From the NCBI GenBank assembly GCA_011911785.1, contig GCA_011911785.1_4084.1: DNA of 64,000 bases; one strand, written 5' to 3'. The stretch is from a phage. Of the stretch, positions 1 to 64,000 are shown piece after piece (within the stretch, counting starts at the first letter, position 1; every line of letters begins with the position of its first letter). The position numbers and the translations under genes are program-made. The notes below the pieces were generated by a model that was not told where the DNA came from, searched no databases, and worked only from the letters and a program-made list of their open reading frames with translations.

Positions 1-1
1 T

Positions 2-464
<463 letters not shown>

Positions 465-474
465 TTAAAAAAAG

Positions 475-1621
<1,147 letters not shown>

Positions 1622-1622
1622 A

Positions 1623-1680
<58 letters not shown>

Positions 1681-1685
1681 CAATC

Positions 1686-1841
<156 letters not shown>

Positions 1842-1870
1842 CAAAAACGAAATTACAATAGGAAATTAAA

Positions 1871-2056
1871 ATGCAACTTTTAATTCTTTCAATATTGTAT
1901 ATTATTATAATGGTTCCGATATCAATACGTTTAATTACAGTTGAACGATTTTTATCGAAACATGGAAATAGGTCTATGATCTTTGTACCAATCGGTCTGA
2001 TATTGTTTGGTATATTTGCATTTATAATGGGAATTAACGCTACATTCATTTCATAG
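1871..2056 (+). CDS. small hydrophobic membrane protein
   Basis: ATG with AGGAAA upstream; two hydrophobic segments. Confidence 0.5.
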   Translation: MQLLILSILYIIIMVPISIRLITVERFLSKHGNRSMIFVPIGLILFGIFAFIMGINATFIS

Positions 2057-2065
2057 GAAACAAAT

Positions 2066-2547
<482 letters not shown>

Positions 2548-2554
2548 AAGAACG

Positions 2555-2587
<33 letters not shown>

Positions 2588-2588
2588 C

Positions 2589-2644
<56 letters not shown>

Positions 2645-2645
2645 T

Positions 2646-2879
<234 letters not shown>

Positions 2880-2882
2880 TGT

Positions 2883-3227
<345 letters not shown>

Positions 3228-3228
3228 T

Positions 3229-3657
<429 letters not shown>

Positions 3658-3665
<8 letters not shown>

Positions 3666-4020
3666 TCTAATAGTACGTATAATGCAAGATGTTCGAAAGA
3701 ACCTTTATACAGGCAATTTTGACGATTCGAACATTAAACTATTATGTTATGATGGTTTTACCTTGGTACATCCATCTGAATCAAATAATATATACATATC
3801 ATATACTTCCAAAAATCAATTATATCAATTTGATATATATAGCACAATGGCTAAAATAACTTTGGACGTATCCAAGCAGCCTATTCTTATCGCTGTACCA
3901 GAATGCAATTACACTGAAGAATCACTGTTTCAGTACTCAATGATAAATGACATTGGCGACTTGACATTAGAAGAGATTAACGCTATACTAGATGTATCAC
4001 GTTTGATTAATGCCTACTAA
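3658..4020 (+). CDS. hypothetical protein, EE-YFQ-S module family (variant EESLFQYS)
   Basis: Overlaps upstream stop; conserved C-terminal module ...DLTLEEINAILDV. Confidence 0.6.
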
Positions 4021-4033
4021 TTTGGAGATTAAT

Positions 4034-4225
4034 ATGTTCTGGAATTTGTTATGTCTTTTTGGTCGTACCTTTGTTCTTGCAATTATTCATACACCAGGTA
4101 TTCGTAATTTTGTTTCTTATGAATTTAAGAAAAATTATCACAACAATACTGAAGTTCGTGCCACTAAAATGTGCAAAGACTTCAATGTAACAGTACCACC
4201 ATTTAAGAAGTACGAGGATGAATAA
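4034..4225 (+). CDS. small hydrophobic protein
   Basis: Internal ATG of track ORF with GGAG upstream. Confidence 0.4.
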   Translation: MFWNLLCLFGRTFVLAIIHTPGIRNFVSYEFKKNYHNNTEVRATKMCKDFNVTVPPFKKYEDE

Positions 4226-4503
4226 TGGAATTCATTGTAGCTCCTGAAGAACTCAAGACCTTTAAGTTCAAAGATAATTATACGTATTCAAATCATTCCT
4301 TGAATTCAATTCATGTAATTGCAATGGTTGCATCTGAATATAAAGATAACCCGTGTATTGATTTTAAAACCACTGATGGTGAATATACATGGGTGATCCC
4401 ACGAGATAAATATAGTTATCAAGGGGCAGTAGAAATTCGTGACTCGATTCTAAAACAAATCGAAGATGGACATACTCATCCTAAACTAAACATTCAGTAC
4501 TGA
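4225..4503 (+). CDS. hypothetical protein
   Basis: ATG with AGGATGA upstream, abuts previous stop. Confidence 0.55.
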   Translation: MEFIVAPEELKTFKFKDNYTYSNHSLNSIHVIAMVASEYKDNPCIDFKTTDGEYTWVIPRDKYSYQGAVEIRDSILKQIEDGHTHPKLNIQY

Positions 4504-4753
4504 AAATGTTATACCGATAGCTTCTGGAGCAGTACTGAATCCTCCTTTTTCTTTCAGAAGCTATCACATATTTTGTCGTAAAATGGTACTGTGAGTGGTT
4601 TGTCTTTCCATTCTCTCCAGGTCCAGTACCTATCATTGTAGTTCTGGAGAGATATAACATGTATAATGTTTTTTACCTCCTGTTTATCATTATATATGTC
4701 ACTAAACGAGTAATAACTACCCTCCCTCTAGGTTATTACTTTTGATTTTGGTA

Positions 4754-4782
4754 TTGACTTTCAATGCCGCAAATGTTATACT
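4754..4782 (+). promoter_or_regulatory. sigma70-type promoter (TTGACT-17-TATACT) followed by hairpin and T-run in the leader
   Basis: Hexamers read directly; GGCTGATTC...GAATCGGCC plus T-run lies between promoter and SD of 4833 gene. Confidence 0.5.
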
Positions 4783-4832
4783 TAAGGCTGATTCAAATTG
4801 AATCGGCCTTTTTTCTTTTTAAGGAGAACACC

Positions 4833-5228
4833 ATGAATTTGGTTGTAGAAGACGATATCTTTTCCGATGCTATTGAGTATATGTACAATCTTGTTAGACT
4901 TAATGAATTTGTACAACGTCATACATTGACACATAAGGATGGGATTATTACTGTTGGTGCATACATTAATGGATACTTAACCGAGTTTTACAATTGTGAT
5001 AACATTTTTATAACCATTGATAACATCACTACGACTAATGACATATCCATTGATTTATTCAAAGATCATATTGAAATTGATATAGACAAGATGATTGCCA
5101 TCGATATCGATCCTGTAATGTATGAGTTACAAGAAGAAATGTATGAGCAATTATGCTTTGTGTATGATTTGAGTAAAATTTCATTCTTTGACTTACGCAG
5201 AATCTGTTACGTAGTAGGTAAGTTATGA
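4833..5228 (+). CDS. hypothetical acidic protein
   Basis: ATG 7 nt after AAGGAG; track start 4764 lies inside the promoter. Confidence 0.55.
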   Translation: MNLVVEDDIFSDAIEYMYNLVRLNEFVQRHTLTHKDGIITVGAYINGYLTEFYNCDNIFITIDNITTTNDISIDLFKDHIEIDIDKMIAIDIDPVMYELQEEMYEQLCFVYDLSKISFFDLRRICYVVGKL

Positions 5229-5698
5229 CAAATATACGTGATGTATTAATGCAGTACGGTATCAGTGCTGAAATGCTTTCAGATGAAATTATTAAAAACT
5301 CTAAGATAGAATTTATGTTTAATAGACACCGTTATCCAGGTGTTTATATTAATCGATCCTGTTCATTAATTTACTTTGAATACATGGATGAATATGTTAT
5401 CATTGAAGAAATCAAACTCAATGGATGGCACTGTACAATTGAGTTAACGAAACCAAGAACCAAGAACAAAATAGTGATTAGTATTAATATCTATTACGAT
5501 ATTAGTACTGAAGATGGAGCCTCACACTTTGTTCGAGTTTTGTCATCTGATGATAATTTAAAGTTAGATTATAAATCAGAAGAAGAATACTTTCAGGAAA
5601 GTTTAATCAATGATTTAGTTTTTGATTATAACTTTTATAAAGAACTATCAAAAAACTTCGTTGAATGTATCAAACTATATGAGGAAGAGGACGAATGA
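5225..5698 (+). CDS. hypothetical protein, EE-YFQ-S module family
   Basis: ATGA overlap; C-terminal SEEEYFQESLINDL. Confidence 0.65.
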   Translation: MTNIRDVLMQYGISAEMLSDEIIKNSKIEFMFNRHRYPGVYINRSCSLIYFEYMDEYVIIEEIKLNGWHCTIELTKPRTKNKIVISINIYYDISTEDGASHFVRVLSSDDNLKLDYKSEEEYFQESLINDLVFDYNFYKELSKNFVECIKLYEEEDE

Positions 5699-6114
5699 AA
5701 AATTATAAGTTAAGTACAGAATACAATGAAATGATCATCAATGCACTTGATAATCATGGTGAGTTTCGTTATCCAGGTGAAGGATTGAACGTTTACTTCG
5801 GAGATGAAAACTGGTGCTATCTGAATAATGGTGTTCTGACTATCCATATTCAGGATATTAAAAGTGATGTATCATTTGGAATTCACCTAGTTCCCGGTAC
5901 ATTGGTTAATGACGCACGTATCAATGTTATTGTCAATGAGAACGAATTCTTTCATGATGATTTTGAAGATGTTAAAATGGCAGCTAGTAAGATGTATACT
6001 ACTGAAGAAGAGTACTTTCAGGATAGTACTGTGAAAGATATGCGAATCCCTTATGAGTTGATGGTTTCAGTACAGAAATTTATTGAGGATTTCAGATGCG
6101 ATTTGATCAAGTAG
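5695..6114 (+). CDS. hypothetical protein, EE-YFQ-S module family
   Basis: ATGA overlap; C-terminal TEEEYFQDS. Confidence 0.65.
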   Translation: MKNYKLSTEYNEMIINALDNHGEFRYPGEGLNVYFGDENWCYLNNGVLTIHIQDIKSDVSFGIHLVPGTLVNDARINVIVNENEFFHDDFEDVKMAASKMYTTEEEYFQDSTVKDMRIPYELMVSVQKFIEDFRCDLIK

Positions 6115-6563
6115 TTAATCGTGAGTACTTGGGTCGTATGGTGGGTGCTGCAATTGACATGATGGTAAAAAAGATGTGCCGTTATCATCCATCACAATGG
6201 AATGCTTCATATAGCATTGAGATATATGCATATAAACTTCATGGGGCTGCAACTTCATTTGAGAAAATTCACTCATTGAGGCTTCACATGTACAGGGGAA
6301 CCGAACGTACATACACTGTAATTGTGAATTCCGGTGGTGTTACATTACATTTAACACCATTTAATGCTGTTAATTTGGATTTAAGTTCAGTTATTGAGAG
6401 CACAGAAATCTGTCACATTGAAGTTGGTGCTAATTATCATCCATTAACCGAAGAACAGTACTTCCAGATTCAAACTCTACATGATATCCATGACTTGACA
6501 TATGAAGAAATTCGTGATTTAATAAGATTAAGTGCAATGATTCCAAATAAGGGTACAGTGTGA
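6096..6563 (+). CDS. hypothetical protein, EE-YFQ-S module family
   Basis: C-terminal TEEQYFQIQTLHDIHDLTYEEIRDLIRL. Confidence 0.65.
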   Translation: MRFDQVVNREYLGRMVGAAIDMMVKKMCRYHPSQWNASYSIEIYAYKLHGAATSFEKIHSLRLHMYRGTERTYTVIVNSGGVTLHLTPFNAVNLDLSSVIESTEICHIEVGANYHPLTEEQYFQIQTLHDIHDLTYEEIRDLIRLSAMIPNKGTV

Positions 6564-6666
6564 ACGACCACATAACTGTCTGATTTGAATGGGTTGACAT
6601 TTAACCAATGTAAAAGAATTGTTTCTATATGTAATCGAATTACATATGAGTACACGGAGATATAAA

Positions 6667-7113
6667 ATGGCATTTGGTAACATTGAAGAAGTACAACTAG
6701 TATTTGAAAACTGTGAAGTTCAAAACTTCAAGTTCACTGACATTCTGTACATGTATGTTGGTGATGAATCGCAACGTGCATATCGTTATGCTAATGGTTT
6801 GTCAATTGAATCAGTACTGAAGAAGTTTGCTATTGTCTTTAAGAAAGACACGGAGGCTGATTTTTACAACGGAACTTCATTGGTAGATCGCCTGTCAGAG
6901 CGTGATGTTACTCATGTTGTGTTCTTCGGTGCAAATGACAAAATGGCATCATATGTCATTGACTGGGGTGAATATGATTCATGTAATATGCAGTACTCAA
7001 TCAATCAGAGGTTGCAATTTACACCTGATGGACATATCATCTTCACAAGCAGTACAGAAGATATGATTAAGATTGATGCAGAAGAGATTGATTCTTTTGC
7101 GAGGTACATGTAA
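6667..7113 (+). CDS. hypothetical protein
   Basis: ATG after GGAGATATAAA. Confidence 0.55.
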   Translation: MAFGNIEEVQLVFENCEVQNFKFTDILYMYVGDESQRAYRYANGLSIESVLKKFAIVFKKDTEADFYNGTSLVDRLSERDVTHVVFFGANDKMASYVIDWGEYDSCNMQYSINQRLQFTPDGHIIFTSSTEDMIKIDAEEIDSFARYM

Positions 7114-7577
7114 TGCGTCCAGTACTGAAAGATATTAAATCCAGGAAATATTTTCCTGGGTTTATGGAGTACATCATTGGGTTAGCTGAATCCAAGACTG
7201 GAAATAAAATTGATATCCAACTAGGTAATGTACTTATTTGTGCAAGATCTTATCGTAATAATTTCATGGACATTTTTGAAAGATCCAATTCGATTCTTGC
7301 ATCTCTTGATTTAGAGGGCTATTTAAATGCTAAATTCGTATTGGATATATACAGTCATGGGTTTTCAATAAGACCTTATAATTCACATTACAATGATGAT
7401 CCCAAAAACTTCTTTGTGCATGTAGAAAATGTTGACCAATTCACTGACCTTAGTGATGAAAGTTACTTTCAGATGCAGGTGGCATATGACCTACAGGACT
7501 TGACACGTCAAGAAATCAATGCTATCCTCTATGTATGTTCTAAATTGAAAGAAAATGAGGTAAGCGGTCGTGTCTAA
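7113..7577 (+). CDS. hypothetical protein, EE-YFQ-S module family (variant SDESYFQMQ)
   Basis: TAATG overlap; conserved C-terminal module. Confidence 0.65.
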   Translation: MRPVLKDIKSRKYFPGFMEYIIGLAESKTGNKIDIQLGNVLICARSYRNNFMDIFERSNSILASLDLEGYLNAKFVLDIYSHGFSIRPYNSHYNDDPKNFFVHVENVDQFTDLSDESYFQMQVAYDLQDLTRQEINAILYVCSKLKENEVSGRV

Positions 7578-7998
7578 TACAGCAAAGATTAAAGTTCATT
7601 TTCGTGACACATGGAAAGACGTAGATACTGGTAACGTACTAAATGTAGAATACAGTACAGAAACAGTTCATGCCGATGATATGGGAACGGCTAAAGCTCA
7701 AGCACAGAAACTGAAAGAAACCGAAGGTGTTGCCATTTTTGAAGGGGTTGAGCATACTCGTGAATGTATCAATGTAGATGTGATTACTGAAAATGTCACA
7801 GTACTATCAAAGGAACAGATGTTTGATTTCATTTTAAATCACACTGTATCTATTACACCAGACAACACACTTTGGACCAAAACTGATGGCACAAAGGTAC
7901 GTAATAAGTACAAAGTTATAATTGATGGTATTAACTATCAGGGTTATGACCTGGTAGATGCAATAAATGAACATACTAGTAAGAGTAGAGGTTATTGA
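7570..7998 (+). CDS. hypothetical protein
   Basis: ORF with short overlap to neighbours. Confidence 0.55.
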   Translation: MSNTAKIKVHFRDTWKDVDTGNVLNVEYSTETVHADDMGTAKAQAQKLKETEGVAIFEGVEHTRECINVDVITENVTVLSKEQMFDFILNHTVSITPDNTLWTKTDGTKVRNKYKVIIDGINYQGYDLVDAINEHTSKSRGY

Positions 7999-8324
7999 AA
8001 ATGTATGCTATAATTATCACTGTAATATGTTGTGCTACTATAATCATCTGCCGTTGTATTGAAAAGAATGCACACATTCGTGGTATGGAAATTGAAAAAG
8101 AACTATATACTGAAAACATAGCAGAAAAGAAACCACAATCTCCATATAAACTTCAGAGAGATATGCATAATGAGTCAAAAACATGGGGTTATTGCATTAC
8201 TCAAAATGGCAGTCGTCTAACATCAAGTTCTGGACATTATCAAATCATCCATAACATTGATGAAGCAAAAGAACTTGTTTGGGAACTAGAGGATCTTGGT
8301 GGCTATGAAAGAACGAAATTTTGA
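7995..8324 (+). CDS. hypothetical protein with N-terminal transmembrane segment
   Basis: ATGA overlap; Cys-rich hydrophobic N-terminus. Confidence 0.5.
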   Translation: MKMYAIIITVICCATIIICRCIEKNAHIRGMEIEKELYTENIAEKKPQSPYKLQRDMHNESKTWGYCITQNGSRLTSSSGHYQIIHNIDEAKELVWELEDLGGYERTKF

Positions 8325-8508
8325 AATTTACAAAACAATTCAGGAATTAAACGTAAAGCATGATATAATGCTAGATGTAGACAATAAGATTGCTTACATG
8401 AAAAAAGAAACTGTTTCAATGCTTCAGAGATTTTCACAAAAAGCATTTTTAATGAAGTTCTGTGCAGATGAGCATCTCACGGGACGAAAACTCTATAACG
8501 AGGCATAA
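8296..8508 (+). CDS. hypothetical protein
   Basis: ORF in tight array. Confidence 0.45.
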   Translation: MVAMKERNFEIYKTIQELNVKHDIMLDVDNKIAYMKKETVSMLQRFSQKAFLMKFCADEHLTGRKLYNEA

Positions 8509-8509
8509 T

Positions 8510-8851
8510 ATGGATTTAAGCTCAACAATTAATTTTTTGAGTGATAATTACGAAAAGGTCATATCAAGGGGTGGTATTATTATCCACCCTGTAACAAATG
8601 AAATGTTCATGGTTCGCTTTGATGCAAATTCATATGACCAAGTACTTGTAATATCACAATTTATCGATTATAATGAAGTTGTTCAATTTTGCTGTACTGA
8701 ATTCGGAATCTATCTTAAAGATGCGGAAACTAATGAGATTGGTCATTACTTATATCAAACTCTGATGGTTACTCTAGATTTTGGACTTACTTTCGAAAAT
8801 CTGGTACAATGTCACTATATGTTTAAAAACTTTCCCGCGTCTGGGAATTAA
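8510..8851 (+). CDS. hypothetical protein (weak similarity to EE-YFQ-S C-terminal module: LTFENLVQ)
   Basis: Internal ATG with GAGG upstream. Confidence 0.5.
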   Translation: MDLSSTINFLSDNYEKVISRGGIIIHPVTNEMFMVRFDANSYDQVLVISQFIDYNEVVQFCCTEFGIYLKDAETNEIGHYLYQTLMVTLDFGLTFENLVQCHYMFKNFPASGN

Positions 8852-8861
8852 TGGAGTTCAA

Positions 8862-9704
8862 ATGTCAAACATTATCGTATTCAAAACTGTATCATTCAAT
8901 AAAGATCTTTATTCTCATTCTTATGTGTCTTCCAATAATCTCATCATTGAGTTGACAAATGGGGCAACGTTGGCGGTAGAATTCGATTCTAGTCTTGAAT
9001 CCAACGCTGCACTAAAAGAACTAGCAATGGTATTAAATGGTGAACCAGTAAACAAATCCAAACCAACTGATGGGTTGGATATGTTGGTCAATAAGATCCT
9101 AAATGGCAAATCTTCTGAAATTGTTGAACTTCTTAAAAATTGTACTGATAAAATCACTGAAACTGTTAGTACTGCAAAATCTAAGGCTGAAGATAAGCTT
9201 TATGAAGAAGCATTTAAAGTCGTTGGTGCAGCAGCAGAATCTAAGTTAAATGGTATGATTAATAATCTTGACCAAGTGCTGTCTCATATGTTCACAAAAG
9301 AATATGAAACTGAAGAACCTGAATCCCAAGAACAACCTTCCAAAAAAGAAGATGTAAAATCTAAAGTGAAATCCGCATTTACTGGTGCTAAAAAGAAATT
9401 TGGTCTATCTGAAGATATCTTTGGATATTCTGATACCACAGCACAAACCGACGATGATTCACAGTCAGATGATATTCTGATTGGTGATATGCTTGATCGT
9501 CAGTTGCGTGCTGAAATTTCAGCATTCGTTGACAGTGTTGTTAGTTCTGAACGTGCACAAGATATGTTCGAAAGTATCAGTAAGAATTTTGGTGAAGAAG
9601 AATCGAAAGCTGCTATTGATGGATTTAAAAATCTAATTTATTCCGTTGCAGTGCAGCACCAAGATAAAACATTAGAATATGTGATTCGCAATTACTTTAT
9701 GTAA
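8862..9704 (+). CDS. hypothetical acidic protein
   Basis: ATG with GGAG upstream; followed by terminator. Confidence 0.55.
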   Translation: MSNIIVFKTVSFNKDLYSHSYVSSNNLIIELTNGATLAVEFDSSLESNAALKELAMVLNGEPVNKSKPTDGLDMLVNKILNGKSSEIVELLKNCTDKITETVSTAKSKAEDKLYEEAFKVVGAAAESKLNGMINNLDQVLSHMFTKEYETEEPESQEQPSKKEDVKSKVKSAFTGAKKKFGLSEDIFGYSDTTAQTDDDSQSDDILIGDMLDRQLRAEISAFVDSVVSSERAQDMFESISKNFGEEESKAAIDGFKNLIYSVAVQHQDKTLEYVIRNYFM

Positions 9705-9712
9705 TGAGAACG

Positions 9713-9738
9713 AAAAAGCCTCCATATGGAGGCTTTTT
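9713..9738. terminator. bidirectional intrinsic terminator between convergent genes
   Basis: GCCTCCATATGGAGGC hairpin flanked by A-run and T-run. Confidence 0.7.
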
Positions 9739-10896
9739 TTATTGTTTGTCATAACCAATCACTACAATCTTAGCATCAAATGCTTCGGCAGAAGTAATTG
9801 TAACATTCTCATCATCATCAAGCTGAATTTCACATTGAACTGCATCATTGTTATTATCATATACTTGAACAAAAACAAATTCTTTTAAGTGTCCAGTACT
9901 GGATATATTAATTTCATACATTTCACCATTGCGTGTCCATTCAGAAGAAGAGACATTTTGTACATATGGAGATGTTTGTAATGTACTACCCAATATACTT
10001 AGTTTTATAGGTGTATTATCATATATTGTTACTGTAATATCACCAGTGGAGCTAACATTAATGCCAGCAGATACCAAATTATTATGATTATCATATACCT
10101 GAATAGCTAAGTTATTACCACGCCCATGTACATCACCAGGGATTCTTGCACTATACACATCACCAGGCCCAGTACTGAATGTAGTTACTGATACAGTAGT
10201 GGTAAAGCCGTCATCATCACCAACATCTAATATATTAAAATTAACGCTTTTTGTATTATAAAAATCAGACGTAAGAGTTATAGTTGCAGTTCCGGTTGAC
10301 ATAATTTCCGGTACTGTTATAATGAATTCATCATTGACTATTGTACTCGTTGAATACTCGGACCCATCTGAAAATTTTACAGTAATTGTCATTCCTGTTG
10401 TGTTGATGGTTTGTCCAGCATTGAACAGTTTACCCGATATTTCAGTATCCCCAACATGAACTGGATTAACTAAAATATTATCTATATCACGATCAATAAT
10501 TGAACAAGTTGGTGTGTACATATCAAAAGTAACATCGGAGTTTCCAAATATCGTTTTGTGTAATTGGAATTTAGTTACAAACCCTGTTGGATCTGTAGGT
10601 TTCAATTGATTAGTGTATCCACGAACAAAGAAAGTATTCTTTGCAATAACATCCAATAATTCATCATCGGATTTTTTATAGTTAAGTAAATTTCCTACCT
10701 TATCATAAGAAGTAATTTGTACGCGTCTATATATTTTGTTTGTTACAGGATCTATAATATCAAATAGTTTATAACTACGCTGTCTGTAAATTCTTATATT
10801 TTTTAATTTGGTTCCATCGATTAGTAAAGCACCATCCACGATATAACCACATTCACCGAACTTGTATTCTCCGGCATCAGCTATGGTTCTAGACAT
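9739..10896 (-). CDS. hypothetical protein with repeated beta-rich segments (possible structural/adhesin-like)
   Basis: 385-aa ORF, GAGGGG SD; only minus-strand gene in block A; recurring V(Y/I)DN motifs. Confidence 0.6.
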   Translation of the reverse strand: MSRTIADAGEYKFGECGYIVDGALLIDGTKLKNIRIYRQRSYKLFDIIDPVTNKIYRRVQITSYDKVGNLLNYKKSDDELLDVIAKNTFFVRGYTNQLKPTDPTGFVTKFQLHKTIFGNSDVTFDMYTPTCSIIDRDIDNILVNPVHVGDTEISGKLFNAGQTINTTGMTITVKFSDGSEYSTSTIVNDEFIITVPEIMSTGTATITLTSDFYNTKSVNFNILDVGDDDGFTTTVSVTTFSTGPGDVYSARIPGDVHGRGNNLAIQVYDNHNNLVSAGINVSSTGDITVTIYDNTPIKLSILGSTLQTSPYVQNVSSSEWTRNGEMYEINISSTGHLKEFVFVQVYDNNNDAVQCEIQLDDDENVTITSAEAFDAKIVVIGYDKQ

Positions 10897-10961
10897 AAAA
10901 CAAACCCCTCATTGTTGAAATGCTTATAAAATATTTATGATAAGGAGGGTGAAAATCGGCC

Positions 10962-10989
10962 TTGACAGACCTGTATTTTTGAGTATAAT
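10962..10989 (+). promoter_or_regulatory. sigma70-type promoter (TTGACA-16-TATAAT)
   Basis: Consensus hexamers. Confidence 0.6.
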
Positions 10990-11017
10990 GTACATTAATA
11001 GTGAAAAGGAGTATTTT

Positions 11018-11602
11018 ATGAATGTATTAGAAAATCGTTTAATTGTTAAAAATGGCAAGATGACTGTGAAACTATACTCTGATGAAGCAGATTCTTTCAT
11101 GGCGAAGGCAATCGAAAAGTCTGAGCGATATCAAGTTCTTGCACCTGAAAACAAATCACCTTATGGGTTTAATCACGCTCATAGTCATTTTGTTGGAATG
11201 GTTTGTGAACACGCATCGTTTGTATTGTTCTCTGAAATTGAAGCCAGTACTGGTATTAAGTTAAACATTGATCCAGCATTCCAATGTGATGGACGTGATG
11301 GTGAATGTGACATTAAAGTAAATGGATTGCGTATAGAAGTAAAAGGTATTAAGTATAAATCATGGAAAGACTTTGGTCCATGTGTCAGTACTCGACAATT
11401 GAAAAACATTCAGAAAAAAGCTGATGTTATTCTGTGGGTCTTGTATAATGAGAAAAAACAAGAATTTACGTTTGAGGGATTCAATTATGTAAAAGACATT
11501 AGTTCGATTCCAGTAGTATTAACAGGTGTACCAGGTCGTCCATTAATTGAGAATCACCCAGTTATTAGTATTCTTAAGCCACTACAGGAGCTACCACTAT
11601 GA
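11018..11602 (+). CDS. hypothetical protein
   Basis: ATG after AAAGGAG; track start 10937 precedes the promoter. Confidence 0.55.
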   Translation: MNVLENRLIVKNGKMTVKLYSDEADSFMAKAIEKSERYQVLAPENKSPYGFNHAHSHFVGMVCEHASFVLFSEIEASTGIKLNIDPAFQCDGRDGECDIKVNGLRIEVKGIKYKSWKDFGPCVSTRQLKNIQKKADVILWVLYNEKKQEFTFEGFNYVKDISSIPVVLTGVPGRPLIENHPVISILKPLQELPL

Positions 11603-11838
11603 TTAAATGTAATATTGAAGTAAATGAATACACTACTAATCAATATAACGGTGAGAAAGAGTTTTCATTTAGTACAGTACAACATGTATTGAATTTCCCA
11701 GTACTTCCATCTATTGGTTCAGTACTGACAATCACAAATACGTATGATACCCAGTACGAGATCCTTGATATTGAGTACAGAGCAAATCTTAGTTCCAGTG
11801 CAGATGTTGAAATCTATATCATCGTAGAAGAGGTATAA
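11599..11838 (+). CDS. hypothetical protein
   Basis: ATGA overlap. Confidence 0.5.
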   Translation: MIKCNIEVNEYTTNQYNGEKEFSFSTVQHVLNFPVLPSIGSVLTITNTYDTQYEILDIEYRANLSSSADVEIYIIVEEV

Positions 11839-12164
11839 TGATGTTCAAGAACTTCATTGCTATAGTAGCAGTACTATTCTTAACTACGTGCTTCATCAAT
11901 CCAGTTTATGCTGATAAAGTGCGATGGAAGGATGTTAAATCACCATCCTATTGTGCTGGTTATGCTAAGGTAAAGGATGAACAACACAATAAGCAGTACT
12001 ATAAGGATATGTTTTCATTTTACAATTCAATGATTTCAGAAACTGACTTGATGGCAAAGAGAGTTGATCGTGAAGATTTCCTTCAAGGCTATGACATGAA
12101 TGATGATGAAAAAACATTAGAATGCGTAGAAGTTTTTAATTACATACGAGGGTTTGATGAATGA
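11838..12164 (+). CDS. secreted small protein (signal peptide)
   Basis: Hydrophobic N-terminus ending VYA. Confidence 0.55.
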   Translation: MMFKNFIAIVAVLFLTTCFINPVYADKVRWKDVKSPSYCAGYAKVKDEQHNKQYYKDMFSFYNSMISETDLMAKRVDREDFLQGYDMNDDEKTLECVEVFNYIRGFDE

Positions 12165-12625
12165 CAGCACTGATATGTATTAGTCTATTTGTTATTGTAT
12201 ATCAATTGATTTTTTCTATCATTGATGATGTTGAACATATTGCATATAGTAAATCTATATCTAAGTTTGAGGGCAATCTTGCTTTTTTTAAATCATTATT
12301 TTGGACATATTTGTTACCCAAAGAATTTTTAGTTGTGTCTTCATATTATTCATCATATAATCTAAACTATAGTATTAGTGATTTAGCAAACATTGAACTG
12401 GTTTGTCGAAATGCTATTAACAATGTTAATGGATACAAAGTTGTGATGAAAAATCCAGGGGTGATCCATTTTATAGAACCAGGTAACAGCAGTTCTGAAC
12501 TAAAACTTAGTGATATGTATCTTTCATATAACTCAATGGAAAGATTCGTTTTACCACCGTACTATATTCGTTTGATCCTAAAAGCACTACAAAATAAAAC
12601 TACAGATGTTCTTGACAGGCTATAG
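12161..12625 (+). CDS. hypothetical protein with N-terminal TM segment
   Basis: ATGA overlap. Confidence 0.5.
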   Translation: MTALICISLFVIVYQLIFSIIDDVEHIAYSKSISKFEGNLAFFKSLFWTYLLPKEFLVVSSYYSSYNLNYSISDLANIELVCRNAINNVNGYKVVMKNPGVIHFIEPGNSSSELKLSDMYLSYNSMERFVLPPYYIRLILKALQNKTTDVLDRL

Positions 12626-12689
12626 GTGAAGTGATAAGATAGTACCAATGAAACACAACACTAATTTATAATCTAATGAGGAACCAATC

Positions 12690-13148
12690 ATGACAGTATT
12701 AGCTACCCAATTTAAACGAAATACAGAGCAACGTGAAGGTTACTTGAGTATCAGTGAAGTGGTTGAAGGAAACTTCAAACAATACATTTTCAATGCTTCT
12801 ATTAAATTAAAAGCGACAAAATCTGATAAAGATCGTGGCTTTACTAAGTGGGTGGCTTACTGGGAAGATTCACCTGTTGCAATTGAAATGACAGTAATGA
12901 CAACAGTACTGGAAACTGGATACATTAAAGCGACCATTGTAGATAAACAAGTACGAACCATTGATGAGATTGGTCCTTACCCAGCACGAAATTCTAAAGT
13001 ATTTGGTAACTTGATTGATGGTAAGTTTATGTTGGATAAAGATGCACAAGTTTATGTGATGGATAAGGTAGAAAAAGCGGCAGCTAAAAAAGAAGTTGTA
13101 AATCAAAGTCAAATTGACTTAATCAAACAAGCATGGGGTTTAAAATGA
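12690..13148 (+). CDS. hypothetical protein
   Basis: ATG after GAGGAA. Confidence 0.55.
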   Translation: MTVLATQFKRNTEQREGYLSISEVVEGNFKQYIFNASIKLKATKSDKDRGFTKWVAYWEDSPVAIEMTVMTTVLETGYIKATIVDKQVRTIDEIGPYPARNSKVFGNLIDGKFMLDKDAQVYVMDKVEKAAAKKEVVNQSQIDLIKQAWGLK

Positions 13149-13588
13149 TTTCTATCAAATCCGTAAAATACATTTATCTTCTTGGTATTTTGTCTTGGTT
13201 TGCATTACCAGTACTGGACTTCTTTCAAGTCACAGATGGTAACAAGTACCAAACAGTAGTTTCAGTGTTTTCACTTTTATTTTTTCTTGGTGTCTTTTTT
13301 TCTAGTGCTTTTATGATCTTTAGTGATGAAGACGATGCAAGACGTTTCTATGCAGTAGTTTTTGAATTTAAACACTATGGGTGGTATCTAACACTCCCGT
13401 TCATTCCATGTATCATTTATGCTTTCAACTATGAATACTATTCATATATGGGCATGGCAATGATTTTGTTTATTATCCTTGAACGTATGCGAACGGTTCA
13501 AAACAAGTTTGCACAGGAGTACGAAGACATGCAAACTGCGGAAGAGATACGTAGGAAGTCAATTCCAACAACAAAGGTAGATTTATAA
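13145..13588 (+). CDS. multi-pass membrane protein
   Basis: Several hydrophobic helices. Confidence 0.5.
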   Translation: MISIKSVKYIYLLGILSWFALPVLDFFQVTDGNKYQTVVSVFSLLFFLGVFFSSAFMIFSDEDDARRFYAVVFEFKHYGWYLTLPFIPCIIYAFNYEYYSYMGMAMILFIILERMRTVQNKFAQEYEDMQTAEEIRRKSIPTTKVDL

Positions 13589-14013
13589 TGAGAACATACT
13601 ATAAACTATTACTCGCTCCCTTTTCATTTGGTATTTTATGTCTAATCGACGTATTATGCACAAAGTATTCGATTAGTACAGTACTTAATCCAGCGTGGTT
13701 TACTATTGCTATTGTTGGATACTGTCTGTGTGCGGGTATGGCTGCTCTTATTACGTTACTAACAATTGCAATGGATAATGACGAGAAAGATAAAAACAGC
13801 TTTGCGAATGACTTTGGGTGGAAAACGATCAGTTCAGTAACTATTGTACCATTTGCATTACTGACAGTTTATTTCATTCAAATGGGTGAGATCATTCCTG
13901 GTGTTGCATCATCAATACTTTTGTTAATGACAATAGTTGTTCGTTCACGACAAAATTCAATAATCCAAGAGTTTCTTGAACGAGAGGCAAGGGAAGGAAC
14001 AAAAACATCTTGA
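13588..14013 (+). CDS. multi-pass membrane protein
   Basis: Hydrophobic helices; TAATG overlap. Confidence 0.55.
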   Translation: MRTYYKLLLAPFSFGILCLIDVLCTKYSISTVLNPAWFTIAIVGYCLCAGMAALITLLTIAMDNDEKDKNSFANDFGWKTISSVTIVPFALLTVYFIQMGEIIPGVASSILLLMTIVVRSRQNSIIQEFLEREAREGTKTS

Positions 14014-14038
14014 CATAAAATGTGTTAAGGGATATAAT
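14010..14038 (+). promoter_or_regulatory. sigma70-type promoter (TTGACA-17-TATAAT)
   Basis: Consensus hexamers. Confidence 0.55.
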
Positions 14039-14067
14039 TATTTTATCAAAACAAAGGAGGGACACAT

Positions 14068-14319
14068 ATGAATCTCGATGTGGTGAAATCATTAACTGAA
14101 GCTTTACAGAAAAATGAAGTCCAATGTCAAGAACTACGTGACACTATTAAGGTTGAATACGCTCGACTTCAAGGTATGTTACAAGAATCAGAATGGGTAG
14201 TTACTAAAAGCATCGAAGGTATCTACAAAGATATCGAATCAATGTTCAATAAGAAAAGTAAGATTGAATCAGATTCTTTTAATAAACGTAAAGAACTAAA
14301 TGCAGTTTTAGGTATCTAA
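14068..14319 (+). CDS. hypothetical protein
   Basis: ATG after AAGGAGGG. Confidence 0.5.
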   Translation: MNLDVVKSLTEALQKNEVQCQELRDTIKVEYARLQGMLQESEWVVTKSIEGIYKDIESMFNKKSKIESDSFNKRKELNAVLGI

Positions 14320-14323
14320 GTAC

Positions 14324-14353
14324 TTGACAGTACTGAAAATATAGGAGTACAAT
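14324..14353 (+). promoter_or_regulatory. sigma70-type promoter (TTGACA, TACAAT)
   Basis: Hexamers; -10 embedded in a short palindrome. Confidence 0.45.
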
Positions 14354-14393
14354 GTACTCCTACTTTAATTGAAAACCAAAAAGGAAAAACACA

Positions 14394-14669
14394 ATGAACT
14401 CTATTCTAGTAGCAGTAAACCTGGTTGCTTCTCCGTCTTTTGATTTTAAAAAAGTTATTTCTAATAATCTTAAAAACATTTGCCCTGATACTGAACTTAC
14501 TTTTTGTGTATTCGATTCTGAAAAAGTTACTAAAGTAGATCTTAATTATCTCATGAACGATGTTAAGAGTGTTCAAGGTAAAACTAATTTAGATGTAGTA
14601 CGTTCTGTTGCTGACGACTACGATGATGCTCTGATCATTTCTGAATCTTTTGAAGAGGGTGTACTGTGA
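14394..14669 (+). CDS. hypothetical protein
   Basis: ATG after AAAGGAAA. Confidence 0.5.
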   Translation: MNSILVAVNLVASPSFDFKKVISNNLKNICPDTELTFCVFDSEKVTKVDLNYLMNDVKSVQGKTNLDVVRSVADDYDDALIISESFEEGVL

Positions 14670-15133
14670 ATAAATTAGTTCAATGGGTAGAAAAAACTAA
14701 GGTCTATCCACCGTCTGAATTGTTTTTCCAAGCTGACTCTAAGCAAGCAAAGGCAGAAAAACGCGTTGTAGCCATTTGTGAAGACCTTTATAAACTTGAA
14801 GTACATACTCTTAGTGATATGCATACTGCGTTCACAGTGCTTGCAAACGCTGCTAAACGCGATATTCATAACATGAAGATGAAGTACATTGAAGAACTAT
14901 GCGGTGTGCTTGCATTCCATGTTGAATATTCGGTTAATGCATTAGATGCTATGCATAAGAAAGATCCCATCCTCCAAGCTTATTACAAAGGATGGTCAGT
15001 AAAAGCTAAAGAGCTAAAGGATGAAATCAAAGCATTACTTATTGAATCATTCCCTGATATTGATAAGGCAATGTTACTTTCGGAGATGCAGTACTATTAT
15101 GATTCTGAAAAAGATAAGGTACTTTCTAAGTAA
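14666..15133 (+). CDS. hypothetical protein
   Basis: GTGA overlap. Confidence 0.55.
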   Translation: MNKLVQWVEKTKVYPPSELFFQADSKQAKAEKRVVAICEDLYKLEVHTLSDMHTAFTVLANAAKRDIHNMKMKYIEELCGVLAFHVEYSVNALDAMHKKDPILQAYYKGWSVKAKELKDEIKALLIESFPDIDKAMLLSEMQYYYDSEKDKVLSK

Positions 15134-15530
15134 ACTAATTCTAAGTAAGCCCAAAGTACAAATACAAGCTCAAGAGGCTTTTGATATATACGAGGCATTG
15201 AATAATTGTAATTATGATTTACTCAATAAGCATTGTAGATCCAAAGTAGCTCTTGATTTGATTTGTGAACAAATGACAGTTAGTAACTTTTCAAAAAATT
15301 ACAACATTCACTATTTTGGATTTGATGGTTCACCTACAAAATTTGATTATAATTCTGCTTATGCAGAATTGGTTAATAGTAAGAAAAACATCAAAATAAC
15401 TGAATTCATTGCCTTGTATTTTTTCACAAAACTTGGTATAGTAACTGGATGTAAAGATCCCTTCCCATTTGATAAGGTATTGAAAGGAAGAGAACTTGAT
15501 ATATATTCCGCATTCTTAGATAAGGTGTAG
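15099..15530 (+). CDS. hypothetical protein (start uncertain)
   Basis: Frame overlaps end of previous gene; first ATG chosen. Confidence 0.35.
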   Translation: MILKKIRYFLSKLILSKPKVQIQAQEAFDIYEALNNCNYDLLNKHCRSKVALDLICEQMTVSNFSKNYNIHYFGFDGSPTKFDYNSAYAELVNSKKNIKITEFIALYFFTKLGIVTGCKDPFPFDKVLKGRELDIYSAFLDKV

Positions 15531-15531
15531 A

Positions 15532-16029
15532 ATGACTACAGTATATGTTGACAAGCGTGTTGGATTATTGCTCACTGATTCACGAGTAACAACCACTACT
15601 GAGAGGTACTTTCTCGGATTATTCCCGTTAAAACCAAAAAAACAATATGGTGTAGTTACTCAAAAATCATTATACATTCATGATCGTCTGTTTAGTGCCG
15701 CAGGTTCAGTGAATGAAATCAATAAAGTATTGATGTATCTGATATATGGTGATATAGTACTACCCAGTAGAAAAGAGAACTGCCATTGTGTCTTGTTGTC
15801 CAAAGATTATTGTATTCACTTAGGAACAAAGAACGGGAAGTTTTTTAAGTACCTTGAGTTCATGCATGAGGAATATGTGTTCTTCATGGGAAGTGGTGGA
15901 GAGTACATGGTTGATGCTGCTGTGCATGAGAACCAAGACACACTACTTCAAAAAATATTCAGTACTTTCAAAGAGGTAAAAAACCACGATGAATATACTG
16001 ACGACAATATTAATGTATACCAATTTTGA
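15532..16029 (+). CDS. hypothetical protein
   Basis: Starts 2 nt after previous stop. Confidence 0.55.
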   Translation: MTTVYVDKRVGLLLTDSRVTTTTERYFLGLFPLKPKKQYGVVTQKSLYIHDRLFSAAGSVNEINKVLMYLIYGDIVLPSRKENCHCVLLSKDYCIHLGTKNGKFFKYLEFMHEEYVFFMGSGGEYMVDAAVHENQDTLLQKIFSTFKEVKNHDEYTDDNINVYQF

Positions 16030-16050
16030 TTTTTTCATTAGGAGAAGTAA

Positions 16051-17013
16051 GTGAAGAAACTAGACTTAAACGCAATTTCCGAAGAAGTACTGGATGAATG
16101 TTTTGCGAATGAAGAAGTCAATCCATTGGAAGCAATTGAACCATCAGAAGTTATTGAAGATGATATTCCACATAAAGTTCGTAGTAAAAGTAACATTAGT
16201 CTCAAGCGTCCAGTAGGTGTGACTAATGAATCCATCATCGAAGAGATTCGTGCTGGAATTAATGTAAAAAAGAACACTGACCTATTACTTCGTTATAACT
16301 ATGGTATGATCGTTGATGTTGCTTCAAAGTGTACATGTTATATTCCGTTTGAAGATAAAATTGCATATGGTGTAGAAGGTTTTATGCGAGCACTTAAAAC
16401 CTTTGATCTTAGTAAGAATGTCAAATTCATTACATATGCAACAACGTCCGTTTATATGACTATGTATAATGAAAGTTCAGATGCAAATTACATGGTGTAC
16501 TTACCACGTTATATGAGCGTTCATAACATCCAAGTACGTCGATTTAATGAATCATATCAACGTGAACACGGTAAGCGACCTACACCAGAATTAATCTCTG
16601 AGAGTACTGGTATCGAGCTTCAGCACGTTAAGAACTGTTTGTTATACCAGAATGCATATACGACTCTTGATGCACAACTGGGTTCAGATTCAGACGGAAC
16701 CCTTGGGGATATTCTGAGTTCATCTGCTCGTGATTATAACCTTAATGTTGATAGCATTTGTAATCCATTACGTTATGCAATCACAGAAATCATTGACGAA
16801 TTGAGTACTAAAGAACGAGAAATTATCATGCGTGTTCATGGTCTGGGGGATTACAAAGCAGAAACCCTTCGTGAAATTTCTGATAATGGATATGTTGATG
16901 ATAAAGGAAACATTGTTAAGTCCCGTTCATCTGTGCACCGAAAATATAGTGAAGCTATTCAAAAGCTTAAAAAAATAGTACTTGAAAAAGGGTACGAATA
17001 CGAAGATTTCTAA
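16051..17013 (+). CDS. sigma-70 family RNA polymerase sigma factor-like protein (divergent)
   Basis: GTG start after GGAG; region-2-like ...KFITYATTSVYM... and region-4-like C-terminal segment. Confidence 0.6.
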   Translation: MKKLDLNAISEEVLDECFANEEVNPLEAIEPSEVIEDDIPHKVRSKSNISLKRPVGVTNESIIEEIRAGINVKKNTDLLLRYNYGMIVDVASKCTCYIPFEDKIAYGVEGFMRALKTFDLSKNVKFITYATTSVYMTMYNESSDANYMVYLPRYMSVHNIQVRRFNESYQREHGKRPTPELISESTGIELQHVKNCLLYQNAYTTLDAQLGSDSDGTLGDILSSSARDYNLNVDSICNPLRYAITEIIDELSTKEREIIMRVHGLGDYKAETLREISDNGYVDDKGNIVKSRSSVHRKYSEAIQKLKKIVLEKGYEYEDF

Positions 17014-17020
17014 AGAAAAA

Positions 17021-17048
17021 GGGTTGACTTAGGTCAGCCCTTTTTTTA
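17021..17048 (+). terminator. intrinsic terminator (GGGTTGAC-TTAG-GTCAGCCC plus T7)
   Basis: Hairpin plus T-run directly after sigma-like gene. Confidence 0.7.
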
Positions 17049-17560
17049 TGGGACAAAATGGATGTTCATGATACAATGATATTGTACAATTCTGTTGGCA
17101 TGGATGACATGAACCTGATCCACTCGAAAATGTAGAGGGCAGTTGAGCAGTCCAGCAGTGCGAAGTGCAGAAGAAACCCGTCAGATGTGGGCATATTATG
17201 AACCCCTCACGGCAATGCGGCACTATAAAGAACCACGTTAGGATGGCTGGTGGTTCCTCGATAGACATATAAGGATAACACCTTACGAATTATCTAAGGG
17301 AGAGTTATCAAATTTTGTACAGGAAAGTTGCGTCCAAAATTTGAGTACTCACATTAAGTATTTGATTGCATAGATACTTAATGAAGATACACTATGTTTA
17401 AAAGTGTAGACCGTCATATGAAACTGAAGTAGAGAGAAACAGGATGACCCGCTTTCGTACTCATTAAGAGTAATCTTCAATGCAATAGCTCTGATACCAT
17501 CAGCGTCAAATTCCCCTCCCAGCGGGGGGAAGAAAAATCCCTTCCTCAAATCCCGTCAAT
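17049..17560 (+). ncRNA. candidate structured non-coding region (function unknown)
   Basis: ~500 bp with no plausible ORF, locally higher GC, several G/C-rich inverted repeats. Confidence 0.2.
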
Positions 17561-17571
17561 ATTAAAAGTCC

Positions 17572-17600
17572 TTGACAGTTATTAATCATTCGCGTAGAAT
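17572..17600 (+). promoter_or_regulatory. sigma70-type promoter (TTGACA-17-TAGAAT)
   Basis: Hexamers read directly. Confidence 0.55.
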
Positions 17601-17664
17601 ACGTAGTATTAGAAGCGAACAGACATCTCGAAGAGATGGATGACTAACTATTAAGGAACATTCA

Positions 17665-17874
17665 ATGAATACTACAATCTTTTTAATTGTTGCTCTTTCA
17701 ATGCAATCCGGTGTACAAATTACCCCTATGAATTCATTAAACCAATGTTTTTCTGTACGTGATAGTACATACGAACAAGTAAACAAAAATTCTTGGATGA
17801 CAGTTAGTGAAGAACAAATGTGGTGTTACAAAAGTGATATTAAAGCGAAATTTATTGTAGGACAAACTCAATGA
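17665..17874 (+). CDS. small secreted protein
   Basis: Signal-peptide-like N-terminus. Confidence 0.5.
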   Translation: MNTTIFLIVALSMQSGVQITPMNSLNQCFSVRDSTYEQVNKNSWMTVSEEQMWCYKSDIKAKFIVGQTQ

Positions 17875-18065
17875 TTTATCGAGTGAGGTTTGAAGTTTGT
17901 AAAATTGTTTTCAATAGCAAAGGTGAAGCCTCACTCGATGAAACTCTGCACATATATAATCTCCAATTTAGGGCAAAAACAGAAGCTGATGCATTAGTAA
18001 ACATGTTTAATTTCAACCATAGGTGCGGGTATCATTTAGTAAGAGTTATAGAGGTTAAAAAGTAA
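17871..18065 (+). CDS. hypothetical protein
   Basis: ATGA overlap. Confidence 0.5.
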   Translation: MIYRVRFEVCKIVFNSKGEASLDETLHIYNLQFRAKTEADALVNMFNFNHRCGYHLVRVIEVKK

Positions 18066-18095
18066 TTACCGAATGCAGTGAAGAGGAAATCTAAA

Positions 18096-18890
18096 ATGAG
18101 TACTATCGATGAATTGATTCGACGGAATTCAAAATATTACCAACCATCAGAAATTGTGGATAATATTACTAAATCTGAGTTTGGACCTAATACTCGCAAA
18201 CTCATTCATGTAATGTCTCGTGACGGCTTTAAATGTGATTGTTGTGGTGAATCCAATGTAGTATTCACTTTACATAAGCACAGTACTAAAGAACGTTATA
18301 AATTCAGACCTTATGTACTTAAAGGGAAACGTCTTGTACGCATGACGTTAGACCATAATGTACTGGACTGTCTCCAGGGTGGTAATGATAAAGAAAACAT
18401 GACTGCACTGTGTGAGGATTGTAATGCCTTACGCCAGCATAAGTTCGCAGAGTACAGCGAGTTTAAGTACTGGTATCATAATGCAGACCGTTCAATTGAG
18501 CCTAATGTAAACTACTGCTTCATTGAGTACATCAAGAATGCAAAAGATACATACATTCTTAAATCCATGTCTCCGATTACAGTGTTTCCTGAGAATCTAT
18601 TCAGTACTATGGAGCGTGATTTTAAGCGTGGTATCATCAATGCATTCAAGCACTTAGACAAAGGTATCAAACACTTTGATGTTGAATGTTTAAATTCAGG
18701 TATGAATCGTTTAGTACAAATTTACATGAAATCGTTTATAGGTATTGACAGTGCACGACTACCAGTATATAATTACTTTATTGAAAGCGTAGAAGGTGAA
18801 TCACTTCGTGATTATGGTGAAAGATTTAATAAGAAAGTCTTCACTGCAATAGCAAATGAGATTCATTACTATAAACCATATGTAATTTAA
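18096..18890 (+). CDS. HNH-type endonuclease-like protein (possible homing endonuclease)
   Basis: CDCCG...TLDHN...GGNDKENMTALCEDCN motif arrangement typical of HNH nucleases. Confidence 0.55.
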   Translation: MSTIDELIRRNSKYYQPSEIVDNITKSEFGPNTRKLIHVMSRDGFKCDCCGESNVVFTLHKHSTKERYKFRPYVLKGKRLVRMTLDHNVLDCLQGGNDKENMTALCEDCNALRQHKFAEYSEFKYWYHNADRSIEPNVNYCFIEYIKNAKDTYILKSMSPITVFPENLFSTMERDFKRGIINAFKHLDKGIKHFDVECLNSGMNRLVQIYMKSFIGIDSARLPVYNYFIESVEGESLRDYGERFNKKVFTAIANEIHYYKPYVI

Positions 18891-18904
18891 TTAGAGGAAC
18901 TATC

Positions 18905-19072
18905 ATGCAAATCATTATCTTAATCGTTGGTATCGGTTTGGGCATCTATGGACATTCATGGGTAACTGAGAAGTTTCCTGACACCCGTCCAGATTACTGT
19001 ACAACTAAAACTGAAAGTACTGAAAGTATTGGAACTAAGATCGATAAAGTAATCGAGGTGATTAAACAATGA
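18905..19072 (+). CDS. small membrane peptide (55 aa)
   Basis: ATG after AGAGGAA; not in ORF track (<60 aa). Confidence 0.35.
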   Translation: MQIIILIVGIGLGIYGHSWVTEKFPDTRPDYCTTKTESTESIGTKIDKVIEVIKQ

Positions 19073-19160
19073 TGAAACTTAATATATTTCTGGTTGTATT
19101 CACTGTCGTTGTTATCGGTATTGGTGCACTGGCATATATCCAACCTTAAAGGAAAAATAA

Positions 19161-19361
19161 ATGTTTAAATCGAATACAAATGTTGGTAAGCAGGTTCAAT
19201 TACTTGAAGACGTATCCACTATGAGTGGAACCTTCACTAAAGGTCACATCATGACTATTATTGCCGAAACATCCCGTGGCTGGGACTTGGAAGATGCTGA
19301 TGGTAATCGCATCCTTGAGGCTGGCTTCTATGGTCATCGTGAATATAAAATCATTGATTAA
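19161..19361 (+). CDS. hypothetical protein
   Basis: ATG after AAGGAAAAA. Confidence 0.5.
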   Translation: MFKSNTNVGKQVQLLEDVSTMSGTFTKGHIMTIIAETSRGWDLEDADGNRILEAGFYGHREYKIID

Positions 19362-19459
19362 GGATGCAAACGTGACTTTAGAGATTATCGTTGGTATTGT
19401 TAGTTTTATTCATCTGTGTTGGTTGGTTTGGGTATATGATGATTTTTAGTGATTAACAC

Positions 19460-19487
19460 TTGACAGAAGATATCAGTACTGTATAAT
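19460..19487 (+). promoter_or_regulatory. sigma70-type promoter (TTGACA-16-TATAATgtttatatc)
   Basis: Consensus hexamers with cagtactgTATAAT context. Confidence 0.6.
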
Positions 19488-19532
19488 GTTTATATCAAAC
19501 GAAATCCACTTTAACAAATGATAGGAAATATT

Positions 19533-19811
19533 ATGTCTTTTACCAAAGAAGAACGTGACCTTATTAAAAAAGCAATCTGGTTTTATGCTAATGAAGGGGA
19601 GTGCGATGAAGAAAAAGCACGTGAACTGTGTAATATCCTTGAGCAGAAACAAGAACTGAAAGTGTATCGTATCCGTGTTTTGGATGATGGGGATCGTATT
19701 GTCCTAGCTGAAACAAAAGAAGAAGCAGAACAAATCTTCACTGATAAAAACGAAAATCCACATTGGATGGAAGAAGTCTGTGAAGTAAAAAAAGGTACTT
19801 ATATCGATTGA
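19533..19811 (+). CDS. hypothetical acidic protein
   Basis: Internal ATG with AGGAAA upstream. Confidence 0.5.
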   Translation: MSFTKEERDLIKKAIWFYANEGECDEEKARELCNILEQKQELKVYRIRVLDDGDRIVLAETKEEAEQIFTDKNENPHWMEEVCEVKKGTYID

Positions 19812-19836
19812 CTGTACTGAATAATAGCAGTATAAT
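19808..19836 (+). promoter_or_regulatory. sigma70-type promoter (TTGACT-17-TATAAT)
   Basis: Hexamers; followed by a long imperfect hairpin in the leader. Confidence 0.55.
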
Positions 19837-19929
19837 GTTTATATCAAAGGGAATGCAGTGAAAGGAAAGACAGCATAATCGTACTCGTCACTGCGTTCCC
19901 GCCCTTTTAAATTAAATGAGGAATTAACT

Positions 19930-20238
19930 ATGTTTCAAACTAACACTCAAGGTTTTGTAATCATCGATTTGAATCAAAACAGCGGTTATTGGATGAAACC
20001 TACTGACGCATGTATGCAGTTTGATTTTTTAGGTTACAGGATTAGTGTAAGTACTGGTGCTTCTGTACTGCGTGGTGGTTGTATCGTTGAACATCTGGTA
20101 ACTGATCCAGAAGGTCGTGAGTATGAAATCGCAGGTTCAGTACAAGATGCCATTATGTTTGTATGTCAGCGTGAAATGAATGGTTCGAATTCAAATGCAC
20201 TGACTCATGCTCTTTCTCAAGAAGTGGAGGTTCGTTAA
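19930..20238 (+). CDS. hypothetical protein
   Basis: ATG after GAGGAA. Confidence 0.55.
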   Translation: MFQTNTQGFVIIDLNQNSGYWMKPTDACMQFDFLGYRISVSTGASVLRGGCIVEHLVTDPEGREYEIAGSVQDAIMFVCQREMNGSNSNALTHALSQEVEVR

Positions 20239-20483
20239 TGAAATATATTGTAGCAGTACTCGTCGCATTTTTACTCACTGCATGTGATGCTTCAACCAAA
20301 GAACGAACTAGTGAGTTTGTTTTACCAACTGAACTCAAAGAAGCAGGGTGTAAGATTTATCGTATGCAACAAGACGGTGCTGGTGCATCTTTGTACACTG
20401 TGTACTGTCGTAATGCAAACACTACTACGTCTTATATGAGTGGTAAAGTTCGCGTGGATACATCTGTGGTTCATGGAGAATAA
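20238..20483 (+). CDS. small lipoprotein (lipobox LTAC)
   Basis: Signal peptide plus LTAC lipobox; TAATG overlap. Confidence 0.55.
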   Translation: MKYIVAVLVAFLLTACDASTKERTSEFVLPTELKEAGCKIYRMQQDGAGASLYTVYCRNANTTTSYMSGKVRVDTSVVHGE

Positions 20484-20485
20484 CA

Positions 20486-20854
20486 ATGAGTCTTGATACT
20501 ACTCGTTCGGCAAATATCTTAAAACGTTTGAATGACGAAGAATATCTAGCTAATACACGATATCAGCTTGAAAAACTCAGTCGAAATGTAAAATATATTG
20601 ATATCACTACACAGCTTCCACTGGATGAATATCACAAGTTAAACGAAGATATTGTATATCACCCAAATGAAATTTGGATTGAGTGGGAATCATGGACCCA
20701 CTCGGTTCTCCGTATCGAGGGCTATTGTGTGAAATATGAAAGTTCACTAGGTGATTTTACAAAAAAACTGTCGATATTGTGCACTGACACACATGAAATA
20801 GTTGAGGTGAATTTGAATCATATGAAGGGTTGCCGTTGGGGAGATCTTAAATGA
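20486..20854 (+). CDS. hypothetical protein
   Basis: ORF in tight array. Confidence 0.55.
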   Translation: MSLDTTRSANILKRLNDEEYLANTRYQLEKLSRNVKYIDITTQLPLDEYHKLNEDIVYHPNEIWIEWESWTHSVLRIEGYCVKYESSLGDFTKKLSILCTDTHEIVEVNLNHMKGCRWGDLK

Positions 20855-21126
20855 TTAAAAAACTATTGACTGTGTTTGTTGTATTCTGTACAATGTTTCT
20901 TACAGCATGTAATGATGACGGCAGGTTAAGTGCAAAAGACTTAGCTCGATATGATTGTACATTCACAGGTAAGTCTTTTATTAACGAGTATGAGGTATGC
21001 ACACAATCAGGTCGTATCTGTGGTGGTTGGGAGAAACGTCAGGAGCGATTGTATGTATATGAATGTCCTGGGCAACTCAACAAAGTAATAAGTACTCACA
21101 AACTTGTTTATGATAAGGTTGAATAA
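20851..21126 (+). CDS. small lipoprotein (lipobox LTAC)
   Basis: Signal peptide plus lipobox; ATGA overlap. Confidence 0.55.
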   Translation: MIKKLLTVFVVFCTMFLTACNDDGRLSAKDLARYDCTFTGKSFINEYEVCTQSGRICGGWEKRQERLYVYECPGQLNKVISTHKLVYDKVE

Positions 21127-21335
21127 TGACTACCAATGAAATGATGCAGGTTATCTGGAATAAAGGTTGTGATCTTAAAATCACTAGTACTGATGTTCGT
21201 GTATTCAAAACTGAATACATGGAATACTTGGACCTTGATACTTATAATAATATTGTATCAATTGAACACAAAGGTGCAGTACTGGAAACAATTGACGTTG
21301 TTCTCAAGAAAGCAACGGATTTATTGGGAGCATAA
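21126..21335 (+). CDS. hypothetical protein
   Basis: TAATG overlap. Confidence 0.5.
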   Translation: MTTNEMMQVIWNKGCDLKITSTDVRVFKTEYMEYLDLDTYNNIVSIEHKGAVLETIDVVLKKATDLLGA

Positions 21336-21336
21336 G

Positions 21337-21483
21337 GTGAACAATAAAGAATGGGAAGAGTACCGCAAGAAGTGCCGAGAGTTTGATAAAGAACTCACTG
21401 GTACTGTGAACGCAGTAATGTGGGTATCTGCAATAATTGCAGTACTGGGACTGTTTGCAGTTATCATTAATAAGTTTTTTTGA
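21337..21483 (+). CDS. small C-terminally membrane-anchored protein (GTG start)
   Basis: GTG with GGGAG upstream; track ORF 21169 overlaps previous gene. Confidence 0.35.
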   Translation: MNNKEWEEYRKKCREFDKELTGTVNAVMWVSAIIAVLGLFAVIINKFF

Positions 21484-21492
21484 GGAATACAC

Positions 21493-21693
21493 ATGTTTAC
21501 TTTATATCTAGCCGTAGTACTAACAAATGGTGAAATCACACGTACATTAGGTGACGGTGTATATAAAACACCTGAGCAGTGTTATTCTGCGACACACTGG
21601 CCTCGTGATGCTGGTGAAGAAACTCGTACCGAATACAAATGTATGAAGGTCAAAGGTGACTTTGTTAACCTTAAGGTCATTGAGGTGAAGTAG
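21493..21693 (+). CDS. hypothetical protein
   Basis: ATG after GAGGAA. Confidence 0.5.
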   Translation: MFTLYLAVVLTNGEITRTLGDGVYKTPEQCYSATHWPRDAGEETRTEYKCMKVKGDFVNLKVIEVK

Positions 21694-22199
21694 TGAATCT
21701 TAGTACTGATAAGTTTGTAAAGTTCATAGAGTTTATCAACTTCAATGAGAGCTACAATGGTACGTACAATACTATGAATATTGTATCTGATAAAGTATTT
21801 GATAGTACAATGTTCTATTTGTATGATACAAACGGTGATAAGCTGTGTGATGTTACATTCGGTATTGGTGATCTTTTTGAATCTGCGGTTTATCTATCTA
21901 AACCAACGGTGCGTGATACATATGAAATTCACTTTCATAATAGACCGAATCACAAAAACATTGTAGAATATGATATACCATCATCACACGAACTGTTCAT
22001 TGTAGATTACAGTACTGAAGAGGGTGTATTTCAAAGTTCATTGCTATACAACTTTGAACTACACGATCCTGATATTCCTAAAGTACTGGCAATTTCCAAT
22101 AAGGTATGTGAATTGCCATATAACATATACATGTCAGTTCCTGGTAAAAGAGTAGGTAATTTCTGTAAAGCCTTTGACATACAAGCGGATGATAAATGA
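21693..22199 (+). CDS. hypothetical protein (weak EE-YFQ-S-like motif STEEGVFQSS)
   Basis: Overlapping start; degenerate family motif. Confidence 0.55.
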   Translation: MNLSTDKFVKFIEFINFNESYNGTYNTMNIVSDKVFDSTMFYLYDTNGDKLCDVTFGIGDLFESAVYLSKPTVRDTYEIHFHNRPNHKNIVEYDIPSSHELFIVDYSTEEGVFQSSLLYNFELHDPDIPKVLAISNKVCELPYNIYMSVPGKRVGNFCKAFDIQADDK

Positions 22200-22420
22200 A
22201 CAGATACGTGATTGAATACGTGGGTATATCTGAATTTGATAACATTCGTGGCTATGAAAAGGTCATGAGTGAACGCACGATATATGTTAGGGGTCGCGAT
22301 GAAGCCCATGTTCTCTCTTTACTGTTAAATGACCTGACAAAGTTCAATACAACAAAGACACAACGTTATATTGAAACAATTAAATCTATTAAACTTTTAG
22401 ACGAGGATGATGAAGAATGA
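22196..22420 (+). CDS. hypothetical protein
   Basis: ATGA overlap. Confidence 0.5.
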   Translation: MNRYVIEYVGISEFDNIRGYEKVMSERTIYVRGRDEAHVLSLLLNDLTKFNTTKTQRYIETIKSIKLLDEDDEE

Positions 22421-22629
22421 ATTTATATCTAGTAGAAGGTACAGTGCAGGTTTTCCGTTTTGATGGTGATCGTGGTATGCGTTTCTCACATGTTGAAGAA
22501 TTTAAATTTGTCGTACATGCAGAAGGTGAGTACGAAGCAGAGATTAAAGTATCTGAATCCTTTGATAAGAAAGAAACAGTAGATGTACAGTATCAGCAAC
22601 TACAATTTAAAGTGTGGCCTACGCTTTAA
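22417..22629 (+). CDS. hypothetical protein
   Basis: ATGA overlap. Confidence 0.5.
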   Translation: MNLYLVEGTVQVFRFDGDRGMRFSHVEEFKFVVHAEGEYEAEIKVSESFDKKETVDVQYQQLQFKVWPTL

Positions 22630-22633
22630 AAAC

Positions 22634-22662
22634 TTGACACGCATGTAAAAAGCGAGTATTAT
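22634..22662 (+). promoter_or_regulatory. sigma70-type promoter (TTGACA-17-TATTAT)
   Basis: Hexamers read directly. Confidence 0.5.
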
Positions 22663-22693
22663 ATCTGTATTATGAATTAACTGAGGAATACGT

Positions 22694-23359
22694 ATGCTCG
22701 CCAATTTAAGTTACATTATTAGTGATGATATGGTACAAAGTCGTGGTATGTATCTTGAGAAAGTTCCATACGATAGCGATGGTATCAAAGGAACTTTATA
22801 CGAAAGTCGTTTTGACAGAAAGCATCCATTCTGGGAAAAGGCTAATCTAACGGAAGAAGATAGTAATCGTTTATTTTGTGCTGTGCAGACGCCTACACCT
22901 GGTATATTAGCGGGTTATGGTATAGATAAAGTCATTAACTTTATGACAGACTATGAAGTTATTAAAAGTCTGCAATATATTAATACGAACAATGGTGAGT
23001 TCTATAATTCTGATGATTTTCTTGCTATGTGTAGTGCTTCATATGAGAGTGAATTATTGCCAAGTGGTAGACCATTCCCATTGTCAACACATTGTAATTC
23101 CCCTTACGGTGTAGCTGACAACTTACAGCAGATCCTTAAGAAACATAAGAATGTTCTTACATCTGAAATGGAAGTTGTTATTGGATTTCATCCAGTGTAC
23201 AAGGAAGATCAACCTGAACATGGTGGGTGGCGTTGGCATAAGCACGGCACATACATTGGTACTCATAAGAAAAAGCATGAGTACTTGTATGATGAAGAAG
23301 GTATTGATGTTGTTTATTGTTACGAACTAATCCCAGTAAAGAAAAAGGAAACACTATAA
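22694..23359 (+). CDS. hypothetical protein
   Basis: ATG after GAGGAA. Confidence 0.55.
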   Translation: MLANLSYIISDDMVQSRGMYLEKVPYDSDGIKGTLYESRFDRKHPFWEKANLTEEDSNRLFCAVQTPTPGILAGYGIDKVINFMTDYEVIKSLQYINTNNGEFYNSDDFLAMCSASYESELLPSGRPFPLSTHCNSPYGVADNLQQILKKHKNVLTSEMEVVIGFHPVYKEDQPEHGGWRWHKHGTYIGTHKKKHEYLYDEEGIDVVYCYELIPVKKKETL

Positions 23360-23601
23360 TGTTAATTTTATACGTTGTACTGATTTTATTAGTTAACTTT
23401 TCTCCAACTATTTTAACTTTAGTATGGGGTAAATTTTATGATGCTGTAAAAGTATTTCTCTTGAATACTGCATGGGTATTGGTAAGTCTGACTCTTTATT
23501 GGTCTACTGATTGGATGATGATTGTGAGTCATATACTACTATATATTTCATTCCTAATGTTGTTCCAAGAAAAAGAAGTACTTGACAAACTTGAAGGTTA
23601 G
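23359..23601 (+). CDS. small membrane protein
   Basis: Internal ATG with AAGGAA upstream; hydrophobic. Confidence 0.45.
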   Translation: MLILYVVLILLVNFSPTILTLVWGKFYDAVKVFLLNTAWVLVSLTLYWSTDWMMIVSHILLYISFLMLFQEKEVLDKLEG

Positions 23602-23610
23602 ACCTATAAT
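23582..23610 (+). promoter_or_regulatory. sigma70-type promoter (TTGACA-17-TATAAT)
   Basis: Consensus hexamers. Confidence 0.55.
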
Positions 23611-23633
23611 ATCCTTCTACTAAGGGGGATATT

Positions 23634-23894
23634 ATGGCAGTAGGGTTTGGTTCACCAGATAACCACCAAGAAACGATACAAGCAACTATTGATAATGCTA
23701 TTGACTTTGCTCGCTCAAATCTGTATAGTGGTGAGTCTGAAGAGTACTGCATCGACTGTGACTGTGAGATACCAGAGAAGCGGAGGTTAGTACTGAAGGG
23801 TGTAAAACGATGTGTTCAGTGTCAATCAAAGGTTGACAAGGTATATCAAGAGCGTTATAATAGACGTGGAAGTAAAGACAGCCAACTCCGTTAA
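23634..23894 (+). CDS. C4 zinc-finger protein (TraR/DksA-like)
   Basis: CIDCDC...CVQC motif near C-terminus. Confidence 0.45.
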   Translation: MAVGFGSPDNHQETIQATIDNAIDFARSNLYSGESEEYCIDCDCEIPEKRRLVLKGVKRCVQCQSKVDKVYQERYNRRGSKDSQLR

Positions 23895-23914
23895 ATTAAT
23901 ATGAGGAACTACTA

Positions 23915-24247
23915 ATGTTATCATTTATTCTTTCTATCCCTTGTTTTGTTCTTCTTTTTGTATTACTTTTTGAAGCATTCCAGAAAGATGAAGAAGTTAA
24001 AAATGACCTACGTAAACTATTCAATCTGGATAGTCCAGTAGTTGGGATCTTTTATGTTTTAGTATGTGTGTATGCTGTTGTGTGGCTATTGGGCTTTTTA
24101 TTACCACTATCTACTGTACTTGCATGGATTTCCGTTGTTGAAAATTTAGTAGCTATTGTATGGTTTATTCAATGTTTGTTTAGTGGTTTGGTTTCTGATT
24201 GGATTTTCTTACTTAAAGTGAAGTTTAAATCAAAATCTGATAAGTAA
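23915..24247 (+). CDS. multi-pass membrane protein
   Basis: Hydrophobic helices; followed by hairpin plus T-run. Confidence 0.5.
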   Translation: MLSFILSIPCFVLLFVLLFEAFQKDEEVKNDLRKLFNLDSPVVGIFYVLVCVYAVVWLLGFLLPLSTVLAWISVVENLVAIVWFIQCLFSGLVSDWIFLLKVKFKSKSDK

Positions 24248-24338
24248 TAACCAAGTACTCATATAAAATACAGAATAGTATTAAATACTTGTGTACTAGT
24301 TAAGTACGCAAGTATTTTTTTATTATTTTGAGGTTAAT

Positions 24339-24704
24339 ATGGGAAAGCTTACAATTATAATAGCCATGATAATGGCACTTAATGTTATGCCAGTTGAAGC
24401 TAACGAGGACGTTGCGTGGTTCGATTGCATAGGAAATGATGGACAGTGGCATACGTTTTCCAGTGATCCATATAATGGTACTGATATACTAATAGATGGT
24501 GAAAATTATCGTTTTGTTAGTGAAAGTAAAATTGGCAACAAAAAGGTATCGACATTTAGAACTGATTCTGGTATAATTGCTAATGTCATACTGATAGTTG
24601 ATCCTGAAAATAATACAGGGGATATATATGTAGTGGTTTACCGTGATCATTCCAATAAAAGAAGTCTGGATCTTGATAAACTTCATTTACATTGTCAAAT
24701 ATAA
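24339..24704 (+). CDS. secreted small protein; paralog of 25090..25443
   Basis: Signal peptide; shared D-I-x-I-D-G-x-Y segment. Confidence 0.5.
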   Translation: MGKLTIIIAMIMALNVMPVEANEDVAWFDCIGNDGQWHTFSSDPYNGTDILIDGENYRFVSESKIGNKKVSTFRTDSGIIANVILIVDPENNTGDIYVVVYRDHSNKRSLDLDKLHLHCQI

Positions 24705-24718
24705 TTTAAGGTAAATCT

Positions 24719-25093
24719 ATGTTCAATAGTATCATTGGGTTCTCATTAGTACTTCCACAAATCATTTTTGGTATTTGTTTTGTAACTTTTATGATGGGGT
24801 CAATCTATGGTATATGGTATTACATTTTAAAACAATCAGATGGAATCATTTTAAAAATAACAATGCATTTTGATGTGGATTCACCAGCATGGAATTCATC
24901 TATTATTACCAATACATTGTATTTTATGATGATCATTTTGGAACAATTGGGATTTGTATCTAATAGTAATGTTTCTATGACCGCAGGTATGGCAAGTATT
25001 TGTTGTTTGTGGTATATTGTTTATAAGATTGATGTGTTGTATAATATGTATCGTGAAATGGTATTGAACAGAGATATGCAGAGGAAAAAATGA
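24719..25093 (+). CDS. multi-pass membrane protein
   Basis: Hydrophobic helices. Confidence 0.5.
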   Translation: MFNSIIGFSLVLPQIIFGICFVTFMMGSIYGIWYYILKQSDGIILKITMHFDVDSPAWNSSIITNTLYFMMIILEQLGFVSNSNVSMTAGMASICCLWYIVYKIDVLYNMYREMVLNRDMQRKK

Positions 25094-25443
25094 TGAAAGT
25101 TATATTATTTTTTATGTGTATTATTATGTGTGGTGTCTCTTATGCTGCACCCTTAGCCGGATTGCTTTGTAAAGAGAATTCTGAACAACACATATTCCAA
25201 GGGGATTCAGATGACCTTGATATCATTTACATCGATGGTACTGAATATACATACGTTAAAGACCATACTGTTGGTGATATCAGTTTCACTGAATATGCAA
25301 AAACAGGTGACACTGATTATAGAGCCTACCTTCAAGTGAATATGATAGAGGGTGAAGACGGAACACAAGAAGTCAAACTCGTACTTAAACGTATTGGAGA
25401 TAAGGAGGCTGATTTTGGAGGTGAGTGTACATATGATGATTGA
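25090..25443 (+). CDS. secreted small protein; paralog of 24339..24704
   Basis: Signal peptide; ATGA overlap. Confidence 0.5.
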   Translation: MMKVILFFMCIIMCGVSYAAPLAGLLCKENSEQHIFQGDSDDLDIIYIDGTEYTYVKDHTVGDISFTEYAKTGDTDYRAYLQVNMIEGEDGTQEVKLVLKRIGDKEADFGGECTYDD

Positions 25444-25450
25444 TTAAAAA

Positions 25451-25483
25451 AGGTTGACTAACGTCAGCCTTTTTTGTTATACT
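25451..25483 (+). terminator. terminator hairpin fused to extended -10 promoter (TGtTATACT)
   Basis: AGGTTGACTAACGTCAGCCT hairpin, T-run, then -10. Confidence 0.6.
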
Positions 25484-25513
25484 TATTCCATATTAATTGA
25501 ATAGGTGCACATC

Positions 25514-25954
25514 ATGATTGTATATCGTTTTGAACTGAAATTCAGCTATATTGAACCAAATCTGGAACCAGCCAAAACGGTAGGTCCATTCGCACGATAT
25601 TCATCACGATACAGTACTGCCAATGGTTTCGACCGTCTGCGTATGACCACACCTACACAATTTCAACCAGAACCCACCGACGATGGAATTTATTCTATAA
25701 AGCGTGGCTGGGCATTTGGATGCCAAAGTTTAAACGACCTGTTCAGATTCTTTACAATGGACTTAGGTAAACTTCATCGTTCAGGATTTTCTGTTTTTGT
25801 GTATGAAGTTCCTGATAACCATGTAGACATTGGACATAACCAAGTGCAGTACTATTGTGGTAGTGCAAAACTACTTCGTATTATGTCAGTAAAGGAAGCT
25901 AAAGAAGAATTTCGTGCCACAAGATTTAATAAGGAAGAGATGGTATATGGATAA
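25514..25954 (+). CDS. hypothetical protein
   Basis: First ATG after composite promoter. Confidence 0.55.
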   Translation: MIVYRFELKFSYIEPNLEPAKTVGPFARYSSRYSTANGFDRLRMTTPTQFQPEPTDDGIYSIKRGWAFGCQSLNDLFRFFTMDLGKLHRSGFSVFVYEVPDNHVDIGHNQVQYYCGSAKLLRIMSVKEAKEEFRATRFNKEEMVYG

Positions 25955-26303
25955 AACATCAACACGATTTGCAAAGTTCTTGAGTTATGAGATACCACAA
26001 GATCCGTATTTCGACCAACGTGACGATGAAGATTACATAAAGTTAACTCGTGAACTACGAAACAAGTTCCAACAGATTTTAAGTTCATACACTAATACAC
26101 ATCCACATTTAAAGTACTTCATTAAGGCAGATATAGATTCAGATGATTCTGAACTATCATTCCTTGAATACACAGTGGAGTGTGTTGGGTATGTACCCGA
26201 TAATAGTGTAATTAATCACAACAAAATAAAGTTCGACTTGTACGCTATTTGTGTTATAATGAATATAATTGCACAAATGAACAACTATTCAATAGGGGAT
26301 TAA
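25947..26303 (+). CDS. hypothetical protein
   Basis: Internal ATG with GGAAGAG upstream. Confidence 0.5.
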   Translation: MDKTSTRFAKFLSYEIPQDPYFDQRDDEDYIKLTRELRNKFQQILSSYTNTHPHLKYFIKADIDSDDSELSFLEYTVECVGYVPDNSVINHNKIKFDLYAICVIMNIIAQMNNYSIGD

Positions 26304-26567
26304 ATGAAACTGAAATTGAACTATCATGGTTTTCGTCTGCGTGATGATGTGGAGTTCCTTCGTCGCACACCAGGTGCTGAGATGTTTTTAACTGAAATGG
26401 GTGTCCCATTTAAAGTCGAGCACATTGGTGACAATGACTGCCTGGTATATGATAATCAACCGGATATCAACGTTCCGTGGTATTCTGAACATATGTACAT
26501 TGATATGGCGGCTCGCTACAACTGTACGTTCGAAATTACATCTAAAGGTATTGCTATTCAATTCTAA
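26304..26567 (+). CDS. hypothetical protein
   Basis: Abuts previous stop. Confidence 0.5.
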   Translation: MKLKLNYHGFRLRDDVEFLRRTPGAEMFLTEMGVPFKVEHIGDNDCLVYDNQPDINVPWYSEHMYIDMAARYNCTFEITSKGIAIQF

Positions 26568-26588
26568 TAGTCTGATGGACACGAGTAA

Positions 26589-26813
26589 ATGAAATACATG
26601 CTGGTGGCATTAATGTTTGTGAGCACGATAGTACAAGCCAGAATCAAGTACTTTGTGAAGTGTACAAACGTTAGCGGTGGCTACACAGAGACATATCAGG
26701 GTAAGTCGGTTAAGATGGCAATACACAATGATAGAGGAACAGTGATTTTCCTTGTGAATGATATAATCATTTTGTACAAACCAGATGTACCATGTGAAGT
26801 AAAAAGATATTAA
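26589..26813 (+). CDS. secreted small protein
   Basis: Signal peptide. Confidence 0.5.
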   Translation: MKYMLVALMFVSTIVQARIKYFVKCTNVSGGYTETYQGKSVKMAIHNDRGTVIFLVNDIIILYKPDVPCEVKRY

Positions 26814-26819
26814 ACTACG

Positions 26820-26850
26820 GGGTTGGCATAAGTCAGCCCTTTTGTATAAT
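26820..26850 (+). terminator. terminator hairpin fused to -10 (TGTATAAT)
   Basis: GGGTTGGC-ATAA-GTCAGCCC hairpin with wobble pairs, T-run, TATAAT. Confidence 0.55.
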
Positions 26851-26858
26851 GGTGACTT

Positions 26859-27437
26859 ATGAACCGTAAAGGTAAGTTTAAAGTATCAAAGAAGAATAAA
26901 AGTGGAAGGTTCAATGATATATGCTTAGGTTTTATCAAAGCACACAATAAACTTTCTGCCCTGAGTAGAAAGATAGTATCTAACAAGATTGATATTAGAT
27001 ATATAAGTACTAACAATAGTACAGGGAAAGATGCACATCCAACTGAAAATATTATTTCAGTATCCTTCGTATACGATGGTCTGGACATTACGATAGATGA
27101 TTACAGACGATACGGTACTGGGTTTATACGTATCTATTGCAGAGATGCATCTGATAAGCCGGAACGTATTCGTATTATCGGTACATTGAGTGCTGGTATA
27201 TTTGAGTGGGAGATTGTTCAACTTAAAACTATCGATGAGTACACCACAAGTTCTAATATTATTGAGTTGAATTGTAATGTGAAAGACCTCCCAAACTTGA
27301 GCGAAGAAGAATATTTTCAAGAAAGCTTGCTAACGCCAAATTTGGATGATATAATTAAACAATATAAGACAATGGTGTACTTCTTCAAATGTATCAAACC
27401 TAAGACTTGTTTGATGAATATTGTCCGTGATCTATAA
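26859..27437 (+). CDS. hypothetical protein, EE-YFQ-S module family (SEEEYFQES)
   Basis: ATG 8 nt after the -10 (possible leaderless start); conserved C-terminal module. Confidence 0.5.
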   Translation: MNRKGKFKVSKKNKSGRFNDICLGFIKAHNKLSALSRKIVSNKIDIRYISTNNSTGKDAHPTENIISVSFVYDGLDITIDDYRRYGTGFIRIYCRDASDKPERIRIIGTLSAGIFEWEIVQLKTIDEYTTSSNIIELNCNVKDLPNLSEEEYFQESLLTPNLDDIIKQYKTMVYFFKCIKPKTCLMNIVRDL

Positions 27438-27448
27438 CAGGAAAAACT

Positions 27449-27880
27449 ATGTGGGTTAACGTTAATAGTACTGAACTTAATGAAATTGATATCTTTGCAT
27501 TTGTTAATCTGGAAACTGATACCTTTGTTCGTGGACGTTTGTTCATGAGTTCTGCCTGTGTTCGCAGTATTGCAGTTATGGATGAACTCGGTCAGGTAAT
27601 TGAGTGCCTACCATTACCTGCATGGGCATATAGCAGTACTGAAGAAGATGTAATGCATAAGATCTTTGAAGGGATCAATAAGCTACCAGGTGCAGATGTG
27701 AAGAATAAGATATTCAACATTGAGAATAAGAACTACAGTGCAGATGTACTGCGTCCTTTAGTTGATTCAGTACTGCAAGCTGCATTAGCTAAACCTAAGT
27801 GCATTATTTTAAAGTACATTCCAGAACTTTCCCTAACTAAAGAGGATATGAAAGGATTTATATTCTCATCGGAGTTGTGA
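27449..27880 (+). CDS. hypothetical protein
   Basis: ATG after GGAAAAAC. Confidence 0.55.
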   Translation: MWVNVNSTELNEIDIFAFVNLETDTFVRGRLFMSSACVRSIAVMDELGQVIECLPLPAWAYSSTEEDVMHKIFEGINKLPGADVKNKIFNIENKNYSADVLRPLVDSVLQAALAKPKCIILKYIPELSLTKEDMKGFIFSSEL

Positions 27881-28104
27881 TGAAAAGGTATAAAATTGAA
27901 TACCTACTTAAAGTAAGAGAGAAAAGTATTAGTAGTGAGAAATACACCAGTGAGATATTCGTCAGAGATGAGTATTACATTGGTGAAAATGAAGTTGAAG
28001 TACTGTTACAATGCATAGAAAATGAATTTCGAGATATGACACGTTATATGTCATTTGAGATATCGTGTGCAAAAGTTACATTCTTGAACAATACTTCATA
28101 TTAA
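27877..28104 (+). CDS. hypothetical protein
   Basis: GTGA overlap. Confidence 0.5.
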   Translation: MMKRYKIEYLLKVREKSISSEKYTSEIFVRDEYYIGENEVEVLLQCIENEFRDMTRYMSFEISCAKVTFLNNTSY

Positions 28105-28108
28105 AAAA

Positions 28109-28133
28109 GGGTTGACTTTTGTTGACCCTTTTT
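28109..28133 (+). terminator. intrinsic terminator (GGGTTGAC-TTTT-GTTGACCC plus T-run)
   Basis: Hairpin with wobble pairs plus T5. Confidence 0.6.
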
Positions 28134-28175
28134 GCTATTCTATAAATATGACATAGAGGTAACATTTAATAATCT

Positions 28176-29726
28176 ATGGAGAAAAAAATGCCAGATAATT
28201 TTAAATCAAAAAGTGGGGCAACACTTTCTGGACATTCGGAGAAATGGGCTGAAAAAAATCGTCGCCAATCAAGTCATGACGCAGGTCAAGGTTCCCGTGG
28301 CTCTCGCAACCAAGGAACGGGAGAAGCGGGGAAAGCAAACACAGTTGCATCACAGGGTCTTGATACTTCAAACATGTCCCAGCATGAAAAATTGAAGTAC
28401 TTCAATAGTCTTGGTCTTTTAAATCCGCAGCAGAAGCAACAACTTGCTGCTCTGGATAAAGCACAAGAACAACCTAAAGCAGCACCTGAAGCACCTGCAC
28501 AGCCTAAAGCGGCTAATCCGGTAAAAGAACTAAGTGATAAACTTGGGAAGATCTTTGCTAACAAACCACAACTAATTCAAGGTATCGTAAAAGCACTTCA
28601 AGCGGTTCCTAAAGAACAACTCAAGGATAAAGCACAAGCTGTTCTTGATAGTATGAAAGGGAATACCAGTACTGAACCAACTGAAGTATTCAGTACTATC
28701 ATGCGTGCACTTGAAGGTAAGCCACAGGCTGATGATGATATTGAGTTTGATGAACCTGCACAAGAAGTAGCAAATCTTGACTCAATCGTTTCTACATTTG
28801 GAAAAATTGGTGCAGAAGATAAGACTAATGCACAACAAGTTAAGAATGTACAAGCTAAGTTACAAAATCGTCTTGAAGGTAAAGATGAAAAGATTAAACT
28901 TGCAGCAGATGCGTTGAAGAAAGCATTAGAATCATATAAACCTGGTGAGAAATCTCGCTTCATTACTGCAATGAATGCAGTATTCGGTGCAATGAAGAAG
29001 TATGAAGCTGAACACGGTGAGAAAGTAACTCCTGATGGATATCTCCTTCGCAAAGATGAAGAAGGTGCTGTTGACCAGAAGAACGCTGAACCAGACTATA
29101 GTGATTTACCGGATACAGTTGATATGGATGGATACATTCATCGTCCTGATATGCAAGAATTTGGTTCAGACAAAGAAGGTTTTGAACATGCTATGGCTGT
29201 GTACAAAGCATTAGTCGATAATCCACAATATGCAAATAGTTTTGTAGATGAGTTTGATAGTGCATGGAACAACTACCAAGACAAAGGATATGATTTCCCA
29301 GCAGAAGCAGCATTCTTTGAACTAGGTAAACTTCTTGCTAAAAATGGTATTAATGTTGGTTCTAATGGTGAAGCAAACACTTCGGAAATGGACGCTGAAT
29401 TGGCTAAAGATCGTAAAATGACTGATAAGTCAATTCATGAACTACAAAAGCTAATGATGTGGATTGCTGAAATTGGCAAGAAAGCTGGTGCAGATCCTAA
29501 GAGCATTAACAGCAATATTAGTTGGATTAAACATAAGGTTGATAACAATGCCCGTAAATTACAAAAGGCATGGACCGACCTAGTGAATGGTGCAGACGAT
29601 GTTGATATCGATTCACCAGAAGCATACGAGTACGCATTGAACACACTTGATAACTCTTTCCAGGATTACGAAAATGGTAACGTAACTGATTGGGAAAAGG
29701 ATATCATGCATAAGTACGGTAAATGA
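28176..29726 (+). CDS. hypothetical 516-aa charged, Ala/Lys/Glu-rich protein
   Basis: ATG after GGAGAAAAAA; bracketed by terminators; likely helical from composition. Confidence 0.65.
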   Translation: MEKKMPDNFKSKSGATLSGHSEKWAEKNRRQSSHDAGQGSRGSRNQGTGEAGKANTVASQGLDTSNMSQHEKLKYFNSLGLLNPQQKQQLAALDKAQEQPKAAPEAPAQPKAANPVKELSDKLGKIFANKPQLIQGIVKALQAVPKEQLKDKAQAVLDSMKGNTSTEPTEVFSTIMRALEGKPQADDDIEFDEPAQEVANLDSIVSTFGKIGAEDKTNAQQVKNVQAKLQNRLEGKDEKIKLAADALKKALESYKPGEKSRFITAMNAVFGAMKKYEAEHGEKVTPDGYLLRKDEEGAVDQKNAEPDYSDLPDTVDMDGYIHRPDMQEFGSDKEGFEHAMAVYKALVDNPQYANSFVDEFDSAWNNYQDKGYDFPAEAAFFELGKLLAKNGINVGSNGEANTSEMDAELAKDRKMTDKSIHELQKLMMWIAEIGKKAGADPKSINSNISWIKHKVDNNARKLQKAWTDLVNGADDVDIDSPEAYEYALNTLDNSFQDYENGNVTDWEKDIMHKYGK

Positions 29727-29735
29727 TAAAAAAAG

Positions 29736-29768
29736 AGGTTGACTTCGGTCAGCCTTTTTTGCTATAAT
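29736..29768 (+). terminator. terminator hairpin (UUCG loop) fused to extended -10 promoter (TGcTATAAT)
   Basis: AGGTTGACTTCGGTCAGCCT, T6, TGCTATAAT. Confidence 0.7.
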
Positions 29769-29795
29769 ACTCACATAACCTAAAGGAGAAACTCT

Positions 29796-30071
29796 ATGAA
29801 CACCTACGAACGTTTAGTTGGCTCAATGCGTTATGAAGAAATTTTAAGTGATATTGAAGAACTGAAAGACTCTAAAAGTTACATCCACTTAGATGAACTT
29901 ATCGTGAAGTATGGGGAGGTTGGTGCAAAAGAATTAATTTGCTTTATGGTTCATGTTCGAAATTTAAATTACTTTGATCTTTCATCGAAGAACGGTGAAC
30001 CGAATCTTTATTATCTATATTATTTGAAACATAAAGATGCATGTAATAAATTATTCTTAGAACTTTTATAA
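29796..30071 (+). CDS. hypothetical protein
   Basis: ATG after AAAGGAGAA. Confidence 0.55.
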   Translation: MNTYERLVGSMRYEEILSDIEELKDSKSYIHLDELIVKYGEVGAKELICFMVHVRNLNYFDLSSKNGEPNLYYLYYLKHKDACNKLFLELL

Positions 30072-30084
30072 CTGGAGATATCTA

Positions 30085-30345
30085 ATGCAAAACCCTGAAT
30101 TGAAAATGTTTACACAAATCCGTCTTGCTCGTGTTGAACATGACACTAACTATGTACTGAACGATGGTCCTCCACAACGCGTTGAAGTTGGTTATATTGA
30201 CGTTGATAATTCACAATCTCTTCTGATTACCATTGGATCTAACTCTTACAGTGTTGCTACACTGGAGAGTGTATTGTCCCTGGCACAATCCGCAAGGATT
30301 GCCCGTAACGCTCTTATGAACTGTGATGAACCTGATAATGAATGA
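30085..30345 (+). CDS. hypothetical protein
   Basis: ATG after GGAGATATCTA. Confidence 0.55.
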   Translation: MQNPELKMFTQIRLARVEHDTNYVLNDGPPQRVEVGYIDVDNSQSLLITIGSNSYSVATLESVLSLAQSARIARNALMNCDEPDNE

Positions 30346-30676
30346 TTATATGTATGAATTAAACCTGGTATCGTTTATCGTATCAGGACTAGGATGGATG
30401 TACTATATGCTTGGGTATATTTTATTATTCTTCCGATACAATACATTCTACAAACGCTATTGGGATGATGCACCAATTCACTTCTTCGCATTTGTATTCT
30501 TAACTATGGCAGTGGGTGAAGTACTGCTAACTGGTATCCAAAGTACTGGTGGAATGATGTGCACACTAACAACATTCTTTGTTGTTTTTGGGACTGTAGT
30601 TTGGTTTTTCGCGTGGGGACTCTTCTCTTTGATTATGAAACTTGAGAAACTCCGAGACAAATTACCAGAGCGTTGA
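30323..30676 (+). CDS. multi-pass membrane protein (start uncertain)
   Basis: Hydrophobic; overlaps end of previous gene. Confidence 0.45.
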   Translation: MMNLIMNDYMYELNLVSFIVSGLGWMYYMLGYILLFFRYNTFYKRYWDDAPIHFFAFVFLTMAVGEVLLTGIQSTGGMMCTLTTFFVVFGTVVWFFAWGLFSLIMKLEKLRDKLPER

Positions 30677-30686
30677 TGAAAAGTAT

Positions 30687-30714
30687 TTGACAAACTCAAC
30701 TAGTACTGTATAAT
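30687..30714 (+). promoter_or_regulatory. sigma70-type promoter (TTGACA-16-TATAAT) with leader hairpin
   Basis: Hexamers; GGGATGA/TCATCCC hairpin at 30725-30743 before SD. Confidence 0.6.
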
Positions 30715-30761
30715 GTTTATCAAGGGGATGAACTTCTCATCCCTTCAATCGAGGAACTACC

Positions 30762-31316
30762 ATGATTACTTTTAAGAAAACTGCCAACCACATCCATGAA
30801 ATCTACATTAACGGTCACAAAGCTGGCCTTCTTCGTTTACTCGCCCATCATCCTGATGCTACCGTATCTGATAATGAACCTAAAGATTGGCGTGTCTTTT
30901 TCTTTGGGAAGTACAGTGATTTTCAAGTATCAAACCTGAAGAACATTCGTTCAGTGTGTACGTTAACTGAAATTAAAGAAAAATTAGCAGAAGCATTGAA
31001 AACTAATCTAGATGGAGTTCTTCCACCTGATAACTTTGTAGAGAAAGGTTATGCCTTAGCTCATTTCAAAGATGGAACTATTCAATCTATCTATACTGCA
31101 TATGAATATCAATGGACTGAGTACTTCACTTATGGCTCCCGTGATACTTTGATGGCTTCACGTAGTAAATTGGAAGAAGTATTAACTATTATAAATGAAC
31201 GTGAACGTCATTTATATGATAAACCTGAAATGTGGAGTTCAACTTACATTGACCGTATTGACTATGTTATGATGACTCCAATCTTTGACACTGCTTACTA
31301 TGATTCTATGAAATAA
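30762..31316 (+). CDS. hypothetical protein
   Basis: ATG after GAGGAACTACC. Confidence 0.6.
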   Translation: MITFKKTANHIHEIYINGHKAGLLRLLAHHPDATVSDNEPKDWRVFFFGKYSDFQVSNLKNIRSVCTLTEIKEKLAEALKTNLDGVLPPDNFVEKGYALAHFKDGTIQSIYTAYEYQWTEYFTYGSRDTLMASRSKLEEVLTIINERERHLYDKPEMWSSTYIDRIDYVMMTPIFDTAYYDSMK

Positions 31317-31327
31317 GGATAACTTAT

Positions 31328-31504
31328 ATGAAACTACGTACTCGCAATCGTTTGATGGATGAACTGTACCACGAACGCTATACATTGAATGAAGTAAAGC
31401 GTCAGTTAATGCATACCTATCAGTTACCAGCCCGTGCAGCGAAACAACGTGCTAACGAATTGCTGAAAGAAGCAATCGAGTACTGGGAATCTGATTCGTA
31501 CTAA
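31328..31504 (+). CDS. small basic protein (58 aa)
   Basis: ATG after AAGGATAA; below ORF-track size cutoff. Confidence 0.4.
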   Translation: MKLRTRNRLMDELYHERYTLNEVKRQLMHTYQLPARAAKQRANELLKEAIEYWESDSY

Positions 31505-31543
31505 TATTACGTGATATGTCACGTTAATTAAGTGAGGCGATAA

Positions 31544-31795
31544 ATGAAAATTTTATTAGTTCTAATACTACTAATTGTTTTACCATTTACTTTAGTATCC
31601 CCTGAACTTGCATGGAATGTGTTTGTGTACTTAGTATGTACTATTGTAGTAAATGGTATCTTGTTCTTAGTTCTATTCATAAATGGAATAGGACACGGTG
31701 GAGGATGGACCAGTACTGCTGATATTGTACATAAAACCACTATGTCTTTATTTGTAGTGTGGAATTTATTCTGGACTTGGTTTGTGTTCTTCTAA
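31544..31795 (+). CDS. small multi-pass membrane protein
   Basis: ATG after GAGGCGATAA; hydrophobic. Confidence 0.5.
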   Translation: MKILLVLILLIVLPFTLVSPELAWNVFVYLVCTIVVNGILFLVLFINGIGHGGGWTSTADIVHKTTMSLFVVWNLFWTWFVFF

Positions 31796-31803
31796 TTAAA
31801 AAT

Positions 31804-32175
31804 ATGAATATAGATTTGAAAGGTGCAACCAGAACTGTTATCCTTATTGGGGATTATGCTATCAAGATTCCAACCTTCAAAAGCTGGAAGTTATTCCTAA
31901 CTGGAATGATAGCTAACCTCAATGAACGCTCATGGATGCAGTACTCCAAGCGTAGTGACAGTGGGATATGTCCTACTCTGTGGTCATCGCGAACTGGCTT
32001 AATAACAGTACAGAAACGTTGTAAGCCAGTACAACATAGGGGTTTGTTTTGGGTGGAGTTGAGTGCATTAGCATTGAATTCAGAGTTGAGTACTGACTTC
32101 TTCTATTCAGATGCGAAGCCAGAAAACTTTGGATATTTGAATGGTAAGTTAGTTAAGCTTGATTATGGAGATTAA
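31804..32175 (+). CDS. small protein with kinase-like motifs (DAKPEN, DYGD)
   Basis: Motifs resemble kinase catalytic loop and DFG; only ~124 aa, assignment tentative. Confidence 0.4.
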   Translation: MNIDLKGATRTVILIGDYAIKIPTFKSWKLFLTGMIANLNERSWMQYSKRSDSGICPTLWSSRTGLITVQKRCKPVQHRGLFWVELSALALNSELSTDFFYSDAKPENFGYLNGKLVKLDYGD

Positions 32176-32202
32176 TATGTACGCATTGTATAATAAAGAA
32201 AA

Positions 32203-32235
32203 GGGTTGACTTCAGTCAGCCCTTTTTGCTATAAT
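32203..32235 (+). terminator. terminator hairpin fused to extended -10 promoter (TGcTATAAT)
   Basis: GGGTTGACTTCAGTCAGCCC, T5, TGCTATAAT. Confidence 0.7.
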
Positions 32236-32263
32236 TATTTCATCGAAACGAGAGGATGAATAC

Positions 32264-32701
32264 ATGACACGCATTAACTTAGTACACGTTAAAGAACTTG
32301 CTGACCAACATCTGATGGCTGAATATCGTGAACTTCCACGTGTGTTTGGTGCTGTACAAAAACATGTTCAAGCACGTAAGCGTGTACGTGATTTCAAAAT
32401 TAACAGTACTTATCTGTTAGGTTCAGGTCATGTAACATTCTTCTACGACAAGTTACTGTACTTACAGAAGCGTCATATTGATATTGTTAACGAATGTTTG
32501 CGTCGTGGTATGAAGATTCAAAACACTGAAGTAAACGACATTAGCGGCTTCCCTGCTGAGTTTTGTAATGACTACGTACCATCGGAGTCCGAGATTAAAA
32601 CATCACGCGAGCGTTTGATTGAGAAGCTTCAGATGAAGCCTAAGTGGTATAAGTTTACTGATGTTGAGCTACCTGTATATTATGTTGATATGATACAATG
32701 A
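32264..32701 (+). CDS. denV: endonuclease V (pyrimidine dimer DNA glycosylase/AP lyase), T4 DenV-like
   Basis: [35 protein letters not shown]...[10 protein letters not shown] matches T4 endonuclease V as recalled from memory along most of its length. Confidence 0.9.
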
Positions 32702-32925
32702 ATGATGAAGAATTCAAAAAATATGCGATTGAGAAGCTTGATTCATACAAGCCACGCGAAACGTATAAATTTAATCCTGATAAAACAAAAGCATCTATAA
32801 GATGGTTGATTAATTCACCCAAATATACATTTGATGAAAAATATTCATGGATAGTGCAATGTAGTGATTATGAGGATTTGGTATATAATATTAAACTGTG
32901 TTGGTATGAATACAACAATAAATGA
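32698..32925 (+). CDS. hypothetical protein
   Basis: ATGA overlap with denV. Confidence 0.5.
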
Positions 32926-32931
32926 TATAAG

Positions 32932-32964
32932 GGGTTGACTTCGGTCAGCCCTTTTTGCTATAAT
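32932..32964 (+). terminator. terminator hairpin (UUCG loop) fused to extended -10 promoter
   Basis: GGGTTGACTTCGGTCAGCCC, T5, TGCTATAAT. Confidence 0.7.
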
Positions 32965-32990
32965 CATTTCATCAACTCAAGAGGTAACAC

Positions 32991-33227
32991 ATGAAACTAT
33001 CTTTTATACGTTTAGCAGAATTCTTCGGTACTGATGTAATTACTCTACAACAAATCGCAGATAATACATCATTAACTACGCAAGAAGTACTTGACTTAGA
33101 TGTAATTAAGAGCGATAATACTTCCATTGATTTCAAAGAAGGTCTTGTCGAAAAAGATAAGATTCAAGCTAAGATTCATGGTGCTGGGCGGGTTCAGTAC
33201 TGGAAAGGAGTTTTAAGTAATGTTTGA
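32991..33227 (+). CDS. hypothetical protein
   Basis: ATG after AGAGGTAACAC. Confidence 0.5.
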   Translation: MKLSFIRLAEFFGTDVITLQQIADNTSLTTQEVLDLDVIKSDNTSIDFKEGLVEKDKIQAKIHGAGRVQYWKGVLSNV

Positions 33228-34347
33228 ACAGTACTATTTTAATGAAGATGGTGAAAAAGTTTATTTTTATGAAGAGCATGGAATGCTTTTTGAGTGGATG
33301 AAAGCCGAAGATATAAATTTTGTAAAAAAATCCAACATTGCTCAAGATCCTATTAGTATTATGGGTGAAATAAATGATCCAAGAGTTCTTGGATTCTATA
33401 TCAATAGATCACAAGATTATATATCTAAATCAAAAACCAAACTTGTAGTGAATAACGATGGTATGTTAGTTATTGGAGCCACCTGCACGAATTTTATTAG
33501 GCAGGGATTTAATGGGAAGATTTTTTACAATATTATTAATATTCCATATTACAGCCTTAATCATATTAGTGTCATCAACAAAAAATATGGTTATGATAAA
33601 TTTACTTATAGTGGAATAACTTCGTTTAACTCTACACTTCCTAGTAGAACTAAAATTGAAGTAGTATGTAATGATTGTGGTGATATAAAAAAACCCACAA
33701 TTACTGACTTAGCTACTGGTAAAATTGGTTGTCAAGAATGCACGAAACAAACTTTAGGTGAATTTATAAAAAAATCACATCTTATACACGGAAATAAGTA
33801 TGATTATTCTTTATATGACTACATTAACAACCAAGTAACCTCTATTATAATATGCAAAGAACATGGTGAATTTCAACAAACACCAAATTCACATCTGTCT
33901 GGTTCTGGTTGTCCCACGTGTGCAGTAAAAGGATTTAAAACTTCCAAGCCTGGAAGATTTTATATTCACAATGATTATGCAAAAAAATCGGATAAAGCTG
34001 GTATTACAAACAAAACTATTAAAGCAAGATTAAGTCCACAAAACTTATCTTATAAAAAAATATATAAAGTAGATAATTTTTGGAGTAATGAAATTTCCAT
34101 TTTATTTCATAAGAATGTGGGTGGGAAACTTGCTAGAGAATTGGAAATAATAATACATACAATTGCGTTATGTGGTAAACTATATAATAAAGGTTATTAT
34201 GAAAAGGGAGATGGTTGCACAGAAACATTCAATAATATCCATCGTCCTAAAGTTAATGAAGCCATTAAAAAATTCTTAGCTGAACATGAAGGAGAATACA
34301 TCATTGAACGTGATATCAATGGTATTTTTGGTGAAGTGATTGTATAA
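33220..34347 (+). CDS. hypothetical protein with Cys/His zinc-ribbon-like motifs (possible nuclease)
   Basis: CNDC, CQEC, CKEHG, HLSGSGCPTC motifs; function not established. Confidence 0.5.
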   Translation: MFEQYYFNEDGEKVYFYEEHGMLFEWMKAEDINFVKKSNIAQDPISIMGEINDPRVLGFYINRSQDYISKSKTKLVVNNDGMLVIGATCTNFIRQGFNGKIFYNIINIPYYSLNHISVINKKYGYDKFTYSGITSFNSTLPSRTKIEVVCNDCGDIKKPTITDLATGKIGCQECTKQTLGEFIKKSHLIHGNKYDYSLYDYINNQVTSIIICKEHGEFQQTPNSHLSGSGCPTCAVKGFKTSKPGRFYIHNDYAKKSDKAGITNKTIKARLSPQNLSYKKIYKVDNFWSNEISILFHKNVGGKLARELEIIIHTIALCGKLYNKGYYEKGDGCTETFNNIHRPKVNEAIKKFLAEHEGEYIIERDINGIFGEVIV

Positions 34348-34355
34348 AACAAAAA

Positions 34356-34387
34356 GGTTGACTTCGGTCAGCCCTTTTTGCTATAAT
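34356..34387 (+). terminator. terminator hairpin (UUCG loop) fused to extended -10 promoter
   Basis: GGTTGACTTCGGTCAGCC, T5, TGCTATAAT. Confidence 0.7.
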
Positions 34388-34415
34388 CATATCATCAACT
34401 ACAGAGGGTAACGAA

Positions 34416-35189
34416 ATGAACCGTACAGAGAAAGCAATCCAAATCGAAAAGAACTTCAACTCCATGATGGCAGCACTGGAATGTCTTCTTGATACACAAA
34501 CTAACTCTATCAACTCTCTGATCGTTTCTGGCAAGGGTGGTGTTGGTAAAACTTTCAACGTTGACCAACGGTTGCAGAAAGCTGATGACAACTTTGAAAT
34601 CGACTACAAGAAAATCAGTGGCAAAGTAACTACTGTTGGTCTGTACGAAGCACTGTATCGTTCACGTCACGCTGCTTCAGTACTGTTACTTGATGATGTT
34701 GATATCTTCTCTGATGAGACGAATATTGATTTGCTTAAAGCTGTATTGGATACTTCTGAGAAGCGTGTAGTATCTTACGCTACTTCTGCTAAGTACCTGG
34801 AACAGCAGGGTATCCCTAAGCAGTTTGAATTCCGTGGTAAAGTAATCTTCCTGACTAACAAAAACCTGTCACAGATTGCTAAAGGTAAAAGCAGTTTAGC
34901 ACCACACATTGATGCACTGATCACTCGTAGTATCTTTGTTGACCTGCAACTGTTCACCAACGAAGAAGTGATGATTCACATTGAGAACATCATGAACAAA
35001 ACTAACATCCTTGAAAACAATGGTGTTAACAAAAATGGTTGTAAAGCAATCCTGAACTGGATGCTGAGCAATGAAGACCGTCTGCGTAGTCCTTCACTGC
35101 GTATGCCAGTACTGATCGCTGGTCTTTACAATAAATTCCCATACGACTGGGAATCAATGGCTGAAAATATGTTCCTGGAGAAAAATTAA
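34416..35189 (+). CDS. P-loop NTPase (Walker A GKGGVGKT, Walker B LLLDDVD)
   Basis: Walker A/B motifs read directly. Confidence 0.6.
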   Translation: MNRTEKAIQIEKNFNSMMAALECLLDTQTNSINSLIVSGKGGVGKTFNVDQRLQKADDNFEIDYKKISGKVTTVGLYEALYRSRHAASVLLLDDVDIFSDETNIDLLKAVLDTSEKRVVSYATSAKYLEQQGIPKQFEFRGKVIFLTNKNLSQIAKGKSSLAPHIDALITRSIFVDLQLFTNEEVMIHIENIMNKTNILENNGVNKNGCKAILNWMLSNEDRLRSPSLRMPVLIAGLYNKFPYDWESMAENMFLEKN

Positions 35190-35408
35190 TTGATAACATA
35201 TAACATCGATAAGGTCATGTTATTATATGCATGTATTAACATGATTGTCGTTTTAGTTAAAGTTTATAGATGGTTTCATACACTTGATATTGATACTGAA
35301 AAGGAGTATAATCCTCAAGAAGCATCTCTTGGATTAAAAATTATTGTTTTAATTAGCGTAGTATCCGTATACATGGTATTACTATCAACTATGATTAAGT
35401 TCACTTAA
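35190..35408 (+). CDS. small membrane protein
   Basis: Hydrophobic; first of eight consecutive small membrane-protein genes. Confidence 0.45.
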   Translation: MITYNIDKVMLLYACINMIVVLVKVYRWFHTLDIDTEKEYNPQEASLGLKIIVLISVVSVYMVLLSTMIKFT

Positions 35409-35418
35409 CGAGGAACAT

Positions 35419-35751
35419 ATGATTAATTTATTTTCAACTGAGGTTATGATTAAAATTACATTAGTATACATGTGTCTATTCGTATACTACCACGCTCTCA
35501 TCGGAATCTTGTGGTTCTTTAAGAAAGGTCGTCTTCTTGAGAAATTGTACCCAGACTATATGATATTGTATACAATCGTCCAGGGTGTAGGAATAGTACT
35601 GGGAATTCTAGTGCACTTGATATATTTGTTTGAACCACACCTTCCGTGTATTACACAATACATTGTATTCGGAACTACTATTATGTGGCTTGTAATGATG
35701 GGTGTGTATGGTCTGTATTTGTACAGGAAACGTATAGTGGGAGATTTCTAA
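35419..35751 (+). CDS. small multi-pass membrane protein (WFFKKGR motif)
   Basis: Hydrophobic helices; paralog motif. Confidence 0.5.
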   Translation: MINLFSTEVMIKITLVYMCLFVYYHALIGILWFFKKGRLLEKLYPDYMILYTIVQGVGIVLGILVHLIYLFEPHLPCITQYIVFGTTIMWLVMMGVYGLYLYRKRIVGDF

Positions 35752-36104
35752 TGCAAGAGGTTATTAAATGGTTGACAACCAGTGATATTGCTAGTACACT
35801 GAACTATGTACTCATTATCTTATATCCGTTTTTGATGGTTCTAAACTTCATTGGATGGTATTTCAAACGTCCAATTTACTACAAGATTAATAATTCAGAG
35901 TACTATGAAAGTGTTGTAATTGCAACCTCAATCACGTATACTATGGGTGCAGTTCTTACAGTCATAGGATTAGGTCAAGGTGATAATCTTAACTTTATGC
36001 TATGTACCTTTGTTATGATATGTATTCCAACACTAATTGTAATTCTATCGAATATTGTGTGGAAAAAAATGTTATTTGCACGCAACAAAATACCGGAGGC
36101 ATAA
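35751..36104 (+). CDS. small multi-pass membrane protein (WYFKRPIYY motif)
   Basis: Internal ATG after GGGAG; TAATG overlap. Confidence 0.5.
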   Translation: MQEVIKWLTTSDIASTLNYVLIILYPFLMVLNFIGWYFKRPIYYKINNSEYYESVVIATSITYTMGAVLTVIGLGQGDNLNFMLCTFVMICIPTLIVILSNIVWKKMLFARNKIPEA

Positions 36105-36439
36105 TGGAGTACTTTATCAGTTTACTACCGTGGTACTTGAAAGTAAGTACAATTTACTACATCATTTCCGCTGGGTTTTATTTCTTGATGTGGTTCTTTA
36201 AACGTCCAATCAGTGAATTCATCGATAATCATCTGATGAGTTTTAAACTTCACTGCTGGTTTTGGTCATCGTCAGTGATGCCATTCATCCATTACGGAAT
36301 TATCAGTACTGGTAAACGTTCTAATGGTGAAATAATTTCCTTGGGTTTTTACTGGATATCGACTATTGTTTACATTGGTGTGCTTTTGTATCCATTTGTA
36401 GTTAAACTACGAAACTCTATCCCAGATCACAGGAAATAA
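36104..36439 (+). CDS. small multi-pass membrane protein (WFFKRPISE motif)
   Basis: Internal ATG after GGAGGC. Confidence 0.5.
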   Translation: MEYFISLLPWYLKVSTIYYIISAGFYFLMWFFKRPISEFIDNHLMSFKLHCWFWSSSVMPFIHYGIISTGKRSNGEIISLGFYWISTIVYIGVLLYPFVVKLRNSIPDHRK

Positions 36440-36440
36440 T

Positions 36441-36761
36441 ATGAAGATTGAATTGATTCTTTTCACAGTAAGTGCATTCTACTTTTGGGTTTGCTGGATT
36501 GGTTTTCTCTTTGCACTAAAACCATTTGACTTCTATGCAAAGCAGTGTAAAAATGCTGCTGTTGGTAATGTAGCTTTTACATTGCTTAGTACATTATGGG
36601 TAATACTGCTTATATTCAATCCACCTGATAATGATTTGGAAATGTCATTGTGTACATTATTTGCAGTCCTGTGTGTATTCGCAGCATTCTGTAGTTATAT
36701 TGGAAAGTTATGTTCTTTGGTATCAAATTTCCATCGTAAACAAAAAGATAAGAGGGTATAA
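36441..36761 (+). CDS. small multi-pass membrane protein
   Basis: Hydrophobic; tight array. Confidence 0.5.
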   Translation: MKIELILFTVSAFYFWVCWIGFLFALKPFDFYAKQCKNAAVGNVAFTLLSTLWVILLIFNPPDNDLEMSLCTLFAVLCVFAAFCSYIGKLCSLVSNFHRKQKDKRV

Positions 36762-37144
36762 TGTACACAACAATATATGTTATTCTTAATATCCTAAGTG
36801 CATGTCTAACAATAGGTGCATTAATATACATTGGAAAGTTCTTTTGTGTAAAGTTCGTCGAAGATGTGTATGAGGATATTGAATACGACTACGAATCTAA
36901 GTGCTTCTTCCATGTTGGATATATCATTTGCTTAGTAACTACTATCTTCACATGGATTGTATACGTATTCGGGATTGGAATCACTTCAATTGGTGAACCA
37001 GTACTGTGCATTATTGGATTAGTGTTTTCTTCAATATTCGGGTTATTGTTCATGATTATTCTTATGTATAATTTAATCTGTACTGCTATTGTTCCTTTCT
37101 TTTATGAAATTCACAATAACATTAAACGTAAGAAACGAGGTTAA
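36761..37144 (+). CDS. small multi-pass membrane protein
   Basis: TAATG overlap. Confidence 0.5.
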   Translation: MYTTIYVILNILSACLTIGALIYIGKFFCVKFVEDVYEDIEYDYESKCFFHVGYIICLVTTIFTWIVYVFGIGITSIGEPVLCIIGLVFSSIFGLLFMIILMYNLICTAIVPFFYEIHNNIKRKKRG

Positions 37145-37146
37145 TT

Positions 37147-37500
37147 ATGTTTTCTCCTGCTGGTCAAGTTATATTCATGTTATGTACACTGGTATTCTTT
37201 ATGTTATCTGTACTACTTGTGATGAAATTCTTTCACATGAAACCATTCAGTACTTGGTATGATAATATTGTGTACTATATTGGTAATGCTATAACACTCT
37301 TTTCAGTTGCATACTATTTCGGTTATTTTGCAATGCTATTTGGGTTATTACTTGAAGCTCGTGCATTGCTTGTAGCTGGTATGGTGGCAGATTTAATGTG
37401 TCTAACACTAGCCTGTATTGGATTTACTGTATGTATGTCGTTAACCATTTTTGACAAATTATGTAAACTACACAAACGTTTAGGTGAGAGGATGAAATAA
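37147..37500 (+). CDS. small multi-pass membrane protein
   Basis: Hydrophobic. Confidence 0.5.
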   Translation: MFSPAGQVIFMLCTLVFFMLSVLLVMKFFHMKPFSTWYDNIVYYIGNAITLFSVAYYFGYFAMLFGLLLEARALLVAGMVADLMCLTLACIGFTVCMSLTIFDKLCKLHKRLGERMK

Positions 37501-37883
37501 TGACTTACCGTGATTACTTTTGTATTTTTGAAATTGCAGTATTCGCTTTAGGTTCAGTCTGGTTACTTCTATACTACTTCTGTATTAATCCAGTATTCAA
37601 TTGGGTTCGTCGTGCTGAACAAAGTAGTGCTGGACAAATAGCAGTTGTTATGGGTATGACATATTATATGTTCGCCGTAGCTTCTGTTGTTATTGAAGTA
37701 ATATTTGGTGGCATGAATGGTGATGATGGGGCAACGTTCTATGGATTCGTAACATTCTTTAGTGTGCTGATTCCGTGTGGTGCTCTTATTATTACTGCGT
37801 TCTATTGGCTATATCGTGGTGTTAAGAAGCTGGAATCAATTCACGTAGATATGCGTTCAAAACGAATGGGGATTGACAAATAA
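37500..37883 (+). CDS. small multi-pass membrane protein
   Basis: TAATG overlap. Confidence 0.5.
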   Translation: MTYRDYFCIFEIAVFALGSVWLLLYYFCINPVFNWVRRAEQSSAGQIAVVMGMTYYMFAVASVVIEVIFGGMNGDDGATFYGFVTFFSVLIPCGALIITAFYWLYRGVKKLESIHVDMRSKRMGIDK

Positions 37884-38434
37884 TGAAACGAAGTTCTAAT
37901 GTCATTCGTGAACGATTTCGTAAAGTAAAAACTATTAAGTACGGGACTATTGCTCTTGTACTTAGTAGTACTTTTATTATGACAGGATGTGAACGCTCTG
38001 AAGATATTTCTGTATATCAGAATGTGGACCAATGTAAAAGAAGTGGTAGCAATCCGGTACAATGTGAAGATGATTATAAAAAAGCCCTAACTGAATCGGA
38101 AAAGGTAGCACCAAAATATAGTTCACAGAGTGATTGCTCAAGCGATTTTGGTAATCAATGTCAACAACATAGTTCGGGATTCTTTTGGATTCCAATCATG
38201 AGCGGGTTCCATAGTAGTGGTAATGGGTTTGCTAGTCAACCACTATACAACTCTAAAGGGAACTACTATGATGCTGGTGGTAACTCCTACGGTAGCAGTA
38301 CTGCAAAAGGTACAACACGTACTGTATCAAGTTCCGCATTAGCTCCAAAACCTCCTACAACGACCACAATCACCCGCAATGGGTTTGGGTCTTCAATAGC
38401 CAGAAGTGCCGCTCACACGAGTTCTGGTGGATAA
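37883..38434 (+). CDS. lipoprotein (lipobox IMTGC), Gly/Ser-rich C-terminal region
   Basis: Signal anchor plus lipobox; convergent with the first beta-propeller gene. Confidence 0.55.
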   Translation: MKRSSNVIRERFRKVKTIKYGTIALVLSSTFIMTGCERSEDISVYQNVDQCKRSGSNPVQCEDDYKKALTESEKVAPKYSSQSDCSSDFGNQCQQHSSGFFWIPIMSGFHSSGNGFASQPLYNSKGNYYDAGGNSYGSSTAKGTTRTVSSSALAPKPPTTTTITRNGFGSSIARSAAHTSSGG

Positions 38435-38435
38435 T

Positions 38436-38464
38436 AAAAAAGCCCACTTAATGTGGGCTTTTTG
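38436..38464. terminator. bidirectional intrinsic terminator (AGCCCAC...GTGGGCT)
   Basis: Hairpin with A-run upstream and T-run downstream. Confidence 0.7.
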
Positions 38465-41398
38465 TTATTTGTGTTTTATGTGTAAAGTATCTAATATTGT
38501 ATTGAACAATGATTTAGCAGAAATCATGATTACTTGATCAAAATCTTTAGTATAAGAAATATTAGCAGTACTGGAAGAATCTTTCACCTCATCCGGTAAT
38601 GCATCAAACTCTTCTTTTTCCATAATCTTTTCAAGTTCTTCACGAGAAATGGCTTTTACGTTTTCAATAGTCCTTAGTTGTATATTATAATCTTTATAAT
38701 ACGAAACTAAGTTCGTTGCGTATGAACCATCTTTAGATGCTGTTCCAGTAAAATCATAACATCCTGTATCAGTACTAACCCAATCGATTTTCCCTGAGCT
38801 ACCACTATATACACCTTTGTTAAATTTAATATTAACAACATCGCCAATAGTTTTCAATATACCACCTTTACATTCATTAAATGCGTTTAATTGATAACTT
38901 GTAGTCATATAGAATTTCGGTTCTAATGTAACAGTATCACCTACAGTTGCTTTCATGTCAGAAACACTTAAGAACAATTCATTAAATCCTTTTGAATAAG
39001 TCTTGGTAATTGTTGTTCCATCCCTGTTAGTTACTGTGTATTCTAAGTCCAATTCACAAATACTATTCAATGATAAGTAAGGGATATCAAATTTATCAGT
39101 ACTAGCATCATAAGGACATCTTGATGATGGTAGTATACCAGTAGGGTTTGGTACGTATTGAACTTTTGTTAACTCATACCCGCTTGCATTCGCTGGTGTA
39201 ACTGTAATAGACGGTGTAGATATTCCTTTCATTCCACAGAAGTATATGTTATCTGGAAAATCATTTATTACGAAGTCAGTGACAGGAATATCATAAGTAT
39301 CTTTATCAGTCCAATTGAGAACAACATTAGAACTGGTTGGATCAACAATATGTTCACTAGAACCACAGAAATATACTGATTTGGTATTAGTAATCATTAG
39401 TAATGTTTTGGATGATGAGTTCAATTCAAGAACATCTTTCACTTCAAGACCAGATGGTAATGTCAATGGTAACTTCGTGAATGATGTTAAATCTTGTTCA
39501 TCTTTAACACCACTAGTCCCCGCCGGAAACTTACCTGAACCATAGAAAACACCTTTATTCGTCATGAAATACATGAACGGGGTTGATGTTCCTTTGTCAA
39601 ATAGTTTAATGTCATCACATGTTAAACCATCAGGTAAACTTACTTTAGATGGAGTTCTATAAACACCAGGCTTAATACCACCTTCACCATTACTTACATC
39701 ACCTAGTACATATAAATCTTTACCTAGTTTCAAGAACATTGATTTATTTTTAGCACACAAGAATGTATCATATGATTTATCATCAATTGGTAGCTTGGTA
39801 TATTCGGTGTATGTAGGTATTGAATCATCAATCCACGAACTATCACCACTAATGTAAATGTGATTGTTTCTGTCAATATAATATGAATACACATCAGTAC
39901 TGTTCATATATAAAGCATTTAGTGCATTTGTTTTCACTAAGTGATTGAACTTAAGAACTTGTTTTCCATCGTACTTATGGGAGTTGACACCAATATCACC
40001 ATTCAGGCTACTACCAAATGAATATATGTGACCACGTGGTAATAGAACTTGAACACCACTTTTGGTTAAATTATATTTGGAGTGCAAGAGATCGTTATAT
40101 ACAACTCTAACTTTCTTAAAGATATCAGTACATTCAATCCACGATTTAGATGGTGTACCATCCATTCCTATTATTGCTGGATCACCATAATAATAAGCTT
40201 TATTTTCATATGATATTTTAAAAGATGATTTACCATCTTTTGTATTAGCACTGAAATACACATCTTTACTATCTTTAATTGGATAAGTACTATTCTCTAC
40301 AAAAGTATTATATGAGATATCGTTGTTAGAACTATTAAGAACAAAAGAAGTAGATGTACTATTGGACTTATAGACTGCTACGGAAGATGTATCACTGAAA
40401 TCAATTTTAGTGAACGTATCTTTGTATGTTTCGTTTAATAATCCTACATAAAAAACATCAGTGCCATCAGTAACGAATATAGCATTTCTATTATTACATA
40501 AAGAAGTAATATTTTTTACTACTTTATTTGAATTATAGTTCGGTAACTTCTTTAATCCACGAACAAAATTATCACAAATAATACCAGTACCATAGAAGTT
40601 ATAATCTTTATCACAGTATATAAATGCTGTATCATATGGTGAAGTACTTAAATTCTTATAGAATGGGAATGGAGTGAATGTGAATTGTAGAACATTACGC
40701 AATTCCCCTACTGTCTCTGTTGGGAATTGTCTGTTTTTATTATTTCCAAGAAAAACAACTCTATCTGTTAGGTATGTGTACATAATTCCATATGGTTTTA
40801 CGTACAAGTCATTATATCCTAATGATAATTTAGTTGGTGATGTTAGTGGACCGGAATTTATTTTATTTTGGTTAAAAGAAAATTCATTTGAATTATAACC
40901 AGCCCCATATGTATTACCATCAGTACTTAAATAATATACAGTAGCTTCCCCTGCTCCAAGAAAAGTCTTTACATCAGTTGCTAACGTTTTTTTGAAAGTT
41001 GGATAAAATTTATTATATGTTCCCGTTCCCATCATCAGTTCACCATTGCGGTTATGACCACGAGCATATAGAATACCTTTGTCTGTATCTAAGAAGAACA
41101 TACCATTATATGTTTTGTAAATCTTACCTTTTGTAATATCGAAATTGGAAAAATCATCACTAATATCAATGAATATCGTCTCAAGGTTATTTTCAAGGGA
41201 GTTTAGAGATTTACCACAATACCATACTGAGTTATCTTTTTTAACAGCAACACAACCACACGGACTGGCATCAAAATATGTTACATCGGAAAGAACCAGA
41301 GATAAGTTCTTTGTACTGCAATAATTATCCATTGCATATAAATCGGAATCTTTAAGTATATATACGGAATTCCCTACCGCTTTAATCGAATTTATCAT
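38465..41398 (-). CDS. large beta-propeller-like protein with RCC1-like repeats (~977 aa); possible adhesin/fibre
   Basis: Start at ATG 41398 (GAGGA SD) preferred over 41488; recurring YxxGxNxxGxLG-type repeats; lacks the MLPFVR N-terminus. Confidence 0.55.
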   Translation of the reverse strand: MINSIKAVGNSVYILKDSDLYAMDNYCSTKNLSLVLSDVTYFDASPCGCVAVKKDNSVWYCGKSLNSLENNLETIFIDISDDFSNFDITKGKIYKTYNGMFFLDTDKGILYARGHNRNGELMMGTGTYNKFYPTFKKTLATDVKTFLGAGEATVYYLSTDGNTYGAGYNSNEFSFNQNKINSGPLTSPTKLSLGYNDLYVKPYGIMYTYLTDRVVFLGNNKNRQFPTETVGELRNVLQFTFTPFPFYKNLSTSPYDTAFIYCDKDYNFYGTGIICDNFVRGLKKLPNYNSNKVVKNITSLCNNRNAIFVTDGTDVFYVGLLNETYKDTFTKIDFSDTSSVAVYKSNSTSTSFVLNSSNNDISYNTFVENSTYPIKDSKDVYFSANTKDGKSSFKISYENKAYYYGDPAIIGMDGTPSKSWIECTDIFKKVRVVYNDLLHSKYNLTKSGVQVLLPRGHIYSFGSSLNGDIGVNSHKYDGKQVLKFNHLVKTNALNALYMNSTDVYSYYIDRNNHIYISGDSSWIDDSIPTYTEYTKLPIDDKSYDTFLCAKNKSMFLKLGKDLYVLGDVSNGEGGIKPGVYRTPSKVSLPDGLTCDDIKLFDKGTSTPFMYFMTNKGVFYGSGKFPAGTSGVKDEQDLTSFTKLPLTLPSGLEVKDVLELNSSSKTLLMITNTKSVYFCGSSEHIVDPTSSNVVLNWTDKDTYDIPVTDFVINDFPDNIYFCGMKGISTPSITVTPANASGYELTKVQYVPNPTGILPSSRCPYDASTDKFDIPYLSLNSICELDLEYTVTNRDGTTITKTYSKGFNELFLSVSDMKATVGDTVTLEPKFYMTTSYQLNAFNECKGGILKTIGDVVNIKFNKGVYSGSSGKIDWVSTDTGCYDFTGTASKDGSYATNLVSYYKDYNIQLRTIENVKAISREELEKIMEKEEFDALPDEVKDSSSTANISYTKDFDQVIMISAKSLFNTILDTLHIKHK

Positions 41399-41618
41399 GT
41401 TTATATCCTCATAAATTGATACCAATTCTAATGTATTTACCCACTTAAAGTACAAAAAATGATCAATTAAATGGGGAATCTTTAACAAATGAATTCATGA
41501 TGTACTTGATGAATTGCCCATACCAACGGATTCCCCAGTCCCAGCATACCACATGGTATTATCGAACTTTTTTATCATTGTAGTATCATAACCACACCAA
41601 ACATCATCAACATTAGTA

Positions 41619-42971
41619 TTACAACAATTGTATTTCTGTGAGTGTTTGATATGTTGTACCGTTGTACACACCTCTCCAATATACCCTACCTTCAGTACTA
41701 ACCACTAATAGTCCATATGTTGTAAACCCAAGAGTACCACCAACATACATAGCATCTTTAATTCGAATACCAATGTCTTCATATGTAAATGAAGCGACTG
41801 CTCCCGCTTGCCACGAAGGACTAGCGTAGTAATCACTATAAACACCATGTGCTTTATATATTGATGTTGTTCCTGGTTCAAAAATTACAGTTCCACAGTA
41901 GTTCATTCGTATTTTAGTACTGGATGAAGTCGGTACATTTATACCTATGCCATCTTTTATCCCTGTAGTTAGGACGTTAAAACCACCCGCCACACGGTTG
42001 ACGTCATTCTCACCGATTAAAAACATACCAACGTTGTAGCCCATATAATATACACTGCTACTGCCATTCCAGAAAGAAAAACCACCACCATTACCACAGC
42101 GATATAGTTGTGAATTTGAGCAGTACATCATACCTTCGTTTGTCGCATCAAATTCATCTGCTGTTCCTATTGTAGCTACAGTAGTCCACGTTTTAATCAC
42201 TTGGTTTGTACTAGCTGGTGTTTGTATACCATATCGTATATTATATCCCTTACCAACGATTGTACCATCTTCTAATTTAGCATAAAGTACAGGTCTATTA
42301 CCAACAAAATACATATTATTGTGTGACATGTCTATTGTGCATCTTAATGAAACTACTTTTTGTGTCAATTGATTATCTTTAGTAAAAGAAGTAAAGTAGT
42401 AATCCGATGTTGAGTTGTTTATTAAACCTTGTATTGACAATCCCATATACCAGATTTCACCATTGCTGTTTAATGCTGCCAAAATACAACTATATTTTGA
42501 AGTGTATGCTGGTGATGTTGTTGAAGTTGCTGGTCCTTTATCATATCCACCACAGAATACCATCTCCACAACTTCACCTACGTTCGCAAAATAAGAAGAT
42601 ACATTGATAAAACCATTTGTTATAAAAGGTGCTGTATTCATACTTGAATGTGTGAATATCCCATTTGCATATACACCACAAAAATGATATGAACCATCAT
42701 TATCTTGGACTATTATTCCATTTGATAGTAACCAAAAATTGTTTACATTTTTTCTTACTAATTCAACTCCTGCACCATTGGTTGGTGTTATACCAAAAGA
42801 AACATATTTTGTTTGACCAATACCATATAAATTTCCATTAGTTGCTAGTATTGCACCAAACCAGTTCCCACCACCATTCCTATCATGACCCATACCAATG
42901 GAGTCGAATTTCTTTACAGTAGGAACTTCAACTTTATTCCCATACTCTAGCATTCTAACAAAAGGTAACAT
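41619..42971 (-). CDS. beta-propeller family protein, MLPFVRMLEYGN N-terminal module
   Basis: Start at internal ATG behind AAGGAGGA; shared N-terminus; RCC1-like repeats. Confidence 0.65.
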   Translation of the reverse strand: MLPFVRMLEYGNKVEVPTVKKFDSIGMGHDRNGGGNWFGAILATNGNLYGIGQTKYVSFGITPTNGAGVELVRKNVNNFWLLSNGIIVQDNDGSYHFCGVYANGIFTHSSMNTAPFITNGFINVSSYFANVGEVVEMVFCGGYDKGPATSTTSPAYTSKYSCILAALNSNGEIWYMGLSIQGLINNSTSDYYFTSFTKDNQLTQKVVSLRCTIDMSHNNMYFVGNRPVLYAKLEDGTIVGKGYNIRYGIQTPASTNQVIKTWTTVATIGTADEFDATNEGMMYCSNSQLYRCGNGGGFSFWNGSSSVYYMGYNVGMFLIGENDVNRVAGGFNVLTTGIKDGIGINVPTSSSTKIRMNYCGTVIFEPGTTSIYKAHGVYSDYYASPSWQAGAVASFTYEDIGIRIKDAMYVGGTLGFTTYGLLVVSTEGRVYWRGVYNGTTYQTLTEIQLL

Positions 42972-43016
42972 ATATCCTCCTTTATTCATTATATTATATT
43001 TAATCAAAAAAGAAAA

Positions 43017-43035
43017 GCCAGTACAGAGTACTGGC
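43017..43035 (-). terminator. intrinsic terminator (GCCAGTAC-NNN-GTACTGGC), array cassette
   Basis: Perfect 8-bp stem followed on the minus strand by a T-rich run. Confidence 0.6.
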
Positions 43036-43046
43036 ATTTAAAATAA

Positions 43047-44222
43047 TCAAAATGTAGGAAGTTTGAATTCTCTCATAACAGATGAACTGCTTGCAGATAC
43101 ATTATCTGGTGATTTCCCTGCGTAGTATAATTTATTATCAATGAACATATACAATGTTGCATCATTTCCTGCTACAAGCGATTCACTTTTCTTAAATTTA
43201 ACACCACTAGGTAAAATTGCTTCAACAAATGAACCTGATTCTCGTGTAGTATTATTTGCCAATTGACCATTGTTATTATAACCAGTACTATAAATTTTAC
43301 CTGAACTATAATATACGAGTCCACGAGTACTAGTGTTTTCTATTCGAATGAATTCACTATCATCTGGAACTGTCGTTGATAGTACTGGGTTTAACTTATA
43401 AGCAGATGATACATTATTATTACCCAATTGACCATAACCTTGAAAGCCTAGTGTATACATAGGACATGATTCTGGTGTACCTTTTGTTATAATACCAATA
43501 TAATTCGTACTACAAAAAATGTCTATTACTTCTGTAATAGGTGTACCCTTATATTGAACCCAAGGGAATACATACGATTGTTGCTTACCATTTCCCAAAG
43601 TACCGGAAGTTGTTGTCCCAGTACGCCACATTGTATCATCAAGTTTAATAATCCAGTTAGCTGTCGTTATCGATGAACAGAATTTTTTAACATTATCCAC
43701 TAAAAATGTAAATTGATTATAATATGATGCAGTGTTTATACCAAACTTAGCACCAGTATTATCACCTAACAAATATAAACTATTATCTGTACCTAAAATC
43801 AAAGCATAATCATAACCCACGTATATATCTTTAATTCTTGAAATTCCAAATTGTGTAAAATAGCTTGTACATTCTGTGAATGTTGTTATATTATTGGTTG
43901 TATTATTACCCAGCCATTTATCTAAACCACTATAAAAGAATCTATCATCATTTGTGCGTATTAGACAAAAAGCGTTCATTGTACTGCACCAAAAATCTTT
44001 AACATTGCTATATATTTTTGTCCATTCAGTTAGTGGATTAGTATGACCTAAACCAAAAATTCCACCATTCTGAAGACCAATAGCCCATATTGAACCATTT
44101 TTATCAAGCATCATTGTACATGTATGTGAATAACCACCCGATGGTGTAACTAATTTAACAAAATTGGGAATATATGGTAAAACTTTATTTCCATAATCCA
44201 ACATTCTAACAAAAGGTAACAT
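43047..44222 (-). CDS. beta-propeller family protein, MLPFVRMLDYGN N-terminal module
   Basis: Conserved start context and N-terminus. Confidence 0.65.
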   Translation of the reverse strand: MLPFVRMLDYGNKVLPYIPNFVKLVTPSGGYSHTCTMMLDKNGSIWAIGLQNGGIFGLGHTNPLTEWTKIYSNVKDFWCSTMNAFCLIRTNDDRFFYSGLDKWLGNNTTNNITTFTECTSYFTQFGISRIKDIYVGYDYALILGTDNSLYLLGDNTGAKFGINTASYYNQFTFLVDNVKKFCSSITTANWIIKLDDTMWRTGTTTSGTLGNGKQQSYVFPWVQYKGTPITEVIDIFCSTNYIGIITKGTPESCPMYTLGFQGYGQLGNNNVSSAYKLNPVLSTTVPDDSEFIRIENTSTRGLVYYSSGKIYSTGYNNNGQLANNTTRESGSFVEAILPSGVKFKKSESLVAGNDATLYMFIDNKLYYAGKSPDNVSASSSSVMREFKLPTF

Positions 44223-44266
44223 ATTCCCTCCTTTATTCATTATACTATATTTAATCAAAAAGAAAT

Positions 44267-44285
44267 GCCAGCATCAAGTACTGGC
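44267..44285 (-). terminator. intrinsic terminator, array cassette (imperfect)
   Basis: GCCAGCATCAAGTACTGGC hairpin. Confidence 0.45.
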
Positions 44286-44292
44286 GAAATTA

Positions 44293-45483
44293 TTACAATT
44301 GTCTAGGTGTATCCAGAACATATCTATTTGTACTAGGACCACCATCATCATACGTTCCGGTTGAATATATATTTTTCATATCAGCAGTTAAAAATGTACG
44401 ATACGAACCTCTATATATTTTTATTTTATCATACATAGAATATGTTATTTGTGCTGGCAGTGGACATGCAGTAAATCTACCAATAGTAACATTAGAACCA
44501 ACACCCAATGTACCAGCATAACTACTCTCATTTAAACCAGTTGCATATACACCAGTACTCGTAACTAGTATACTAGATTGTGTTGGATATCCAGTATGGA
44601 TTGAATACAACGTGCCAGTTGGTAGAGTAGTACTATTATTTCCTAATACTGCTAGTGCTGTACTAGTCGTAGTGTTATTACCCCATGCACCATTCCTAGC
44701 TAAACCACCCACAAGGAACTGGCGTGCTCCTGTACTTGGATTTTCAACTAAAGCACTGACCGCACCACTTGAACAACCAGTGTATTGTAACGTTTTTGTA
44801 TATGTTGTACTTGGCTGATATAAAGTATATTCATTATAGGGAGTCCATGTGGTACTGGTACTTATACCTGACGTACCACCACCAATATATAAATTATTTT
44901 GTGTATCAAAAAACATTACACAGTTATTTGTTGACTGTATTTGTGCAATATCAACATTAGGCGTGACAGCTTTTACAAATGATCCATCTGTTATTTGTTG
45001 AGTACTACCAGTACCATCAGCGAATTGTCTAGCCCCACTCCAACCAGTACTCCATATTGTATTATTATCCATTAATACCGTAAACCACGTAGTACCTCCA
45101 TACATCTGTTTAATTGAAGTACTTGAACTTTGCGTGTACAAATTTTCAATATATTGGTTATAACTTAAAAACGTAGTAGTACTAGTTGGTAAACCAATAT
45201 GATCACCATATCCACAATAAAAATAATTTGAGTCATTATCTTTTACTAATAAAGTTCCTTGTGTAACCCAGCAATCATTAACGTTTTCTCTAATTAATGT
45301 CCATGATTTTAATGCAGTGTTGTTTCCCCTCCCAAATTTCCCAAAACTATTATCCCCACGTGCATATAGTTGACCATCCGTATACAGAACAACAACATCT
45401 AAATCAGTTGGGATTATTTTCTTAATTTGAAGTGGTACTGGGGTAATATTCCCATAATCAAATAATCTAACAAAAGGTAACAT
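44293..45483 (-). CDS. beta-propeller family protein, MLPFVRLFDYGN N-terminal module
   Basis: Conserved start context and N-terminus. Confidence 0.65.
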   Translation of the reverse strand: MLPFVRLFDYGNITPVPLQIKKIIPTDLDVVVLYTDGQLYARGDNSFGKFGRGNNTALKSWTLIRENVNDCWVTQGTLLVKDNDSNYFYCGYGDHIGLPTSTTTFLSYNQYIENLYTQSSSTSIKQMYGGTTWFTVLMDNNTIWSTGWSGARQFADGTGSTQQITDGSFVKAVTPNVDIAQIQSTNNCVMFFDTQNNLYIGGGTSGISTSTTWTPYNEYTLYQPSTTYTKTLQYTGCSSGAVSALVENPSTGARQFLVGGLARNGAWGNNTTTSTALAVLGNNSTTLPTGTLYSIHTGYPTQSSILVTSTGVYATGLNESSYAGTLGVGSNVTIGRFTACPLPAQITYSMYDKIKIYRGSYRTFLTADMKNIYSTGTYDDGGPSTNRYVLDTPRQL

Positions 45484-45529
45484 ATATTCCTCCTTTATTC
45501 ATTATACTATATTTACCCCAAAAAGAAAT

Positions 45530-45548
45530 GCCAGTATCAAGTACTGGC
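45530..45548 (-). terminator. intrinsic terminator, array cassette
   Basis: GCCAGTATCAAGTACTGGC hairpin. Confidence 0.5.
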
Positions 45549-45554
45549 CTATAT

Positions 45555-46724
45555 TTAAACTGGTGAATCTAATACAAATTCTAAACTACTAATGCCACCA
45601 TATGTGACATTTGTCCCTGTGCTATATACAAAATTACCATCAGTTATATAAGTTCGGTTATACCCACCTGCCATCTGCGACTTACTATAATCAAACCCAT
45701 CAGGAACGATTGCTTTGGTATATACTAATGCATTATTAGATGTACCAATACCTAACATACCAGCTTCTGAAGATTTATTGTAGCCGCAACAATATATACC
45801 ATCTGTTGTAGCAATAACTTGGTTATAATATGAAGTAATGTTAGCAATGCTTACTACATCACCGGGTGGCATTAGTGAAGCAGTTTGAACCTCAAATGCT
45901 CTATAATCACTGAGAGAACCATTTATCCCATCTGCTTGTGCACCAAATATTCTCGAACCGCCATTTGCGATGATGGTTTTACCAGTGGGATCAGTACCAA
46001 TTGCCATTGCCATTGAAGTACTATTCTCCATATAGTACTTGATATTAATTGTATTTCTTAAGCTGGTAGGAGCACCATAATATATAGTATATAACTTACC
46101 TCCTGAACTTGTAACTGCATTTACTCTTCCTGTATAAAATAGCCATCCTTGGTTTGTAACATAACCGTGCATTAAATTACTTGCAAACAATTTAACAGGT
46201 AATTGATCTGCTGCGGTCGGAACAGTACTTTTGACGAATTTTCTAGCAACATTGTTAGTTGTTGTCCCATCACCCAACTGACCATCACCCCCTGCTCCAG
46301 TACTCCATATTGTTTGGTCTGTTAGTAATACACTTGTAGTCTGATAACTAACTGCTATATCTAATATTGGTAATGTTAACGTATCGAATGTTGGCATAGC
46401 AGAAGTCCATATTGATACTGCTGCCCCTGGCATACCAACAGTTGTTGAACTTCCACTGTACCATATTTCATCATTGCTTTTCTTAATAACTATCGACGTG
46501 GCTCCCATCCAAAAATCTTGAACATCAGAAGTGCTAAAAGTCCATGTAGTAACAATATTTTTGTGACCTAAACCCAAAAGACCATTTGCATTCTCACCAC
46601 GCACATATAAATCACCACTGTTTGTTAAAACAGCAACATTATAGTTGTTAGCTAGTATTTTTTTAATATTTGGTTTAGCAGGTGCAATATTCCCATACTC
46701 TAACATTCTTACAAAAGGTAACAT
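45555..46724 (-). CDS. beta-propeller family protein, MLPFVRMLEYGN N-terminal module
   Basis: Conserved start context and N-terminus; GxGGDGQLGDG-like repeats. Confidence 0.65.
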   Translation of the reverse strand: MLPFVRMLEYGNIAPAKPNIKKILANNYNVAVLTNSGDLYVRGENANGLLGLGHKNIVTTWTFSTSDVQDFWMGATSIVIKKSNDEIWYSGSSTTVGMPGAAVSIWTSAMPTFDTLTLPILDIAVSYQTTSVLLTDQTIWSTGAGGDGQLGDGTTTNNVARKFVKSTVPTAADQLPVKLFASNLMHGYVTNQGWLFYTGRVNAVTSSGGKLYTIYYGAPTSLRNTINIKYYMENSTSMAMAIGTDPTGKTIIANGGSRIFGAQADGINGSLSDYRAFEVQTASLMPPGDVVSIANITSYYNQVIATTDGIYCCGYNKSSEAGMLGIGTSNNALVYTKAIVPDGFDYSKSQMAGGYNRTYITDGNFVYSTGTNVTYGGISSLEFVLDSPV

Positions 46725-46769
46725 AATTCCTCCTTTATTCATTATATTATATTTAATCCAAATAAGAAA

Positions 46770-46788
46770 GCCAGTATCAAGTACTGGC
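46770..46788 (-). terminator. intrinsic terminator, array cassette
   Basis: GCCAGTATCAAGTACTGGC hairpin. Confidence 0.5.
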
Positions 46789-46794
46789 TTTAAT

Positions 46795-47943
46795 TCATTG
46801 TATAAATGACATATCAACTTCGGTATATCTTGTAGTGTACTGCCCAGAACTTCCACCCATTACTAGATTGGAAAAACCAGTATAAAATAACTTACCTTCA
46901 TCTGTGAGAATCAAACTACCGATGTTATTCAGTACTAAACTGTAAGAACTATTAAAATTAGCATAGGACTGGGTATAATAGAACTGATTTGTAAGATTAC
47001 CAACACCCAATTGTCCACCAGTGTTAACCCCAGTTGCAAATATCGTAGTACCAAATCTGCGAATATGCGAGGCCATATTGCCGACGCAACAATGTACATT
47101 CTGAACATCCGAATTCAATAAAGTTGGTGTTGTGTATTGCTTAAGTGTTGTGCCTGTACCGAATTCATTACCATATGATACCCCATACTGTGTACCACAA
47201 GCGTACAATTTATTATCATCTTTAATAAAAAATGTACTCTGATAACTTACATCGACATCTATAACATTAGTCTGTATTCTAACAACTCCAGTACTAGCAG
47301 TTTGATTGCCTGTCCCTAACTGATAGTAAGTGTTAATACCACAACCCCATAATGTATTATCTTCTTTTAGGTATATGTTACCAACAGCTTTTTTTACCGA
47401 TGATATGGCTTCAATCTTAACAAAGGCGTTAAATGAATTTGTATTTGTGCCATTACCAAAAGATGATCTGGTTGATGTGCTGTTTGTTCCGCAGCAATAT
47501 AAAGTACCATCAGTTGTTATCAAATTCACTTTAAGATCACTGTAACTACTCATGTATTTTATATCAGAAACATTAATACCACTGGATGTTATCCATGAAG
47601 TACAATCTGTCCACGTGTTATAATATGCACCTGAACCAGAAAACGCACTCGGACTTCCTGTTATAAACACTTTTCCAGTACCGTCTTCTTCATATAATTG
47701 ACAACCACTACTGTTATTTTCCAAAAGAACTCTTTTAACATTAGTTGCACTAAGAATAAATTTACTTGACGATACACCAGTCCCCGTACCCTGACTGACT
47801 GCTGCTGAAGCATACAAATTTTTAGTGTATGTATCATGAAAATACATAGCACTACCACCGGAATATATTTTAAAACGTGTACTAGGATCTGGTGGAATTG
47901 GTGCAATATTCCCATAATCTAACATTCTTACAAAAGGTAACAT
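46795..47943 (-). CDS. beta-propeller family protein, MLPFVRMLDYGN N-terminal module
   Basis: Conserved start context; YYQLGTGN, GGQLGVGN repeats. Confidence 0.65.
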   Translation of the reverse strand: MLPFVRMLDYGNIAPIPPDPSTRFKIYSGGSAMYFHDTYTKNLYASAAVSQGTGTGVSSSKFILSATNVKRVLLENNSSGCQLYEEDGTGKVFITGSPSAFSGSGAYYNTWTDCTSWITSSGINVSDIKYMSSYSDLKVNLITTDGTLYCCGTNSTSTRSSFGNGTNTNSFNAFVKIEAISSVKKAVGNIYLKEDNTLWGCGINTYYQLGTGNQTASTGVVRIQTNVIDVDVSYQSTFFIKDDNKLYACGTQYGVSYGNEFGTGTTLKQYTTPTLLNSDVQNVHCCVGNMASHIRRFGTTIFATGVNTGGQLGVGNLTNQFYYTQSYANFNSSYSLVLNNIGSLILTDEGKLFYTGFSNLVMGGSSGQYTTRYTEVDMSFIQ

Positions 47944-47988
47944 AATTCCTCCTTTATTCATTATATTATATTTAATCCAAATAAGAAA

Positions 47989-48007
47989 GCCAGTATCAAG
48001 TACTGGC
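47989..48007 (-). terminator. intrinsic terminator, array cassette
   Basis: GCCAGTATCAAGTACTGGC hairpin. Confidence 0.5.
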
Positions 48008-48013
48008 ATTATG

Positions 48014-49123
48014 TTATTTTGGTAAATCAATTTTAGTAAAGACTGCAACATCCTCGCTTGCACCGGGAATGGCGTAATACGTTCCAGTACTATATACATC
48101 TCCATTTTTGGTTAATATTGAAGTCAAACCATCACTAAAAAGAACATCCCTAATCTCACTAACTTCAACGGGTAATTGTAAATTTGTAGCACTATATATA
48201 GCACCAGTTTGAGAATTGTTTAATCCCAAACCACGGTTCGCCCCAACACCCTTCTGATATGTACTGGTAATTACCATTTGTGTAGCAGTATTTAATGCAG
48301 GTGAATTCGTCATAAACAACGGAGAACTATTAGGAAAAGTACTTGCAGGAACTGCACGGAATGTAGTCGTGCCTGAACTAAGAAAGTTTGGAGTTTGACC
48401 ACATACGAAATATGATGTACCATTATAGTAATTAAATGCATTACCACCAATGGCTGCATCGATTACACCAGAACTACGTAATCCCCAAGTGTTAATTTGT
48501 GTTTGGTCCCCTGTACCATGCTGCCCACTGCTATTCCATCCAGAACTATATAGCTTATTATCTAATGTAATATACATACTATCATTTGCATTAGTCATTA
48601 CTTTACGCACGTTAGTAGCACATTGAGTTAATGTGTAAATCGATGATGAGCCAATACCTAAAGAACCACGATATCCATTATCTCCTGCACCATAGAGTAC
48701 TGAACTAGTGCTAAGTACAAATATTAAACCATTTGTACATACAATATTAGCAATTTCACTCACTGGTATAGCATTGGTAAACCAATTAGTCCTTTCAACT
48801 AATATAGTACTGTAAGAAGTAGTTGTAGAAGATGAGAACCAGTACGTTTCACCCGATGTCCATATCGTATTATCATTTTTAATAATAACAAGTGTACGAC
48901 CACCCACGAAAAAATTAGAAACATCTGAACTTACTAATATCCATGAAGATACCGTGTTGTTATTACCATTTCCAGATTCACCACCTTGATTTCTACCTAT
49001 GTAATATAAATCATGTGAATCAGTCAATAAGAATTGACCTTGTGTAGAAGCACCAACTTTAATTATATTTTTAGGACCAGGTACAATATTCCCATACTCT
49101 AACATTCTAACAAAAGGTAACAT
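48014..49123 (-). CDS. beta-propeller family protein, MLPFVRMLEYGN N-terminal module
   Basis: Conserved start context and N-terminus. Confidence 0.65.
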   Translation of the reverse strand: MLPFVRMLEYGNIVPGPKNIIKVGASTQGQFLLTDSHDLYYIGRNQGGESGNGNNNTVSSWILVSSDVSNFFVGGRTLVIIKNDNTIWTSGETYWFSSSTTTSYSTILVERTNWFTNAIPVSEIANIVCTNGLIFVLSTSSVLYGAGDNGYRGSLGIGSSSIYTLTQCATNVRKVMTNANDSMYITLDNKLYSSGWNSSGQHGTGDQTQINTWGLRSSGVIDAAIGGNAFNYYNGTSYFVCGQTPNFLSSGTTTFRAVPASTFPNSSPLFMTNSPALNTATQMVITSTYQKGVGANRGLGLNNSQTGAIYSATNLQLPVEVSEIRDVLFSDGLTSILTKNGDVYSTGTYYAIPGASEDVAVFTKIDLPK

Positions 49124-49169
49124 AATTCCTCCTTTATTCATTATACTATATTTAATACAAATAAGAAAA

Positions 49170-49188
49170 GCCAGTACAGAGTACTGGC
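49170..49188 (-). terminator. intrinsic terminator, array cassette
   Basis: GCCAGTACAGAGTACTGGC hairpin. Confidence 0.6.
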
Positions 49189-49195
49189 TATTATA

Positions 49196-50338
49196 TTATT
49201 TCCACGGTAGAAGTGAATCAGGAACTCTGGTTGGTACTCTAACGGCTGGAACATTTCCAAGTTCAGGTAAACCACTCATATACAAATTGTTATTTTCATC
49301 AATTATCATTGAATAGAAATTATCAATTACGAAGCCTGAAATTCGTCTTCCTTCTAATGCATCAAGAACCATTTCGGTGAAAGTTAGTATATTTTCGGAT
49401 GTTTGATTAACACCACATGCACCATAGGTATTTCGACCACAAGTATATAACTTATTATTATTTTTAACAACACATCCATTCCCTTCGTTGTTGGATAAAC
49501 CACCCACCAACTCTATTTCACCTTGGAATGATAAATTGGGAATTAATGTACTCATTGGTACTGCTGATACTCTACCTACACCAGCTTGACCATATGCATT
49601 TGGTGAAGCAACCTTCACTGAACCATCATTAAGAAATATATATGAAGTACGGTATGTATTTACAGCTTGTATAGCATTGGTGATCGTATTGTCTTTTGTA
49701 AAACTTAATATATTTGATGTTGTTGTACTACCAGGAGCAACAGTATTTCCTGCATACCAATAGGAGCCATCATCAAGTACTAACCCAGTACTGAGCAAAG
49801 AACAGCCATAACTTTTAACATTTTCTATAGTGCTGTATCTGAACGATGTGACATTAGCTGTTGACGCGTTACCAAATACACCACCTTCGCCAGCACCACA
49901 GTAGAACCATTTTCCATTTTTTAAAAATACACGCAAATTCTGCCCAACAGCAATACCATCAATATCATCAGCACTGACACCAAAATCAGTGAAGTACTGG
50001 GTTACATCAATCCAAACCCCATTTGTATTTGTTCCGATTTGTGGCATTACTATACTAGCACCTGTGAACCAAATAGTTCCATCATTCTTAATGGCAATGG
50101 AACCAAGAACACCACCCCAGTAACGTTCAATATTATTATTCACACGGGTCCATACGGTGGATGATTGTAATGAACCATTACCACCTTGTCCAAATGAAGA
50201 TGAACCATACCAGTACAAGTCACCATTAACATGCAAATAAAAACGAGTATTATAATTTGCTTGTAATCTATTTTTAAATAGAGGTTTTGGTTCTGGTGCT
50301 TCATTTCCATACTCTAACATTCTAGCAAAAGGTAACAT
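49196..50338 (-). CDS. beta-propeller family protein, MLPFARMLEYGN; near-duplicate of 50412..51554
   Basis: Same length (380 aa) and long identical stretches with neighbour. Confidence 0.7.
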   Translation of the reverse strand: MLPFARMLEYGNEAPEPKPLFKNRLQANYNTRFYLHVNGDLYWYGSSSFGQGGNGSLQSSTVWTRVNNNIERYWGGVLGSIAIKNDGTIWFTGASIVMPQIGTNTNGVWIDVTQYFTDFGVSADDIDGIAVGQNLRVFLKNGKWFYCGAGEGGVFGNASTANVTSFRYSTIENVKSYGCSLLSTGLVLDDGSYWYAGNTVAPGSTTTSNILSFTKDNTITNAIQAVNTYRTSYIFLNDGSVKVASPNAYGQAGVGRVSAVPMSTLIPNLSFQGEIELVGGLSNNEGNGCVVKNNNKLYTCGRNTYGACGVNQTSENILTFTEMVLDALEGRRISGFVIDNFYSMIIDENNNLYMSGLPELGNVPAVRVPTRVPDSLLPWK

Positions 50339-50385
50339 AATTTCCTCCTTTATTCATTATACTATATTTAATACAAATAAGAAAA

Positions 50386-50404
50386 GCCAGTACAGAGTAC
50401 TGGC
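50386..50404 (-). terminator. intrinsic terminator, array cassette
   Basis: GCCAGTACAGAGTACTGGC hairpin. Confidence 0.6.
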
Positions 50405-50411
50405 TATTATA

Positions 50412-51554
50412 TTATTTCCACGGTAGAAGTGAATCAGGAACCCTTGTCGGTACATTTGTAGTAGACACCCCATCAAGATTTGGTACACCGCATGTATATA
50501 AATTATCAGCATCGTCAACTAACATCGTATAGTTATATCCCCTACAAAAACTACTAACATTACGACCTTCTAATGCAGTAAGAATCATTTCAGTGAATGT
50601 TGTTATATTTGTCGAGGTTGAACCAACACCACATTGTCCATTTGAATTAAGACCACATAAAAATAACTTATTATCATTTTTAATTATACAGGATGGTCCA
50701 GTAAGGTTTGTACCAAGCTCACCCACTAACTCTATTTCACCTTGGAATGCTAAATTTGGAATTAATGTACTCATAGGGGCTGGTGTTGTATTCCCAGTAC
50801 CTGCTTGACCACGTTCGTTGGAAGATGCAACTTTAACTGTTCCATCACTAAGAAATATATAGGAAGTTTCAATTGTATTGACTGCTTTAATTGCAGTGCT
50901 GATAGAAGTTTCTTGTGTAAATCTTAGCACGTTTTGTGCTGACGTTCCCGATATAAACGTATTACCTGCATACCAATATGTACCATCATTGAGTACTAAT
51001 GCAGTACTTCGAATTGCACAACCAGCACTTCGAACATTTTCTATAGTACTGTACGTGAATTGTGAAACGCTTGCCGATGAACCATTTCCGAATACACCAC
51101 CACTCCCAGCACCACAGAAGAACCACTTTCCATTTTTCAAAAATACACGCATACACGCAGATATAACAATACTATCAATATCATCAGCACTGACACCGAA
51201 ATCAGCAAAGTGCGATGTCACATCAACCCAAACACCGTTAGTGTTTGATGCAATTACTGGAATAACAGAACTTGTACCAGTGTACCAAATAGTACCATCT
51301 TTCTTTATCGCTATTGTTCCTTGAACACCACCCCAATATCGTACAACATTTGTATTGACGAGAGTCCATGCGGTTGAAGAGTTCAATGAACCATTACCAC
51401 CTTGACCATATGATGAAGAACCAAACCAATATAGATTACCATTGGTGTGTAAATAAAATTTGGCATCTGCCGAGCATTGTAACCTATTTTTTAATCGTGG
51501 TGCGGGTTCCGGTGCAATATTCCCGTACTCTAACATTCTTGCAAAAGGTAACAT
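50412..51554 (-). CDS. beta-propeller family protein, MLPFARMLEYGN
   Basis: Starts 12 nt after upstream gene stop (co-transcribed). Confidence 0.7.
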   Translation of the reverse strand: MLPFARMLEYGNIAPEPAPRLKNRLQCSADAKFYLHTNGNLYWFGSSSYGQGGNGSLNSSTAWTLVNTNVVRYWGGVQGTIAIKKDGTIWYTGTSSVIPVIASNTNGVWVDVTSHFADFGVSADDIDSIVISACMRVFLKNGKWFFCGAGSGGVFGNGSSASVSQFTYSTIENVRSAGCAIRSTALVLNDGTYWYAGNTFISGTSAQNVLRFTQETSISTAIKAVNTIETSYIFLSDGTVKVASSNERGQAGTGNTTPAPMSTLIPNLAFQGEIELVGELGTNLTGPSCIIKNDNKLFLCGLNSNGQCGVGSTSTNITTFTEMILTALEGRNVSSFCRGYNYTMLVDDADNLYTCGVPNLDGVSTTNVPTRVPDSLLPWK

Positions 51555-51566
51555 AATTCCTCCATA

Positions 51567-52463
51567 TTATTTAAAAACATACTGCGTATTAACACGAGTG
51601 CCATTGTCAAAACCAAGTACATAAAATATCTCAGCACTATTCTTAGAACCAAATAACGCACCAGTACTACTACTCAAAGTAGTATTAACCGCTAAGGGAA
51701 TCCATATGTCTTCTTCTGCATCGTATCTCAATAAATTTAATGCACCATACGACACTGCATATATATTTTTATCATATGTACTGTAACATATTTTACTAGG
51801 GTTATTACCACCAACTGGTGCTATGTTAGACCACACCGCACTTTGTATATGATATTTTTGTGCAGTACTAGTACCTTGACCAGTAATATATATGTAAGTA
51901 CCATCCGTACACATATCACCACCTCCATTGTTATTTGTTCCATCACTTGTACCTAATGATGACCATGTATTAGTACTTGGAGTATAACTGTATAACGAAT
52001 TATTAGTAGGCGAACCCCACAAATATATCTTATCCCCAGCAGTAATCATCTTACTATACGCCAGTTGACTAGGCTTCCCAATACTGTTAGTGTTCAGAAT
52101 CCATGTATTTGTACTTATATTATATACATAAAAATTATTACTACTATTACCTGAACCACCAAACAAATATATTTTTCCCTGATAAGCACATAACGCACTA
52201 CCAAATGTAGATACAGGTGCATTGGCTAATTGTGACCACGTTCTTGTAGTTAAATTAAAACTCCATAACTGATTATCCGTCTGCACCGCATTCTGTATAC
52301 CACCAAATATATAAGCAATATTACTTTCCGCATCATACGTATAACCAAAGTTATTTCGTGCTGAAGGTACTGGTGTTGTAGTAAATTGTGTTCGTACTCC
52401 ACCATTTGGGCCAGGTAATGGACCTACATTCCCGAACTCAAACATTCTAACAAAAGGTAACAT
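51567..52463 (-). CDS. beta-propeller family protein, MLPFVRMFEFGN; Kelch-like repeats
   Basis: Conserved cassette start; IYLFGG/IYIFGG-type motifs. Confidence 0.65.
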   Translation of the reverse strand: MLPFVRMFEFGNVGPLPGPNGGVRTQFTTTPVPSARNNFGYTYDAESNIAYIFGGIQNAVQTDNQLWSFNLTTRTWSQLANAPVSTFGSALCAYQGKIYLFGGSGNSSNNFYVYNISTNTWILNTNSIGKPSQLAYSKMITAGDKIYLWGSPTNNSLYSYTPSTNTWSSLGTSDGTNNNGGGDMCTDGTYIYITGQGTSTAQKYHIQSAVWSNIAPVGGNNPSKICYSTYDKNIYAVSYGALNLLRYDAEEDIWIPLAVNTTLSSSTGALFGSKNSAEIFYVLGFDNGTRVNTQYVFK

Positions 52464-52511
52464 AATTCCTCCTTTATTCATTATACTATATTTAATCAAA
52501 AAAGAAAACCC

Positions 52512-52540
52512 TTGACACCCTTTCAGTACTGATGTACTAT
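52512..52540 (+). promoter_or_regulatory. sigma70-type promoter (TTGACA-17-TACTAT) for the small-gene array, divergent from beta-propeller array
   Basis: Hexamers in the 100-bp divergent intergenic region. Confidence 0.5.
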
Positions 52541-52565
52541 ATGAGAAATCTAAGGAGAATCGTAC

Positions 52566-52793
52566 ATGCCATATGCTCTAAAGTACTACATCAATGAACT
52601 AAATGAACTAGAGTACGCAAAGGTTCTCTCTGACCAATCGTGGCTAATTGAACTAAAAAATCATAAGAGCACAGGGTGTAACCTTATGCTTGGTAGTGCA
52701 CTGAATACCCTTACTGTGAGCATTGTACACAATACACTATTAGGGGATACCCGTAAACAATTTTTAAACATCTTAGTACTAGTGGCTATATGA
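52566..52793 (+). CDS. small protein, first gene of tandem small-paralog array
   Basis: ATG after AAGGAGAA. Confidence 0.55.
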   Translation: MPYALKYYINELNELEYAKVLSDQSWLIELKNHKSTGCNLMLGSALNTLTVSIVHNTLLGDTRKQFLNILVLVAI

Positions 52794-52990
52794 ACATTAA
52801 CCCGTACTACATCAATGCATTGCACCCTGGGCTACAAGATGCAATGAAGAACCAAAAAACAGTACTGAAAAATGCTAAACGCATACCAGGACTCCTGAAC
52901 TCAAACAGGAATAACCTCATATGGAATGCAATAGAAGGTAACGAAAGTATGCAGTACTATTTCATCTTAACACTACTATTGGAGTACTAA
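52790..52990 (+). CDS. small paralog-array protein
   Basis: ATGA overlap. Confidence 0.5.
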   Translation: MNINPYYINALHPGLQDAMKNQKTVLKNAKRIPGLLNSNRNNLIWNAIEGNESMQYYFILTLLLEY

Positions 52991-52991
52991 T

Positions 52992-53201
52992 ATGAATACT
53001 GAACATAAAGAATTCTACACCAAATACCTCAGCAACGAAGAACAAATGTTTCTAAGGAGTGTACCACCTGTAAGTATAGACACACCCAACACAAGGAATT
53101 GCTTTAATAATTGTATACGTAGTACTCTAGAAGCTATTGAATGCAATAACAAAAATATGCAGTACTCAAGTTTAATCGGACTAATATACTTCTATGAATA
53201 A
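52992..53201 (+). CDS. small paralog-array protein (HKEFYTKYL N-terminal motif)
   Basis: Starts 2 nt after stop; family motifs. Confidence 0.55.
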   Translation: MNTEHKEFYTKYLSNEEQMFLRSVPPVSIDTPNTRNCFNNCIRSTLEAIECNNKNMQYSSLIGLIYFYE

Positions 53202-53385
53202 TCATAAAGATTTCTACTGTAGTAAACTACACGAACAATACAGGGACTCATTCCCTCAAGAACCTATGAGAAAGAATAGTCCCTTTTATAATTACGATTT
53301 CAGGTTGGAGACACGTTATGCAATAGAACAACCATTTACTTCAACTAAGTACCGCTCTATCCTGAACCTCATCTTTAAGTTCTAA
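53194..53385 (+). CDS. small paralog-array protein (HKDFYCSKL)
   Basis: Family motifs. Confidence 0.5.
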   Translation: MNNHKDFYCSKLHEQYRDSFPQEPMRKNSPFYNYDFRLETRYAIEQPFTSTKYRSILNLIFKF

Positions 53386-53605
53386 AAAGGTACTATATGA
53401 AAACTACAAACATTCATCAGTACTACATAGATATTCTCCCTAAAGATATACAGTTCATACTTAAACAAGAATTCAGTACTTTTTAAAAACTTAAAAGAAC
53501 CGCACCGAATGTACTCATCCAGCACCAAAAAAATGTCGTGCGTAATATTCTACAAGGTGCAACAGGGACCGAGTACTTTAATATAGTAAGGCTAATTACA
53601 TTACA

Positions 53606-53791
53606 ATGAATCATATAAGCTACTATTACCAAAAACTATCCGACAGAGACAAGTACAGCCACAACTCCCATGTGTGGTACTACAAACGCGGCAGTATAAG
53701 AGACAAACAACATTACTTCTGTACTGCTATAAAAGAAACACTAACAACTAAGTACACGTACAGAGCAGTACTTAAACTTATTGAAATGTAG
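53606..53791 (+). CDS. small paralog-array protein
   Basis: Family-like termini. Confidence 0.5.
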   Translation: MNHISYYYQKLSDRDKYSHNSHVWYYKRGSIRDKQHYFCTAIKETLTTKYTYRAVLKLIEM

Positions 53792-53799
53792 AGAATACA

Positions 53800-53979
53800 A
53801 TGCTAGAATACTACCTAAGCGTAATTTACCCAGAAGATAGATACGGCTTCAATTACTTCTCAATGAGCTATCATTGTAGTTCGCAAAGAAAACAAAGAAA
53901 ATTACTCCTGAATTGTACTAAATTGGCACAGGACGAAATGTTCACATATAATGAAGTACTGAAACTAATCTCTATATAA
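53800..53979 (+). CDS. small paralog-array protein (MLEYY...), 59 aa
   Basis: Below ORF-track cutoff; ATG 9 nt after previous stop. Confidence 0.4.
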   Translation: MLEYYLSVIYPEDRYGFNYFSMSYHCSSQRKQRKLLLNCTKLAQDEMFTYNEVLKLISI

Positions 53980-53989
53980 GGAATAAACT

Positions 53990-54169
53990 ATGCTAGAGTA
54001 CTACACCGATAATCTCAGTACTAAGGATCGTTTCATGTACGACACCTTCGTGAAGTACTACAACATAGGAACAAAAAGTACTAAAACTATTAATCTCAAT
54101 AGCTGCATTCATCACGTCCTGACAAAAAATAACCCATACAGAGAAATAATCTCGCTTGTAACAGTATAA
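53990..54169 (+). CDS. small paralog-array protein (MLEYY...), 59 aa
   Basis: Below ORF-track cutoff; paralog of previous. Confidence 0.4.
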   Translation: MLEYYTDNLSTKDRFMYDTFVKYYNIGTKSTKTINLNSCIHHVLTKNNPYREIISLVTV

Positions 54170-54197
54170 GCAGTATAAGCAATTTAAGGAGACTAAA

Positions 54198-54869
54198 ATG
54201 AAACTCAATCCACAAAGCAAACGATACCTACAGCACTTTAAGTACCTACAATCAATCCAGGCTGAATCTACCACTAATGCATATACTTATCATCCTAATG
54301 TACTAAAGAACCTAAAGAAAAGTAAAAAAACCAGTACAAATGGAGTTAACGTATCAAAGAACCTTGAATTGTACATGAAGAAAAATAATATAGCTGTTCA
54401 TTATATGAATATCTATAATACTGATTTAAAAGTATTGAGTACTAATACGAGCATGAAGGTACTAAAGAACGCATCCTTCATCATCCATATGCAGTTGGAT
54501 AATACCCCGTGCACTTTAATGCTATACTTCGGGAATACATACTTCTTCGGGAATTGTAACACCTCCCACGATGTCAATACAGCACAATTCCAAATGGGTG
54601 GCATATACAGTATGGGTTCAGAAGAAATACACGATAACATGCATTTCTTCCAACAGCAACGTACAGAAGAAACTAAATCAATTGTAGAATTCCTCAAAGA
54701 ACTACAAGGCAAAGAATTATCAGAAGAAGAACTATTCATGTACAGTACTGTAATCGATAATCCTGTACTGTACAAAAACGCGTACAATCTTACAAAACAT
54801 GTACAGGAACTTATCAGTACTAATAAGAAAATTCATCACCTCATTACATATATTACAAACTATGCATAA
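54198..54869 (+). CDS. hypothetical 223-aa protein embedded in the small-gene array
   Basis: ATG after AAGGAGACTAAA. Confidence 0.55.
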   Translation: MKLNPQSKRYLQHFKYLQSIQAESTTNAYTYHPNVLKNLKKSKKTSTNGVNVSKNLELYMKKNNIAVHYMNIYNTDLKVLSTNTSMKVLKNASFIIHMQLDNTPCTLMLYFGNTYFFGNCNTSHDVNTAQFQMGGIYSMGSEEIHDNMHFFQQQRTEETKSIVEFLKELQGKELSEEELFMYSTVIDNPVLYKNAYNLTKHVQELISTNKKIHHLITYITNYA

Positions 54870-55044
54870 AGAATACTACGTAAGTAAACTTACAATAGAT
54901 CTCCAAAAACTTATTCCCCAAAAACCTGTAGATTTCAAAGATAAAAGCCAAACTATATTCTACCGATATCAAACAGAATCTGCAATAAATGAAGATGATA
55001 TCTATAACCTGTACAATGTACTAACACTTATATACAGGTACTAA
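54862..55044 (+). CDS. small paralog-array protein (MHKEYY...LIYRY)
   Basis: Internal ATG; conserved N- and C-terminal motifs. Confidence 0.6.
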   Translation: MHKEYYVSKLTIDLQKLIPQKPVDFKDKSQTIFYRYQTESAINEDDIYNLYNVLTLIYRY

Positions 55045-55045
55045 T

Positions 55046-55234
55046 ATGCACAAAGAATACTACACAAAATATTTCCCAATGTACCTCAGAACTAATCTAT
55101 TAGATAAACCTCGCGGTATCAATGCACAAAACGATAAAAAGTACTTTACTATGTGCACTAAAGCATGTATACAAGATTATGATAGCTATCATCGAGTACT
55201 GTACCACACCCTGTACCTCGCATTCGTGTACTAA
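55046..55234 (+). CDS. small paralog-array protein (MHKEYY...LAFVY)
   Basis: Starts 2 nt after stop. Confidence 0.6.
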   Translation: MHKEYYTKYFPMYLRTNLLDKPRGINAQNDKKYFTMCTKACIQDYDSYHRVLYHTLYLAFVY

Positions 55235-55243
55235 GGAAATCAT

Positions 55244-55444
55244 ATGCATAAAGAACACTACATAAAAGAACTACCAAAGTTTCTACAAGGCAATCTATTA
55301 GATGATGAACCTCGCGACATTAACTGTATATACGAAGCTGATTACTTCCGTACATGTACTGAACAAGTACTTAATGAAGAAGTTAATGAAAACAATTCTC
55401 AAGTGCAACTGTACCACACTCTGTATCTCGCGTTCCAGTACTAA
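55244..55444 (+). CDS. small paralog-array protein (MHKEHY...LAFQY)
   Basis: Conserved termini. Confidence 0.6.
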   Translation: MHKEHYIKELPKFLQGNLLDDEPRDINCIYEADYFRTCTEQVLNEEVNENNSQVQLYHTLYLAFQY

Positions 55445-55452
55445 GGACTAAT

Positions 55453-55635
55453 ATGTATAAAGAATTTTATAAAGATCATCTCCCAATGCATCTCCAACAC
55501 CATGTGCCAACAAAACCATTGGGCATAAAAGATCATGCAAAAATAATGTTCCAACAATGTACTAAGTACACCCTAATATACGATGACAATCCATATATGC
55601 TGTACTACATAACAATGCTAATATTCAGGTACTAA
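55453..55635 (+). CDS. small paralog-array protein (MYKEFY...LIFRY)
   Basis: Conserved termini. Confidence 0.6.
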   Translation: MYKEFYKDHLPMHLQHHVPTKPLGIKDHAKIMFQQCTKYTLIYDDNPYMLYYITMLIFRY

Positions 55636-55637
55636 TC

Positions 55638-55838
55638 ATGTATAAAGAATACTATATGAGTAAACTATCAAGCACCGAAAGAATCTGGTGCGGAGCCGCC
55701 GCCCCCGTTAATCCAAAAAGTGCATACGCAAAAATGTGCTTTAGGAAAGCTACAACGAACTCAATTGAAGCTCTAGAACAAGATGACACTAAAGCACTAT
55801 ACTCTAACCTAATGTTGCTAGTATATATCTATGGATAA
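55638..55838 (+). CDS. small paralog-array protein (MYKEYY...)
   Basis: Conserved termini. Confidence 0.6.
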   Translation: MYKEYYMSKLSSTERIWCGAAAPVNPKSAYAKMCFRKATTNSIEALEQDDTKALYSNLMLLVYIYG

Positions 55839-56022
55839 TTATAAAGAATACTATAAACAATTTGTTAAAGAGAACTACAAAGATGCCGTCCCCGTAATCC
55901 CTTTAAATTCCCATGACCCAAGTTCTATATTCTTGTTTAAGGACGCAATACGTACAGTACTCAATACTAAAGATGAACAGGTGCAGTACGTATTCTTACT
56001 ATTACTTATATACAGACACTAA
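55831..56022 (+). CDS. small paralog-array protein (YKEYY...LIYRH)
   Basis: Conserved termini. Confidence 0.6.
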   Translation: MDNYKEYYKQFVKENYKDAVPVIPLNSHDPSSIFLFKDAIRTVLNTKDEQVQYVFLLLLIYRH

Positions 56023-56023
56023 T

Positions 56024-56221
56024 ATGAATGACCATAAAGAATTCTATATAAGTAAACTCAAAGAGAATGAACAAGTATGGATTAACGCTCTAATCCCTCT
56101 ACCAATGACTCGATATGAATTTAATAAATGTACTAATATAGCAATAGACCCTTCTCCTGTTCTAGAGAATGTACAGTACAATCAGTACTACTATATCTTA
56201 ATGCTTATATATAGGAAGTAA
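56024..56221 (+). CDS. small paralog-array protein (HKEFY...LIYRK)
   Basis: Internal ATG 2 nt after previous stop. Confidence 0.6.
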   Translation: MNDHKEFYISKLKENEQVWINALIPLPMTRYEFNKCTNIAIDPSPVLENVQYNQYYYILMLIYRK

Positions 56222-56851
56222 TTAAACACATATAGCTAGGGGAAGCTCCGTAGTGCAAGCATTATACAGGCTTTAACATATGTTGCATATGTTAAAATTC
56301 AGCCTGGACAAATGCGATCACTAGGATTCTCCCCAGGCTAAACCCCGTAATCATAGGTAGTCATAAGTAATCATATATAAACATTTAAGTAATCATTTAT
56401 AATCATTGCAGTGAAGAGTATTGAGTACTGTTTCCCCTATATGATTCAGTACTGATATCCCACTAAGTAGGCAAATGAAGTCGCCCAAAATTTACATAAT
56501 TTTACAGTACTGAACAATTGCAAAACAAATCATTTCCAATCAAAAGTAATCACGGAATGACCAGTACTGAAAACTCCCAATCACCTATTCAAAAAAGTTC
56601 AATTTACCCTTTGTCAAAAATCCCGAATACCCATTGGGGAAAATTCCGAATACCCCTTGAGGCTCCAGCAAAAAGTTGGTTAGTACTCCATTGTAAATCT
56701 GGATCGTAAAAATTTTGGAGTACCTATGAAATAAAAGTTGGATCTTCGAAAGTTGAAATTTACATTGGGACATATAGGATTAGTGGGATATAATGAGTTT
56801 TGAAGAGATACAGAAGATATGTTTTCAGTACTGAATAATGAAAGAAATCTA

Positions 56852-56879
56852 TTGACATTATGATTCAGTACTGTATAAT
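56852..56879 (+). promoter_or_regulatory. orphan sigma70-type promoter (TTGACA-16-TATAAT) in non-coding hub
   Basis: Consensus hexamers with no ORF downstream. Confidence 0.45.
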
Positions 56880-57280
56880 GTTCTACATAGAGTGATGGAT
56901 TGCCGCAAACAATTCAGAGCCTTAACCCTCCTGTCGTGAGACAGTACAGAAGAGATTGAATCCTCCTATGCAGTGGTTCATCTTTGACAACCTCTTTTTT
57001 CGTAATATAAACAGTACTGTTATTAACAGAATGGTAGCAGTACTGATATTAATCTAATATAATGTTACCATGCAATGTGGTGAATTTCCCTTAACAGTAT
57101 TCAGTACTACATGATAGTCTTCATCCTCCTAGGGTAACATAGTGAGGGCTATTGTGGCAGTACTGAATACTCCTTTCACAAGATAGATCTATGGTATAGT
57201 ACTGACGGATTTTGGGCGTAGTAACCCTGGGTGGATTTTGGACGTAGAGATGCCTAGCCCTCCAGAAGTCTGGAAGTAAA

Positions 57281-57408
57281 GATGGCTATCCCTCTAGACG
57301 GCTGGATGGCTAGATTTCTAGATGGCTGTACTGCTAGACGTTTGGACGGCTAAACGGCTAAACGGCTAAACGGCTAGATGGTTAAACGTCTGGATGTATA
57401 GACGGCTA
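57281..57408. repeat. tandem array of ~16 copies of an 8-bp unit (consensus GAYGGCTA)
   Basis: Direct reading: gatggcta, gacggctg, gatggcta, gacggcta, aacggcta x3, gatggtta, gacggcta etc. in strict 8-bp register. Confidence 0.85.
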
Positions 57409-57573
57409 AATCAAAATTTTTATTTTGTTTTTTCCAATAGTTCCCCTACCGCGTGGGGATGGTTTCCCCGCAGTATCTGGAGTTAGATTTTTCTGAATCT
57501 GGAATCATTATCTAATAAACTGGGGGCAATGTCAACCGCCTGGATGAATATTTTTAAAAATAATCTAGTACTG

Positions 57574-57650
57574 AATTTTGGGCGTAACTATGCACCCGGT
57601 GGGCTAGAGTCTTTCTCGACTTGATGAAATAATTATAGCAGTACTGAATG
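57574..57650 (+). repeat. repeat element B copy (ttttgggcgta...gcacccggtgggctagag...taattata)
   Basis: Shares ~50-bp core with copies at 57786, 59660, 61176. Confidence 0.5.
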
Positions 57651-57785
57651 ATAAAAGCAATAGCCTAAGTGTAAAAAGTTTTAATTAATTTGCTTGCCAT
57701 CCTGGGGCGTACTATGGTACTATGATTCAGTACTGAGAAAGTGCTTTTACCTGCTAGGGTGCGGGAGTGTATCCTTTTTAAATTT

Positions 57786-57860
57786 ACTGAATTTTGGGCG
57801 TAGTTCCGCACCCCCTGGGGTATCCGCTTTCTCGCGTCTATGTAGTAATTATACGCTTTT
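57786..57860 (+). repeat. repeat element B copy
   Basis: ttttgggcgtagttccgcaccccctggggtatccgctttctcgcgtctatgtagtaattatac. Confidence 0.5.
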
Positions 57861-58078
57861 TTAGTACTGAGTCAATAGCTAAAAACAAAATAATTGAAAA
57901 TAATTTAACGCGTTTAAATGGCCCGTAAAGCCCTGGATTGTTGGGAGTGGTGCAAATGTATAGCTTAGGTGTATTAATGCGTTAGAATGCGTATGAGGCC
58001 GTTTTAAGGGTATAGTACTGAATAATAGTACTCCTATATAGAAAGAAAACTATTTTAAAAAGTATTTGTAGAAAGTAC

Positions 58079-58106
58079 TTGCAAAGTATTGGGAAAGGTG
58101 TAGAAT
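58079..58106 (+). promoter_or_regulatory. early-type promoter (aaaagtacTTGCAA-16-TAGAAT-gttttacatc)
   Basis: First of >=12 near-identical promoter units in block C. Confidence 0.6.
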
Positions 58107-58120
58107 GTTTTACATCGAGA

Positions 58121-58137
58121 GCGGGAACACTTCCCGC
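58121..58137 (+). promoter_or_regulatory. 5' leader hairpin (GCGGGAA-CAC-TTCCCGC)
   Basis: Inverted repeat between -10 and SD. Confidence 0.55.
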
Positions 58138-58161
58138 TACACTTTAAGAGAGATTAAAACG

Positions 58162-58524
58162 ATGGCTACTCAAATCAATAAAATTATTGCTAACCTGGTT
58201 AACTTCCGCGAAGAGATGAAAGGTCTTCCGGCTGAAACTGTAAAGATTCACATTTCAGCTTATCGGGAATTGATTGCGATGTTACCGCTTAAGCGTGAAC
58301 AATACGCCGCTACCGTGATGCTTGATGCGATGATCCACAAGATGATTGCCAGTGATTTAACGATGGCTTATCAGTACATGGGCGAAATGTTTGCGGTGTA
58401 TAGTAAACCAGTACCAGGGATGGAAAGTACCGAAGTATTGCACGGTTTAAACTTAAAACAAGATGCATGGGATAATATGCCTCGTTTCCTGGTATGGGCT
58501 GACAGTGGCAAGATTTACGAATAA
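58162..58524 (+). CDS. hypothetical protein
   Basis: ATG downstream of leader hairpin; track start 58105 lies in the -10. Confidence 0.6.
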   Translation: MATQINKIIANLVNFREEMKGLPAETVKIHISAYRELIAMLPLKREQYAATVMLDAMIHKMIASDLTMAYQYMGEMFAVYSKPVPGMESTEVLHGLNLKQDAWDNMPRFLVWADSGKIYE

Positions 58525-58538
58525 GTTTTAAAAAGTAC

Positions 58539-58566
58539 TTGCAAACTAAGTTTAAAAGCGTATAAT
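58539..58566 (+). promoter_or_regulatory. early-type promoter (TTGCAA-16-TATAAT)
   Basis: Repeated promoter unit. Confidence 0.6.
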
Positions 58567-58578
58567 ACTTTCTATCAG

Positions 58579-58597
58579 GTGGGGAATAGTTCCCCAC
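58579..58597 (+). promoter_or_regulatory. 5' leader hairpin (GTGGGGAA-TAG-TTCCCCAC)
   Basis: Perfect 8-bp inverted repeat. Confidence 0.6.
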
Positions 58598-58618
58598 TAC
58601 AAATAAGAGAATTTAAAA

Positions 58619-58858
58619 ATGGCTACTACTAAAACTTTCAACGGTCACAAAAACAAAACTCAATGGAATGTAAGCCTTTGGATTAATAACGATGAGTCAT
58701 TGTATCGTCTGGCGAAAGAATTTATCGACGCTAATACTAATCGTAATGATGCGGCCCGTCATATGATGCTATTTTTAGAACAAATTGGACAAGATAAAAC
58801 ACCGGACGGATTCAAGTATAGCACTACTGCGATCCGTGCTGCAATGGTTGGCATGTAA
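58619..58858 (+). CDS. hypothetical protein
   Basis: ATG after AAGAGAATTTAAAA. Confidence 0.6.
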   Translation: MATTKTFNGHKNKTQWNVSLWINNDESLYRLAKEFIDANTNRNDAARHMMLFLEQIGQDKTPDGFKYSTTAIRAAMVGM

Positions 58859-58939
58859 GAGAATAGATTAAAAGTACTATTGCACGGTGATAGTACTTTA
58901 TAATAGATTTCTTTTATACATCAACGATGGGGTAACAGC

Positions 58940-59206
58940 ATGAATATTATATACTTTGCAACGCGTGAACTAGCTCGGATTGCAGCACGCCAGGACGGGG
59001 CGACGTTTAAAGATATGGGTGTACAATCGGAACGTGGTAAACGTTGGGCCGTAGTAAAGCAAAGTACAGCCCGATCAATTCAGTACTGGTTAGCGGCGTT
59101 AAAAAGTCCTGATAGTGTATCGCGTCGAGTAGTAGAAATAAAGCACGACCGCAAGGGCAACCGTGTTACTGTGTACAGTACTAAAAAGATTGCAGTACTT
59201 GAATAA
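58940..59206 (+). CDS. hypothetical basic protein
   Basis: ATG after GGGGTAACAGC. Confidence 0.55.
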   Translation: MNIIYFATRELARIAARQDGATFKDMGVQSERGKRWAVVKQSTARSIQYWLAALKSPDSVSRRVVEIKHDRKGNRVTVYSTKKIAVLE

Positions 59207-59212
59207 AAGTAC

Positions 59213-59240
59213 TTGCATACTAAGTTTAAAAGCGTATAAT
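59213..59240 (+). promoter_or_regulatory. early-type promoter (TTGCAT-16-TATAAT)
   Basis: Repeated promoter unit. Confidence 0.6.
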
Positions 59241-59252
59241 ACTTTATATCAG

Positions 59253-59271
59253 GTGGGGAATACTTCCCCAC
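59253..59271 (+). promoter_or_regulatory. 5' leader hairpin (GTGGGGAA-TAC-TTCCCCAC)
   Basis: Inverted repeat; loop differs from the 58579 copy. Confidence 0.6.
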
Positions 59272-59292
59272 TACAATGAAGAGGATTTTAAA

Positions 59293-59523
59293 ATGGCTAT
59301 CATGTATATGACCGAAGTTAAAACCGTAAAAGATACTACCACTAATAAAACTACTTACTTACAGCGGGTATGCGGTGTATGGCAACGTATTAGTAAAGCA
59401 AAGTACTTTAAATTAACATCATATGCTAATCGTTCGGATTCATTCAGTACTGAAATAAAAGGTAATAAATTACACCAATACGGCACTTATTATTATTATA
59501 GCCTGGACGCGATTGCAGTCTAA
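59293..59523 (+). CDS. hypothetical protein
   Basis: ATG after AAGAGGATTTTAAA. Confidence 0.6.
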   Translation: MAIMYMTEVKTVKDTTTNKTTYLQRVCGVWQRISKAKYFKLTSYANRSDSFSTEIKGNKLHQYGTYYYYSLDAIAV

Positions 59524-59659
59524 GCAGTTTACAAATCTTTACAATTGCCGGTATTGACTTATTTTGTCAGTACTGGCATAATGTATCTATTGAAACGAAC
59601 AATTTGGCCCACGGGGTGCGGGAGTGTATCTATAGAAAAAGTAGTTTAGTACAGTTACA

Positions 59660-59710
59660 ATTGTGCACCCGGTGGGTTAGCTGTTGTCATGGGGTATATT
59701 ATACCAGTAC
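59660..59710 (+). repeat. repeat element B copy (partial)
   Basis: gtgcacccggtgggttagctgttgtcatggggtatattatac. Confidence 0.4.
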
Positions 59711-59772
59711 TTGATAATGCTGTCAATACTTTTTTTTACTATTCAGTACTGAAAACTATTTTTAAAAAGTAC

Positions 59773-59800
59773 TTGCAAACTATGTTTAAAGGCGTATAAT
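59773..59800 (+). promoter_or_regulatory. early-type promoter with leader hairpin but no ORF (degenerate duplicate of the next unit)
   Basis: TTGCAA-16-TATAAT, hairpin 59814-59841, then ccaggagtaaggcatacg where the next unit has ccaggagtaagcatcATG. Confidence 0.5.
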
Positions 59801-59890
59801 GTTTTACATCAGGACGGGGAACGAAATAAGTAACTCCCCGTTAAGTAGCCCAGGAGTAAGGCATACGAAAAACTCCCCTGATAAAATAGT

Positions 59891-59918
59891 TTGACAATTG
59901 TTTTTAAAAGCGTATAAT
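59891..59918 (+). promoter_or_regulatory. early-type promoter (TTGACA-16-TATAAT)
   Basis: Repeated unit; leader hairpin 59931-59953. Confidence 0.6.
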
Positions 59919-59973
59919 ACTTTACATCGAGGCGGGGGAATGATTCTCCCGCCTATAACCAGGAGTAAGCATC

Positions 59974-60207
59974 ATGATCGAACAAATCAAAACTACTACA
60001 AGCCGGACTGGAACGAAAGTACATTGCATCGCTGATAACGAAAAAGGCGTACCCTATTGTGCTGTACACGTAAACACAGATGGCGACTATTGGTTAACTG
60101 TATATGGGAGTTATTCGTTTGCTCGACCTGCTCATAGTAAGATCCTGGACGTAGTGAAGCCTACCGGAAAGGATATCACGGTAGAAAAATATTTTACTAA
60201 GCACTAA
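59974..60207 (+). CDS. hypothetical protein
   Basis: ATG after CCAGGAGTAAGCATC. Confidence 0.6.
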   Translation: MIEQIKTTTSRTGTKVHCIADNEKGVPYCAVHVNTDGDYWLTVYGSYSFARPAHSKILDVVKPTGKDITVEKYFTKH

Positions 60208-60214
60208 AAAGTAC

Positions 60215-60242
60215 TTGCATACTAAGTTTAAACGAGTATAAT
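60215..60242 (+). promoter_or_regulatory. early-type promoter (TTGCAT-16-TATAAT)
   Basis: Repeated unit; leader hairpin ~60256-60276. Confidence 0.6.
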
Positions 60243-60295
60243 ACTTTATATCGAGGCGGGGGAATGGTTCCCCTGCATTTACAGAGGATTATCTA

Positions 60296-60583
60296 ATGAG
60301 CAAAGTAATTGACTATAAAGTGTTAACCAAATCATTTTCTATCAGCCAGTGCACCGATGGTTATTGGCTTTATGATGAAACACGCGGCATGAATTTAGCT
60401 ATGCGGGAGAAAACTGCTGAGGCGGCGTATGTGCAAGCCCTGGAATACTACCAGAAACGTTTAAAGGAAGTAGAAGAGGATTATAAAAGCCTCAAAGAGA
60501 AAGTAGATAATTTCGTCGGTCAATTCGTTGACGATGACGAGGAAGACGGGTACTACTGCAACCGCTGCGGATCTTACAATTAA
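60296..60583 (+). CDS. hypothetical protein with C-terminal CNRCG motif
   Basis: ATG after AGAGGATTATCTA. Confidence 0.6.
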   Translation: MSKVIDYKVLTKSFSISQCTDGYWLYDETRGMNLAMREKTAEAAYVQALEYYQKRLKEVEEDYKSLKEKVDNFVGQFVDDDEEDGYYCNRCGSYN

Positions 60584-60600
60584 GTACTGAGGATTATCTA

Positions 60601-60804
60601 ATGAGTGATTTAATCGACCGTATCAAAGAGCTTGAAGAAAAAGAATTGCAGTTAATCGGCTTACAAAATAAAATCTTTCATGATTTGGGGAGTTTTATCA
60701 ATGCCTGGGATAGTGGCGATCCTGCTGCGTTACCTGCTAACCGCGAGGCGATGATCAATGATGTGCGTGGTGTCTTTGAGTATGTTTTAAAGCAATTAAA
60801 TTAA
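60601..60804 (+). CDS. hypothetical protein
   Basis: ATG after GAGGATTATCTA (duplicate of upstream RBS); co-transcribed. Confidence 0.6.
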   Translation: MSDLIDRIKELEEKELQLIGLQNKIFHDLGSFINAWDSGDPAALPANREAMINDVRGVFEYVLKQLN

Positions 60805-60812
60805 AAAAGTAC

Positions 60813-60840
60813 TTGCAATTAGTTTTCAGTACTGTATAAT
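60813..60840 (+). promoter_or_regulatory. early-type promoter (TTGCAA-16-TATAAT)
   Basis: Repeated unit; leader hairpin 60853-60871 (GGGGAGA/TCTCCC). Confidence 0.6.
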
Positions 60841-60890
60841 AGTTTACATCAAGGGGAGAAATGGTTCTCCCTGGTAATGAGGAAAATAAA

Positions 60891-61112
60891 ATGGCTAATA
60901 TCACTACTCTTTCCCAACTTGAAGCACTGGTTAAATCTATGCGGGAACATGCCGACAATATCGGCGTAAAAGATCCAGCCGTTTGCTTCTGCGACGAATT
61001 GAATGATGATACATTGGTAATAGCAGAAGTCCAGGACGTTTCTAACTATTCATCGCGTTACACTGGCGGCGTAGCAAATAAAGGTGACTTCTGTTTATAC
61101 CTTACAAAATAA
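60891..61112 (+). CDS. hypothetical protein
   Basis: Internal ATG after GAGGAAAATAAA; track start is inside the leader hairpin. Confidence 0.6.
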   Translation: MANITTLSQLEALVKSMREHADNIGVKDPAVCFCDELNDDTLVIAEVQDVSNYSSRYTGGVANKGDFCLYLTK

Positions 61113-61117
61113 CAACG

Positions 61118-61147
61118 AGGGGATCAATTGATCCCCTTTCTTTTTTC
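61118..61147 (+). terminator. intrinsic terminator (GGGGATCAATTGATCCCC plus T-run)
   Basis: Perfect palindromic stem followed by T-run. Confidence 0.75.
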
Positions 61148-61175
61148 AGTACTGAATCATTTAATAGACGGATCT

Positions 61176-61235
61176 ATGCACCCGGTGGGTTAGAGACTGT
61201 TTCGTCTTTATGTAGTAATTATACAGTACTGGATG
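61176..61235 (+). repeat. repeat element B copy
   Basis: tatgcacccggtgggttagagactgtttcgtctttatgtagtaattatac. Confidence 0.5.
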
Positions 61236-61357
61236 CAGTTGTCAAGAACTATTTTTCAAATACTTTTATATTAATGTACTATACAATAGTTTTTAAACGC
61301 GTATAATGTTTTACATCTAGTCGGGAATACTCCCTAGTACTAACAAAGGATATACAA

Positions 61358-61657
61358 ATGAAAACTGCAATCATCGCCCTGGCTTTATCTGTTTCCTCTT
61401 TCGCTGTTAATGCGTCGTTAGATGTACCTGGTGATAAATTCATTCAGTGCACCGTAGCAATGACCGATGAAAGTACTGGCGAGATTGTTTTAAAGGATCT
61501 GGAATTACAGCCAGAAGCATTTAAAAACGGGCCGTTCCATGAAGAAGACGAAAACGGTAGCACAACAATTTATTATGATGCAAAGAAAAAACGCGGTTCG
61601 GTCACTGTTATGGATACTGAGAAAGTAACGCATACAGGCGTTATTAACTGCCTATAA
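61358..61657 (+). CDS. secreted small protein (signal peptide)
   Basis: MKTAIIALALSVSSFAVNA signal peptide; ATG after AAAGGATATACAA. Confidence 0.6.
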   Translation: MKTAIIALALSVSSFAVNASLDVPGDKFIQCTVAMTDESTGEIVLKDLELQPEAFKNGPFHEEDENGSTTIYYDAKKKRGSVTVMDTEKVTHTGVINCL

Positions 61658-61677
61658 TACATCAGTACTGAATCACT

Positions 61678-61705
61678 AGCCCACTATAAGCAGTGGGCTT
61701 TTTTG
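61678..61705 (+). terminator. intrinsic terminator (AGCCCACT...AGTGGGCT plus T-run)
   Basis: Hairpin plus T6; near-duplicate of terminator at 62408. Confidence 0.7.
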
Positions 61706-61752
61706 TAGTATCGTAGTACTGGAATACTTTGAAAATAGTTTTAAAAAAGTAG

Positions 61753-61780
61753 TTGACATTACCGCAAAAAGGCGTAGAAT
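61753..61780 (+). promoter_or_regulatory. early-type promoter (TTGACA-16-TAGAAT) with ~120-nt leader
   Basis: Hexamers; leader shares motifs with the orphan unit at 59773. Confidence 0.55.
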
Positions 61781-61903
61781 GTATTACATCAAGACGGGGA
61801 ACACTAAGTAGACCGCCAGTAAGTCGAACGAAAAACTGGACACGTCGAGAAAACTTTGATACACTAACTAACGTAAACTAAACTTTAATTGAGGAATTAC
61901 ATA

Positions 61904-62386
61904 ATGGCTAACGTAAAATCATTCATCAAAGCACTGGTAGCAAATGAAACTAACGTAGCGGCAGAGATCCTGGCCGAACTGGATAGCGATACCATGAAAG
62001 CAGTACGCAACAATTTTAACATTGCGTACAGCGAAGCGAAAGAACTGCAAGCTAATAAAGCGGCAGCACTTGAAGCTGAGAAGGCAGCACGCGAAGCTGA
62101 ATTGCAGAAAACGATTGAAGATATTAACGCCGCCGTCGCTGGGCTTGATCTGGAAGTAGTTACCGAAATGGCACGTAAAGCCCTGGCAGCGAAATACGGG
62201 GAAGACAAGCCAGAAGTAAAAGCTAAAAAATGGATTCAGGAACGCGTGACGGTAGTACTGGATAACGGCGAGGAATACACTGTACCAGTACGCGGTAACT
62301 GCATTGCGGTAGTACTGGATGCTATCAAAGAAAGCGGATTGACTCGCGAGGAATGGATCGAAGCTCATCGCAAAGTTGAAGCATAA
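61904..62386 (+). CDS. hypothetical Ala/Glu/Lys-rich protein
   Basis: ATG after GAGGAATTACATA; antisense track ORFs are low-complexity artefacts. Confidence 0.65.
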   Translation: MANVKSFIKALVANETNVAAEILAELDSDTMKAVRNNFNIAYSEAKELQANKAAALEAEKAAREAELQKTIEDINAAVAGLDLEVVTEMARKALAAKYGEDKPEVKAKKWIQERVTVVLDNGEEYTVPVRGNCIAVVLDAIKESGLTREEWIEAHRKVEA

Positions 62387-62407
62387 CAATTAAAGTACTG
62401 AATCACT

Positions 62408-62435
62408 AGCCCACCTTAAACAGTGGGCTTTTTTG
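62408..62435 (+). terminator. intrinsic terminator (AGCCCACC...CAGTGGGCT plus T-run)
   Basis: Hairpin plus T6. Confidence 0.7.
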
Positions 62436-62588
62436 TGTCTATCGTTTACCAGGCCAGCAGCACCGCCTAGAATCGATTCTAACGCATTAAACTGATTATC
62501 TGATGCATCGCCCTAGCTGGTGGCGTTAAGGTCGTTAGAATGCGATTGAGGACGTTTAAAGTATTTTGCAAAAAGTAATAAAAAGTAC

Positions 62589-62616
62589 TTGCACGATTAA
62601 GAGATTAGCGTATAAT
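62589..62616 (+). promoter_or_regulatory. early-type promoter (TTGCAC-16-TATAAT)
   Basis: Repeated unit. Confidence 0.55.
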
Positions 62617-62661
62617 TAATTTCATCAAGGCGAGACACCTTAACTAACTGAGGATATAAAG

Positions 62662-62814
62662 ATGAATACTTATGAACTGGATTGTTTCACTTTACAAGTA
62701 ATGTCAGTATGCAGCAAGAAAGATTGGTCATCAAAGGAATTTAAAGCAGTTATCGCGTGTGCAAAACACGGCAAGACTATCAATGAAACGGCATCAATCA
62801 TTGATAAACTTTAA
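62662..62814 (+). CDS. small protein (50 aa)
   Basis: ATG after GAGGATATAAAG; below ORF-track cutoff. Confidence 0.4.
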   Translation: MNTYELDCFTLQVMSVCSKKDWSSKEFKAVIACAKHGKTINETASIIDKL

Positions 62815-62822
62815 AAAATAGT

Positions 62823-62851
62823 TTGACAATAGTTTTAAGTACTGACATAAT
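62823..62851 (+). promoter_or_regulatory. early-type promoter (TTGACA-17-CATAAT)
   Basis: Repeated unit. Confidence 0.55.
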
Positions 62852-62885
62852 ACATACATCAACTACTGAATAGGAATTAAAAAAA

Positions 62886-63113
62886 ATGGCTATCGTAATC
62901 ACTCGCGTAACTGGTACTACTGGCAATTCTTCTACTGTTGCTGTAATTACTAACAAGAAAGGTGCGGAACTACATTTTGCAATGTATAACTGGTCAGTTG
63001 ATGAGTTTGGTCAGTACGCTAGTGTAGAATACATTGAAACCTATCAAGTGCCGTCGATTAGTTTAACTGATTTGGGCGTTGAGCGTATCCTTTGCCTGGA
63101 TGAATTAAATTAA
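62886..63113 (+). CDS. hypothetical protein
   Basis: ATG after AGGAATTAAAAAAA. Confidence 0.6.
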   Translation: MAIVITRVTGTTGNSSTVAVITNKKGAELHFAMYNWSVDEFGQYASVEYIETYQVPSISLTDLGVERILCLDELN

Positions 63114-63121
63114 AAAAGTAC

Positions 63122-63149
63122 TTGCAAAGTAAAACGAATAAAGTATAAT
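63122..63149 (+). promoter_or_regulatory. early-type promoter (TTGCAA-16-TATAAT) with leader hairpin 63162-63181
   Basis: Repeated unit; GGGGAGAAATGGTTCTCCCC hairpin. Confidence 0.6.
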
Positions 63150-63198
63150 ACATTACATCAAGGGGAGAAATGGTTCTCCCCACTAAGAGGAAACGAAA

Positions 63199-63342
63199 AT
63201 GAAAACTTGTCAATGTGGTAAAAAATCTATTACTGGTTTAAAGCGGGGCGTTGCTCTTTGTCAGTATCACTATAATGCTCAAGTATGGGGTAAAGAGTGG
63301 GCCGACCAGGTTGAAGCAGTAAAGAAAGCAAAAAGTAAGTAA
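63199..63342 (+). CDS. small Cys-containing protein (47 aa, CQCG...CQYH)
   Basis: ATG after AGAGGAAACGAAA; below ORF-track cutoff. Confidence 0.4.
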   Translation: MKTCQCGKKSITGLKRGVALCQYHYNAQVWGKEWADQVEAVKKAKSK

Positions 63343-63361
63343 AATTATTATCACAGTACTA

Positions 63362-63390
63362 TTGACATAGATTGATAGTACTGGCATAAT
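63362..63390 (+). promoter_or_regulatory. early-type promoter (TTGACA-17-CATAAT), copy 1 of duplicated promoter-leader
   Basis: Unit at ~63343-63433 repeated almost exactly at ~63647-63737. Confidence 0.6.
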
Positions 63391-63433
63391 AGATTTTATC
63401 AAGACAACACATATTAATTTAAGGAATACTAAA

Positions 63434-63646
63434 ATGGCTATCATTATTAAAAACAAAGTTAACAAGACTATCGTTAAACTGGCAGAAGTGAAAGAAGGTT
63501 ATAAAGTATCTTGGGAGGGTTTTTATAGGATGTTCACAGATATAGACGATGCAATCAAGTACTACACTGATACGGTTGCTGACTTTGTTCGTTCTGATGT
63601 AGTAATGGCAGTTGCACAACATAAAGCATCGAAAGAAAGTAAGTAA
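63434..63646 (+). CDS. hypothetical protein
   Basis: ATG after AAGGAATACTAAA. Confidence 0.6.
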   Translation: MAIIIKNKVNKTIVKLAEVKEGYKVSWEGFYRMFTDIDDAIKYYTDTVADFVRSDVVMAVAQHKASKESK

Positions 63647-63665
63647 AAATATTATCACAGTACTA

Positions 63666-63694
63666 TTGACATAGTTTGATAGTACTGGCATAAT
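63666..63694 (+). promoter_or_regulatory. early-type promoter, copy 2 of duplicated promoter-leader
   Basis: Near-identical to 63362..63390 unit. Confidence 0.6.
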
Positions 63695-63737
63695 AGATTT
63701 TATCAAGACAACACATATTAATTTAAGGAATACTAAA

Positions 63738-64000
63738 ATGGCTAAAACTATCATTAACACCGTATCCCTGGCTGCAATCCGTGCAATCAATGTTGACGGT
63801 AAACGTTGGACTGATTCATATGGCAATACTTATCATTCTTGTCATGTAAGCGTTGAACTGGATAACGGTGTGAATGATCTGGCGGTTGAATCATTTACTT
63901 ATGGCTATGAAGATGCATATCAACAAACGGCGTTATCTCTCTTAAAGGAATCAGTAGATGGGCTTGATACTGTTGAAACCTCCCTTAATCGTTTGTGCAA
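63738..64000 (+). CDS. hypothetical protein (3' end outside window)
   Basis: ATG after AAGGAATACTAAA; open to window end. Confidence 0.55.
   Translation, partial: MAKTIINTVSLAAIRAINVDGKRWTDSYGNTYHSCHVSVELDNGVNDLAVESFTYGYEDAYQQTALSLLKESVDGLDTVETSLNRLC

What the first reader, a model, noticed from the sequence alone, without database searches (positions are those of the whole stretch)
57574..61235. Dispersed ~50-bp repeat element B of unknown function
Four copies (57574, 57786, 59660 partial, 61176) share (ttttgggcgta)...gcacccggtggg(c/t)tagag...tttc.cg.ctt.atgtagtaattata, and all are intergenic. A related motif ggtgcgggagtgtatc recurs at ~57745 and ~59609. These do not match the sigma70 promoters or terminators annotated here and could be alternative promoters, small-RNA genes or protein-binding sites.
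Basis: seen in the sequence. Interest (0 to 1): 0.5.

Follow-up and report, generated by a model that had tools for sequence, protein, structure and literature searches.

The report
Promoter-linked small RNA module family
The repeats are real: read on the opposite strand, each is a strong bacterial-type promoter followed by a conserved two-hairpin RNA module, an apparently undescribed small-RNA family found in at least 7-10 copies in the early-gene region of Rak2-like giant phages, whose job is still unknown.

Summary
The window comes from an Asteriusvirus jumbo coliphage (121Q/PBECO4/G17-like). Positions from about 56.5 kb to 64 kb are the left end of its ~21 kb direct terminal repeat.

All four copies belong on the minus strand.

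Each copy has four parts:
- a sigma70 promoter;
- a start near 'CAT';
- hairpin 1, with covarying stems and a purine-rich loop;
- an invariant CCCAYNGGGUGC followed by hairpin 2.

A covariance model finds five full copies and one partial copy at 57.5-61.3 kb and nothing in the other 56 kb. It finds 86 hits in Rak2-like phages of E. coli, Klebsiella, Cronobacter, Pectobacterium and Yersinia. There is no hit in Rfam, in the papers searched, in bacterial genomes or in PA5oct.

Copies occur in three settings: facing a bidirectional terminator, as face-to-face pairs, or upstream of early promoters.

Best reading: early small structured RNAs made by host polymerase and acting in trans. This role is inferred, and no partner is known.

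The parts
57576..57660 (-). Copy A. It has a -35 TTGCTT (57655-57660), a -10 TATAAT (57632-57637) and a predicted start near 57625. The RNA module is 57576-57624: hairpin 1 AGUC-GAGAAA-GACU, core CCCACCGGGUGC at 57592-57603, and hairpin 2 GGGUG/CGCCC. There is no partner copy and no terminator, and it points towards the left end of the genome.
   Evidence: CM hit of 53.7 bits. The fold shows both hairpins. Promoter scored 9 of 12. Core located.
57792..57875 (-). Copy B. It has a promoter TTGACT-16-TATAAT (57875->57848). The RNA module is 57792-57840: hairpin 1 CGC-GAGAAA-GCG, core CCCAGGGGGUGC at 57808-57819, and hairpin 2 GGGUG/CGCCC.
   Evidence: Promoter 11 of 12. CM hit of 51.3 bits. Fold.
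57694..57775 (+). Copy B', a degenerate plus-strand partner of B. It has a weak promoter-like site TTGCCA-18-TACTAT (57694-57723). Only hairpin 2 is kept (GGGUGCGGGAGUGUAUCC, 57755-57774), followed by a T run.
   Evidence: Partial CM hit of 14.9 bits. Flagged as terminator-like at 57756-57775. Exact motif. Its CCGCACCC pairs with GGGUGCGG of the copy B transcript.
59554..59635 (+). Copy C+. It has a promoter TTGACT-17-CATAAT with TG (59554-59582). The module is 59586-59635, with core CCCACGGGGUGC at 59608-59619.
   Evidence: Promoter. CM hit of 30.8 bits. Fold.
59649..59726 (-). It has a promoter TTGACA-17-TATAAT with TG (59726->59698). The module is 59649-59686, with core at 59665-59676 and no hairpin 1. 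It faces C+, so the two predicted transcripts overlap by about 100 nt and each can fold into a long hairpin.
   Evidence: Promoter 12 of 12. CM hit of 26.8 bits. Folds have z-scores of -4.4 and -3.6. The cores are separated by 45 nt, as in 9 other distinct pairs.
61162..61245 (-). Copy D. It has a promoter TTGACA-16-TATAAT (61245->61218) and a predicted start near 61211. The module is 61162-61210: hairpin 1 AGAC-GAAACA-GUCU and core at 61178-61189.
   Evidence: Promoter 12 of 12. CM hit of 59.4 bits. Orthologues at 88-95% identity in about 37 genomes and 77% in RaK2 and K64-1.
61118..61137 (.). Symmetrical GC hairpin GGGGATCAATTGATCCCC. It is the terminator of the plus-strand gene 60861-61112 and the likely stop for the copy D RNA about 40 nt after its core. 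That would give an RNA of about 105 nt.
   Evidence: Terminator-like on both strands. A hairpin at the same +39/40 distance occurs in 11 related copies. The RaK2 orthologue has a clean T run.
57207..57246 (-). Two decayed 3' halves of the element (TACGCCCAAAA and TACGTCCAAAA on the minus strand) with no promoter.
   Evidence: The same remnant lies left of the operator-like array in the related contig L127.

Best explanation
Element B is a family of paralogous small-RNA transcription units.

Shown:
- Each copy is a near-consensus sigma70 promoter. In 76 of 76 copies it is coupled, on the same strand and at a fixed distance, to a roughly 49-nt transcribed module.
- The module starts near +1 at a conserved CAT. 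It continues with a short hairpin whose stem sequence changes freely but stays paired and whose loop is purine-rich (GAGAAA, AGAUAA, GCGAAA). A CUAR linker follows, then the invariant CCCAYNGGGUGC.
- The GGGUGC of that 12-mer pairs with a downstream pyrimidine-rich arm through many G-U pairs. This works only in the RNA of the promoter strand.
- The family is conserved across Rak2-like jumbo phages of several enterobacterial genera. I counted at least 7-10 copies per genome in the stretches I held, all in the terminal-repeat or early-gene region.

Inferred:
- Host RNA polymerase fires these promoters immediately after DNA entry.
- The RNAs are about 50-110 nt long. Copy D stops at the bidirectional terminator, and the face-to-face pairs give overlapping complementary RNAs.
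- The module acts in trans. The invariant 12-mer, presented between two hairpins, would be a recognition site for a host or phage protein, or a pairing seed. In the protein case the many strongly expressed copies would act as a decoy or sponge. No partner is identified.
For: Identity of the window: an Asteriusvirus, with the region at the left end of the terminal repeat. The termini of fEgEco12 were confirmed experimentally (PMC13070987).

Promoters:
- 12, 12 and 11 of 12 matches on the minus strand.
- 67 of 76 copies reach at least 10 of 12, against about 4% of random positions in the same loci.

Structure:
- Hairpin 2 is 90.5% paired, against 33-66% in slid registers, on a plain MAFFT alignment.
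- On the model-based alignment of 72 distinct rows, all four hairpin 1 pairs show compensatory changes (UA, AU, CG, GC). The hairpin 2 3' arm varies almost entirely by substitutions that keep the pair, G-U to G-C and U-A to U-G.
- Sense-strand pairing is 90.5%, against 48.4% on the opposite strand.

Distribution:
- Five full copies and one partial copy lie in the last 7.5 kb of the window and none in the other 56 kb.
- 86 hits occur in 20 loci.
- The exact pattern hits mainly Rak2-like contigs in IMG/VR, plus a handful of unrelated contigs that I judged to be chance matches in coding sequence.

Transcription-unit shape and arguments for a trans role:
- A terminator hairpin lies at a fixed +39/40 nt in 11 copies, and there is a clean promoter, ~95 nt RNA and terminator with T run in RaK2.
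- Copies lie in either orientation relative to the genes and in three different downstream settings.
- No conserved ORF follows any copy.
Against: - There are no transcript data. Start sites, RNA ends and abundance are predictions.
- Copies A and B have no terminator.
- 22 related copies run straight into the next early promoter and gene, which also fits a leader role.
- Hairpin 2 has an invariant 5' arm, so only one of its six pairs (the often unpaired innermost one) shows any two-sided compensatory change (3 sequences).
- RNAalifold on the MAFFT alignment prefers a competing mini-hairpin RCCC-AYN-GGGU.
- The model-based alignment leans towards the structure it was built on, and its seed was selected for hairpin 1 pairing.
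- No target or binding partner was found. The only complement of the core in the window is the partner copy.
Confidence: 0.6

Rival explanations
1. The module is a cis-acting 5' leader. It would modify the polymerase that made it, or mark the transcript, in the manner of the HK022 put RNAs or a nut-like boxB site. The result would be read-through of the many terminators in the early region, or stabilisation of the transcript.
For: - The module always lies immediately downstream of a promoter.
- It has a two-hairpin architecture. Hairpin 1 has a free stem and a semi-conserved purine-rich loop, as expected for a loop that a protein recognises.
- 22 of 74 copies lie in the sense direction, upstream of early promoters and genes, with no terminator in between.
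Against: - In this window four of five full copies point against every neighbouring gene. None is followed by a ribosome-binding site or a conserved ORF.
- 26 of 74 copies are face-to-face pairs, and 11 point into a terminator 40 nt away.
- There is no Rfam match.
- No boxA-like sequence is present.
Confidence: 0.2
2. The function is at the DNA level. The repeat would be a promoter/terminator cassette kept similar by recombination (PeSL-like), or the 12-mer would be an operator for a repressor that shuts these promoters off. The RNA folding would then be incidental.
For: - The surrounding region is built from PeSL-like cassettes (family D1; PMC2839356, PMC4122927).
- CCC-N3-GGG is partly palindromic.
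- In related plus-strand copies the -35 box sits inside the terminator hairpin of the upstream gene.
Against: - Breakpoints between this window and three relatives fall at the D1 promoter cassettes (59928, 60205-60299, 60800, 61272-61316). They do not fall at element B copies, which lie inside conserved blocks.
- The hairpin 2 3' arm changes almost entirely by substitutions that keep RNA pairs, and pairing is strand-specific, 90.5% against 48.4%.
- Hairpin 1 covaries.
- The core lies at about +21 to +32, outside the promoter.
Confidence: 0.1
3. The elements are transcription-primed replication origins or their control RNAs. This would resemble T4 oriF/oriG R-loops or ColE1 RNA I/RNA II. A G-rich transcript from a strong promoter would hybridise in the AT-rich DNA downstream, and the face-to-face pairs would give a countertranscript.
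For: - Facing start sites lie about 100 nt apart and give fully complementary RNAs, the same geometry as ColE1 RNA I/RNA II.
- A G-rich core is followed by AT-rich sequence.
- Copies A and B lie in the non-coding leader at the genome end, next to a tandem 8-bp array.
Against: - Seven to ten origins packed into about 20 kb is unlikely.
- Conserved free-RNA hairpins are not needed for an R-loop.
- Many copies end at a terminator 40 nt further on.
- No initiator protein is linked to the elements.
Confidence: 0.07

Closest known systems
PeSL cassettes of T4-like phages (promoter-early stem-loops; PMC2839356, PMC4122927)
   Same: [quoted passage not shown]
- Concentrated in regions full of small genes of unknown function.
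- Rak2-like phages are distant T4 relatives.
   Different: - PeSLs lie in the gene direction directly upstream of an ORF and mark recombination breakpoints. In this window that behaviour belongs to the other repeat, AAAAGTACTTGCA...TATAAT plus a GC hairpin.
- Element B lies in either orientation, is not followed by an ORF and is not at breakpoints.
- It carries an invariant 12-mer and strand-specific RNA pairing.
Short promoter-to-terminator antisense RNAs of phages, such as lambda OOP RNA (from my own knowledge)
   Same: - Own sigma70 promoter pointing against the neighbouring genes.
- An RNA of roughly 80-110 nt ending at a hairpin.
- No ORF. Copy D fits this pattern.
   Different: - OOP is a single copy and overlaps the coding 3' end of cII.
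- Copy D overlaps only the terminator of its neighbour.
- Element B is a multi-copy family with a shared 5' module.
HK022 put RNAs (processive antitermination; from my own knowledge)
   Same: Two stem-loops immediately downstream of early promoters, in more than one copy per phage.
   Different: - put RNAs are about 70 nt and lie upstream of operons in the sense direction.
- Most copies here are antisense or in facing pairs.
- No similarity to put was detected and no antitermination activity is known.
Decoy RNAs with repeated protein-binding motifs, such as CsrB/CsrC and 6S RNA (from my own knowledge)
   Same: A high dose of one conserved RNA motif presented in hairpin context. This is the mechanism I favour.
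   Different: - In those RNAs the motifs are repeated within one molecule. Here the motif is spread over many separate genes.
- The CsrA GGA motif is absent from the core.
ncRNA001 and ncRNA002 in the terminal repeat of jumbo phage PA5oct (PMC7318152)
   Same: RNA-seq shows that a related jumbo phage transcribes non-coding RNAs from its terminal repeat at high level throughout infection.
   Different: - They are 236 and 451 nt long with no known motif.
- The covariance model finds nothing in the first 45 kb of PA5oct.

Membership tests
sigma70-type promoter | TTGACA-like -35 box, 16-18 bp spacer, TATAAT-like -10 box | tested here: met
   Window copies score 12, 12, 11, 10 and 9 of 12. Across the family, 67 of 76 copies score at least 10 of 12, against about 4% of random positions.
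sigma70-type promoter | Transcription start mapped experimentally | not testable with these tools
   No transcript data are available. The start is inferred from the conserved CAT 5-8 nt after the -10 box.
PeSL cassette | Strong early sigma70 promoter with an AT-rich upstream region | tested here: met
PeSL cassette | Stem-loop that terminates transcription arriving from upstream | tested here: inconclusive
   In related plus-strand copies the -35 box lies inside the upstream terminator hairpin. In the window only copy D adjoins a terminator, and copies A and B have none.
PeSL cassette | Lies directly upstream of, and in the same direction as, the ORF it expresses | tested here: not met
   Four of five full window copies are antisense to all genes, and none is followed by a ribosome-binding site and ORF.
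PeSL cassette | Marks insertion, deletion or replacement breakpoints between close relatives | tested here: not met
   Breakpoints against fEgEco12, vB_Ec-M-J and G17 fall at the D1 promoter cassettes. Element B copies lie inside conserved blocks.
Any Rfam family | Covariance-model match at the gathering score or at a useful E-value | tested here: not met
   Only tRNAs match at gathering score. Nothing relevant appears at E up to 5 in 56400-64000.
Independent small-RNA gene (promoter, short non-coding RNA, intrinsic terminator) | Own promoter and no ORF | tested here: met
   A possible GGGUG-N-AUG mini-ORF is not conserved.
Independent small-RNA gene (promoter, short non-coding RNA, intrinsic terminator) | Intrinsic terminator within about 50-250 nt | tested here: inconclusive
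   Met for copy D and for 11 related copies at a fixed +39/40 nt. Not met for A and B, nor for the 22 copies that run into a promoter.
Independent small-RNA gene (promoter, short non-coding RNA, intrinsic terminator) | Conserved secondary structure supported by covariation | tested here: met
   Hairpin 1 shows compensatory pairs, and hairpin 2 is strand-specific and wobble-compatible. Caveats: the alignment was fitted to the model, and a competing mini-hairpin exists.
put-like or nut-like antiterminator RNA | Sense orientation upstream of an operon that contains terminators | tested here: not met
   This fails for most window copies. It holds for only 22 of 74 family members.
put-like or nut-like antiterminator RNA | Terminator read-through in cis | not testable with these tools
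   This needs a reporter assay or an in vitro transcription assay.
Transcription-primed origin (T4 oriF/oriG or ColE1 type) | Persistent RNA-DNA hybrid and replication initiation at the site | not testable with these tools
   Only the geometry could be examined.

The most novel reading that the evidence does not exclude
The module is a new kind of phage RNA weapon. It would be a roughly 49-nt aptamer-like unit hard-wired to consensus host promoters and scattered in about ten copies through the first DNA to act in the cell. Its invariant CCCAYNGGGUGC would capture or reprogram a host factor, such as RNA polymerase, a ribonuclease, an RNA chaperone or a defence sensor. The same non-coding leader also carries arrays that look like host-repressor operators: MetJ-like here, Fur boxes in relatives. 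Together they would form a nucleic-acid-only host take-over toolkit.
Probability: 0.25. Interest if true: 0.85.

Novelty: new variant of a known kind. Interest (0 to 1): 0.6.

Why it matters
Giant Rak2-like phages devote a ~21 kb terminal repeat to early functions that are almost entirely unknown. This analysis shows that part of that region is not protein-coding filler. It contains a conserved, promoter-coupled structured RNA present in many copies and shared by phages of at least five enterobacterial genera.

The result gives annotators a covariance model for a new RNA family. It gives experimentalists precise predicted start sites and a 12-nt invariant sequence to use as bait. It also corrects the idea that these intergenic repeats are unrelated to sigma70 promoters.

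If the RNA proves to be a decoy or a polymerase modifier, it would be a new early take-over mechanism.

Tried and rejected
- The IMG/VR scan with TATAATTACTACATA was too AT-rich and returned mostly chance hits.
- Pseudoknot between the hairpin 1 loop (AGAUA) and the hairpin 2 3' arm (UAUCU). It fits only the AGAUAA-loop copies and does not covary (inspection).
- Small peptide (SD-like GGGUG followed by AUG or GUG). The start codon is not conserved, and some copies read AUG-UAA.
- CsrA site, CRISPR-repeat mimic, type III antitoxin repeat and boxA. No match on inspection.
- RyhB. Its terminator loop UAGCCAGCCGGGUGC resembles UAGCCCACCGGGUGC in 13 of 15 positions, but there is no Rfam RyhB hit at E up to 5, so I treat it as chance.
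- Similar short strings in RNase P RNA, tmRNA and 16S rRNA were recalled from memory, not tested, and set aside.
- Host homologue. An exact-pattern scan of 185,579 bacterial and archaeal species genomes gave one hit, an unrelated terminator hairpin.
- PA5oct. No hit.
- Target within the phage. No complement of the core occurs in the window other than the partner copies.
- Fur boxes. None near the window copies.

Full report
**Where the window comes from.** Megablast of 57150-61300 finds 151 phage records. The best are Escherichia jumbo phages TH47, UB, G17, 121Q and PBECO4 at about 90% identity. The records whose taxonomy I fetched (vB_Ec-M-J, G17) are genus Asteriusvirus. In several records the match starts at position ~669-680. 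In vB_Ec-M-J that stretch is annotated as a 21,525-bp direct terminal repeat. [quoted passage not shown] The left physical end therefore corresponds to about window position 56487. The finding lies 1.1-4.7 kb inside the terminal repeat. The first ~1.6 kb is non-coding in the annotated relatives. It is followed by many small plus-strand genes, each with its own promoter cassette (family D1).

**Checking the observation.** The four copies align from end to end. The core occurs 6 times against 0.5 expected.

**The key re-reading.** On the minus strand the promoter scan gives:
- TTGACA-16-TATAAT at 61245->61218, 12 of 12;
- TTGACA-17-TATAAT with TG at 59726->59698, 12 of 12;
- TTGACT-16-TATAAT at 57875->57848, 11 of 12.

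Copy A has TTGCTT-17-TATAAT. Each repeat is therefore a sigma70 promoter plus the first ~50 nt of its transcript.

The copy at 59608 has its own promoter at 59554-59582. The copy at 57758 is degenerate.

**Distribution.** The exact pattern CCCANNGGGTGCNNNNNTGTATC hits 23 stretches in IMG/VR. Most of them belong to jumbo-phage contigs whose lengths match RaK2, 121Q, GAP32, CBB and Yersinia phage fHe-Yen9-04, or to a few similar uncultivated genomes. A handful lie in unrelated contigs that I judged to be chance matches in coding sequence. A longer pattern hits only one unrelated terminator in 185,579 bacterial and archaeal species genomes.

I collected 76 distinct copies. All have a sigma70-type promoter on the same strand, with the -10 box ending 20-30 nt before the core. 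Of these, 67 score at least 10 of 12, against about 4% of random positions in the same loci.

A covariance model built from 25 gaplessly aligned copies finds five full copies and one partial copy at 57.5-61.3 kb of the window. It finds nothing credible in the other 56 kb, even with filters off. It gives 86 hits in 20 related loci, corresponding to at least 7-10 per genome in the stretches held. It finds nothing in the first 45 kb of the more distant jumbo phage PA5oct. Rfam has no match. A full-text search for the core sequence found no relevant paper.

**Anatomy, read on the promoter strand.**
- A -35 box, a 16-18 bp spacer and a -10 box.
- About 6 nt, then a conserved CAT, taken as the start.
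- Hairpin 1: a 3-5 bp stem and a 6-8 nt purine-rich loop such as GAGAAA, AGAUAA, GCGAAA or AGAACAA. It is absent in about a quarter of copies.
- The linker CUAR.
- The invariant CCCAYNGGGUGC.
- A 5-6 nt purine-rich loop.
- A pyrimidine-rich 3' arm (G/C)YRYCY.
- AU-rich sequence.

**Evidence for RNA structure.**
- On a plain MAFFT alignment of 72 copies, hairpin 2 is 90.5% paired, against 33-66% when the partner columns are slid.
- On the model-based alignment, all four pairs of hairpin 1 show changes on both sides (UA, AU, CG and GC at the same position).
- The 5' arm of hairpin 2 is invariant. Its 3' arm varies almost entirely by substitutions that keep a pair: G-U to G-C, and U-A to U-G. At the U-A position there are 47 A and 25 G and no pyrimidine.
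- Counted as Watson-Crick plus wobble pairs, hairpin 2 is 90.5% paired on the promoter strand but only 48.4% on the opposite strand. This points to a constraint on the RNA rather than on the duplex DNA.
- Single-sequence folds recover the hairpins.

**Caveats on the structure.**
- The seed alignment was chosen for hairpin 1 pairing, and the model-based alignment leans towards its own structure.
- Stems are short, so single sequences are only weakly better than shuffles.
- RNAalifold on the MAFFT alignment prefers a competing four-pair mini-hairpin RCCC-AYN-GGGU inside the invariant 12-mer.
- The two folds exclude each other, and I cannot say which is used or whether both are.

**Settings.** Of 74 distinct copies with enough flank:
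- 26 form 13 face-to-face pairs, with 45, 56 or 63 nt between the cores. In the window these are C+/C-. B with the degenerate B' has the same geometry by my own inspection, although the script did not classify B as paired.
- 11 are followed at a fixed +39/40 nt by a GC hairpin that is also the terminator of the converging gene (copy D). Several of the unclassified copies show a similar hairpin with a weaker T run. The RaK2 orthologue of D reads as a textbook unit: TTGACA-17-TATAAT, about 95 nt of RNA, then GGGAGACUCAUUGUCUCCC and a T run.
- 22 run into the next early promoter. In these the -35 box lies inside the terminator hairpin of the upstream gene.
- 15 have none of these features, including copies A and B.

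In the window, four of the five full copies point against all annotated genes. No conserved ORF follows any copy.

**Interpretation.** The promoter, the RNA module, its conservation and its copy number are shown. The function is not.

I favour independently transcribed early small RNAs whose shared 5' module acts in trans. The reasoning is that the module is kept whatever lies downstream and whichever way it points. That is what a decoy or riboregulator tolerates and what a cis-acting leader does not. The invariant 12-mer between two hairpins looks like a recognition site. Many copies behind consensus promoters would give a high dose within minutes of infection.

The main rival is a put-like or nut-like cis element. 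It fits the promoter-proximal position and the 22 sense copies. It does not fit the antisense, paired and terminator-facing copies.

A purely DNA-level role, as a PeSL-like recombination cassette or an operator, is disfavoured. Synteny breakpoints between this phage and three relatives fall at the other repeat family, the AAAAGTACTTGCA...TATAAT cassettes at about 59928, 60205-60299, 60800 and 61272-61316. Element B copies lie inside conserved blocks. The strand-specific pairing argues the same way.

A transcription-primed origin or a ColE1-like countertranscript pair matches the geometry of the facing pairs. It does not match the copy number or the conserved free-RNA hairpins.

**Comparison with what is known.** The closest named kind of element is the PeSL cassette of T4-like phages (PMC2839356, PMC4122927). 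Element B shares the promoter-plus-stem-loop idea. It fails two defining features that I tested: orientation and coupling to an ORF, and location at breakpoints. It behaves more like a multi-copy small-RNA gene family. PA5oct shows by RNA-seq that jumbo-phage terminal repeats can express abundant non-coding RNAs (PMC7318152), but those RNAs are unrelated in sequence. I therefore rate this a new variant of a known kind: a new RNA family with an unusual promoter-coupled, multi-copy, orientation-free layout.

**Side observations.** The non-coding leader next to copies A and B holds about 21 in-frame tandem 8-mers at 57240-57408, with consensus AGACGGCT. They resemble MetJ metboxes (AGACGTCT). Runs of 9, 6 and 4 boxes have at least 5 of 8 matches, whereas shuffled sequence never exceeds a run of 4. 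The array is conserved in fEgEco12, vB_Ec-M-J, G17 and a Yersinia-phage locus.

At the equivalent position a related contig carries at least five Fur boxes. Single Fur boxes lie exactly midway between facing element pairs in several relatives. This hints that the leading end of these genomes carries arrays of host-repressor sites. I did not take this further.

Noticed in passing
window 57240-57408: About 21 in-frame tandem 8-mers (TRF period 8/16/24, consensus ACGGCTAA, i.e. AGACGGCT) resemble MetJ metboxes (AGACGTCT). Runs of 9, 6 and 4 boxes have at least 5 of 8 matches, whereas shuffled windows never exceed a run of 4. Nearly every box has G at position 6, so the binder could be MetJ or a MetJ-like protein. 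The array is conserved in fEgEco12 (15 boxes), vB_Ec-M-J (14), G17 (12) and Yersinia-phage locus L128 (9).
   Followed up: partly
L127 860-1300; also L060, L125, L128, L140, L145: In related phages the position equivalent to the 8-mer array holds at least five Fur-box-like 19-mers (up to 16 of 19 matches to GATAATGATAATCATTATC). Single Fur boxes also lie exactly 39 nt from the cores, midway between facing element pairs. None occurs in window 56-64 kb. This may be repressor titration or iron sensing.
   Followed up: partly
whole window, densest at 52000-64000: AGTACT is about ten times over-represented (229 sites against ~22 expected), and CAGTACTG occurs 57 times. It lies in promoter spacers, where it supplies the TG of extended -10 boxes, and overlaps the -35 box in AAAAGTACTTGCA.
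   Followed up: partly
window 58058-63167 (11 copies, e.g. 58518-58584, 59752-59818, 60194-60260): A second repeat family precedes each small plus-strand gene. It consists of an AT-rich region, AAAAGTACTTGCA, 16 bp, TATAAT, ACATC, a GC hairpin and a ribosome-binding site. It behaves like a PeSL cassette: synteny breakpoints with fEgEco12, vB_Ec-M-J and G17 fall at these cassettes.
   Followed up: partly
L004 9500-9530, 13500-13530, 16780-16800; L003 2690, 8060: In plus-strand copies of related phages the -35 TTGACT of the element's promoter is embedded in the terminator hairpin of the upstream gene (for example GGGATTGACTCCGGTCAGTCCC flanked by an A run and a T run). This forms a compact terminator-promoter overlap.
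   Followed up: no
window 57448-57535: A further leftward promoter, TTGACA-17-GATAAT (57535->57507), does not belong to the family. It is followed by the hairpin GCGGGGAAACCAUCCCCACGC. Both are conserved in the related contig L127 (about 1075-1180).
   Followed up: no
window 63332-63759: A 124-nt direct repeat at 94% identity, 304 bp apart, includes a promoter (TATTGACA...GGCATAAT) and the start of a small gene. It looks like a recent tandem duplication of a gene cassette.
   Followed up: no
window 55000-56230: Just left of the terminal-repeat boundary there are three to four paralogous segments (ATGCACAAAGAATACTAC...) spaced 200-590 bp apart. They suggest a small tandem gene family.
   Followed up: no
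window 922-3217: Five tRNA genes lie on the plus strand: Gly-TCC, Ser-GCT, Met-CAT, Asn-GTT and Thr-TGT.
   Followed up: no

What the first reader, a model, noticed from the sequence alone, without database searches (positions are those of the whole stretch)
58079..63740. Repeated early promoter unit with a 5' leader hairpin showing compensatory base changes
At least 12 genes in block C are each preceded by aaaaagtacTTGCAa/TTGACA, a 16-17 bp spacer, TATAAT, then (a/g)(c/t)tttacATCaagg and, in at least eight units, a G-rich/C-rich hairpin before the SD. Stems differ between copies yet stay complementary (GTGGGGAA/TTCCCCAC, GCGGGAA/TTCCCGC, GGCGGGGGA/TCTCCCGCC, GGGGAGA/TCTCCCC, ACGGGGA/TCCCCGT), which argues for selection on RNA or DNA structure. 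The promoter layout resembles what I recall of T4-type early promoters. The hairpin could stabilise the transcript 5' end or be a protein recognition element.
Basis: partly seen in the sequence, partly recalled or inferred. Interest (0 to 1): 0.7.

Follow-up and report, generated by a model that had tools for sequence, protein, structure and literature searches.

The report
Shuffling early promoter cassettes with leader hairpin
The first 6 kb of a jumbo coliphage's terminal-repeat early region is an array of portable promoter, leader-hairpin and ribosome-site cassettes in front of tiny genes of unknown function; it is the jumbo-phage counterpart of the "PeSL" cassettes known from T4-like phages, and here the hairpin is conserved as RNA and does not look like a terminator.

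Summary
Window 58079-63740 holds 14 sigma-70-type promoters on the + strand, plus two degenerate or ORF-less ones. Eight are followed, 4-6 nt after the predicted start, by a G-rich/C-rich hairpin (-10.7 to -18.3 kcal/mol). Strong promoters (11 vs 1.6 in shuffles) and GC hairpins (9 vs 0.2) far exceed chance.

The window comes from an Asteriusvirus (121Q/G17/fEgEco12 group). The array is the start of the ~21-kb direct terminal repeat, and the same unit recurs dozens of times per genome.

Across 46 distinct copies, 5 of 9 stem pairs show compensatory changes. Non-Watson-Crick pairs are G·U 17 times and A·C once, so selection acts on the sense-strand RNA. None of 55 hairpins has a U-tail.

Indel and replacement breakpoints between related phages fall inside the units. 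A Vequintavirinae phage carries five of the cassette genes in another order.

The closest known kind is PeSL (promoter-early stem-loop) cassettes of T4-like phages. This is a new variant: another phage group, and the stem-loop always lies in the transcribed leader.

The hairpin's function is inferred, not shown. I favour mRNA protection or insulation. Attenuation, a protein-recognised tag and a purely DNA-level role are rivals.

The parts
58079..58164 (+). Class I cassette 1: -35 TTGCAA 58079, -10 TAGAAT 58101, predicted start 58114, hairpin 58120-58138 (AGCGGGAA/UUCCCGCU), ATG 58162. This is the first gene of the terminal repeat (= fEgEco12 g01).
58539..58621 (+). Class I cassette 2: -35 58539, -10 58561, start 58574, hairpin 58578-58598 (GGUGGGGAA/UUCCCCACU), ATG 58619
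58870..58942 (+). Decayed unit (TTGCAC, only a 13-nt spacer, TATAAT; no hairpin) before gene 58940
59213..59295 (+). Class I cassette 3: -35 59213, -10 59235, start 59248, hairpin 59252-59272, ATG 59293. It is a 93% copy of cassette 2 over 95 nt.
   Evidence: (family D3)
59773..59890 (+). ORF-less class I unit: promoter, long-loop hairpin 59813-59842, then a decayed RBS/start (CCAGGAGTAAGGCATACG) copied from gene 59974. It is a recombination remnant fused to the next unit.
   Evidence: (D12)
59891..59976 (+). Class I cassette: -35 TTGACA 59891, -10 59913, start 59926, hairpin 59930-59954 (11 bp, one G·U), ATG 59974. A homology breakpoint against 121Q lies at 59928/59935, between start and hairpin.
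60215..60298 (+). Class I cassette: -35 60215, -10 60237, start 60250, hairpin 60256-60276 (one G·U), ATG 60296. A breakpoint against G17 lies at 60205, where the unit begins.
60813..60893 (+). Class I cassette: -35 60813, -10 60835, start 60848, hairpin 60853-60872 (one G·U), ATG 60891. A breakpoint against fEgEco12 lies at 60806.
61280..61360 (+). Class I unit with a decayed -35 (TATACA) and a weak hairpin (GGGA/UCCC, -5.3 kcal/mol), ATG 61358 (signal-peptide protein, annotated 'spackle' in fEgEco12). Positions 61272-61316 are duplicated around an extra gene in G17.
61753..61906 (+). Class I unit with only the 5' arm (ACGGGGAAC) left and a 116-nt leader containing the 59842-type remnant; ATG 61904
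   Evidence: (D12)
62589..62664 (+). Class I unit with a hairpin remnant (AAGGCGAGACACCUU); ATG 62662
62823..62888 (+). Class II unit (TTGACA, 17 nt, TG-CATAAT), 27-nt unstructured leader, ATG 62886
63122..63201 (+). Class I cassette: -35 63122, -10 63144, start 63157, hairpin 63162-63181 (GGGGAGAA/UUCUCCCC), ATG 63199. It is 94-96% identical over 90 nt in some Vequintavirinae phages.
63320..63440 (+). Class II unit (-35 63362, -10 63385, ATG 63434). It is the left copy of a 120-bp direct repeat flanking gene 63434-63646, which G17 lacks.
63625..63745 (+). Class II unit (-35 63666, -10 63689, ATG 63738); the right copy of the 120-bp repeat
61117..61146 (+). Canonical intrinsic terminator (hairpin plus U-run). 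Two more lie at 61678-61707 and 62408-62437. They contrast with the leader hairpins, which have no U-run.

Best explanation
Block C is the start of the ~21-kb direct terminal repeat of an Asteriusvirus jumbo phage. This is the early region that host sigma-70 RNA polymerase reads first. It is built from portable expression cassettes. Each has an A-rich UP-like stretch, a -35 box, a 16-nt spacer, a -10 box, a T-rich discriminator, a start at the A of 'ATC', a G-arm/C-arm hairpin at about +5 to +25, a Shine-Dalgarno site about 6-9 nt later, and the ATG of a small gene of unknown function.

The roughly 95-nt units are similar enough to recombine with one another. Genes are therefore inserted, deleted, replaced and reordered at unit boundaries, including transfer into another phage subfamily. 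In kind this is the PeSL system of T4-like phages.

The hairpin is maintained by selection on the sense-strand RNA. It is not a canonical terminator.

Inferred, not shown: the hairpin serves the mRNA. It may shield or insulate the short leader and ribosome site against ribonucleases, at the 5' end of primary transcripts and between cistrons in read-through transcripts. That would boost the burst of early expression.
For: Identity and location. The window is 86-92% identical to Asteriusvirus genomes, but as a mosaic of pieces. Gene 58162 equals g01 of fEgEco12, whose termini and 20,993-bp repeat were confirmed experimentally. Covariance-model hits lie only inside the repeat: fEgEco12 1700-20144, none at 21-30 kb; in the window only 58116-63185.

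Promoters. Strong promoters and GC hairpins are far above chance.

Hairpin as sense-strand RNA. All 55 strict hairpins start 10-14 nt after the -10 box and have the G-rich arm first. Five of 9 pairs change on both sides. The covariation score is 0.375, against 0.152 in shuffles (0 of 500 reach it) and at most 0.12 when the partners are slid. A gapless loop-anchored alignment and RNAalifold give the same picture. Non-Watson-Crick pairs are G·U 17, A·C 1.

Orthologues. Thirty of 35 orthologous gene groups keep a hairpin in every genome, and in 19 of them the sequence differs.

Not a terminator. None of 55 hairpins has a T-tail. The tool's terminator scan picks only three other + strand sites.

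Shuffling. Breakpoints fall at 59928/59935, 60205, 60806, 61272-61316 (unit duplicated around an extra gene) and 63320-63440 = 63625-63745. Vequintavirinae phage W70 has five cassette genes in another order.

Genes. All ten tested proteins have no known function.

Published comparison. PeSL features are taken from PMC2839356 and PMC4122927.
Against: There are no transcription-start, half-life or reporter data for any of these phages. The start site is predicted from promoter geometry only.

With that start, 3-7 nucleotides (mode 5) stay unpaired at the 5' end. That is more than the classic 5'-terminal stabilisers tolerate (recalled from Emory et al. 1992, not checked here). Simple stem-loops barely impede RNase E scanning (PMC11194081).

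Class II early promoters in the same array do well without any hairpin. A few hairpins occur without a promoter (121Q L001 21389, W70 L003 5171).

The sequences in the covariation alignments were chosen because they form hairpins, and they are paralogues. The shuffle controls therefore overstate significance.

The invariant GAA...UUC apex (46 of 46 distinct copies) is not explained by structure alone.
Confidence: 0.55

Rival explanations
1. Attenuator or terminator, which is the PeSL authors' reading. The hairpin damps transcription arriving from upstream promoters (or pauses polymerase), so that nested read-through does not over-express downstream genes.
For: One RB49 PeSL stem-loop reduced lacZ expression as much as rrnB T1 (PMC2839356). 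The G17 GenBank record labels at least one leader hairpin as an ARNOLD terminator: L002 22968-22987, on the covariance-model hit at 22965-22990. In raw counts, hairpins are rarer after a canonical terminator (48% vs 82%, p = 3e-4).
Against: None of 55 hairpins has a U-rich tail. The phage uses canonical hairpin-plus-U-run terminators where it terminates. It also has a separate composite terminator-in-promoter unit (window 29763, 32230, 32959, 34382). The hairpin lies downstream of its own start, so it would attenuate its own transcript equally. The terminator association vanishes once orthologues are collapsed (64% vs 80%, p = 0.29).
Confidence: 0.15
2. Class tag. The hairpin marks terminal-repeat early mRNAs for a phage or host RNA-binding protein or endoribonuclease, for example for timed shut-off or protection. 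That would be analogous in logic to T4 RegB acting on early mRNAs.
For: The apical GAA...UUC and the central G-C pair are invariant in 46 distinct copies, while the lower pairs covary. The G-arm is always 5'. The element is restricted to one promoter class: all 82 hairpin units have the 16-nt spacer. It is also restricted to the terminal repeat.
Against: Loop sequence and size vary freely: 3-6 nt, at least 15 variants. The conservation can come from common descent and gene conversion between cassettes. No candidate protein was identified.
Confidence: 0.15
3. DNA-level element only. The inverted repeat serves recombination (a cruciform or crossover hot spot, or a site-specific recombinase target), and the RNA hairpin is a by-product.
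For: Breakpoints fall in or next to units. PeSL crossovers were mapped in the loop or beside the stem (PMC2839356).
Against: The strand asymmetry (G·T 17 vs A·C 1) is not expected for double-stranded DNA. Most mapped junctions lie at the UP/-35 edge or between start and hairpin, not in the stem. Class II units, which have no hairpin, also flank indels (63320-63440 / 63625-63745).
Confidence: 0.08
4. No function. The hairpin is a passenger in a recently amplified promoter repeat.
For: The units are clearly paralogous (families D1-D3). Some copies have decayed (61302, 61775, 62611).
Against: Compensatory and G·U-only changes are seen. The hairpin is kept across genus-level distance: Munch and fENko-Kae01 have about 29% ANI to fEgEco12 (PMC13070987), yet retain hairpins with other sequences. 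It is also kept in 30 of 35 orthologous groups.
Confidence: 0.04

Closest known systems
PeSL (promoter-early stem-loop) cassettes of T4-like phages RB49/phi1, T4/PST and KVP40/nt-1 (Arbiol et al. 2010, PMC2839356; Comeau et al. 2014, PMC4122927)
   Same: Both have an AT-rich upstream stretch, a near-consensus sigma-70 promoter, a G-run-loop-C-run stem-loop with G·T pairs, then SD and ATG. Both sit in front of small genes of unknown function in a hyperplastic early region. Both are many per genome, with indels and replacements between close relatives at the units, and with degraded 'half' units.
   Different: The host group is a Rak2-like jumbo phage (Asteriusvirus), not a T4-like phage, and blastn found no match in T4-like phages. 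Here the stem-loop always lies in the transcribed leader (+5 to +25). In RB49/phi1 it is mostly between or over the -35 and -10 boxes. It has no U-tail, and its covariation and G·U bias point to an RNA role rather than termination. Mini-circles were not tested. The classic PeSL geometry (a terminator holding the -35 box) does exist elsewhere in this window.
5'-terminal stem-loop mRNA stabilisers of E. coli (ompA and papA leaders; Emory, Bouvet and Belasco 1992, cited in PMC3997798)
   Same: A simple hairpin near the 5' end of an mRNA, upstream of the ribosome site, in which pairing matters and sequence largely does not.
   Different: Those act only when at or next to the very 5' end (recalled, not checked here). 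Here 3-7 unpaired nucleotides are predicted. No stability data exist. The apex sequence is invariant.
T4 early promoters (UP/-35/TGn/-10; Hinton 2010, PMC2988021)
   Same: Very strong host-polymerase promoters with UP-like A-tracts that drive immediate early genes.
   Different: The -35 box is TTGCAA/TTGACA rather than T4's TTTACW. Class I has a 16-nt spacer and no TGn. T4 early promoters are not described as carrying a leader hairpin.
Terminal-repeat early regions of large phages: the PA5oct 39-kb repeat is highly transcribed early (PMC7318152); CBB has RpoD-like promoters with UP elements before short ORFs (PMC5259590); T5 has pre-early genes in its terminal repeat (own knowledge)
   Same: A long direct terminal repeat packed with small early genes under sigma-70-like promoters.
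   Different: None of those descriptions mentions a conserved leader hairpin or cassette shuffling.
Promoter-proximal RNA hairpins that modify polymerase (lambda nut boxB, HK022 put; own knowledge)
   Same: RNA stem-loops encoded just downstream of early phage promoters.
   Different: Those occur once or twice per genome and have a conserved loop (boxB) or a two-stem architecture (put). Here there are dozens of copies and the loops vary freely.

Membership tests
PeSL (promoter-early stem-loop cassette) | [quoted passage not shown] | tested here: met
   aaaaagtac / ttaaaaaag precedes every class I -35 box
PeSL (promoter-early stem-loop cassette) | Strong sigma-70-like -35 and -10 boxes | tested here: met
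   TTGCAA/TTGACA, 16 nt, TATAAT. There are 11 sites with at least 10 of 12 matches, against 1.55 in shuffles. Activity itself was not tested.
PeSL (promoter-early stem-loop cassette) | Stable stem-loop, typically a G-run, a loop, then a C-run, with G·T pairs | tested here: met
   Eight in the window, at -10.7 to -18.3 kcal/mol. All 55 hairpins across relatives have the G-arm first, and 20 of the 55 contain G·U pairs.
PeSL (promoter-early stem-loop cassette) | Stem-loop within or next to the promoter (five subclasses; most often between or over the -35 and -10 boxes, and described as lying before the transcription start) | tested here: inconclusive
   Here it always lies 10-14 nt after the -10 box, that is, after the predicted start. 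This is nearest to the rare 'downstream of -10' subclass, but transcribed. The classic geometry occurs elsewhere in the window (29763, 32230, 32959, 34382).
PeSL (promoter-early stem-loop cassette) | SD and start codon of a small ORFan at the 3' end, located in a hyperplastic region | tested here: met
   The hairpin ends 16-23 nt before the ATG. Ten of ten proteins have no known function. The region is a mosaic between relatives.
PeSL (promoter-early stem-loop cassette) | Indels, replacements and shuffling between close relatives occur at the units | tested here: met
   Breakpoints at 59928/59935, 60205, 60806, 61272-61316 and 63320-63440 / 63625-63745. Cassettes are reordered in W70.
PeSL (promoter-early stem-loop cassette) | The stem-loop acts as a transcription terminator or attenuator | tested here: inconclusive
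   Function is not testable here. By sequence proxy it is not met: 0 of 55 have a U-tail.
PeSL (promoter-early stem-loop cassette) | Excision of cassette mini-circles during infection | not testable with these tools
   Needs inverse PCR on infected cells.
5'-terminal stem-loop mRNA stabiliser (ompA type) | Hairpin at or within very few nucleotides of the 5' terminus | tested here: inconclusive
   Three to seven unpaired nucleotides are predicted (mode 5) from a start inferred by geometry only.
5'-terminal stem-loop mRNA stabiliser (ompA type) | Pairing matters, sequence does not | tested here: inconclusive
   The lower five pairs covary, but the apical GAA/UUC is invariant.
5'-terminal stem-loop mRNA stabiliser (ompA type) | Prolongs mRNA half-life | not testable with these tools
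   Needs decay measurements.
Intrinsic (Rho-independent) terminator | GC-rich hairpin immediately followed by a U-run | tested here: not met
   The hairpin is present, but 0 of 55 have at least 5 T in the next 8 nt. The tool's scan does not list them.
T4-type early promoter | UP + -35 (TTTACW) + TGn + -10, with a 17-nt spacing | tested here: not met
   The UP-like stretch and the -10 box are present. The -35 box is TTGCAA/TTGACA, the spacer is 16 nt, and class I has no TGn. Class II has TGn and 17 nt.

The most novel reading that the evidence does not exclude
The leader hairpin is not just a passive stability element. It is a class-specific RNA tag on terminal-repeat early transcripts, with an invariant GAA...UUC apex on a covarying stem, that a phage-encoded or host factor reads to protect or to switch off the whole early class at once. 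The promoter-tag-RBS module is also a portable vehicle that moves ORFans between unrelated phage families (Asteriusvirus and Vequintavirinae).
Probability: 0.15. Interest if true: 0.7.

Novelty: new variant of a known kind. Interest (0 to 1): 0.45.

Why it matters
It extends the PeSL idea from T4-like phages to Rak2-like jumbo phages and to exchange between phage families. The idea is that conserved regulatory cassettes both express and shuffle accessory genes. It would help explain why the ~21-kb terminal repeats of these 350-kb genomes are so mosaic.

It also questions the standard reading of the stem-loop as a terminator. Here the evidence points to a transcribed RNA element under selection for pairing.

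In practice, the cassettes give a compact natural set of strong E. coli promoter/leader/RBS modules. They also give a rule for annotating early transcription units in jumbo phages, where some of these hairpins are now labelled as terminators. The two promoter classes, with and without the hairpin, provide a ready-made natural experiment.

Tried and rejected
1. MAFFT alignments of whole units or of loop-centred segments with mixed loop sizes (A1, A2) put the arms out of register. I replaced them with a gapless triloop set (A3) and a covariance-model alignment (A5).

2. Rfam has no family for the hairpin or the neighbouring non-coding elements, at gathering or relaxed thresholds.

3. An exact-pattern scan of IMG/VR for promoter plus GGGGAGAA hairpin found only the 121Q genome itself. 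The element looks confined to this phage group, plus the islands in Vequintavirinae.

4. I asked whether hairpins are lost when a canonical terminator lies upstream. Raw counts were significant. After collapsing orthologues the effect was not significant (p = 0.29), so I do not use it as evidence.

5. I considered the hairpin as a roadblock to RNase E scanning. Published data say orthogonal stem-loops have a negligible effect, so I dropped it as support.

6. The CMSTMSU locus (L007, an UNVERIFIED record with fragmentary gene calls) was excluded from all counts.

7. Pfam and PHROGs gave no function for ten cassette proteins. The only hits were DUF7249, a weak DUF1033 and unknown-function PHROGs.

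8. Literature searches found no description of promoters or leader hairpins in Asteriusvirus.

9. I did not fetch RB49/phi1 to compare actual PeSL sequences. The only test was blastn with one unit, which found no T4-like phage.

Full report
WHAT THE WINDOW IS

Window 58000-63800 matches Escherichia jumbo myophages of the 121Q/PBECO4/G17 group (genus Asteriusvirus). Identity is 86-92%, but coverage is only 50-80% and split into many pieces, so the region is mosaic.

The first gene of the block (ATG 58162) is g01 of phage fEgEco12. [quoted passage not shown] The blast offset places genome position 1 at about window 56487. Block C is therefore the first 6 kb of the terminal repeat.

In the related phage PA5oct, the terminal repeat is highly transcribed early (PMC7318152). 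In Klebsiella phage fENko-Kae01, the homologous region is annotated as the terminal repeat.

THE OBSERVATION

Reading the sequence and scanning for promoters shows two kinds of unit on the + strand.
- Class I has an A-rich stretch ending in AGTAC, then TTGCAA/T/C or TTGACA, a 16-nt spacer, TATAAT/TAGAAT, a T-rich 7-nt discriminator and 'ATC'. There are eleven. One has a decayed -35 box.
- Class II has TTGACA, a 17-nt spacer with TG, then CATAAT. There are three, plus one at 59554 that drives no ORF.

Eight class I units carry a clear hairpin that begins 4-6 nt after the predicted start. Energies are -10.7 to -18.3 kcal/mol, and z is -1.7 to -3.7 for the first 45 nt. Three class I units have weak or broken hairpins (61302, 61775, 62611).

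Against 200 dinucleotide shuffles, strong + strand promoters number 11 vs 1.55 +/- 1.24, and GC-rich hairpins 9 vs 0.21 +/- 0.47.

THE UNIT IN RELATIVES

The same promoter-plus-hairpin unit occurs dozens of times in several phages:
- 121Q (L001), G17 (L002), fEgEco12 (L008) and EJP2 (L005);
- the more distant Salmonella phage Munch (L004) and Klebsiella phage fENko-Kae01 (L006);
- a small island in the Vequintavirinae phage W70 (L003).

A blastn search with one 90-nt unit finds 58 records, with up to 30 places per record. All are Escherichia, Salmonella or Klebsiella phages, and none is T4-like.

A covariance model of the hairpin finds 62 hits at E below 0.001, all on the + strand. In fEgEco12 the hits (E up to 1) lie at 1700-20144, inside the repeat, with none at 21-30 kb. 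In the window they lie at 58116-63185 only.

All 82 hairpin-bearing units have the 16-nt spacer. I then defined units by promoter, UP-like stretch and a following ORF:
- 109 of 145 sixteen-spacer units have the hairpin, against 6 of 66 seventeen-spacer units;
- leaders are 45 nt (median) with the hairpin and 29 nt without;
- the hairpin starts 3-7 nt (mode 5) from the predicted start and ends 16-23 nt (mode 19) before the ATG.

IS THE PAIRING SELECTED, AND AT WHAT LEVEL?

On a gapless loop-anchored alignment of 33 distinct triloop copies, the inner seven pairs are paired in every sequence and five pairs show changes on both sides. The covariation score is 0.313, against 0.140 in shuffles (0 of 500 reach it) and 0.06-0.10 for slid partners. 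RNAalifold predicts the same 8-bp stem on its own.

On the model-based alignment of 46 distinct copies, the score is 0.375, against 0.152 in shuffles and at most 0.12 for slid partners.

A caveat applies. The copies were picked because they fold, and they are paralogues, so the shuffle control is generous.

A less circular test uses genes. Among 35 groups of orthologous downstream genes with a hairpin in at least one genome, 30 have one in every genome, and in 19 of those the hairpin sequence differs. One example is a matched loss of one G and one U from opposite arms, between window 59930 and 121Q 21389.

A mismatch-tolerant search over 60 leader hairpins found non-Watson-Crick positions of G·T 17, A·C 1, A·A 1 and G·A 1. 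Among unique sequences the G·T to A·C count is 13 to 1. By my own calculation the two-sided binomial p is about 0.002.

G·U is tolerated only in the sense-strand RNA. That argues against a double-stranded DNA palindrome or operator.

IS IT A TERMINATOR?

None of the 55 strict leader hairpins is followed by at least 5 T in the next 8 nt. The tool's terminator scan of 56-64 kb lists none of them. It does find canonical + strand terminators at 61117, 61678 and 62408.

Elsewhere the window has a different composite unit in which a true terminator hairpin contains the -35 box and its T-run forms the spacer (29763, 32230, 32959, 34382).

Some public annotations label some of these leader hairpins as terminators, for example G17 L002 22968-22987.

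CASSETTE SHUFFLING

Homology breakpoints against 121Q, G17 and fEgEco12 fall in or at the edge of units:
- 59928/59935, between start and hairpin. 121Q has an extra 612-bp gene there and keeps the hairpin without a promoter.
- 60205 and 60806, at the first A of the UP-like stretch.
- 61272-61316, a promoter segment present on both sides of an extra gene in G17.
- 63320-63440 = 63625-63745, a 120-bp unit repeated on both sides of gene 63434-63646, which G17 lacks.

The ORF-less unit at 59773 is a remnant. Its 'CCAGGAGTAAGGCATACG' is the decayed ribosome site and start of gene 59974. The same remnant sits in the long leader of unit 61753.

W70, from a different subfamily, carries homologues of window genes 62886, 63199, 63434, 58619 and 60296 side by side in another order, at 76-87% identity.

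All ten cassette proteins tested lack a known function.

COMPARISON WITH WHAT IS KNOWN

These features match the published definition of PeSLs in T4-like phages. A PeSL has an AT-rich stretch, a sigma-70-like promoter, a G-run-loop-C-run stem-loop with G·T pairs, then SD and ATG of an ORFan. PeSLs are clustered in hyperplastic regions and sit at indel junctions (PMC2839356, PMC4122927).

The differences are:
- the phage group is different;
- the stem-loop always lies in the transcribed leader, whereas in RB49/phi1 it is mostly between or over the boxes;
- there is no U-tail;
- the evidence here points to RNA-level selection.

T4's consensus differs in -35 sequence and spacing and has TGn.

I found no paper describing these units in Asteriusvirus. 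The CBB paper reports RpoD-like promoters with UP elements in a similar early region but no hairpin.

MECHANISM

Shown:
- a repeated promoter-like unit;
- a hairpin conserved by compensatory and G·U-type changes on the sense strand;
- no terminator tail;
- unit-associated rearrangements;
- location in the terminal repeat.

Inferred: host sigma-70 polymerase starts at the A of 'ATC', the hairpin forms in the leader, and it benefits the mRNA.

I favour a role in protecting or insulating the short leader and ribosome site. It would act at the 5' end of primary transcripts and between cistrons in read-through transcripts. This is not secure, for three reasons:
- three to seven unpaired 5' nucleotides are predicted;
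- simple stem-loops are poor obstacles to RNase E scanning (PMC11194081);
- class II units manage without a hairpin.

Attenuation or pausing, a protein-recognised class tag (the GAA...UUC apex is invariant) and a purely DNA-level role remain open. A raw association between upstream terminators and loss of the hairpin disappeared after collapsing orthologues.

VERDICT

The element is a new variant of a known kind (PeSL-like cassettes). Interest is moderate. It extends cassette-mediated shuffling to jumbo phages and across phage families, and it gives sequence evidence that the stem-loop is an RNA element rather than a terminator.

Noticed in passing
whole window (1-64000): The palindrome AGTACT (often CAGTACTG) occurs 229 times, 10.5 times the mononucleotide expectation of 21.8. 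It is spread through coding and non-coding DNA and is densest in the last 12 kb. It overlaps the -35 box 13 times (AGTAC-TTGCAA) and abuts the -10 box 14 times. Such over-representation of a palindromic hexamer is unusual and unexplained.
   Followed up: partly
window 29739-29768, 32198-32235, 32929-32964, 34358-34387 (also a hairpin at 17014-17047); L001 30418, 33716, 35640: Composite terminator-in-promoter units of the form AAAGGGTTGACTtcgGTCAGCCCTTTTTGC-TATAAT. The terminator stem contains the -35 box and its T-run forms the spacer. This is the classic PeSL geometry, distinct from the leader-hairpin units.
   Followed up: partly
window 57569-57637, 57785-57853, 59590-59700, 61155-61223: A repeated non-coding element of about 70-100 nt (core GCACCCGGTGGG) lies between convergent strong promoters. 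The minus-strand promoters are at 57875, 59726 and 61245; a plus-strand one is at 59554. Folds are stable (z = -3.1 and -5.1) and there is no Rfam match. These may be small RNAs or transcription insulators near the genome end.
   Followed up: partly
window about 56487: The left physical end of the genome (fEgEco12 position 1) maps here. The window therefore runs across the junction between the right unique end and the terminal repeat. Positions 56.5-58.0 kb are gene-poor and rich in repeats and promoters.
   Followed up: partly
L003 3555-5900 (Escherichia phage W70, Vequintavirinae); also A7_1, A5-4, A73, LTH01, UPEC06: An island of Asteriusvirus-type cassettes sits in rV5-like phages of about 140 kb. 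It includes a unit 94-96% identical to window 63112-63201. Five cassette genes appear in a different order, which implies exchange between phage families.
   Followed up: partly
window 60280-60313 and 60585-60618: Gene 60601 has no promoter. Its ribosome site and first codons (TACTGAGGATTATCTAATGAG) are an 82% copy of those of gene 60296.
   Followed up: no
window 58162, 58619, 59293, 60891, 61904, 62886, 63434, 63738: Eight of the cassette genes begin with ATGGCTA (Met-Ala), so unit conservation runs into the first codons.
   Followed up: no
alignments A3 and A5 (hairpin apex): The two loop-closing A-U pairs (GAA...UUC) and the central G-C pair never vary in 46 distinct copies, while loop sequence and the lower stem vary. 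The apex on the non-template strand often reads AANNNT (for example AATAGT), which is weakly -10-like. This is unexplained.
   Followed up: no
window 61358-61657: A 99-aa protein with an N-terminal signal-like sequence. Its fEgEco12 homologue is annotated 'protein spackle', which in T4 is a superinfection-exclusion lysozyme inhibitor. Pfam gave no hit.
   Followed up: no
one search hit list: The 5.8-kb query also gave megablast hits in records named Campylobacter (7), Acinetobacter (1), Phapecoctavirus and Justusliebigvirus phages. I did not check which segment matched.
   Followed up: no

What the first reader, a model, noticed from the sequence alone, without database searches (positions are those of the whole stretch)
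59773..59973. Degenerate duplicate promoter-leader lacking a start codon
The unit at 59773-59890 has the promoter, leader hairpin and the ccaggagtaag SD-like element of the following unit, but reads gcatacg where the functional copy reads gcatcATG, and no ORF follows. This looks like a duplicated expression cassette that lost its start codon, or a promoter now producing a short non-coding RNA.
Basis: seen in the sequence. Interest (0 to 1): 0.45.

Follow-up and report, generated by a model that had tools for sequence, protein, structure and literature searches.

The report
Conserved early-leader pseudoknot RNA, not relic
The "broken" promoter-leader copy is a conserved non-coding unit of a jumbo E. 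coli phage whose core folds into an RNA pseudoknot also found between the early promoters A1 and A2 of phage T7 and in hundreds of other virulent enterobacterial phages, with no matching family in Rfam and no known function.

Summary
59773-59890 has a sigma70-type promoter, a 5' hairpin, CCAGGAGTAAG and ACG where the next unit has ATG, and no conserved ORF. It is not a recent degenerate duplicate. The same ORF-less unit, with the same CAYACG, is 89-99% conserved in 45 phage records from three lineages (Asteriusvirus, Vequintavirinae, Justusliebigvirus), in front of different genes.

The "SD-like" GGAGU is one strand of an H-type pseudoknot: S1 GCC/GGC, S2 GGAGU/ACUCC. Over 39 distinct sequences, 96.8% of cells pair and 5 of 8 pairs change on both sides.

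The same 35-nt core lies in the T7, T3 and phiA1122 A1 leader abutting promoter A2. It also occurs in RaK2-like and other jumbo phages, and a second time in this window (61804-61841, 5' leader of a 160-aa gene). Rfam has no matching family, and 5,426 E. coli genomes have no copy.

The unit is about 3.3 kb from the inferred left genome end, inside the terminal repeat. A second promoter almost always follows it.

The best reading is an immediate-early structured leader RNA made by host RNA polymerase. Its function is unknown: it may act in cis on the transcript or polymerase, or in trans as a decoy.

The window also lacks a 203-aa gene that relatives carry just downstream.

The parts
59773..59800 (+). 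Promoter P1: -35 TTGCAA (59773-59778), 16-nt spacer, -10 TATAAT (59795-59800). It is preceded by the AAAAAGTACT upstream motif shared by the early promoter array.
   Evidence: The promoter is conserved in all Asteriusvirus copies. A different but consensus-like promoter (TTGACA-16-TATAAT or TAAAAT) takes its place in A73, outra and muut.
59806..59808 (+). Predicted transcription start, 6-8 nt after the -10, giving an RNA that begins ACAUCAGG.
   Evidence: Inferred from promoter geometry only. All units of the array share TATAAT-N5-ACATC. No transcript data are available.
59808..59813 (+). Closing helix H1, 5' strand AUCAGG. It pairs with 59877-59882.
   Evidence: MFE fold. H1 is invariant in 14 distinct B copies, so those copies give no covariation. 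The paralogue at 61788 has AUCAAG...UUUGAU, which is G-C to A-U (read).
59814..59841 (+). Hairpin H2: ACGGGGA, a 14-nt loop, UCCCCGU.
   Evidence: 92.6% of cells pair. There are G.U changes in 121Q and in G17/PBECO4/fEgEco12, a mismatch in A4, a rebuilt stem in EJP2 copy 9057, and no stem in EJP2 copy 5343 or in the P paralogue. H2 is a lineage-specific accessory. T7-like phages have CCGG-AGUCAA-CCGG at the same place, and CCAG/CUGG in KPV811.
59842..59876 (+). Conserved core, an H-type pseudoknot. UAAGUA (59842-47), S1a GCC (59848-50), CA, S2a GGAGU (59853-57), AA, S1b GGC (59860-62), L3 AUACGAAAA (59863-71), S2b ACUCC (59872-76).
   Evidence: Covariance-model hit at 59841-59878, 55.4 bits, E 5e-13 (this sequence was in the training set). 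S1 is 100% paired, and its middle pair is A-U 27, C-G 6, U-A 6. S2 is 94.8% paired, with C-G/G-C, C-G/G-C/U-A and U-A/A-U/U-G at three positions.
59877..59882 (+). Closing helix H1, 3' strand CCUGAU. It directly abuts S2b.
59883..59890 (+). A-rich single-stranded linker AAAAUAGU between the folded domain and the next promoter. No U-tract and no terminator.
   Evidence: The terminator scan finds nothing between 59165 and 61117 on the + strand. Linker length varies among copies.
59891..59918 (+). Promoter P2: TTGACA, 16-nt spacer, TATAAT, 12 of 12 consensus matches.
   Evidence: In 121Q, G17, A4, PBECO4, fEgEco12 and UE-S1 the homologous P2 drives a 203-aa gene (phrog_5162) that is absent here.
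59924..60207 (+). Leader hairpin (about 59931-59953), SD GGAG (59962-65) inside the second CCAGGAGTAAG, and a 77-aa gene (59974-60207, phrog_9227, function unknown).
   Evidence: In 121Q this gene (gp272) follows gp271 and has the hairpin and CCCAGGAGTAAG but no promoter of its own.
61753..61903 (+). Paralogous unit P. Promoter TTGACA-16-TAGAAT (61753-61780). Pseudoknot 61804-61841: S1 GAC/GUC at 61811-13 and 61823-25; S2 CCAGU/ACUGG at 61816-20 and 61835-39. It sits inside the roughly 115-nt 5' leader of the 160-aa gene 61904-62386 (phrog_27871).
   Evidence: 54.4 bits, E 9e-13.

Best explanation
59773-59890 is a conserved non-coding early transcription unit, not a decayed gene cassette.

A host-type (sigma70) promoter P1 should start an RNA at about 59807. 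Its first 75 nt or so fold into a closed domain: a terminal helix H1 that pairs the extreme 5' end (AUCAGG) with CCUGAU, an accessory hairpin H2, and a 35-nt H-type pseudoknot that is the selected core.

There is no terminator, so the transcript should run on through the second promoter P2 into the downstream early genes. The pseudoknot would then be the 5' domain of P1-initiated early RNA. P2-initiated RNA would lack it.

The same pseudoknot sits in the leader transcribed from T7 promoter A1, ending 2 nt before the -35 of A2. It also sits behind the leading early promoters of several unrelated enterobacterial phage groups. It behaves as a horizontally mobile promoter-plus-RNA module.

Shown here: conservation, absence of a conserved ORF, base-pair covariation of both pseudoknot stems, the flanking-promoter architecture, and absence from Rfam and from E. 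coli genomes.

Inferred: that it is transcribed, where the RNA starts, and what it does.

My committed guess is that the RNA itself is the product and binds a conserved host component. Most likely (about 40%) it acts in cis, co-transcriptionally, on the P1 transcript or its RNA polymerase, through 5' protection or a put-like change in pausing or termination. Less likely (about 25%) it acts in trans as a processed decoy.
For: 1. The unit is present at 89-99% identity in 45 phage records: Asteriusvirus (2-3 copies per genome), Vequintavirinae A73/W70/A7_1/A5-4, and Justusliebigvirus outra/muut/EmilieFrey. It stands in front of at least six different downstream genes, with unrelated upstream flanks.

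2. It has no conserved ORF.

3. Pseudoknot pairing over 39 distinct cores: 96.8% of cells pair against 79.1 +/- 1.4 in shuffles (0 of 500). The covariation score is 0.389 against 0.073 (0 of 500), and slid registers reach at most 0.077. Five of eight pairs change on both sides (16-sequence version). The retrieval patterns left every covarying position as N.

4. S1 middle-pair types recur on different S2 backgrounds: GAC/GUC, GUC/GAC and GCC/GGC each occur with CCUG, CCAG or GGAG. This implies several independent switches.

5. G.U pairs occur in H2 and there is a U.G in S2. These fit + strand RNA, not duplex DNA.

6. A promoter-like site lies within 45 nt downstream in 74 of 81 distinct contexts, against 1 of 29 non-family pattern matches.

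7. T7, T3, phiA1122, KPV811 and Kayfunavirus carry the core between A1 and A2. The A1-leader query matches 583 phage records.

8. The unit lies about 3.3 kb from the inferred physical left end, inside the roughly 21-kb terminal repeat (PMC13070987).

9. No Rfam family matches and no E. coli genome holds a copy.
Against: No transcript data exist. Promoter activity, start site, RNA length and stability are all inferred.

The pseudoknot stems are short (3 and 5 bp), and no energy model for pseudoknots was run. The fifth S2 pair fails in 10 of 39 sequences.

Many sequences are closely related, so the number of independent covariation events is perhaps 6-10, far fewer than the cell counts suggest. 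The covariance model used to pick IMG/VR hits contained S2, which favours S2 pairing (it did not contain S1).

In T7-like phages the 3' half (ACGAAAAACAGG) lies at -38 to -50 of promoter A2. It could also serve as an UP-like element, so part of the sequence conservation may be at the DNA level.

That a promoter follows is partly trivial in an array of promoter-gene cassettes.

Nothing here separates action in cis from action in trans, or identifies a partner.
Confidence: 0.6

Rival explanations
1. Decayed duplicate. A promoter-leader-SD cassette was duplicated and the copy lost its ATG and gene, leaving a neutral relic that may still fire.
For: The unit has the same promoter, the same ACATC start and a GC hairpin like its neighbours. 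It shares a private 11-mer, CCAGGAGTAAG, with the real ribosome-binding site 109 nt downstream. One EJP2 copy reads CGTATG at the ACG position, giving a 12-codon ORF. An origin from a coding cassette in the distant past is not excluded.
Against: The ACG and the lack of an ORF are shared by all 45 records and three phage lineages. The unit is more conserved than its surroundings. It keeps two helices through compensatory changes, and the 'SD' is replaced by non-SD sequences in homologues. It has moved between unrelated phages as a unit.
Confidence: 0.05
2. Trans-acting small RNA or decoy. The folded domain of about 75-85 nt is cut from the read-through transcript, for example by RNase E in the A/U-rich linker AUAAAAUAG|UUU. 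It then accumulates and titrates a host protein or a defence component, by analogy with phage pseudo-ToxI RNAs or anti-CRISPR RNAs.
For: Three points favour this. The 5' end is base-paired within a compact, tRNA-sized domain followed by a single-stranded A/U-rich stretch. The only unique product of P1 is this RNA, because P2 can express the gene. The motif is restricted to virulent phages of enterobacteria and absent from 5,426 E. coli genomes. Loop nucleotides (UAAGUA, AA, ACGAAAA) are conserved, which suggests specific recognition.
Against: No lineage has a terminator after the motif. In unit P and in T7 the motif is simply part of an mRNA leader. It is single-copy rather than an array like ToxI. 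No processing site has been shown. Rfam's ToxI and other small-RNA models do not match.
Confidence: 0.25
3. DNA-level element. The conserved sequence is the upstream region of promoter P2 (an UP element or a binding site for a host protein), or merely a recombination substrate like the PeSL cassettes of T4-type phages. The RNA fold would be incidental.
For: In T7-like phages the core ends 2 nt before the -35 of A2. GAAAAACAGG lies where a proximal UP subsite would be. The T7 A2-A3 interval repeats the 3' half in degenerate form (CAUAAGGUGAAACAAAACGG before the A3 TTGACA). The window itself shows a gene loss with its junction at P2, as expected from promoter-mediated shuffling (PMC2839356).
Against: The distance from core to P2 varies from -3 to 43 nt, so a fixed promoter-upstream role cannot explain the conservation in jumbo phages. 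Complementarity is kept while the sequence changes on both sides at five pairs in two interleaved helices. That is the signature of a folded single strand, not of a protein-binding site. G.U pairs fit only the + strand RNA.
Confidence: 0.1

Closest known systems
Phage T7 early control region: tandem E. coli-RNA-polymerase promoters A1, A2, A3 and their untranslated leader (Dunn and Studier 1983 coordinates recalled from memory; sequence checked here in T7 isolate P, phiA1122 and T3)
   Same: The same 35-nt core is present: T7 has UAAGUA-GAC-AG-CCUG(A)U-AA-GUC-GCACGAAAA-ACAGG. It lies about 50-60 nt after a strong host-type early promoter and is immediately followed by another one. It is near the genome end that enters first. 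It is untranslated.
   Different: I found no description of this T7 segment as a structured RNA, in Rfam or in the paper library. In the window the 5' part differs: H1 and H2 replace the T7 5' hairpins. S2 is GGAGU/ACUCC instead of CCUG/CAGG. The spacer to P2 is 14 nt instead of 2. There are 2-3 copies per genome instead of one.
PeSL (promoter-early stem-loop) cassettes of T4-type phages (Arbiol et al. 2010, PMC2839356; Comeau et al. 2014, PMC4122927)
   Same: Both are arrays of near-consensus sigma70 promoters with an AT-rich upstream region and G-run/C-run stem-loops between small early genes of unknown function. Both are sites of gene gain and loss between close relatives. The window's loss of the gp271 homologue at P2 fits this.
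   Different: PeSL stem-loops overlap or precede the promoter and act as terminators for upstream transcription. PeSLs end in an SD and start codon. Here the structure is downstream of the start site, has no U-tract, is a pseudoknot with conserved loops, and has no gene. The phages are also not T4-type.
HK022 put RNAs (cis-acting RNA that makes host RNA polymerase termination-resistant; from memory)
   Same: Both are short (about 70 nt) multi-helix RNAs encoded just downstream of phage early promoters, transcribed by host polymerase, with no protein product.
   Different: There is no sequence or structure similarity. put is two stem-loops, not a pseudoknot. No effect on polymerase was tested here. 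The resemblance is a functional analogy only.
T4 gene 32 mRNA 5' pseudoknot (autoregulatory operator; reviewed in PMC3014915)
   Same: Both are H-type pseudoknots at the 5' end of a phage mRNA leader. In unit P (61804-61841) the pseudoknot is followed by an unstructured A/U-rich stretch with UAAAC repeats up to the ribosome-binding site.
   Different: Unit B has no gene. The 160-aa protein after unit P has no recognisable fold or family. The motif occurs in phages that lack that protein.
ToxI-type pseudoknotted antitoxin RNAs and phage pseudo-ToxI mimics (from memory)
   Same: Both are RNA pseudoknot units of about 35 nt carried by virulent phages.
   Different: ToxI is a tandem array processed by ToxN. 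This motif is single-copy, and no Rfam match was found. The comparison is purely speculative.

Membership tests
Early-leader pseudoknot motif (defined here; includes the T7 A1-A2 segment) | Core consensus: UAAGUA, then G-N-C, NN, NNNGU, AA, G-N'-C, 9-nt A-rich loop (RNAYGAAAA), then AC-N'N'N'. | tested here: met
   Window 59841-59878 scores 55.4 bits, E 5e-13 (the sequence was part of the training set).
Early-leader pseudoknot motif (defined here; includes the T7 A1-A2 segment) | Both interleaved helices (S1 3 bp, S2 5 bp) can form. | tested here: met
   GCC/GGC and GGAGU/ACUCC are all standard pairs. The family-wide figure is 96.8% paired with covariation.
Early-leader pseudoknot motif (defined here; includes the T7 A1-A2 segment) | Lies 25-62 nt downstream of a sigma70-like promoter and within 45 nt upstream of another. 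| tested here: met
   The P1 -10 ends 42 nt before the core, and the P2 -35 starts 14 nt after it. 74 of 81 contexts have a downstream promoter.
Early-leader pseudoknot motif (defined here; includes the T7 A1-A2 segment) | Transcribed early by host RNA polymerase and folded as RNA. | not testable with these tools
   No expression or probing data. Inferred from promoter consensus and G.U pairs.
PeSL cassette (T4-type phages) | Strong sigma70-like promoter with an AT-rich upstream region. | tested here: met
PeSL cassette (T4-type phages) | Stem-loop placed at or upstream of the promoter (or just before the start site) that terminates upstream transcription. | tested here: not met
   The structure is downstream of the predicted start site and has no U-tract. 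The terminator scan finds no site at 59800-59900.
PeSL cassette (T4-type phages) | Ends in a Shine-Dalgarno sequence and the start codon of a downstream gene. | tested here: not met
   ACG rather than ATG, no conserved ORF, and GGAG is a helix strand.
Protein-coding gene or leader peptide | An ORF with a start codon and ribosome-binding site, conserved in frame among homologues. | tested here: not met
   The 31-aa ORF starts inside the -10 hexamer. It is truncated to 13-15 aa in copy-2 types, EJP2, outra and A7_1.
Intrinsic terminator | GC-rich hairpin followed by a U-run. | tested here: not met
   H2 is followed by UAAGUAG and H1 by AAAAUAG. No site was reported.
tRNA, tmRNA or any Rfam family (including the preQ1, SAM-II and fluoride pseudoknot riboswitches, ToxI, and small ribozymes) | A score at or near the family threshold. 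| tested here: not met
   ARAGORN finds nothing at the site. Rfam gathering thresholds give only five tRNAs elsewhere. An E <= 10 scan of 59500-60000 gives only weak, unrelated hits. T7-like and jumbo loci give none.
HK022 put-type polymerase-modifying RNA | Acts in cis to suppress pausing or termination by host RNA polymerase. | not testable with these tools
   This needs in vitro transcription or reporter assays.

The most novel reading that the evidence does not exclude
A previously unrecognised, horizontally mobile pseudoknot RNA is placed by unrelated virulent enterobacterial phages at the head of the first transcripts made by host RNA polymerase. The carriers include T7-like podophages, Asteriusvirus, RaK2-like and other jumbo myophages, and some rV5-like and phi92-like phages. 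The RNA would bind and reprogramme or neutralise a conserved host component. Candidates are the polymerase itself (a put-like anti-pausing or anti-termination signal that could speed transcription-driven genome entry), a nuclease, or an RNA-sensing defence. The well-studied T7 A1 leader would then contain a functional RNA that has gone unnoticed.
Probability: 0.35. Interest if true: 0.8.

Novelty: new variant of a known kind. Interest (0 to 1): 0.6.

Why it matters
Structured 5' leader RNAs and tandem early promoters are familiar. This particular pseudoknot has no Rfam family, and I found no description of it, although it sits in one of the most used transcription templates in molecular biology, the T7 A1 early region.

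Its spread across phage families that share almost no genes points to strong selection and repeated horizontal transfer. So do its confinement to virulent phages of enterobacteria and its position next to the genome end that enters the cell first. The implied target is a host factor.

T7 is genetically easy to work with, and T7 A1 templates are standard for in vitro transcription. The function could therefore be tested directly.

For annotation, these ORF-less promoter units should not be treated as junk, and spurious small CDSs should not be called over them, as several GenBank records do.

Tried and rejected
- Rfam at gathering thresholds over the whole window, and at E <= 10 over 59500-60000 and four homologous loci: no family.
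- ARAGORN: five tRNAs at 922-3217 only.
- Small-ORF hypothesis: rejected.
- Terminator hypothesis: rejected.
- A boxA (GCTCTTTAACAA) like that in the T7 leader: not enriched and not near the unit.
- Host origin: no match in 5,426 complete E. coli genomes for either the window or the T7 version. The one hit in 185,579 GTDB genomes is a chance match in an archaeal MAG.
- Metagenome scan with the B-specific 19-mer: two true hits, both Asteriusvirus-like contigs, and four chance hits.
- Neighbouring proteins (59293, 59974, 60296, 58105, 61904 and the 121Q gp271 homologue): only PHROG families of unknown function, no significant Pfam hit, no PDB relative for the 160-aa protein. No candidate protein partner emerged.
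- Literature: nothing on promoters or RNA in the phAPEC6 and fEgEco12 papers. No paper links T7 A1 to a pseudoknot. The hits in T7-like genome papers concern the capsid frameshift.
- A CsrA-sponge idea (two CAGGA motifs) and a ToxI-mimic idea were considered, but there was nothing to test them with.
- The first literature search was too broad and gave nothing useful.
- A first regular expression was wrong by one base. It was corrected.

Full report
**What the window is**

The region is about 90% identical to jumbo coliphages of the genus Asteriusvirus, such as 121Q, PBECO4, G17 and fEgEco12. Alignment to fEgEco12 puts that phage's position 1 at about window 56465. Its termini were verified experimentally and it has a 21-kb direct terminal repeat (PMC13070987).

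Everything from about 58100 onward is an all-plus-strand array of small genes of unknown function. Each is preceded by a near-consensus sigma70 promoter and a GC-rich 5' hairpin. The finding therefore lies about 3.3 kb from the inferred left genome end, in the part of the genome expected to be transcribed first by host RNA polymerase.

**Checking the observation**

- Unit 1 has TTGCAA-16-TATAAT (59773-59800), the hairpin ACGGGGA/UCCCCGU (59814-59841), CCAGGAGTAAG (59850-59860), then GCATACG.
- Unit 2 has TTGACA-16-TATAAT (59891-59918), a hairpin, CCAGGAGTAAG (59959-59969), then CATCATG.
- The two units align far better than shuffles: score 34.5 against 5.8 +/- 2.0.
- The 11-mer occurs only at these two places in 64 kb.
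- No ORF follows. The single ORF that overlaps the unit begins inside the -10 box.

The promoter half, however, is equally similar to all other units of the array.

**It is not a local relic**

The 85-nt segment 59806-59890 is present at 89-99% identity in 45 phage records. Asteriusvirus genomes have two copies, or four where both terminal repeats are in the record. EJP2 has three.

The segment also occurs in Vequintavirinae (A73, W70, A7_1, A5-4) and in Justusliebigvirus (outra, muut, EmilieFrey), where the flanking genes are unrelated. Every copy has CAYACG rather than an ATG, and none has a gene. The one exception at the ACG position is an EJP2 copy with CGTATG and a 12-codon ORF.

The 31-codon ORF seen in the window is cut to 13-15 codons in half of the variants.

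The unit precedes at least six different genes, always through a second promoter:

- a 203-aa gene in 121Q, G17, A4, PBECO4, fEgEco12 and UE-S1
- an MRILLT gene in copy 2 and in muut
- MKHFTF in 121Q copy 2
- MAIVITR in A73
- MAKSKMF in outra
- MIEQIK in the window

In the window the 203-aa gene (phrog_5162) is missing. P2 is joined at its ACATC start to the hairpin leader of the next gene. No database record has this junction contiguous. This is the kind of promoter-mediated gene loss described for PeSL cassettes in T4-type phages (PMC2839356).

**The structure**

The minimum-free-energy fold of 59806-59895 pairs the extreme 5' end (UCAGG) with CCUGA, forms the hairpin, and pairs GGAGU with ACUCC. 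Its energy is -22.3 kcal/mol, z = -2.6.

Comparing variants showed a second, interleaved helix. The C/U in UAG[C/U]CC always changes together with the G/A in AAG[G/A]CA.

The layout is UAAGUA, S1a GCC, CA, S2a GGAGU, AA, S1b GGC, AUACGAAAA, S2b ACUCC. This is an H-type pseudoknot whose S2 3' strand abuts the closing helix.

An EJP2 copy has GGUGU/ACACC. A second unit in the window, the leader of the gene at 61904, has GAC/GUC and CCAGU/ACUGG. Its closing helix is AUCAAG/UUUGAU.

**The motif reaches far beyond this phage group**

A BLAST search with that second unit hit the region between promoters A1 and A2 of T7-like Yersinia phages. It also hit Klebsiella, Salmonella and Erwinia jumbo phages and another Vequintavirinae phage. 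Reading these loci gave the following.

| Phage | S1 | S2 |
|---|---|---|
| phiA1122 | GAC/GUC | CCUGU/ACAGG |
| T7, T3, KPV811, Kayfunavirus | GAC/GUC | CCUG(A)U/ACAGG |
| fENko-Kae01 | GAC/GUC | CCAGU/ACUGG |
| LTH01 | GAC/GUC | CUUGU/ACAAG |
| Hallingskeid | GAC/GUC | CCUGU/CCAGG (one mismatch) |
| RaK2 | GCU/AGC | CCAGU/CCUGG (fifth pair U·C unpaired; GCCAG/CUGGU if shifted by one) |

The phiA1122 A1-leader query matches 583 phage records, mostly Autographiviridae of Escherichia, Klebsiella, Salmonella, Yersinia, Citrobacter and Enterobacter.

Pattern scans of IMG/VR left every covarying position free. A covariance model (S2 only) then selected the hits, which added 26 more distinct cores.

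**The pair counts**

On 39 distinct sequences, 96.8% of cells form standard pairs, against 79.1 +/- 1.4% in shuffles (0 of 500). The covariation score is 0.389 against 0.073 (0 of 500), and at most 0.077 in all slid registers.

S1 is 100% paired, with A-U 27, C-G 6 and U-A 6 at its middle position and one C-G to U-A change at its third. S2 has C-G/G-C, C-G/G-C/U-A and U-A/A-U/U-G at three positions. Only its fifth pair is unreliable, failing in 10 of 39 (16-sequence version).

The S1 pair types occur on several S2 backgrounds, so several independent compensatory events are needed.

Within the B lineage alone, H1 is invariant. H2 is kept mainly through G.U changes. Those two helices are lineage-specific accessories. 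T7-like phages have a different small hairpin (CCGG-AGUCAA-CCGG, CCAG/CUGG in KPV811) at the H2 position.

The model finds exactly two copies in the window, at 59841-59878 and 61804-61841. It finds three in the fEgEco12 terminal repeat.

**Architecture around the motif**

In 74 of 81 distinct contexts a sigma70-like promoter starts between -3 and 43 nt after the core (median 3). This holds for 1 of 29 unrelated sequences that merely match the loose pattern.

An upstream promoter-like site was found in 47 of 81 contexts under the same strict criteria, with the -10 ending 25-63 nt before the core.

In T7-like phages this is the classical A1-A2 arrangement. In the jumbo phages it is a promoter-plus-RNA cassette inserted in the promoter-gene array. 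No intrinsic terminator lies between the unit and 61117.

**What it is not**

- Not a tRNA or tmRNA.
- Not any Rfam family.
- Not a terminator.
- Not a coding sequence.
- Not present in E. coli chromosomes, prophages or plasmids of 5,426 complete genomes.
- Essentially absent from 185,579 reference prokaryotic genomes.

**How it probably works**

Shown here: selection on a folded + strand nucleic acid with conserved loops, always behind an early host-type promoter, in virulent enterobacterial phages only, and mobile between phage families.

Inferred: it is transcribed from P1 starting at about 59807. Its 5' end is sequestered in H1, and the transcript continues through P2. The selected product is therefore the RNA domain.

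The motif occurs in phages that share essentially no proteins, so its partner is more likely a host component than a phage protein.

I cannot separate a cis role from a trans role. A cis role would be 5' protection of P1 transcripts, or a put-like modification of the transcribing polymerase. That is attractive because T7 genome entry is driven by transcription from A1-A3 (established knowledge). A trans role would be a processed decoy.

I put these at about 40% and 25%, with about 10% for a mainly DNA-level role as the upstream region of P2. That last reading fits the T7 geometry but not the variable spacing or the covariation.

**Still unexplained**

The 11-nt identity between the pseudoknot 5' half and the true ribosome-binding site of the 77-aa gene (also present in 121Q) remains unexplained. 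It may record an old recombination between the two.

**Verdict**

The "degenerate duplicate" reading is not supported, and the "non-coding RNA" alternative is supported in a stronger form than proposed. The unit is one member of an apparently undescribed, widespread pseudoknot leader motif whose best-known instance is hidden in the T7 A1 leader. The function is unknown.

Noticed in passing
window 59545-59770 (also 57500-57880, 61150-61250; 121Q L008:5660-5780): Immediately upstream of the finding is a second ORF-less unit. A + strand promoter (TTGACT-17-CATAAT, 59554-59582) and a perfect-consensus minus-strand promoter (59726 to 59698) converge on a long hairpin, GGCCCACGGGGUGC...GCACCCGGUGGGUU (-55.5 kcal/mol, z -3.5). 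Three more minus-strand consensus promoters (61245, 57875, 57535) sit next to related features: the ACCCACCGGGTGC-type arm lies downstream of 61245 (arm at 61178) and 57875 (at 57808), but upstream of 57535 (nearest arm at 57592). The one at 61245 would give an RNA of about 100 nt ending at the bidirectional terminator 61117-61138. Relatives annotate small CDSs here (121Q_270, A4_267), but the frame is broken in the window and in G17. These are possibly antisense or convergent small RNAs.
   Followed up: partly
whole window, e.g. 56447, 57012, 59568, 59744, 60827, 61147: The palindrome CAGTACTG occurs 57 times against about 1 expected. It is mostly intergenic and sometimes lies inside promoter spacers. 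AGTACT also precedes many -35 boxes (AAAAAGTACTTGCA). This may be a genome-wide regulatory or protein-binding motif of these jumbo phages.
   Followed up: no
window 59891-59976 compared with 121Q L001:2170-2925: The window lacks the 203-aa gene (121Q gp271, phrog_5162) that follows the unit in 121Q, G17, A4, PBECO4, fEgEco12 and UE-S1. Promoter P2 is fused at ACATC to the hairpin leader of the gp272 homologue. No phage record holds this junction contiguous. This is a PeSL-like, promoter-mediated deletion.
   Followed up: yes
window 61753-62386: A second pseudoknot copy lies in the roughly 115-nt leader of a 160-aa gene (phrog_27871, no Pfam or PDB relative). It is followed by an A/U-rich stretch with CUAAC/UAAAC repeats and weak promoter-like sites (TGGACA-17-TACACT, TTGATA-17-TAAACT). 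The layout recalls the T4 gene 32 operator, but the protein is uncharacterised.
   Followed up: partly
window ~56465-58100: About 1.6 kb of non-coding DNA lies at the inferred left genome end. It has tandem GGCTAAAC/GGCTAGAT-type repeats at about 57270-57410, many CAGTACTG sites and several promoter-like sites on both strands. This is probably the terminus and packaging region of the direct terminal repeat.
   Followed up: no
T7 isolate P, L031:600-670: The T7 A2-A3 interval ends with a degenerate repeat of the 3' half of the motif (CAUAAGGUGAAACAAAACGG-TTGACAACATGAAGTAA against CUGAUAAGUCGCACGAAAAACAGGTA-TTGACAACATGAAGTAA). A2 and A3 look like a duplication that kept only part of the pseudoknot. 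The covariance model finds no second copy.
   Followed up: partly
muut L006:1521-1601: The muut copy has one extra G in the GGGG run and one extra C in the CCCC run of the closing region. This could be a compensatory insertion extending an alternative long-range GGGGG/CCCCC pairing, or homopolymer sequencing noise.
   Followed up: no
phage database hits: Several records labelled as Campylobacter phages match this Escherichia jumbo-phage region at high identity. This is probably mislabelling or contamination in those records.
   Followed up: no
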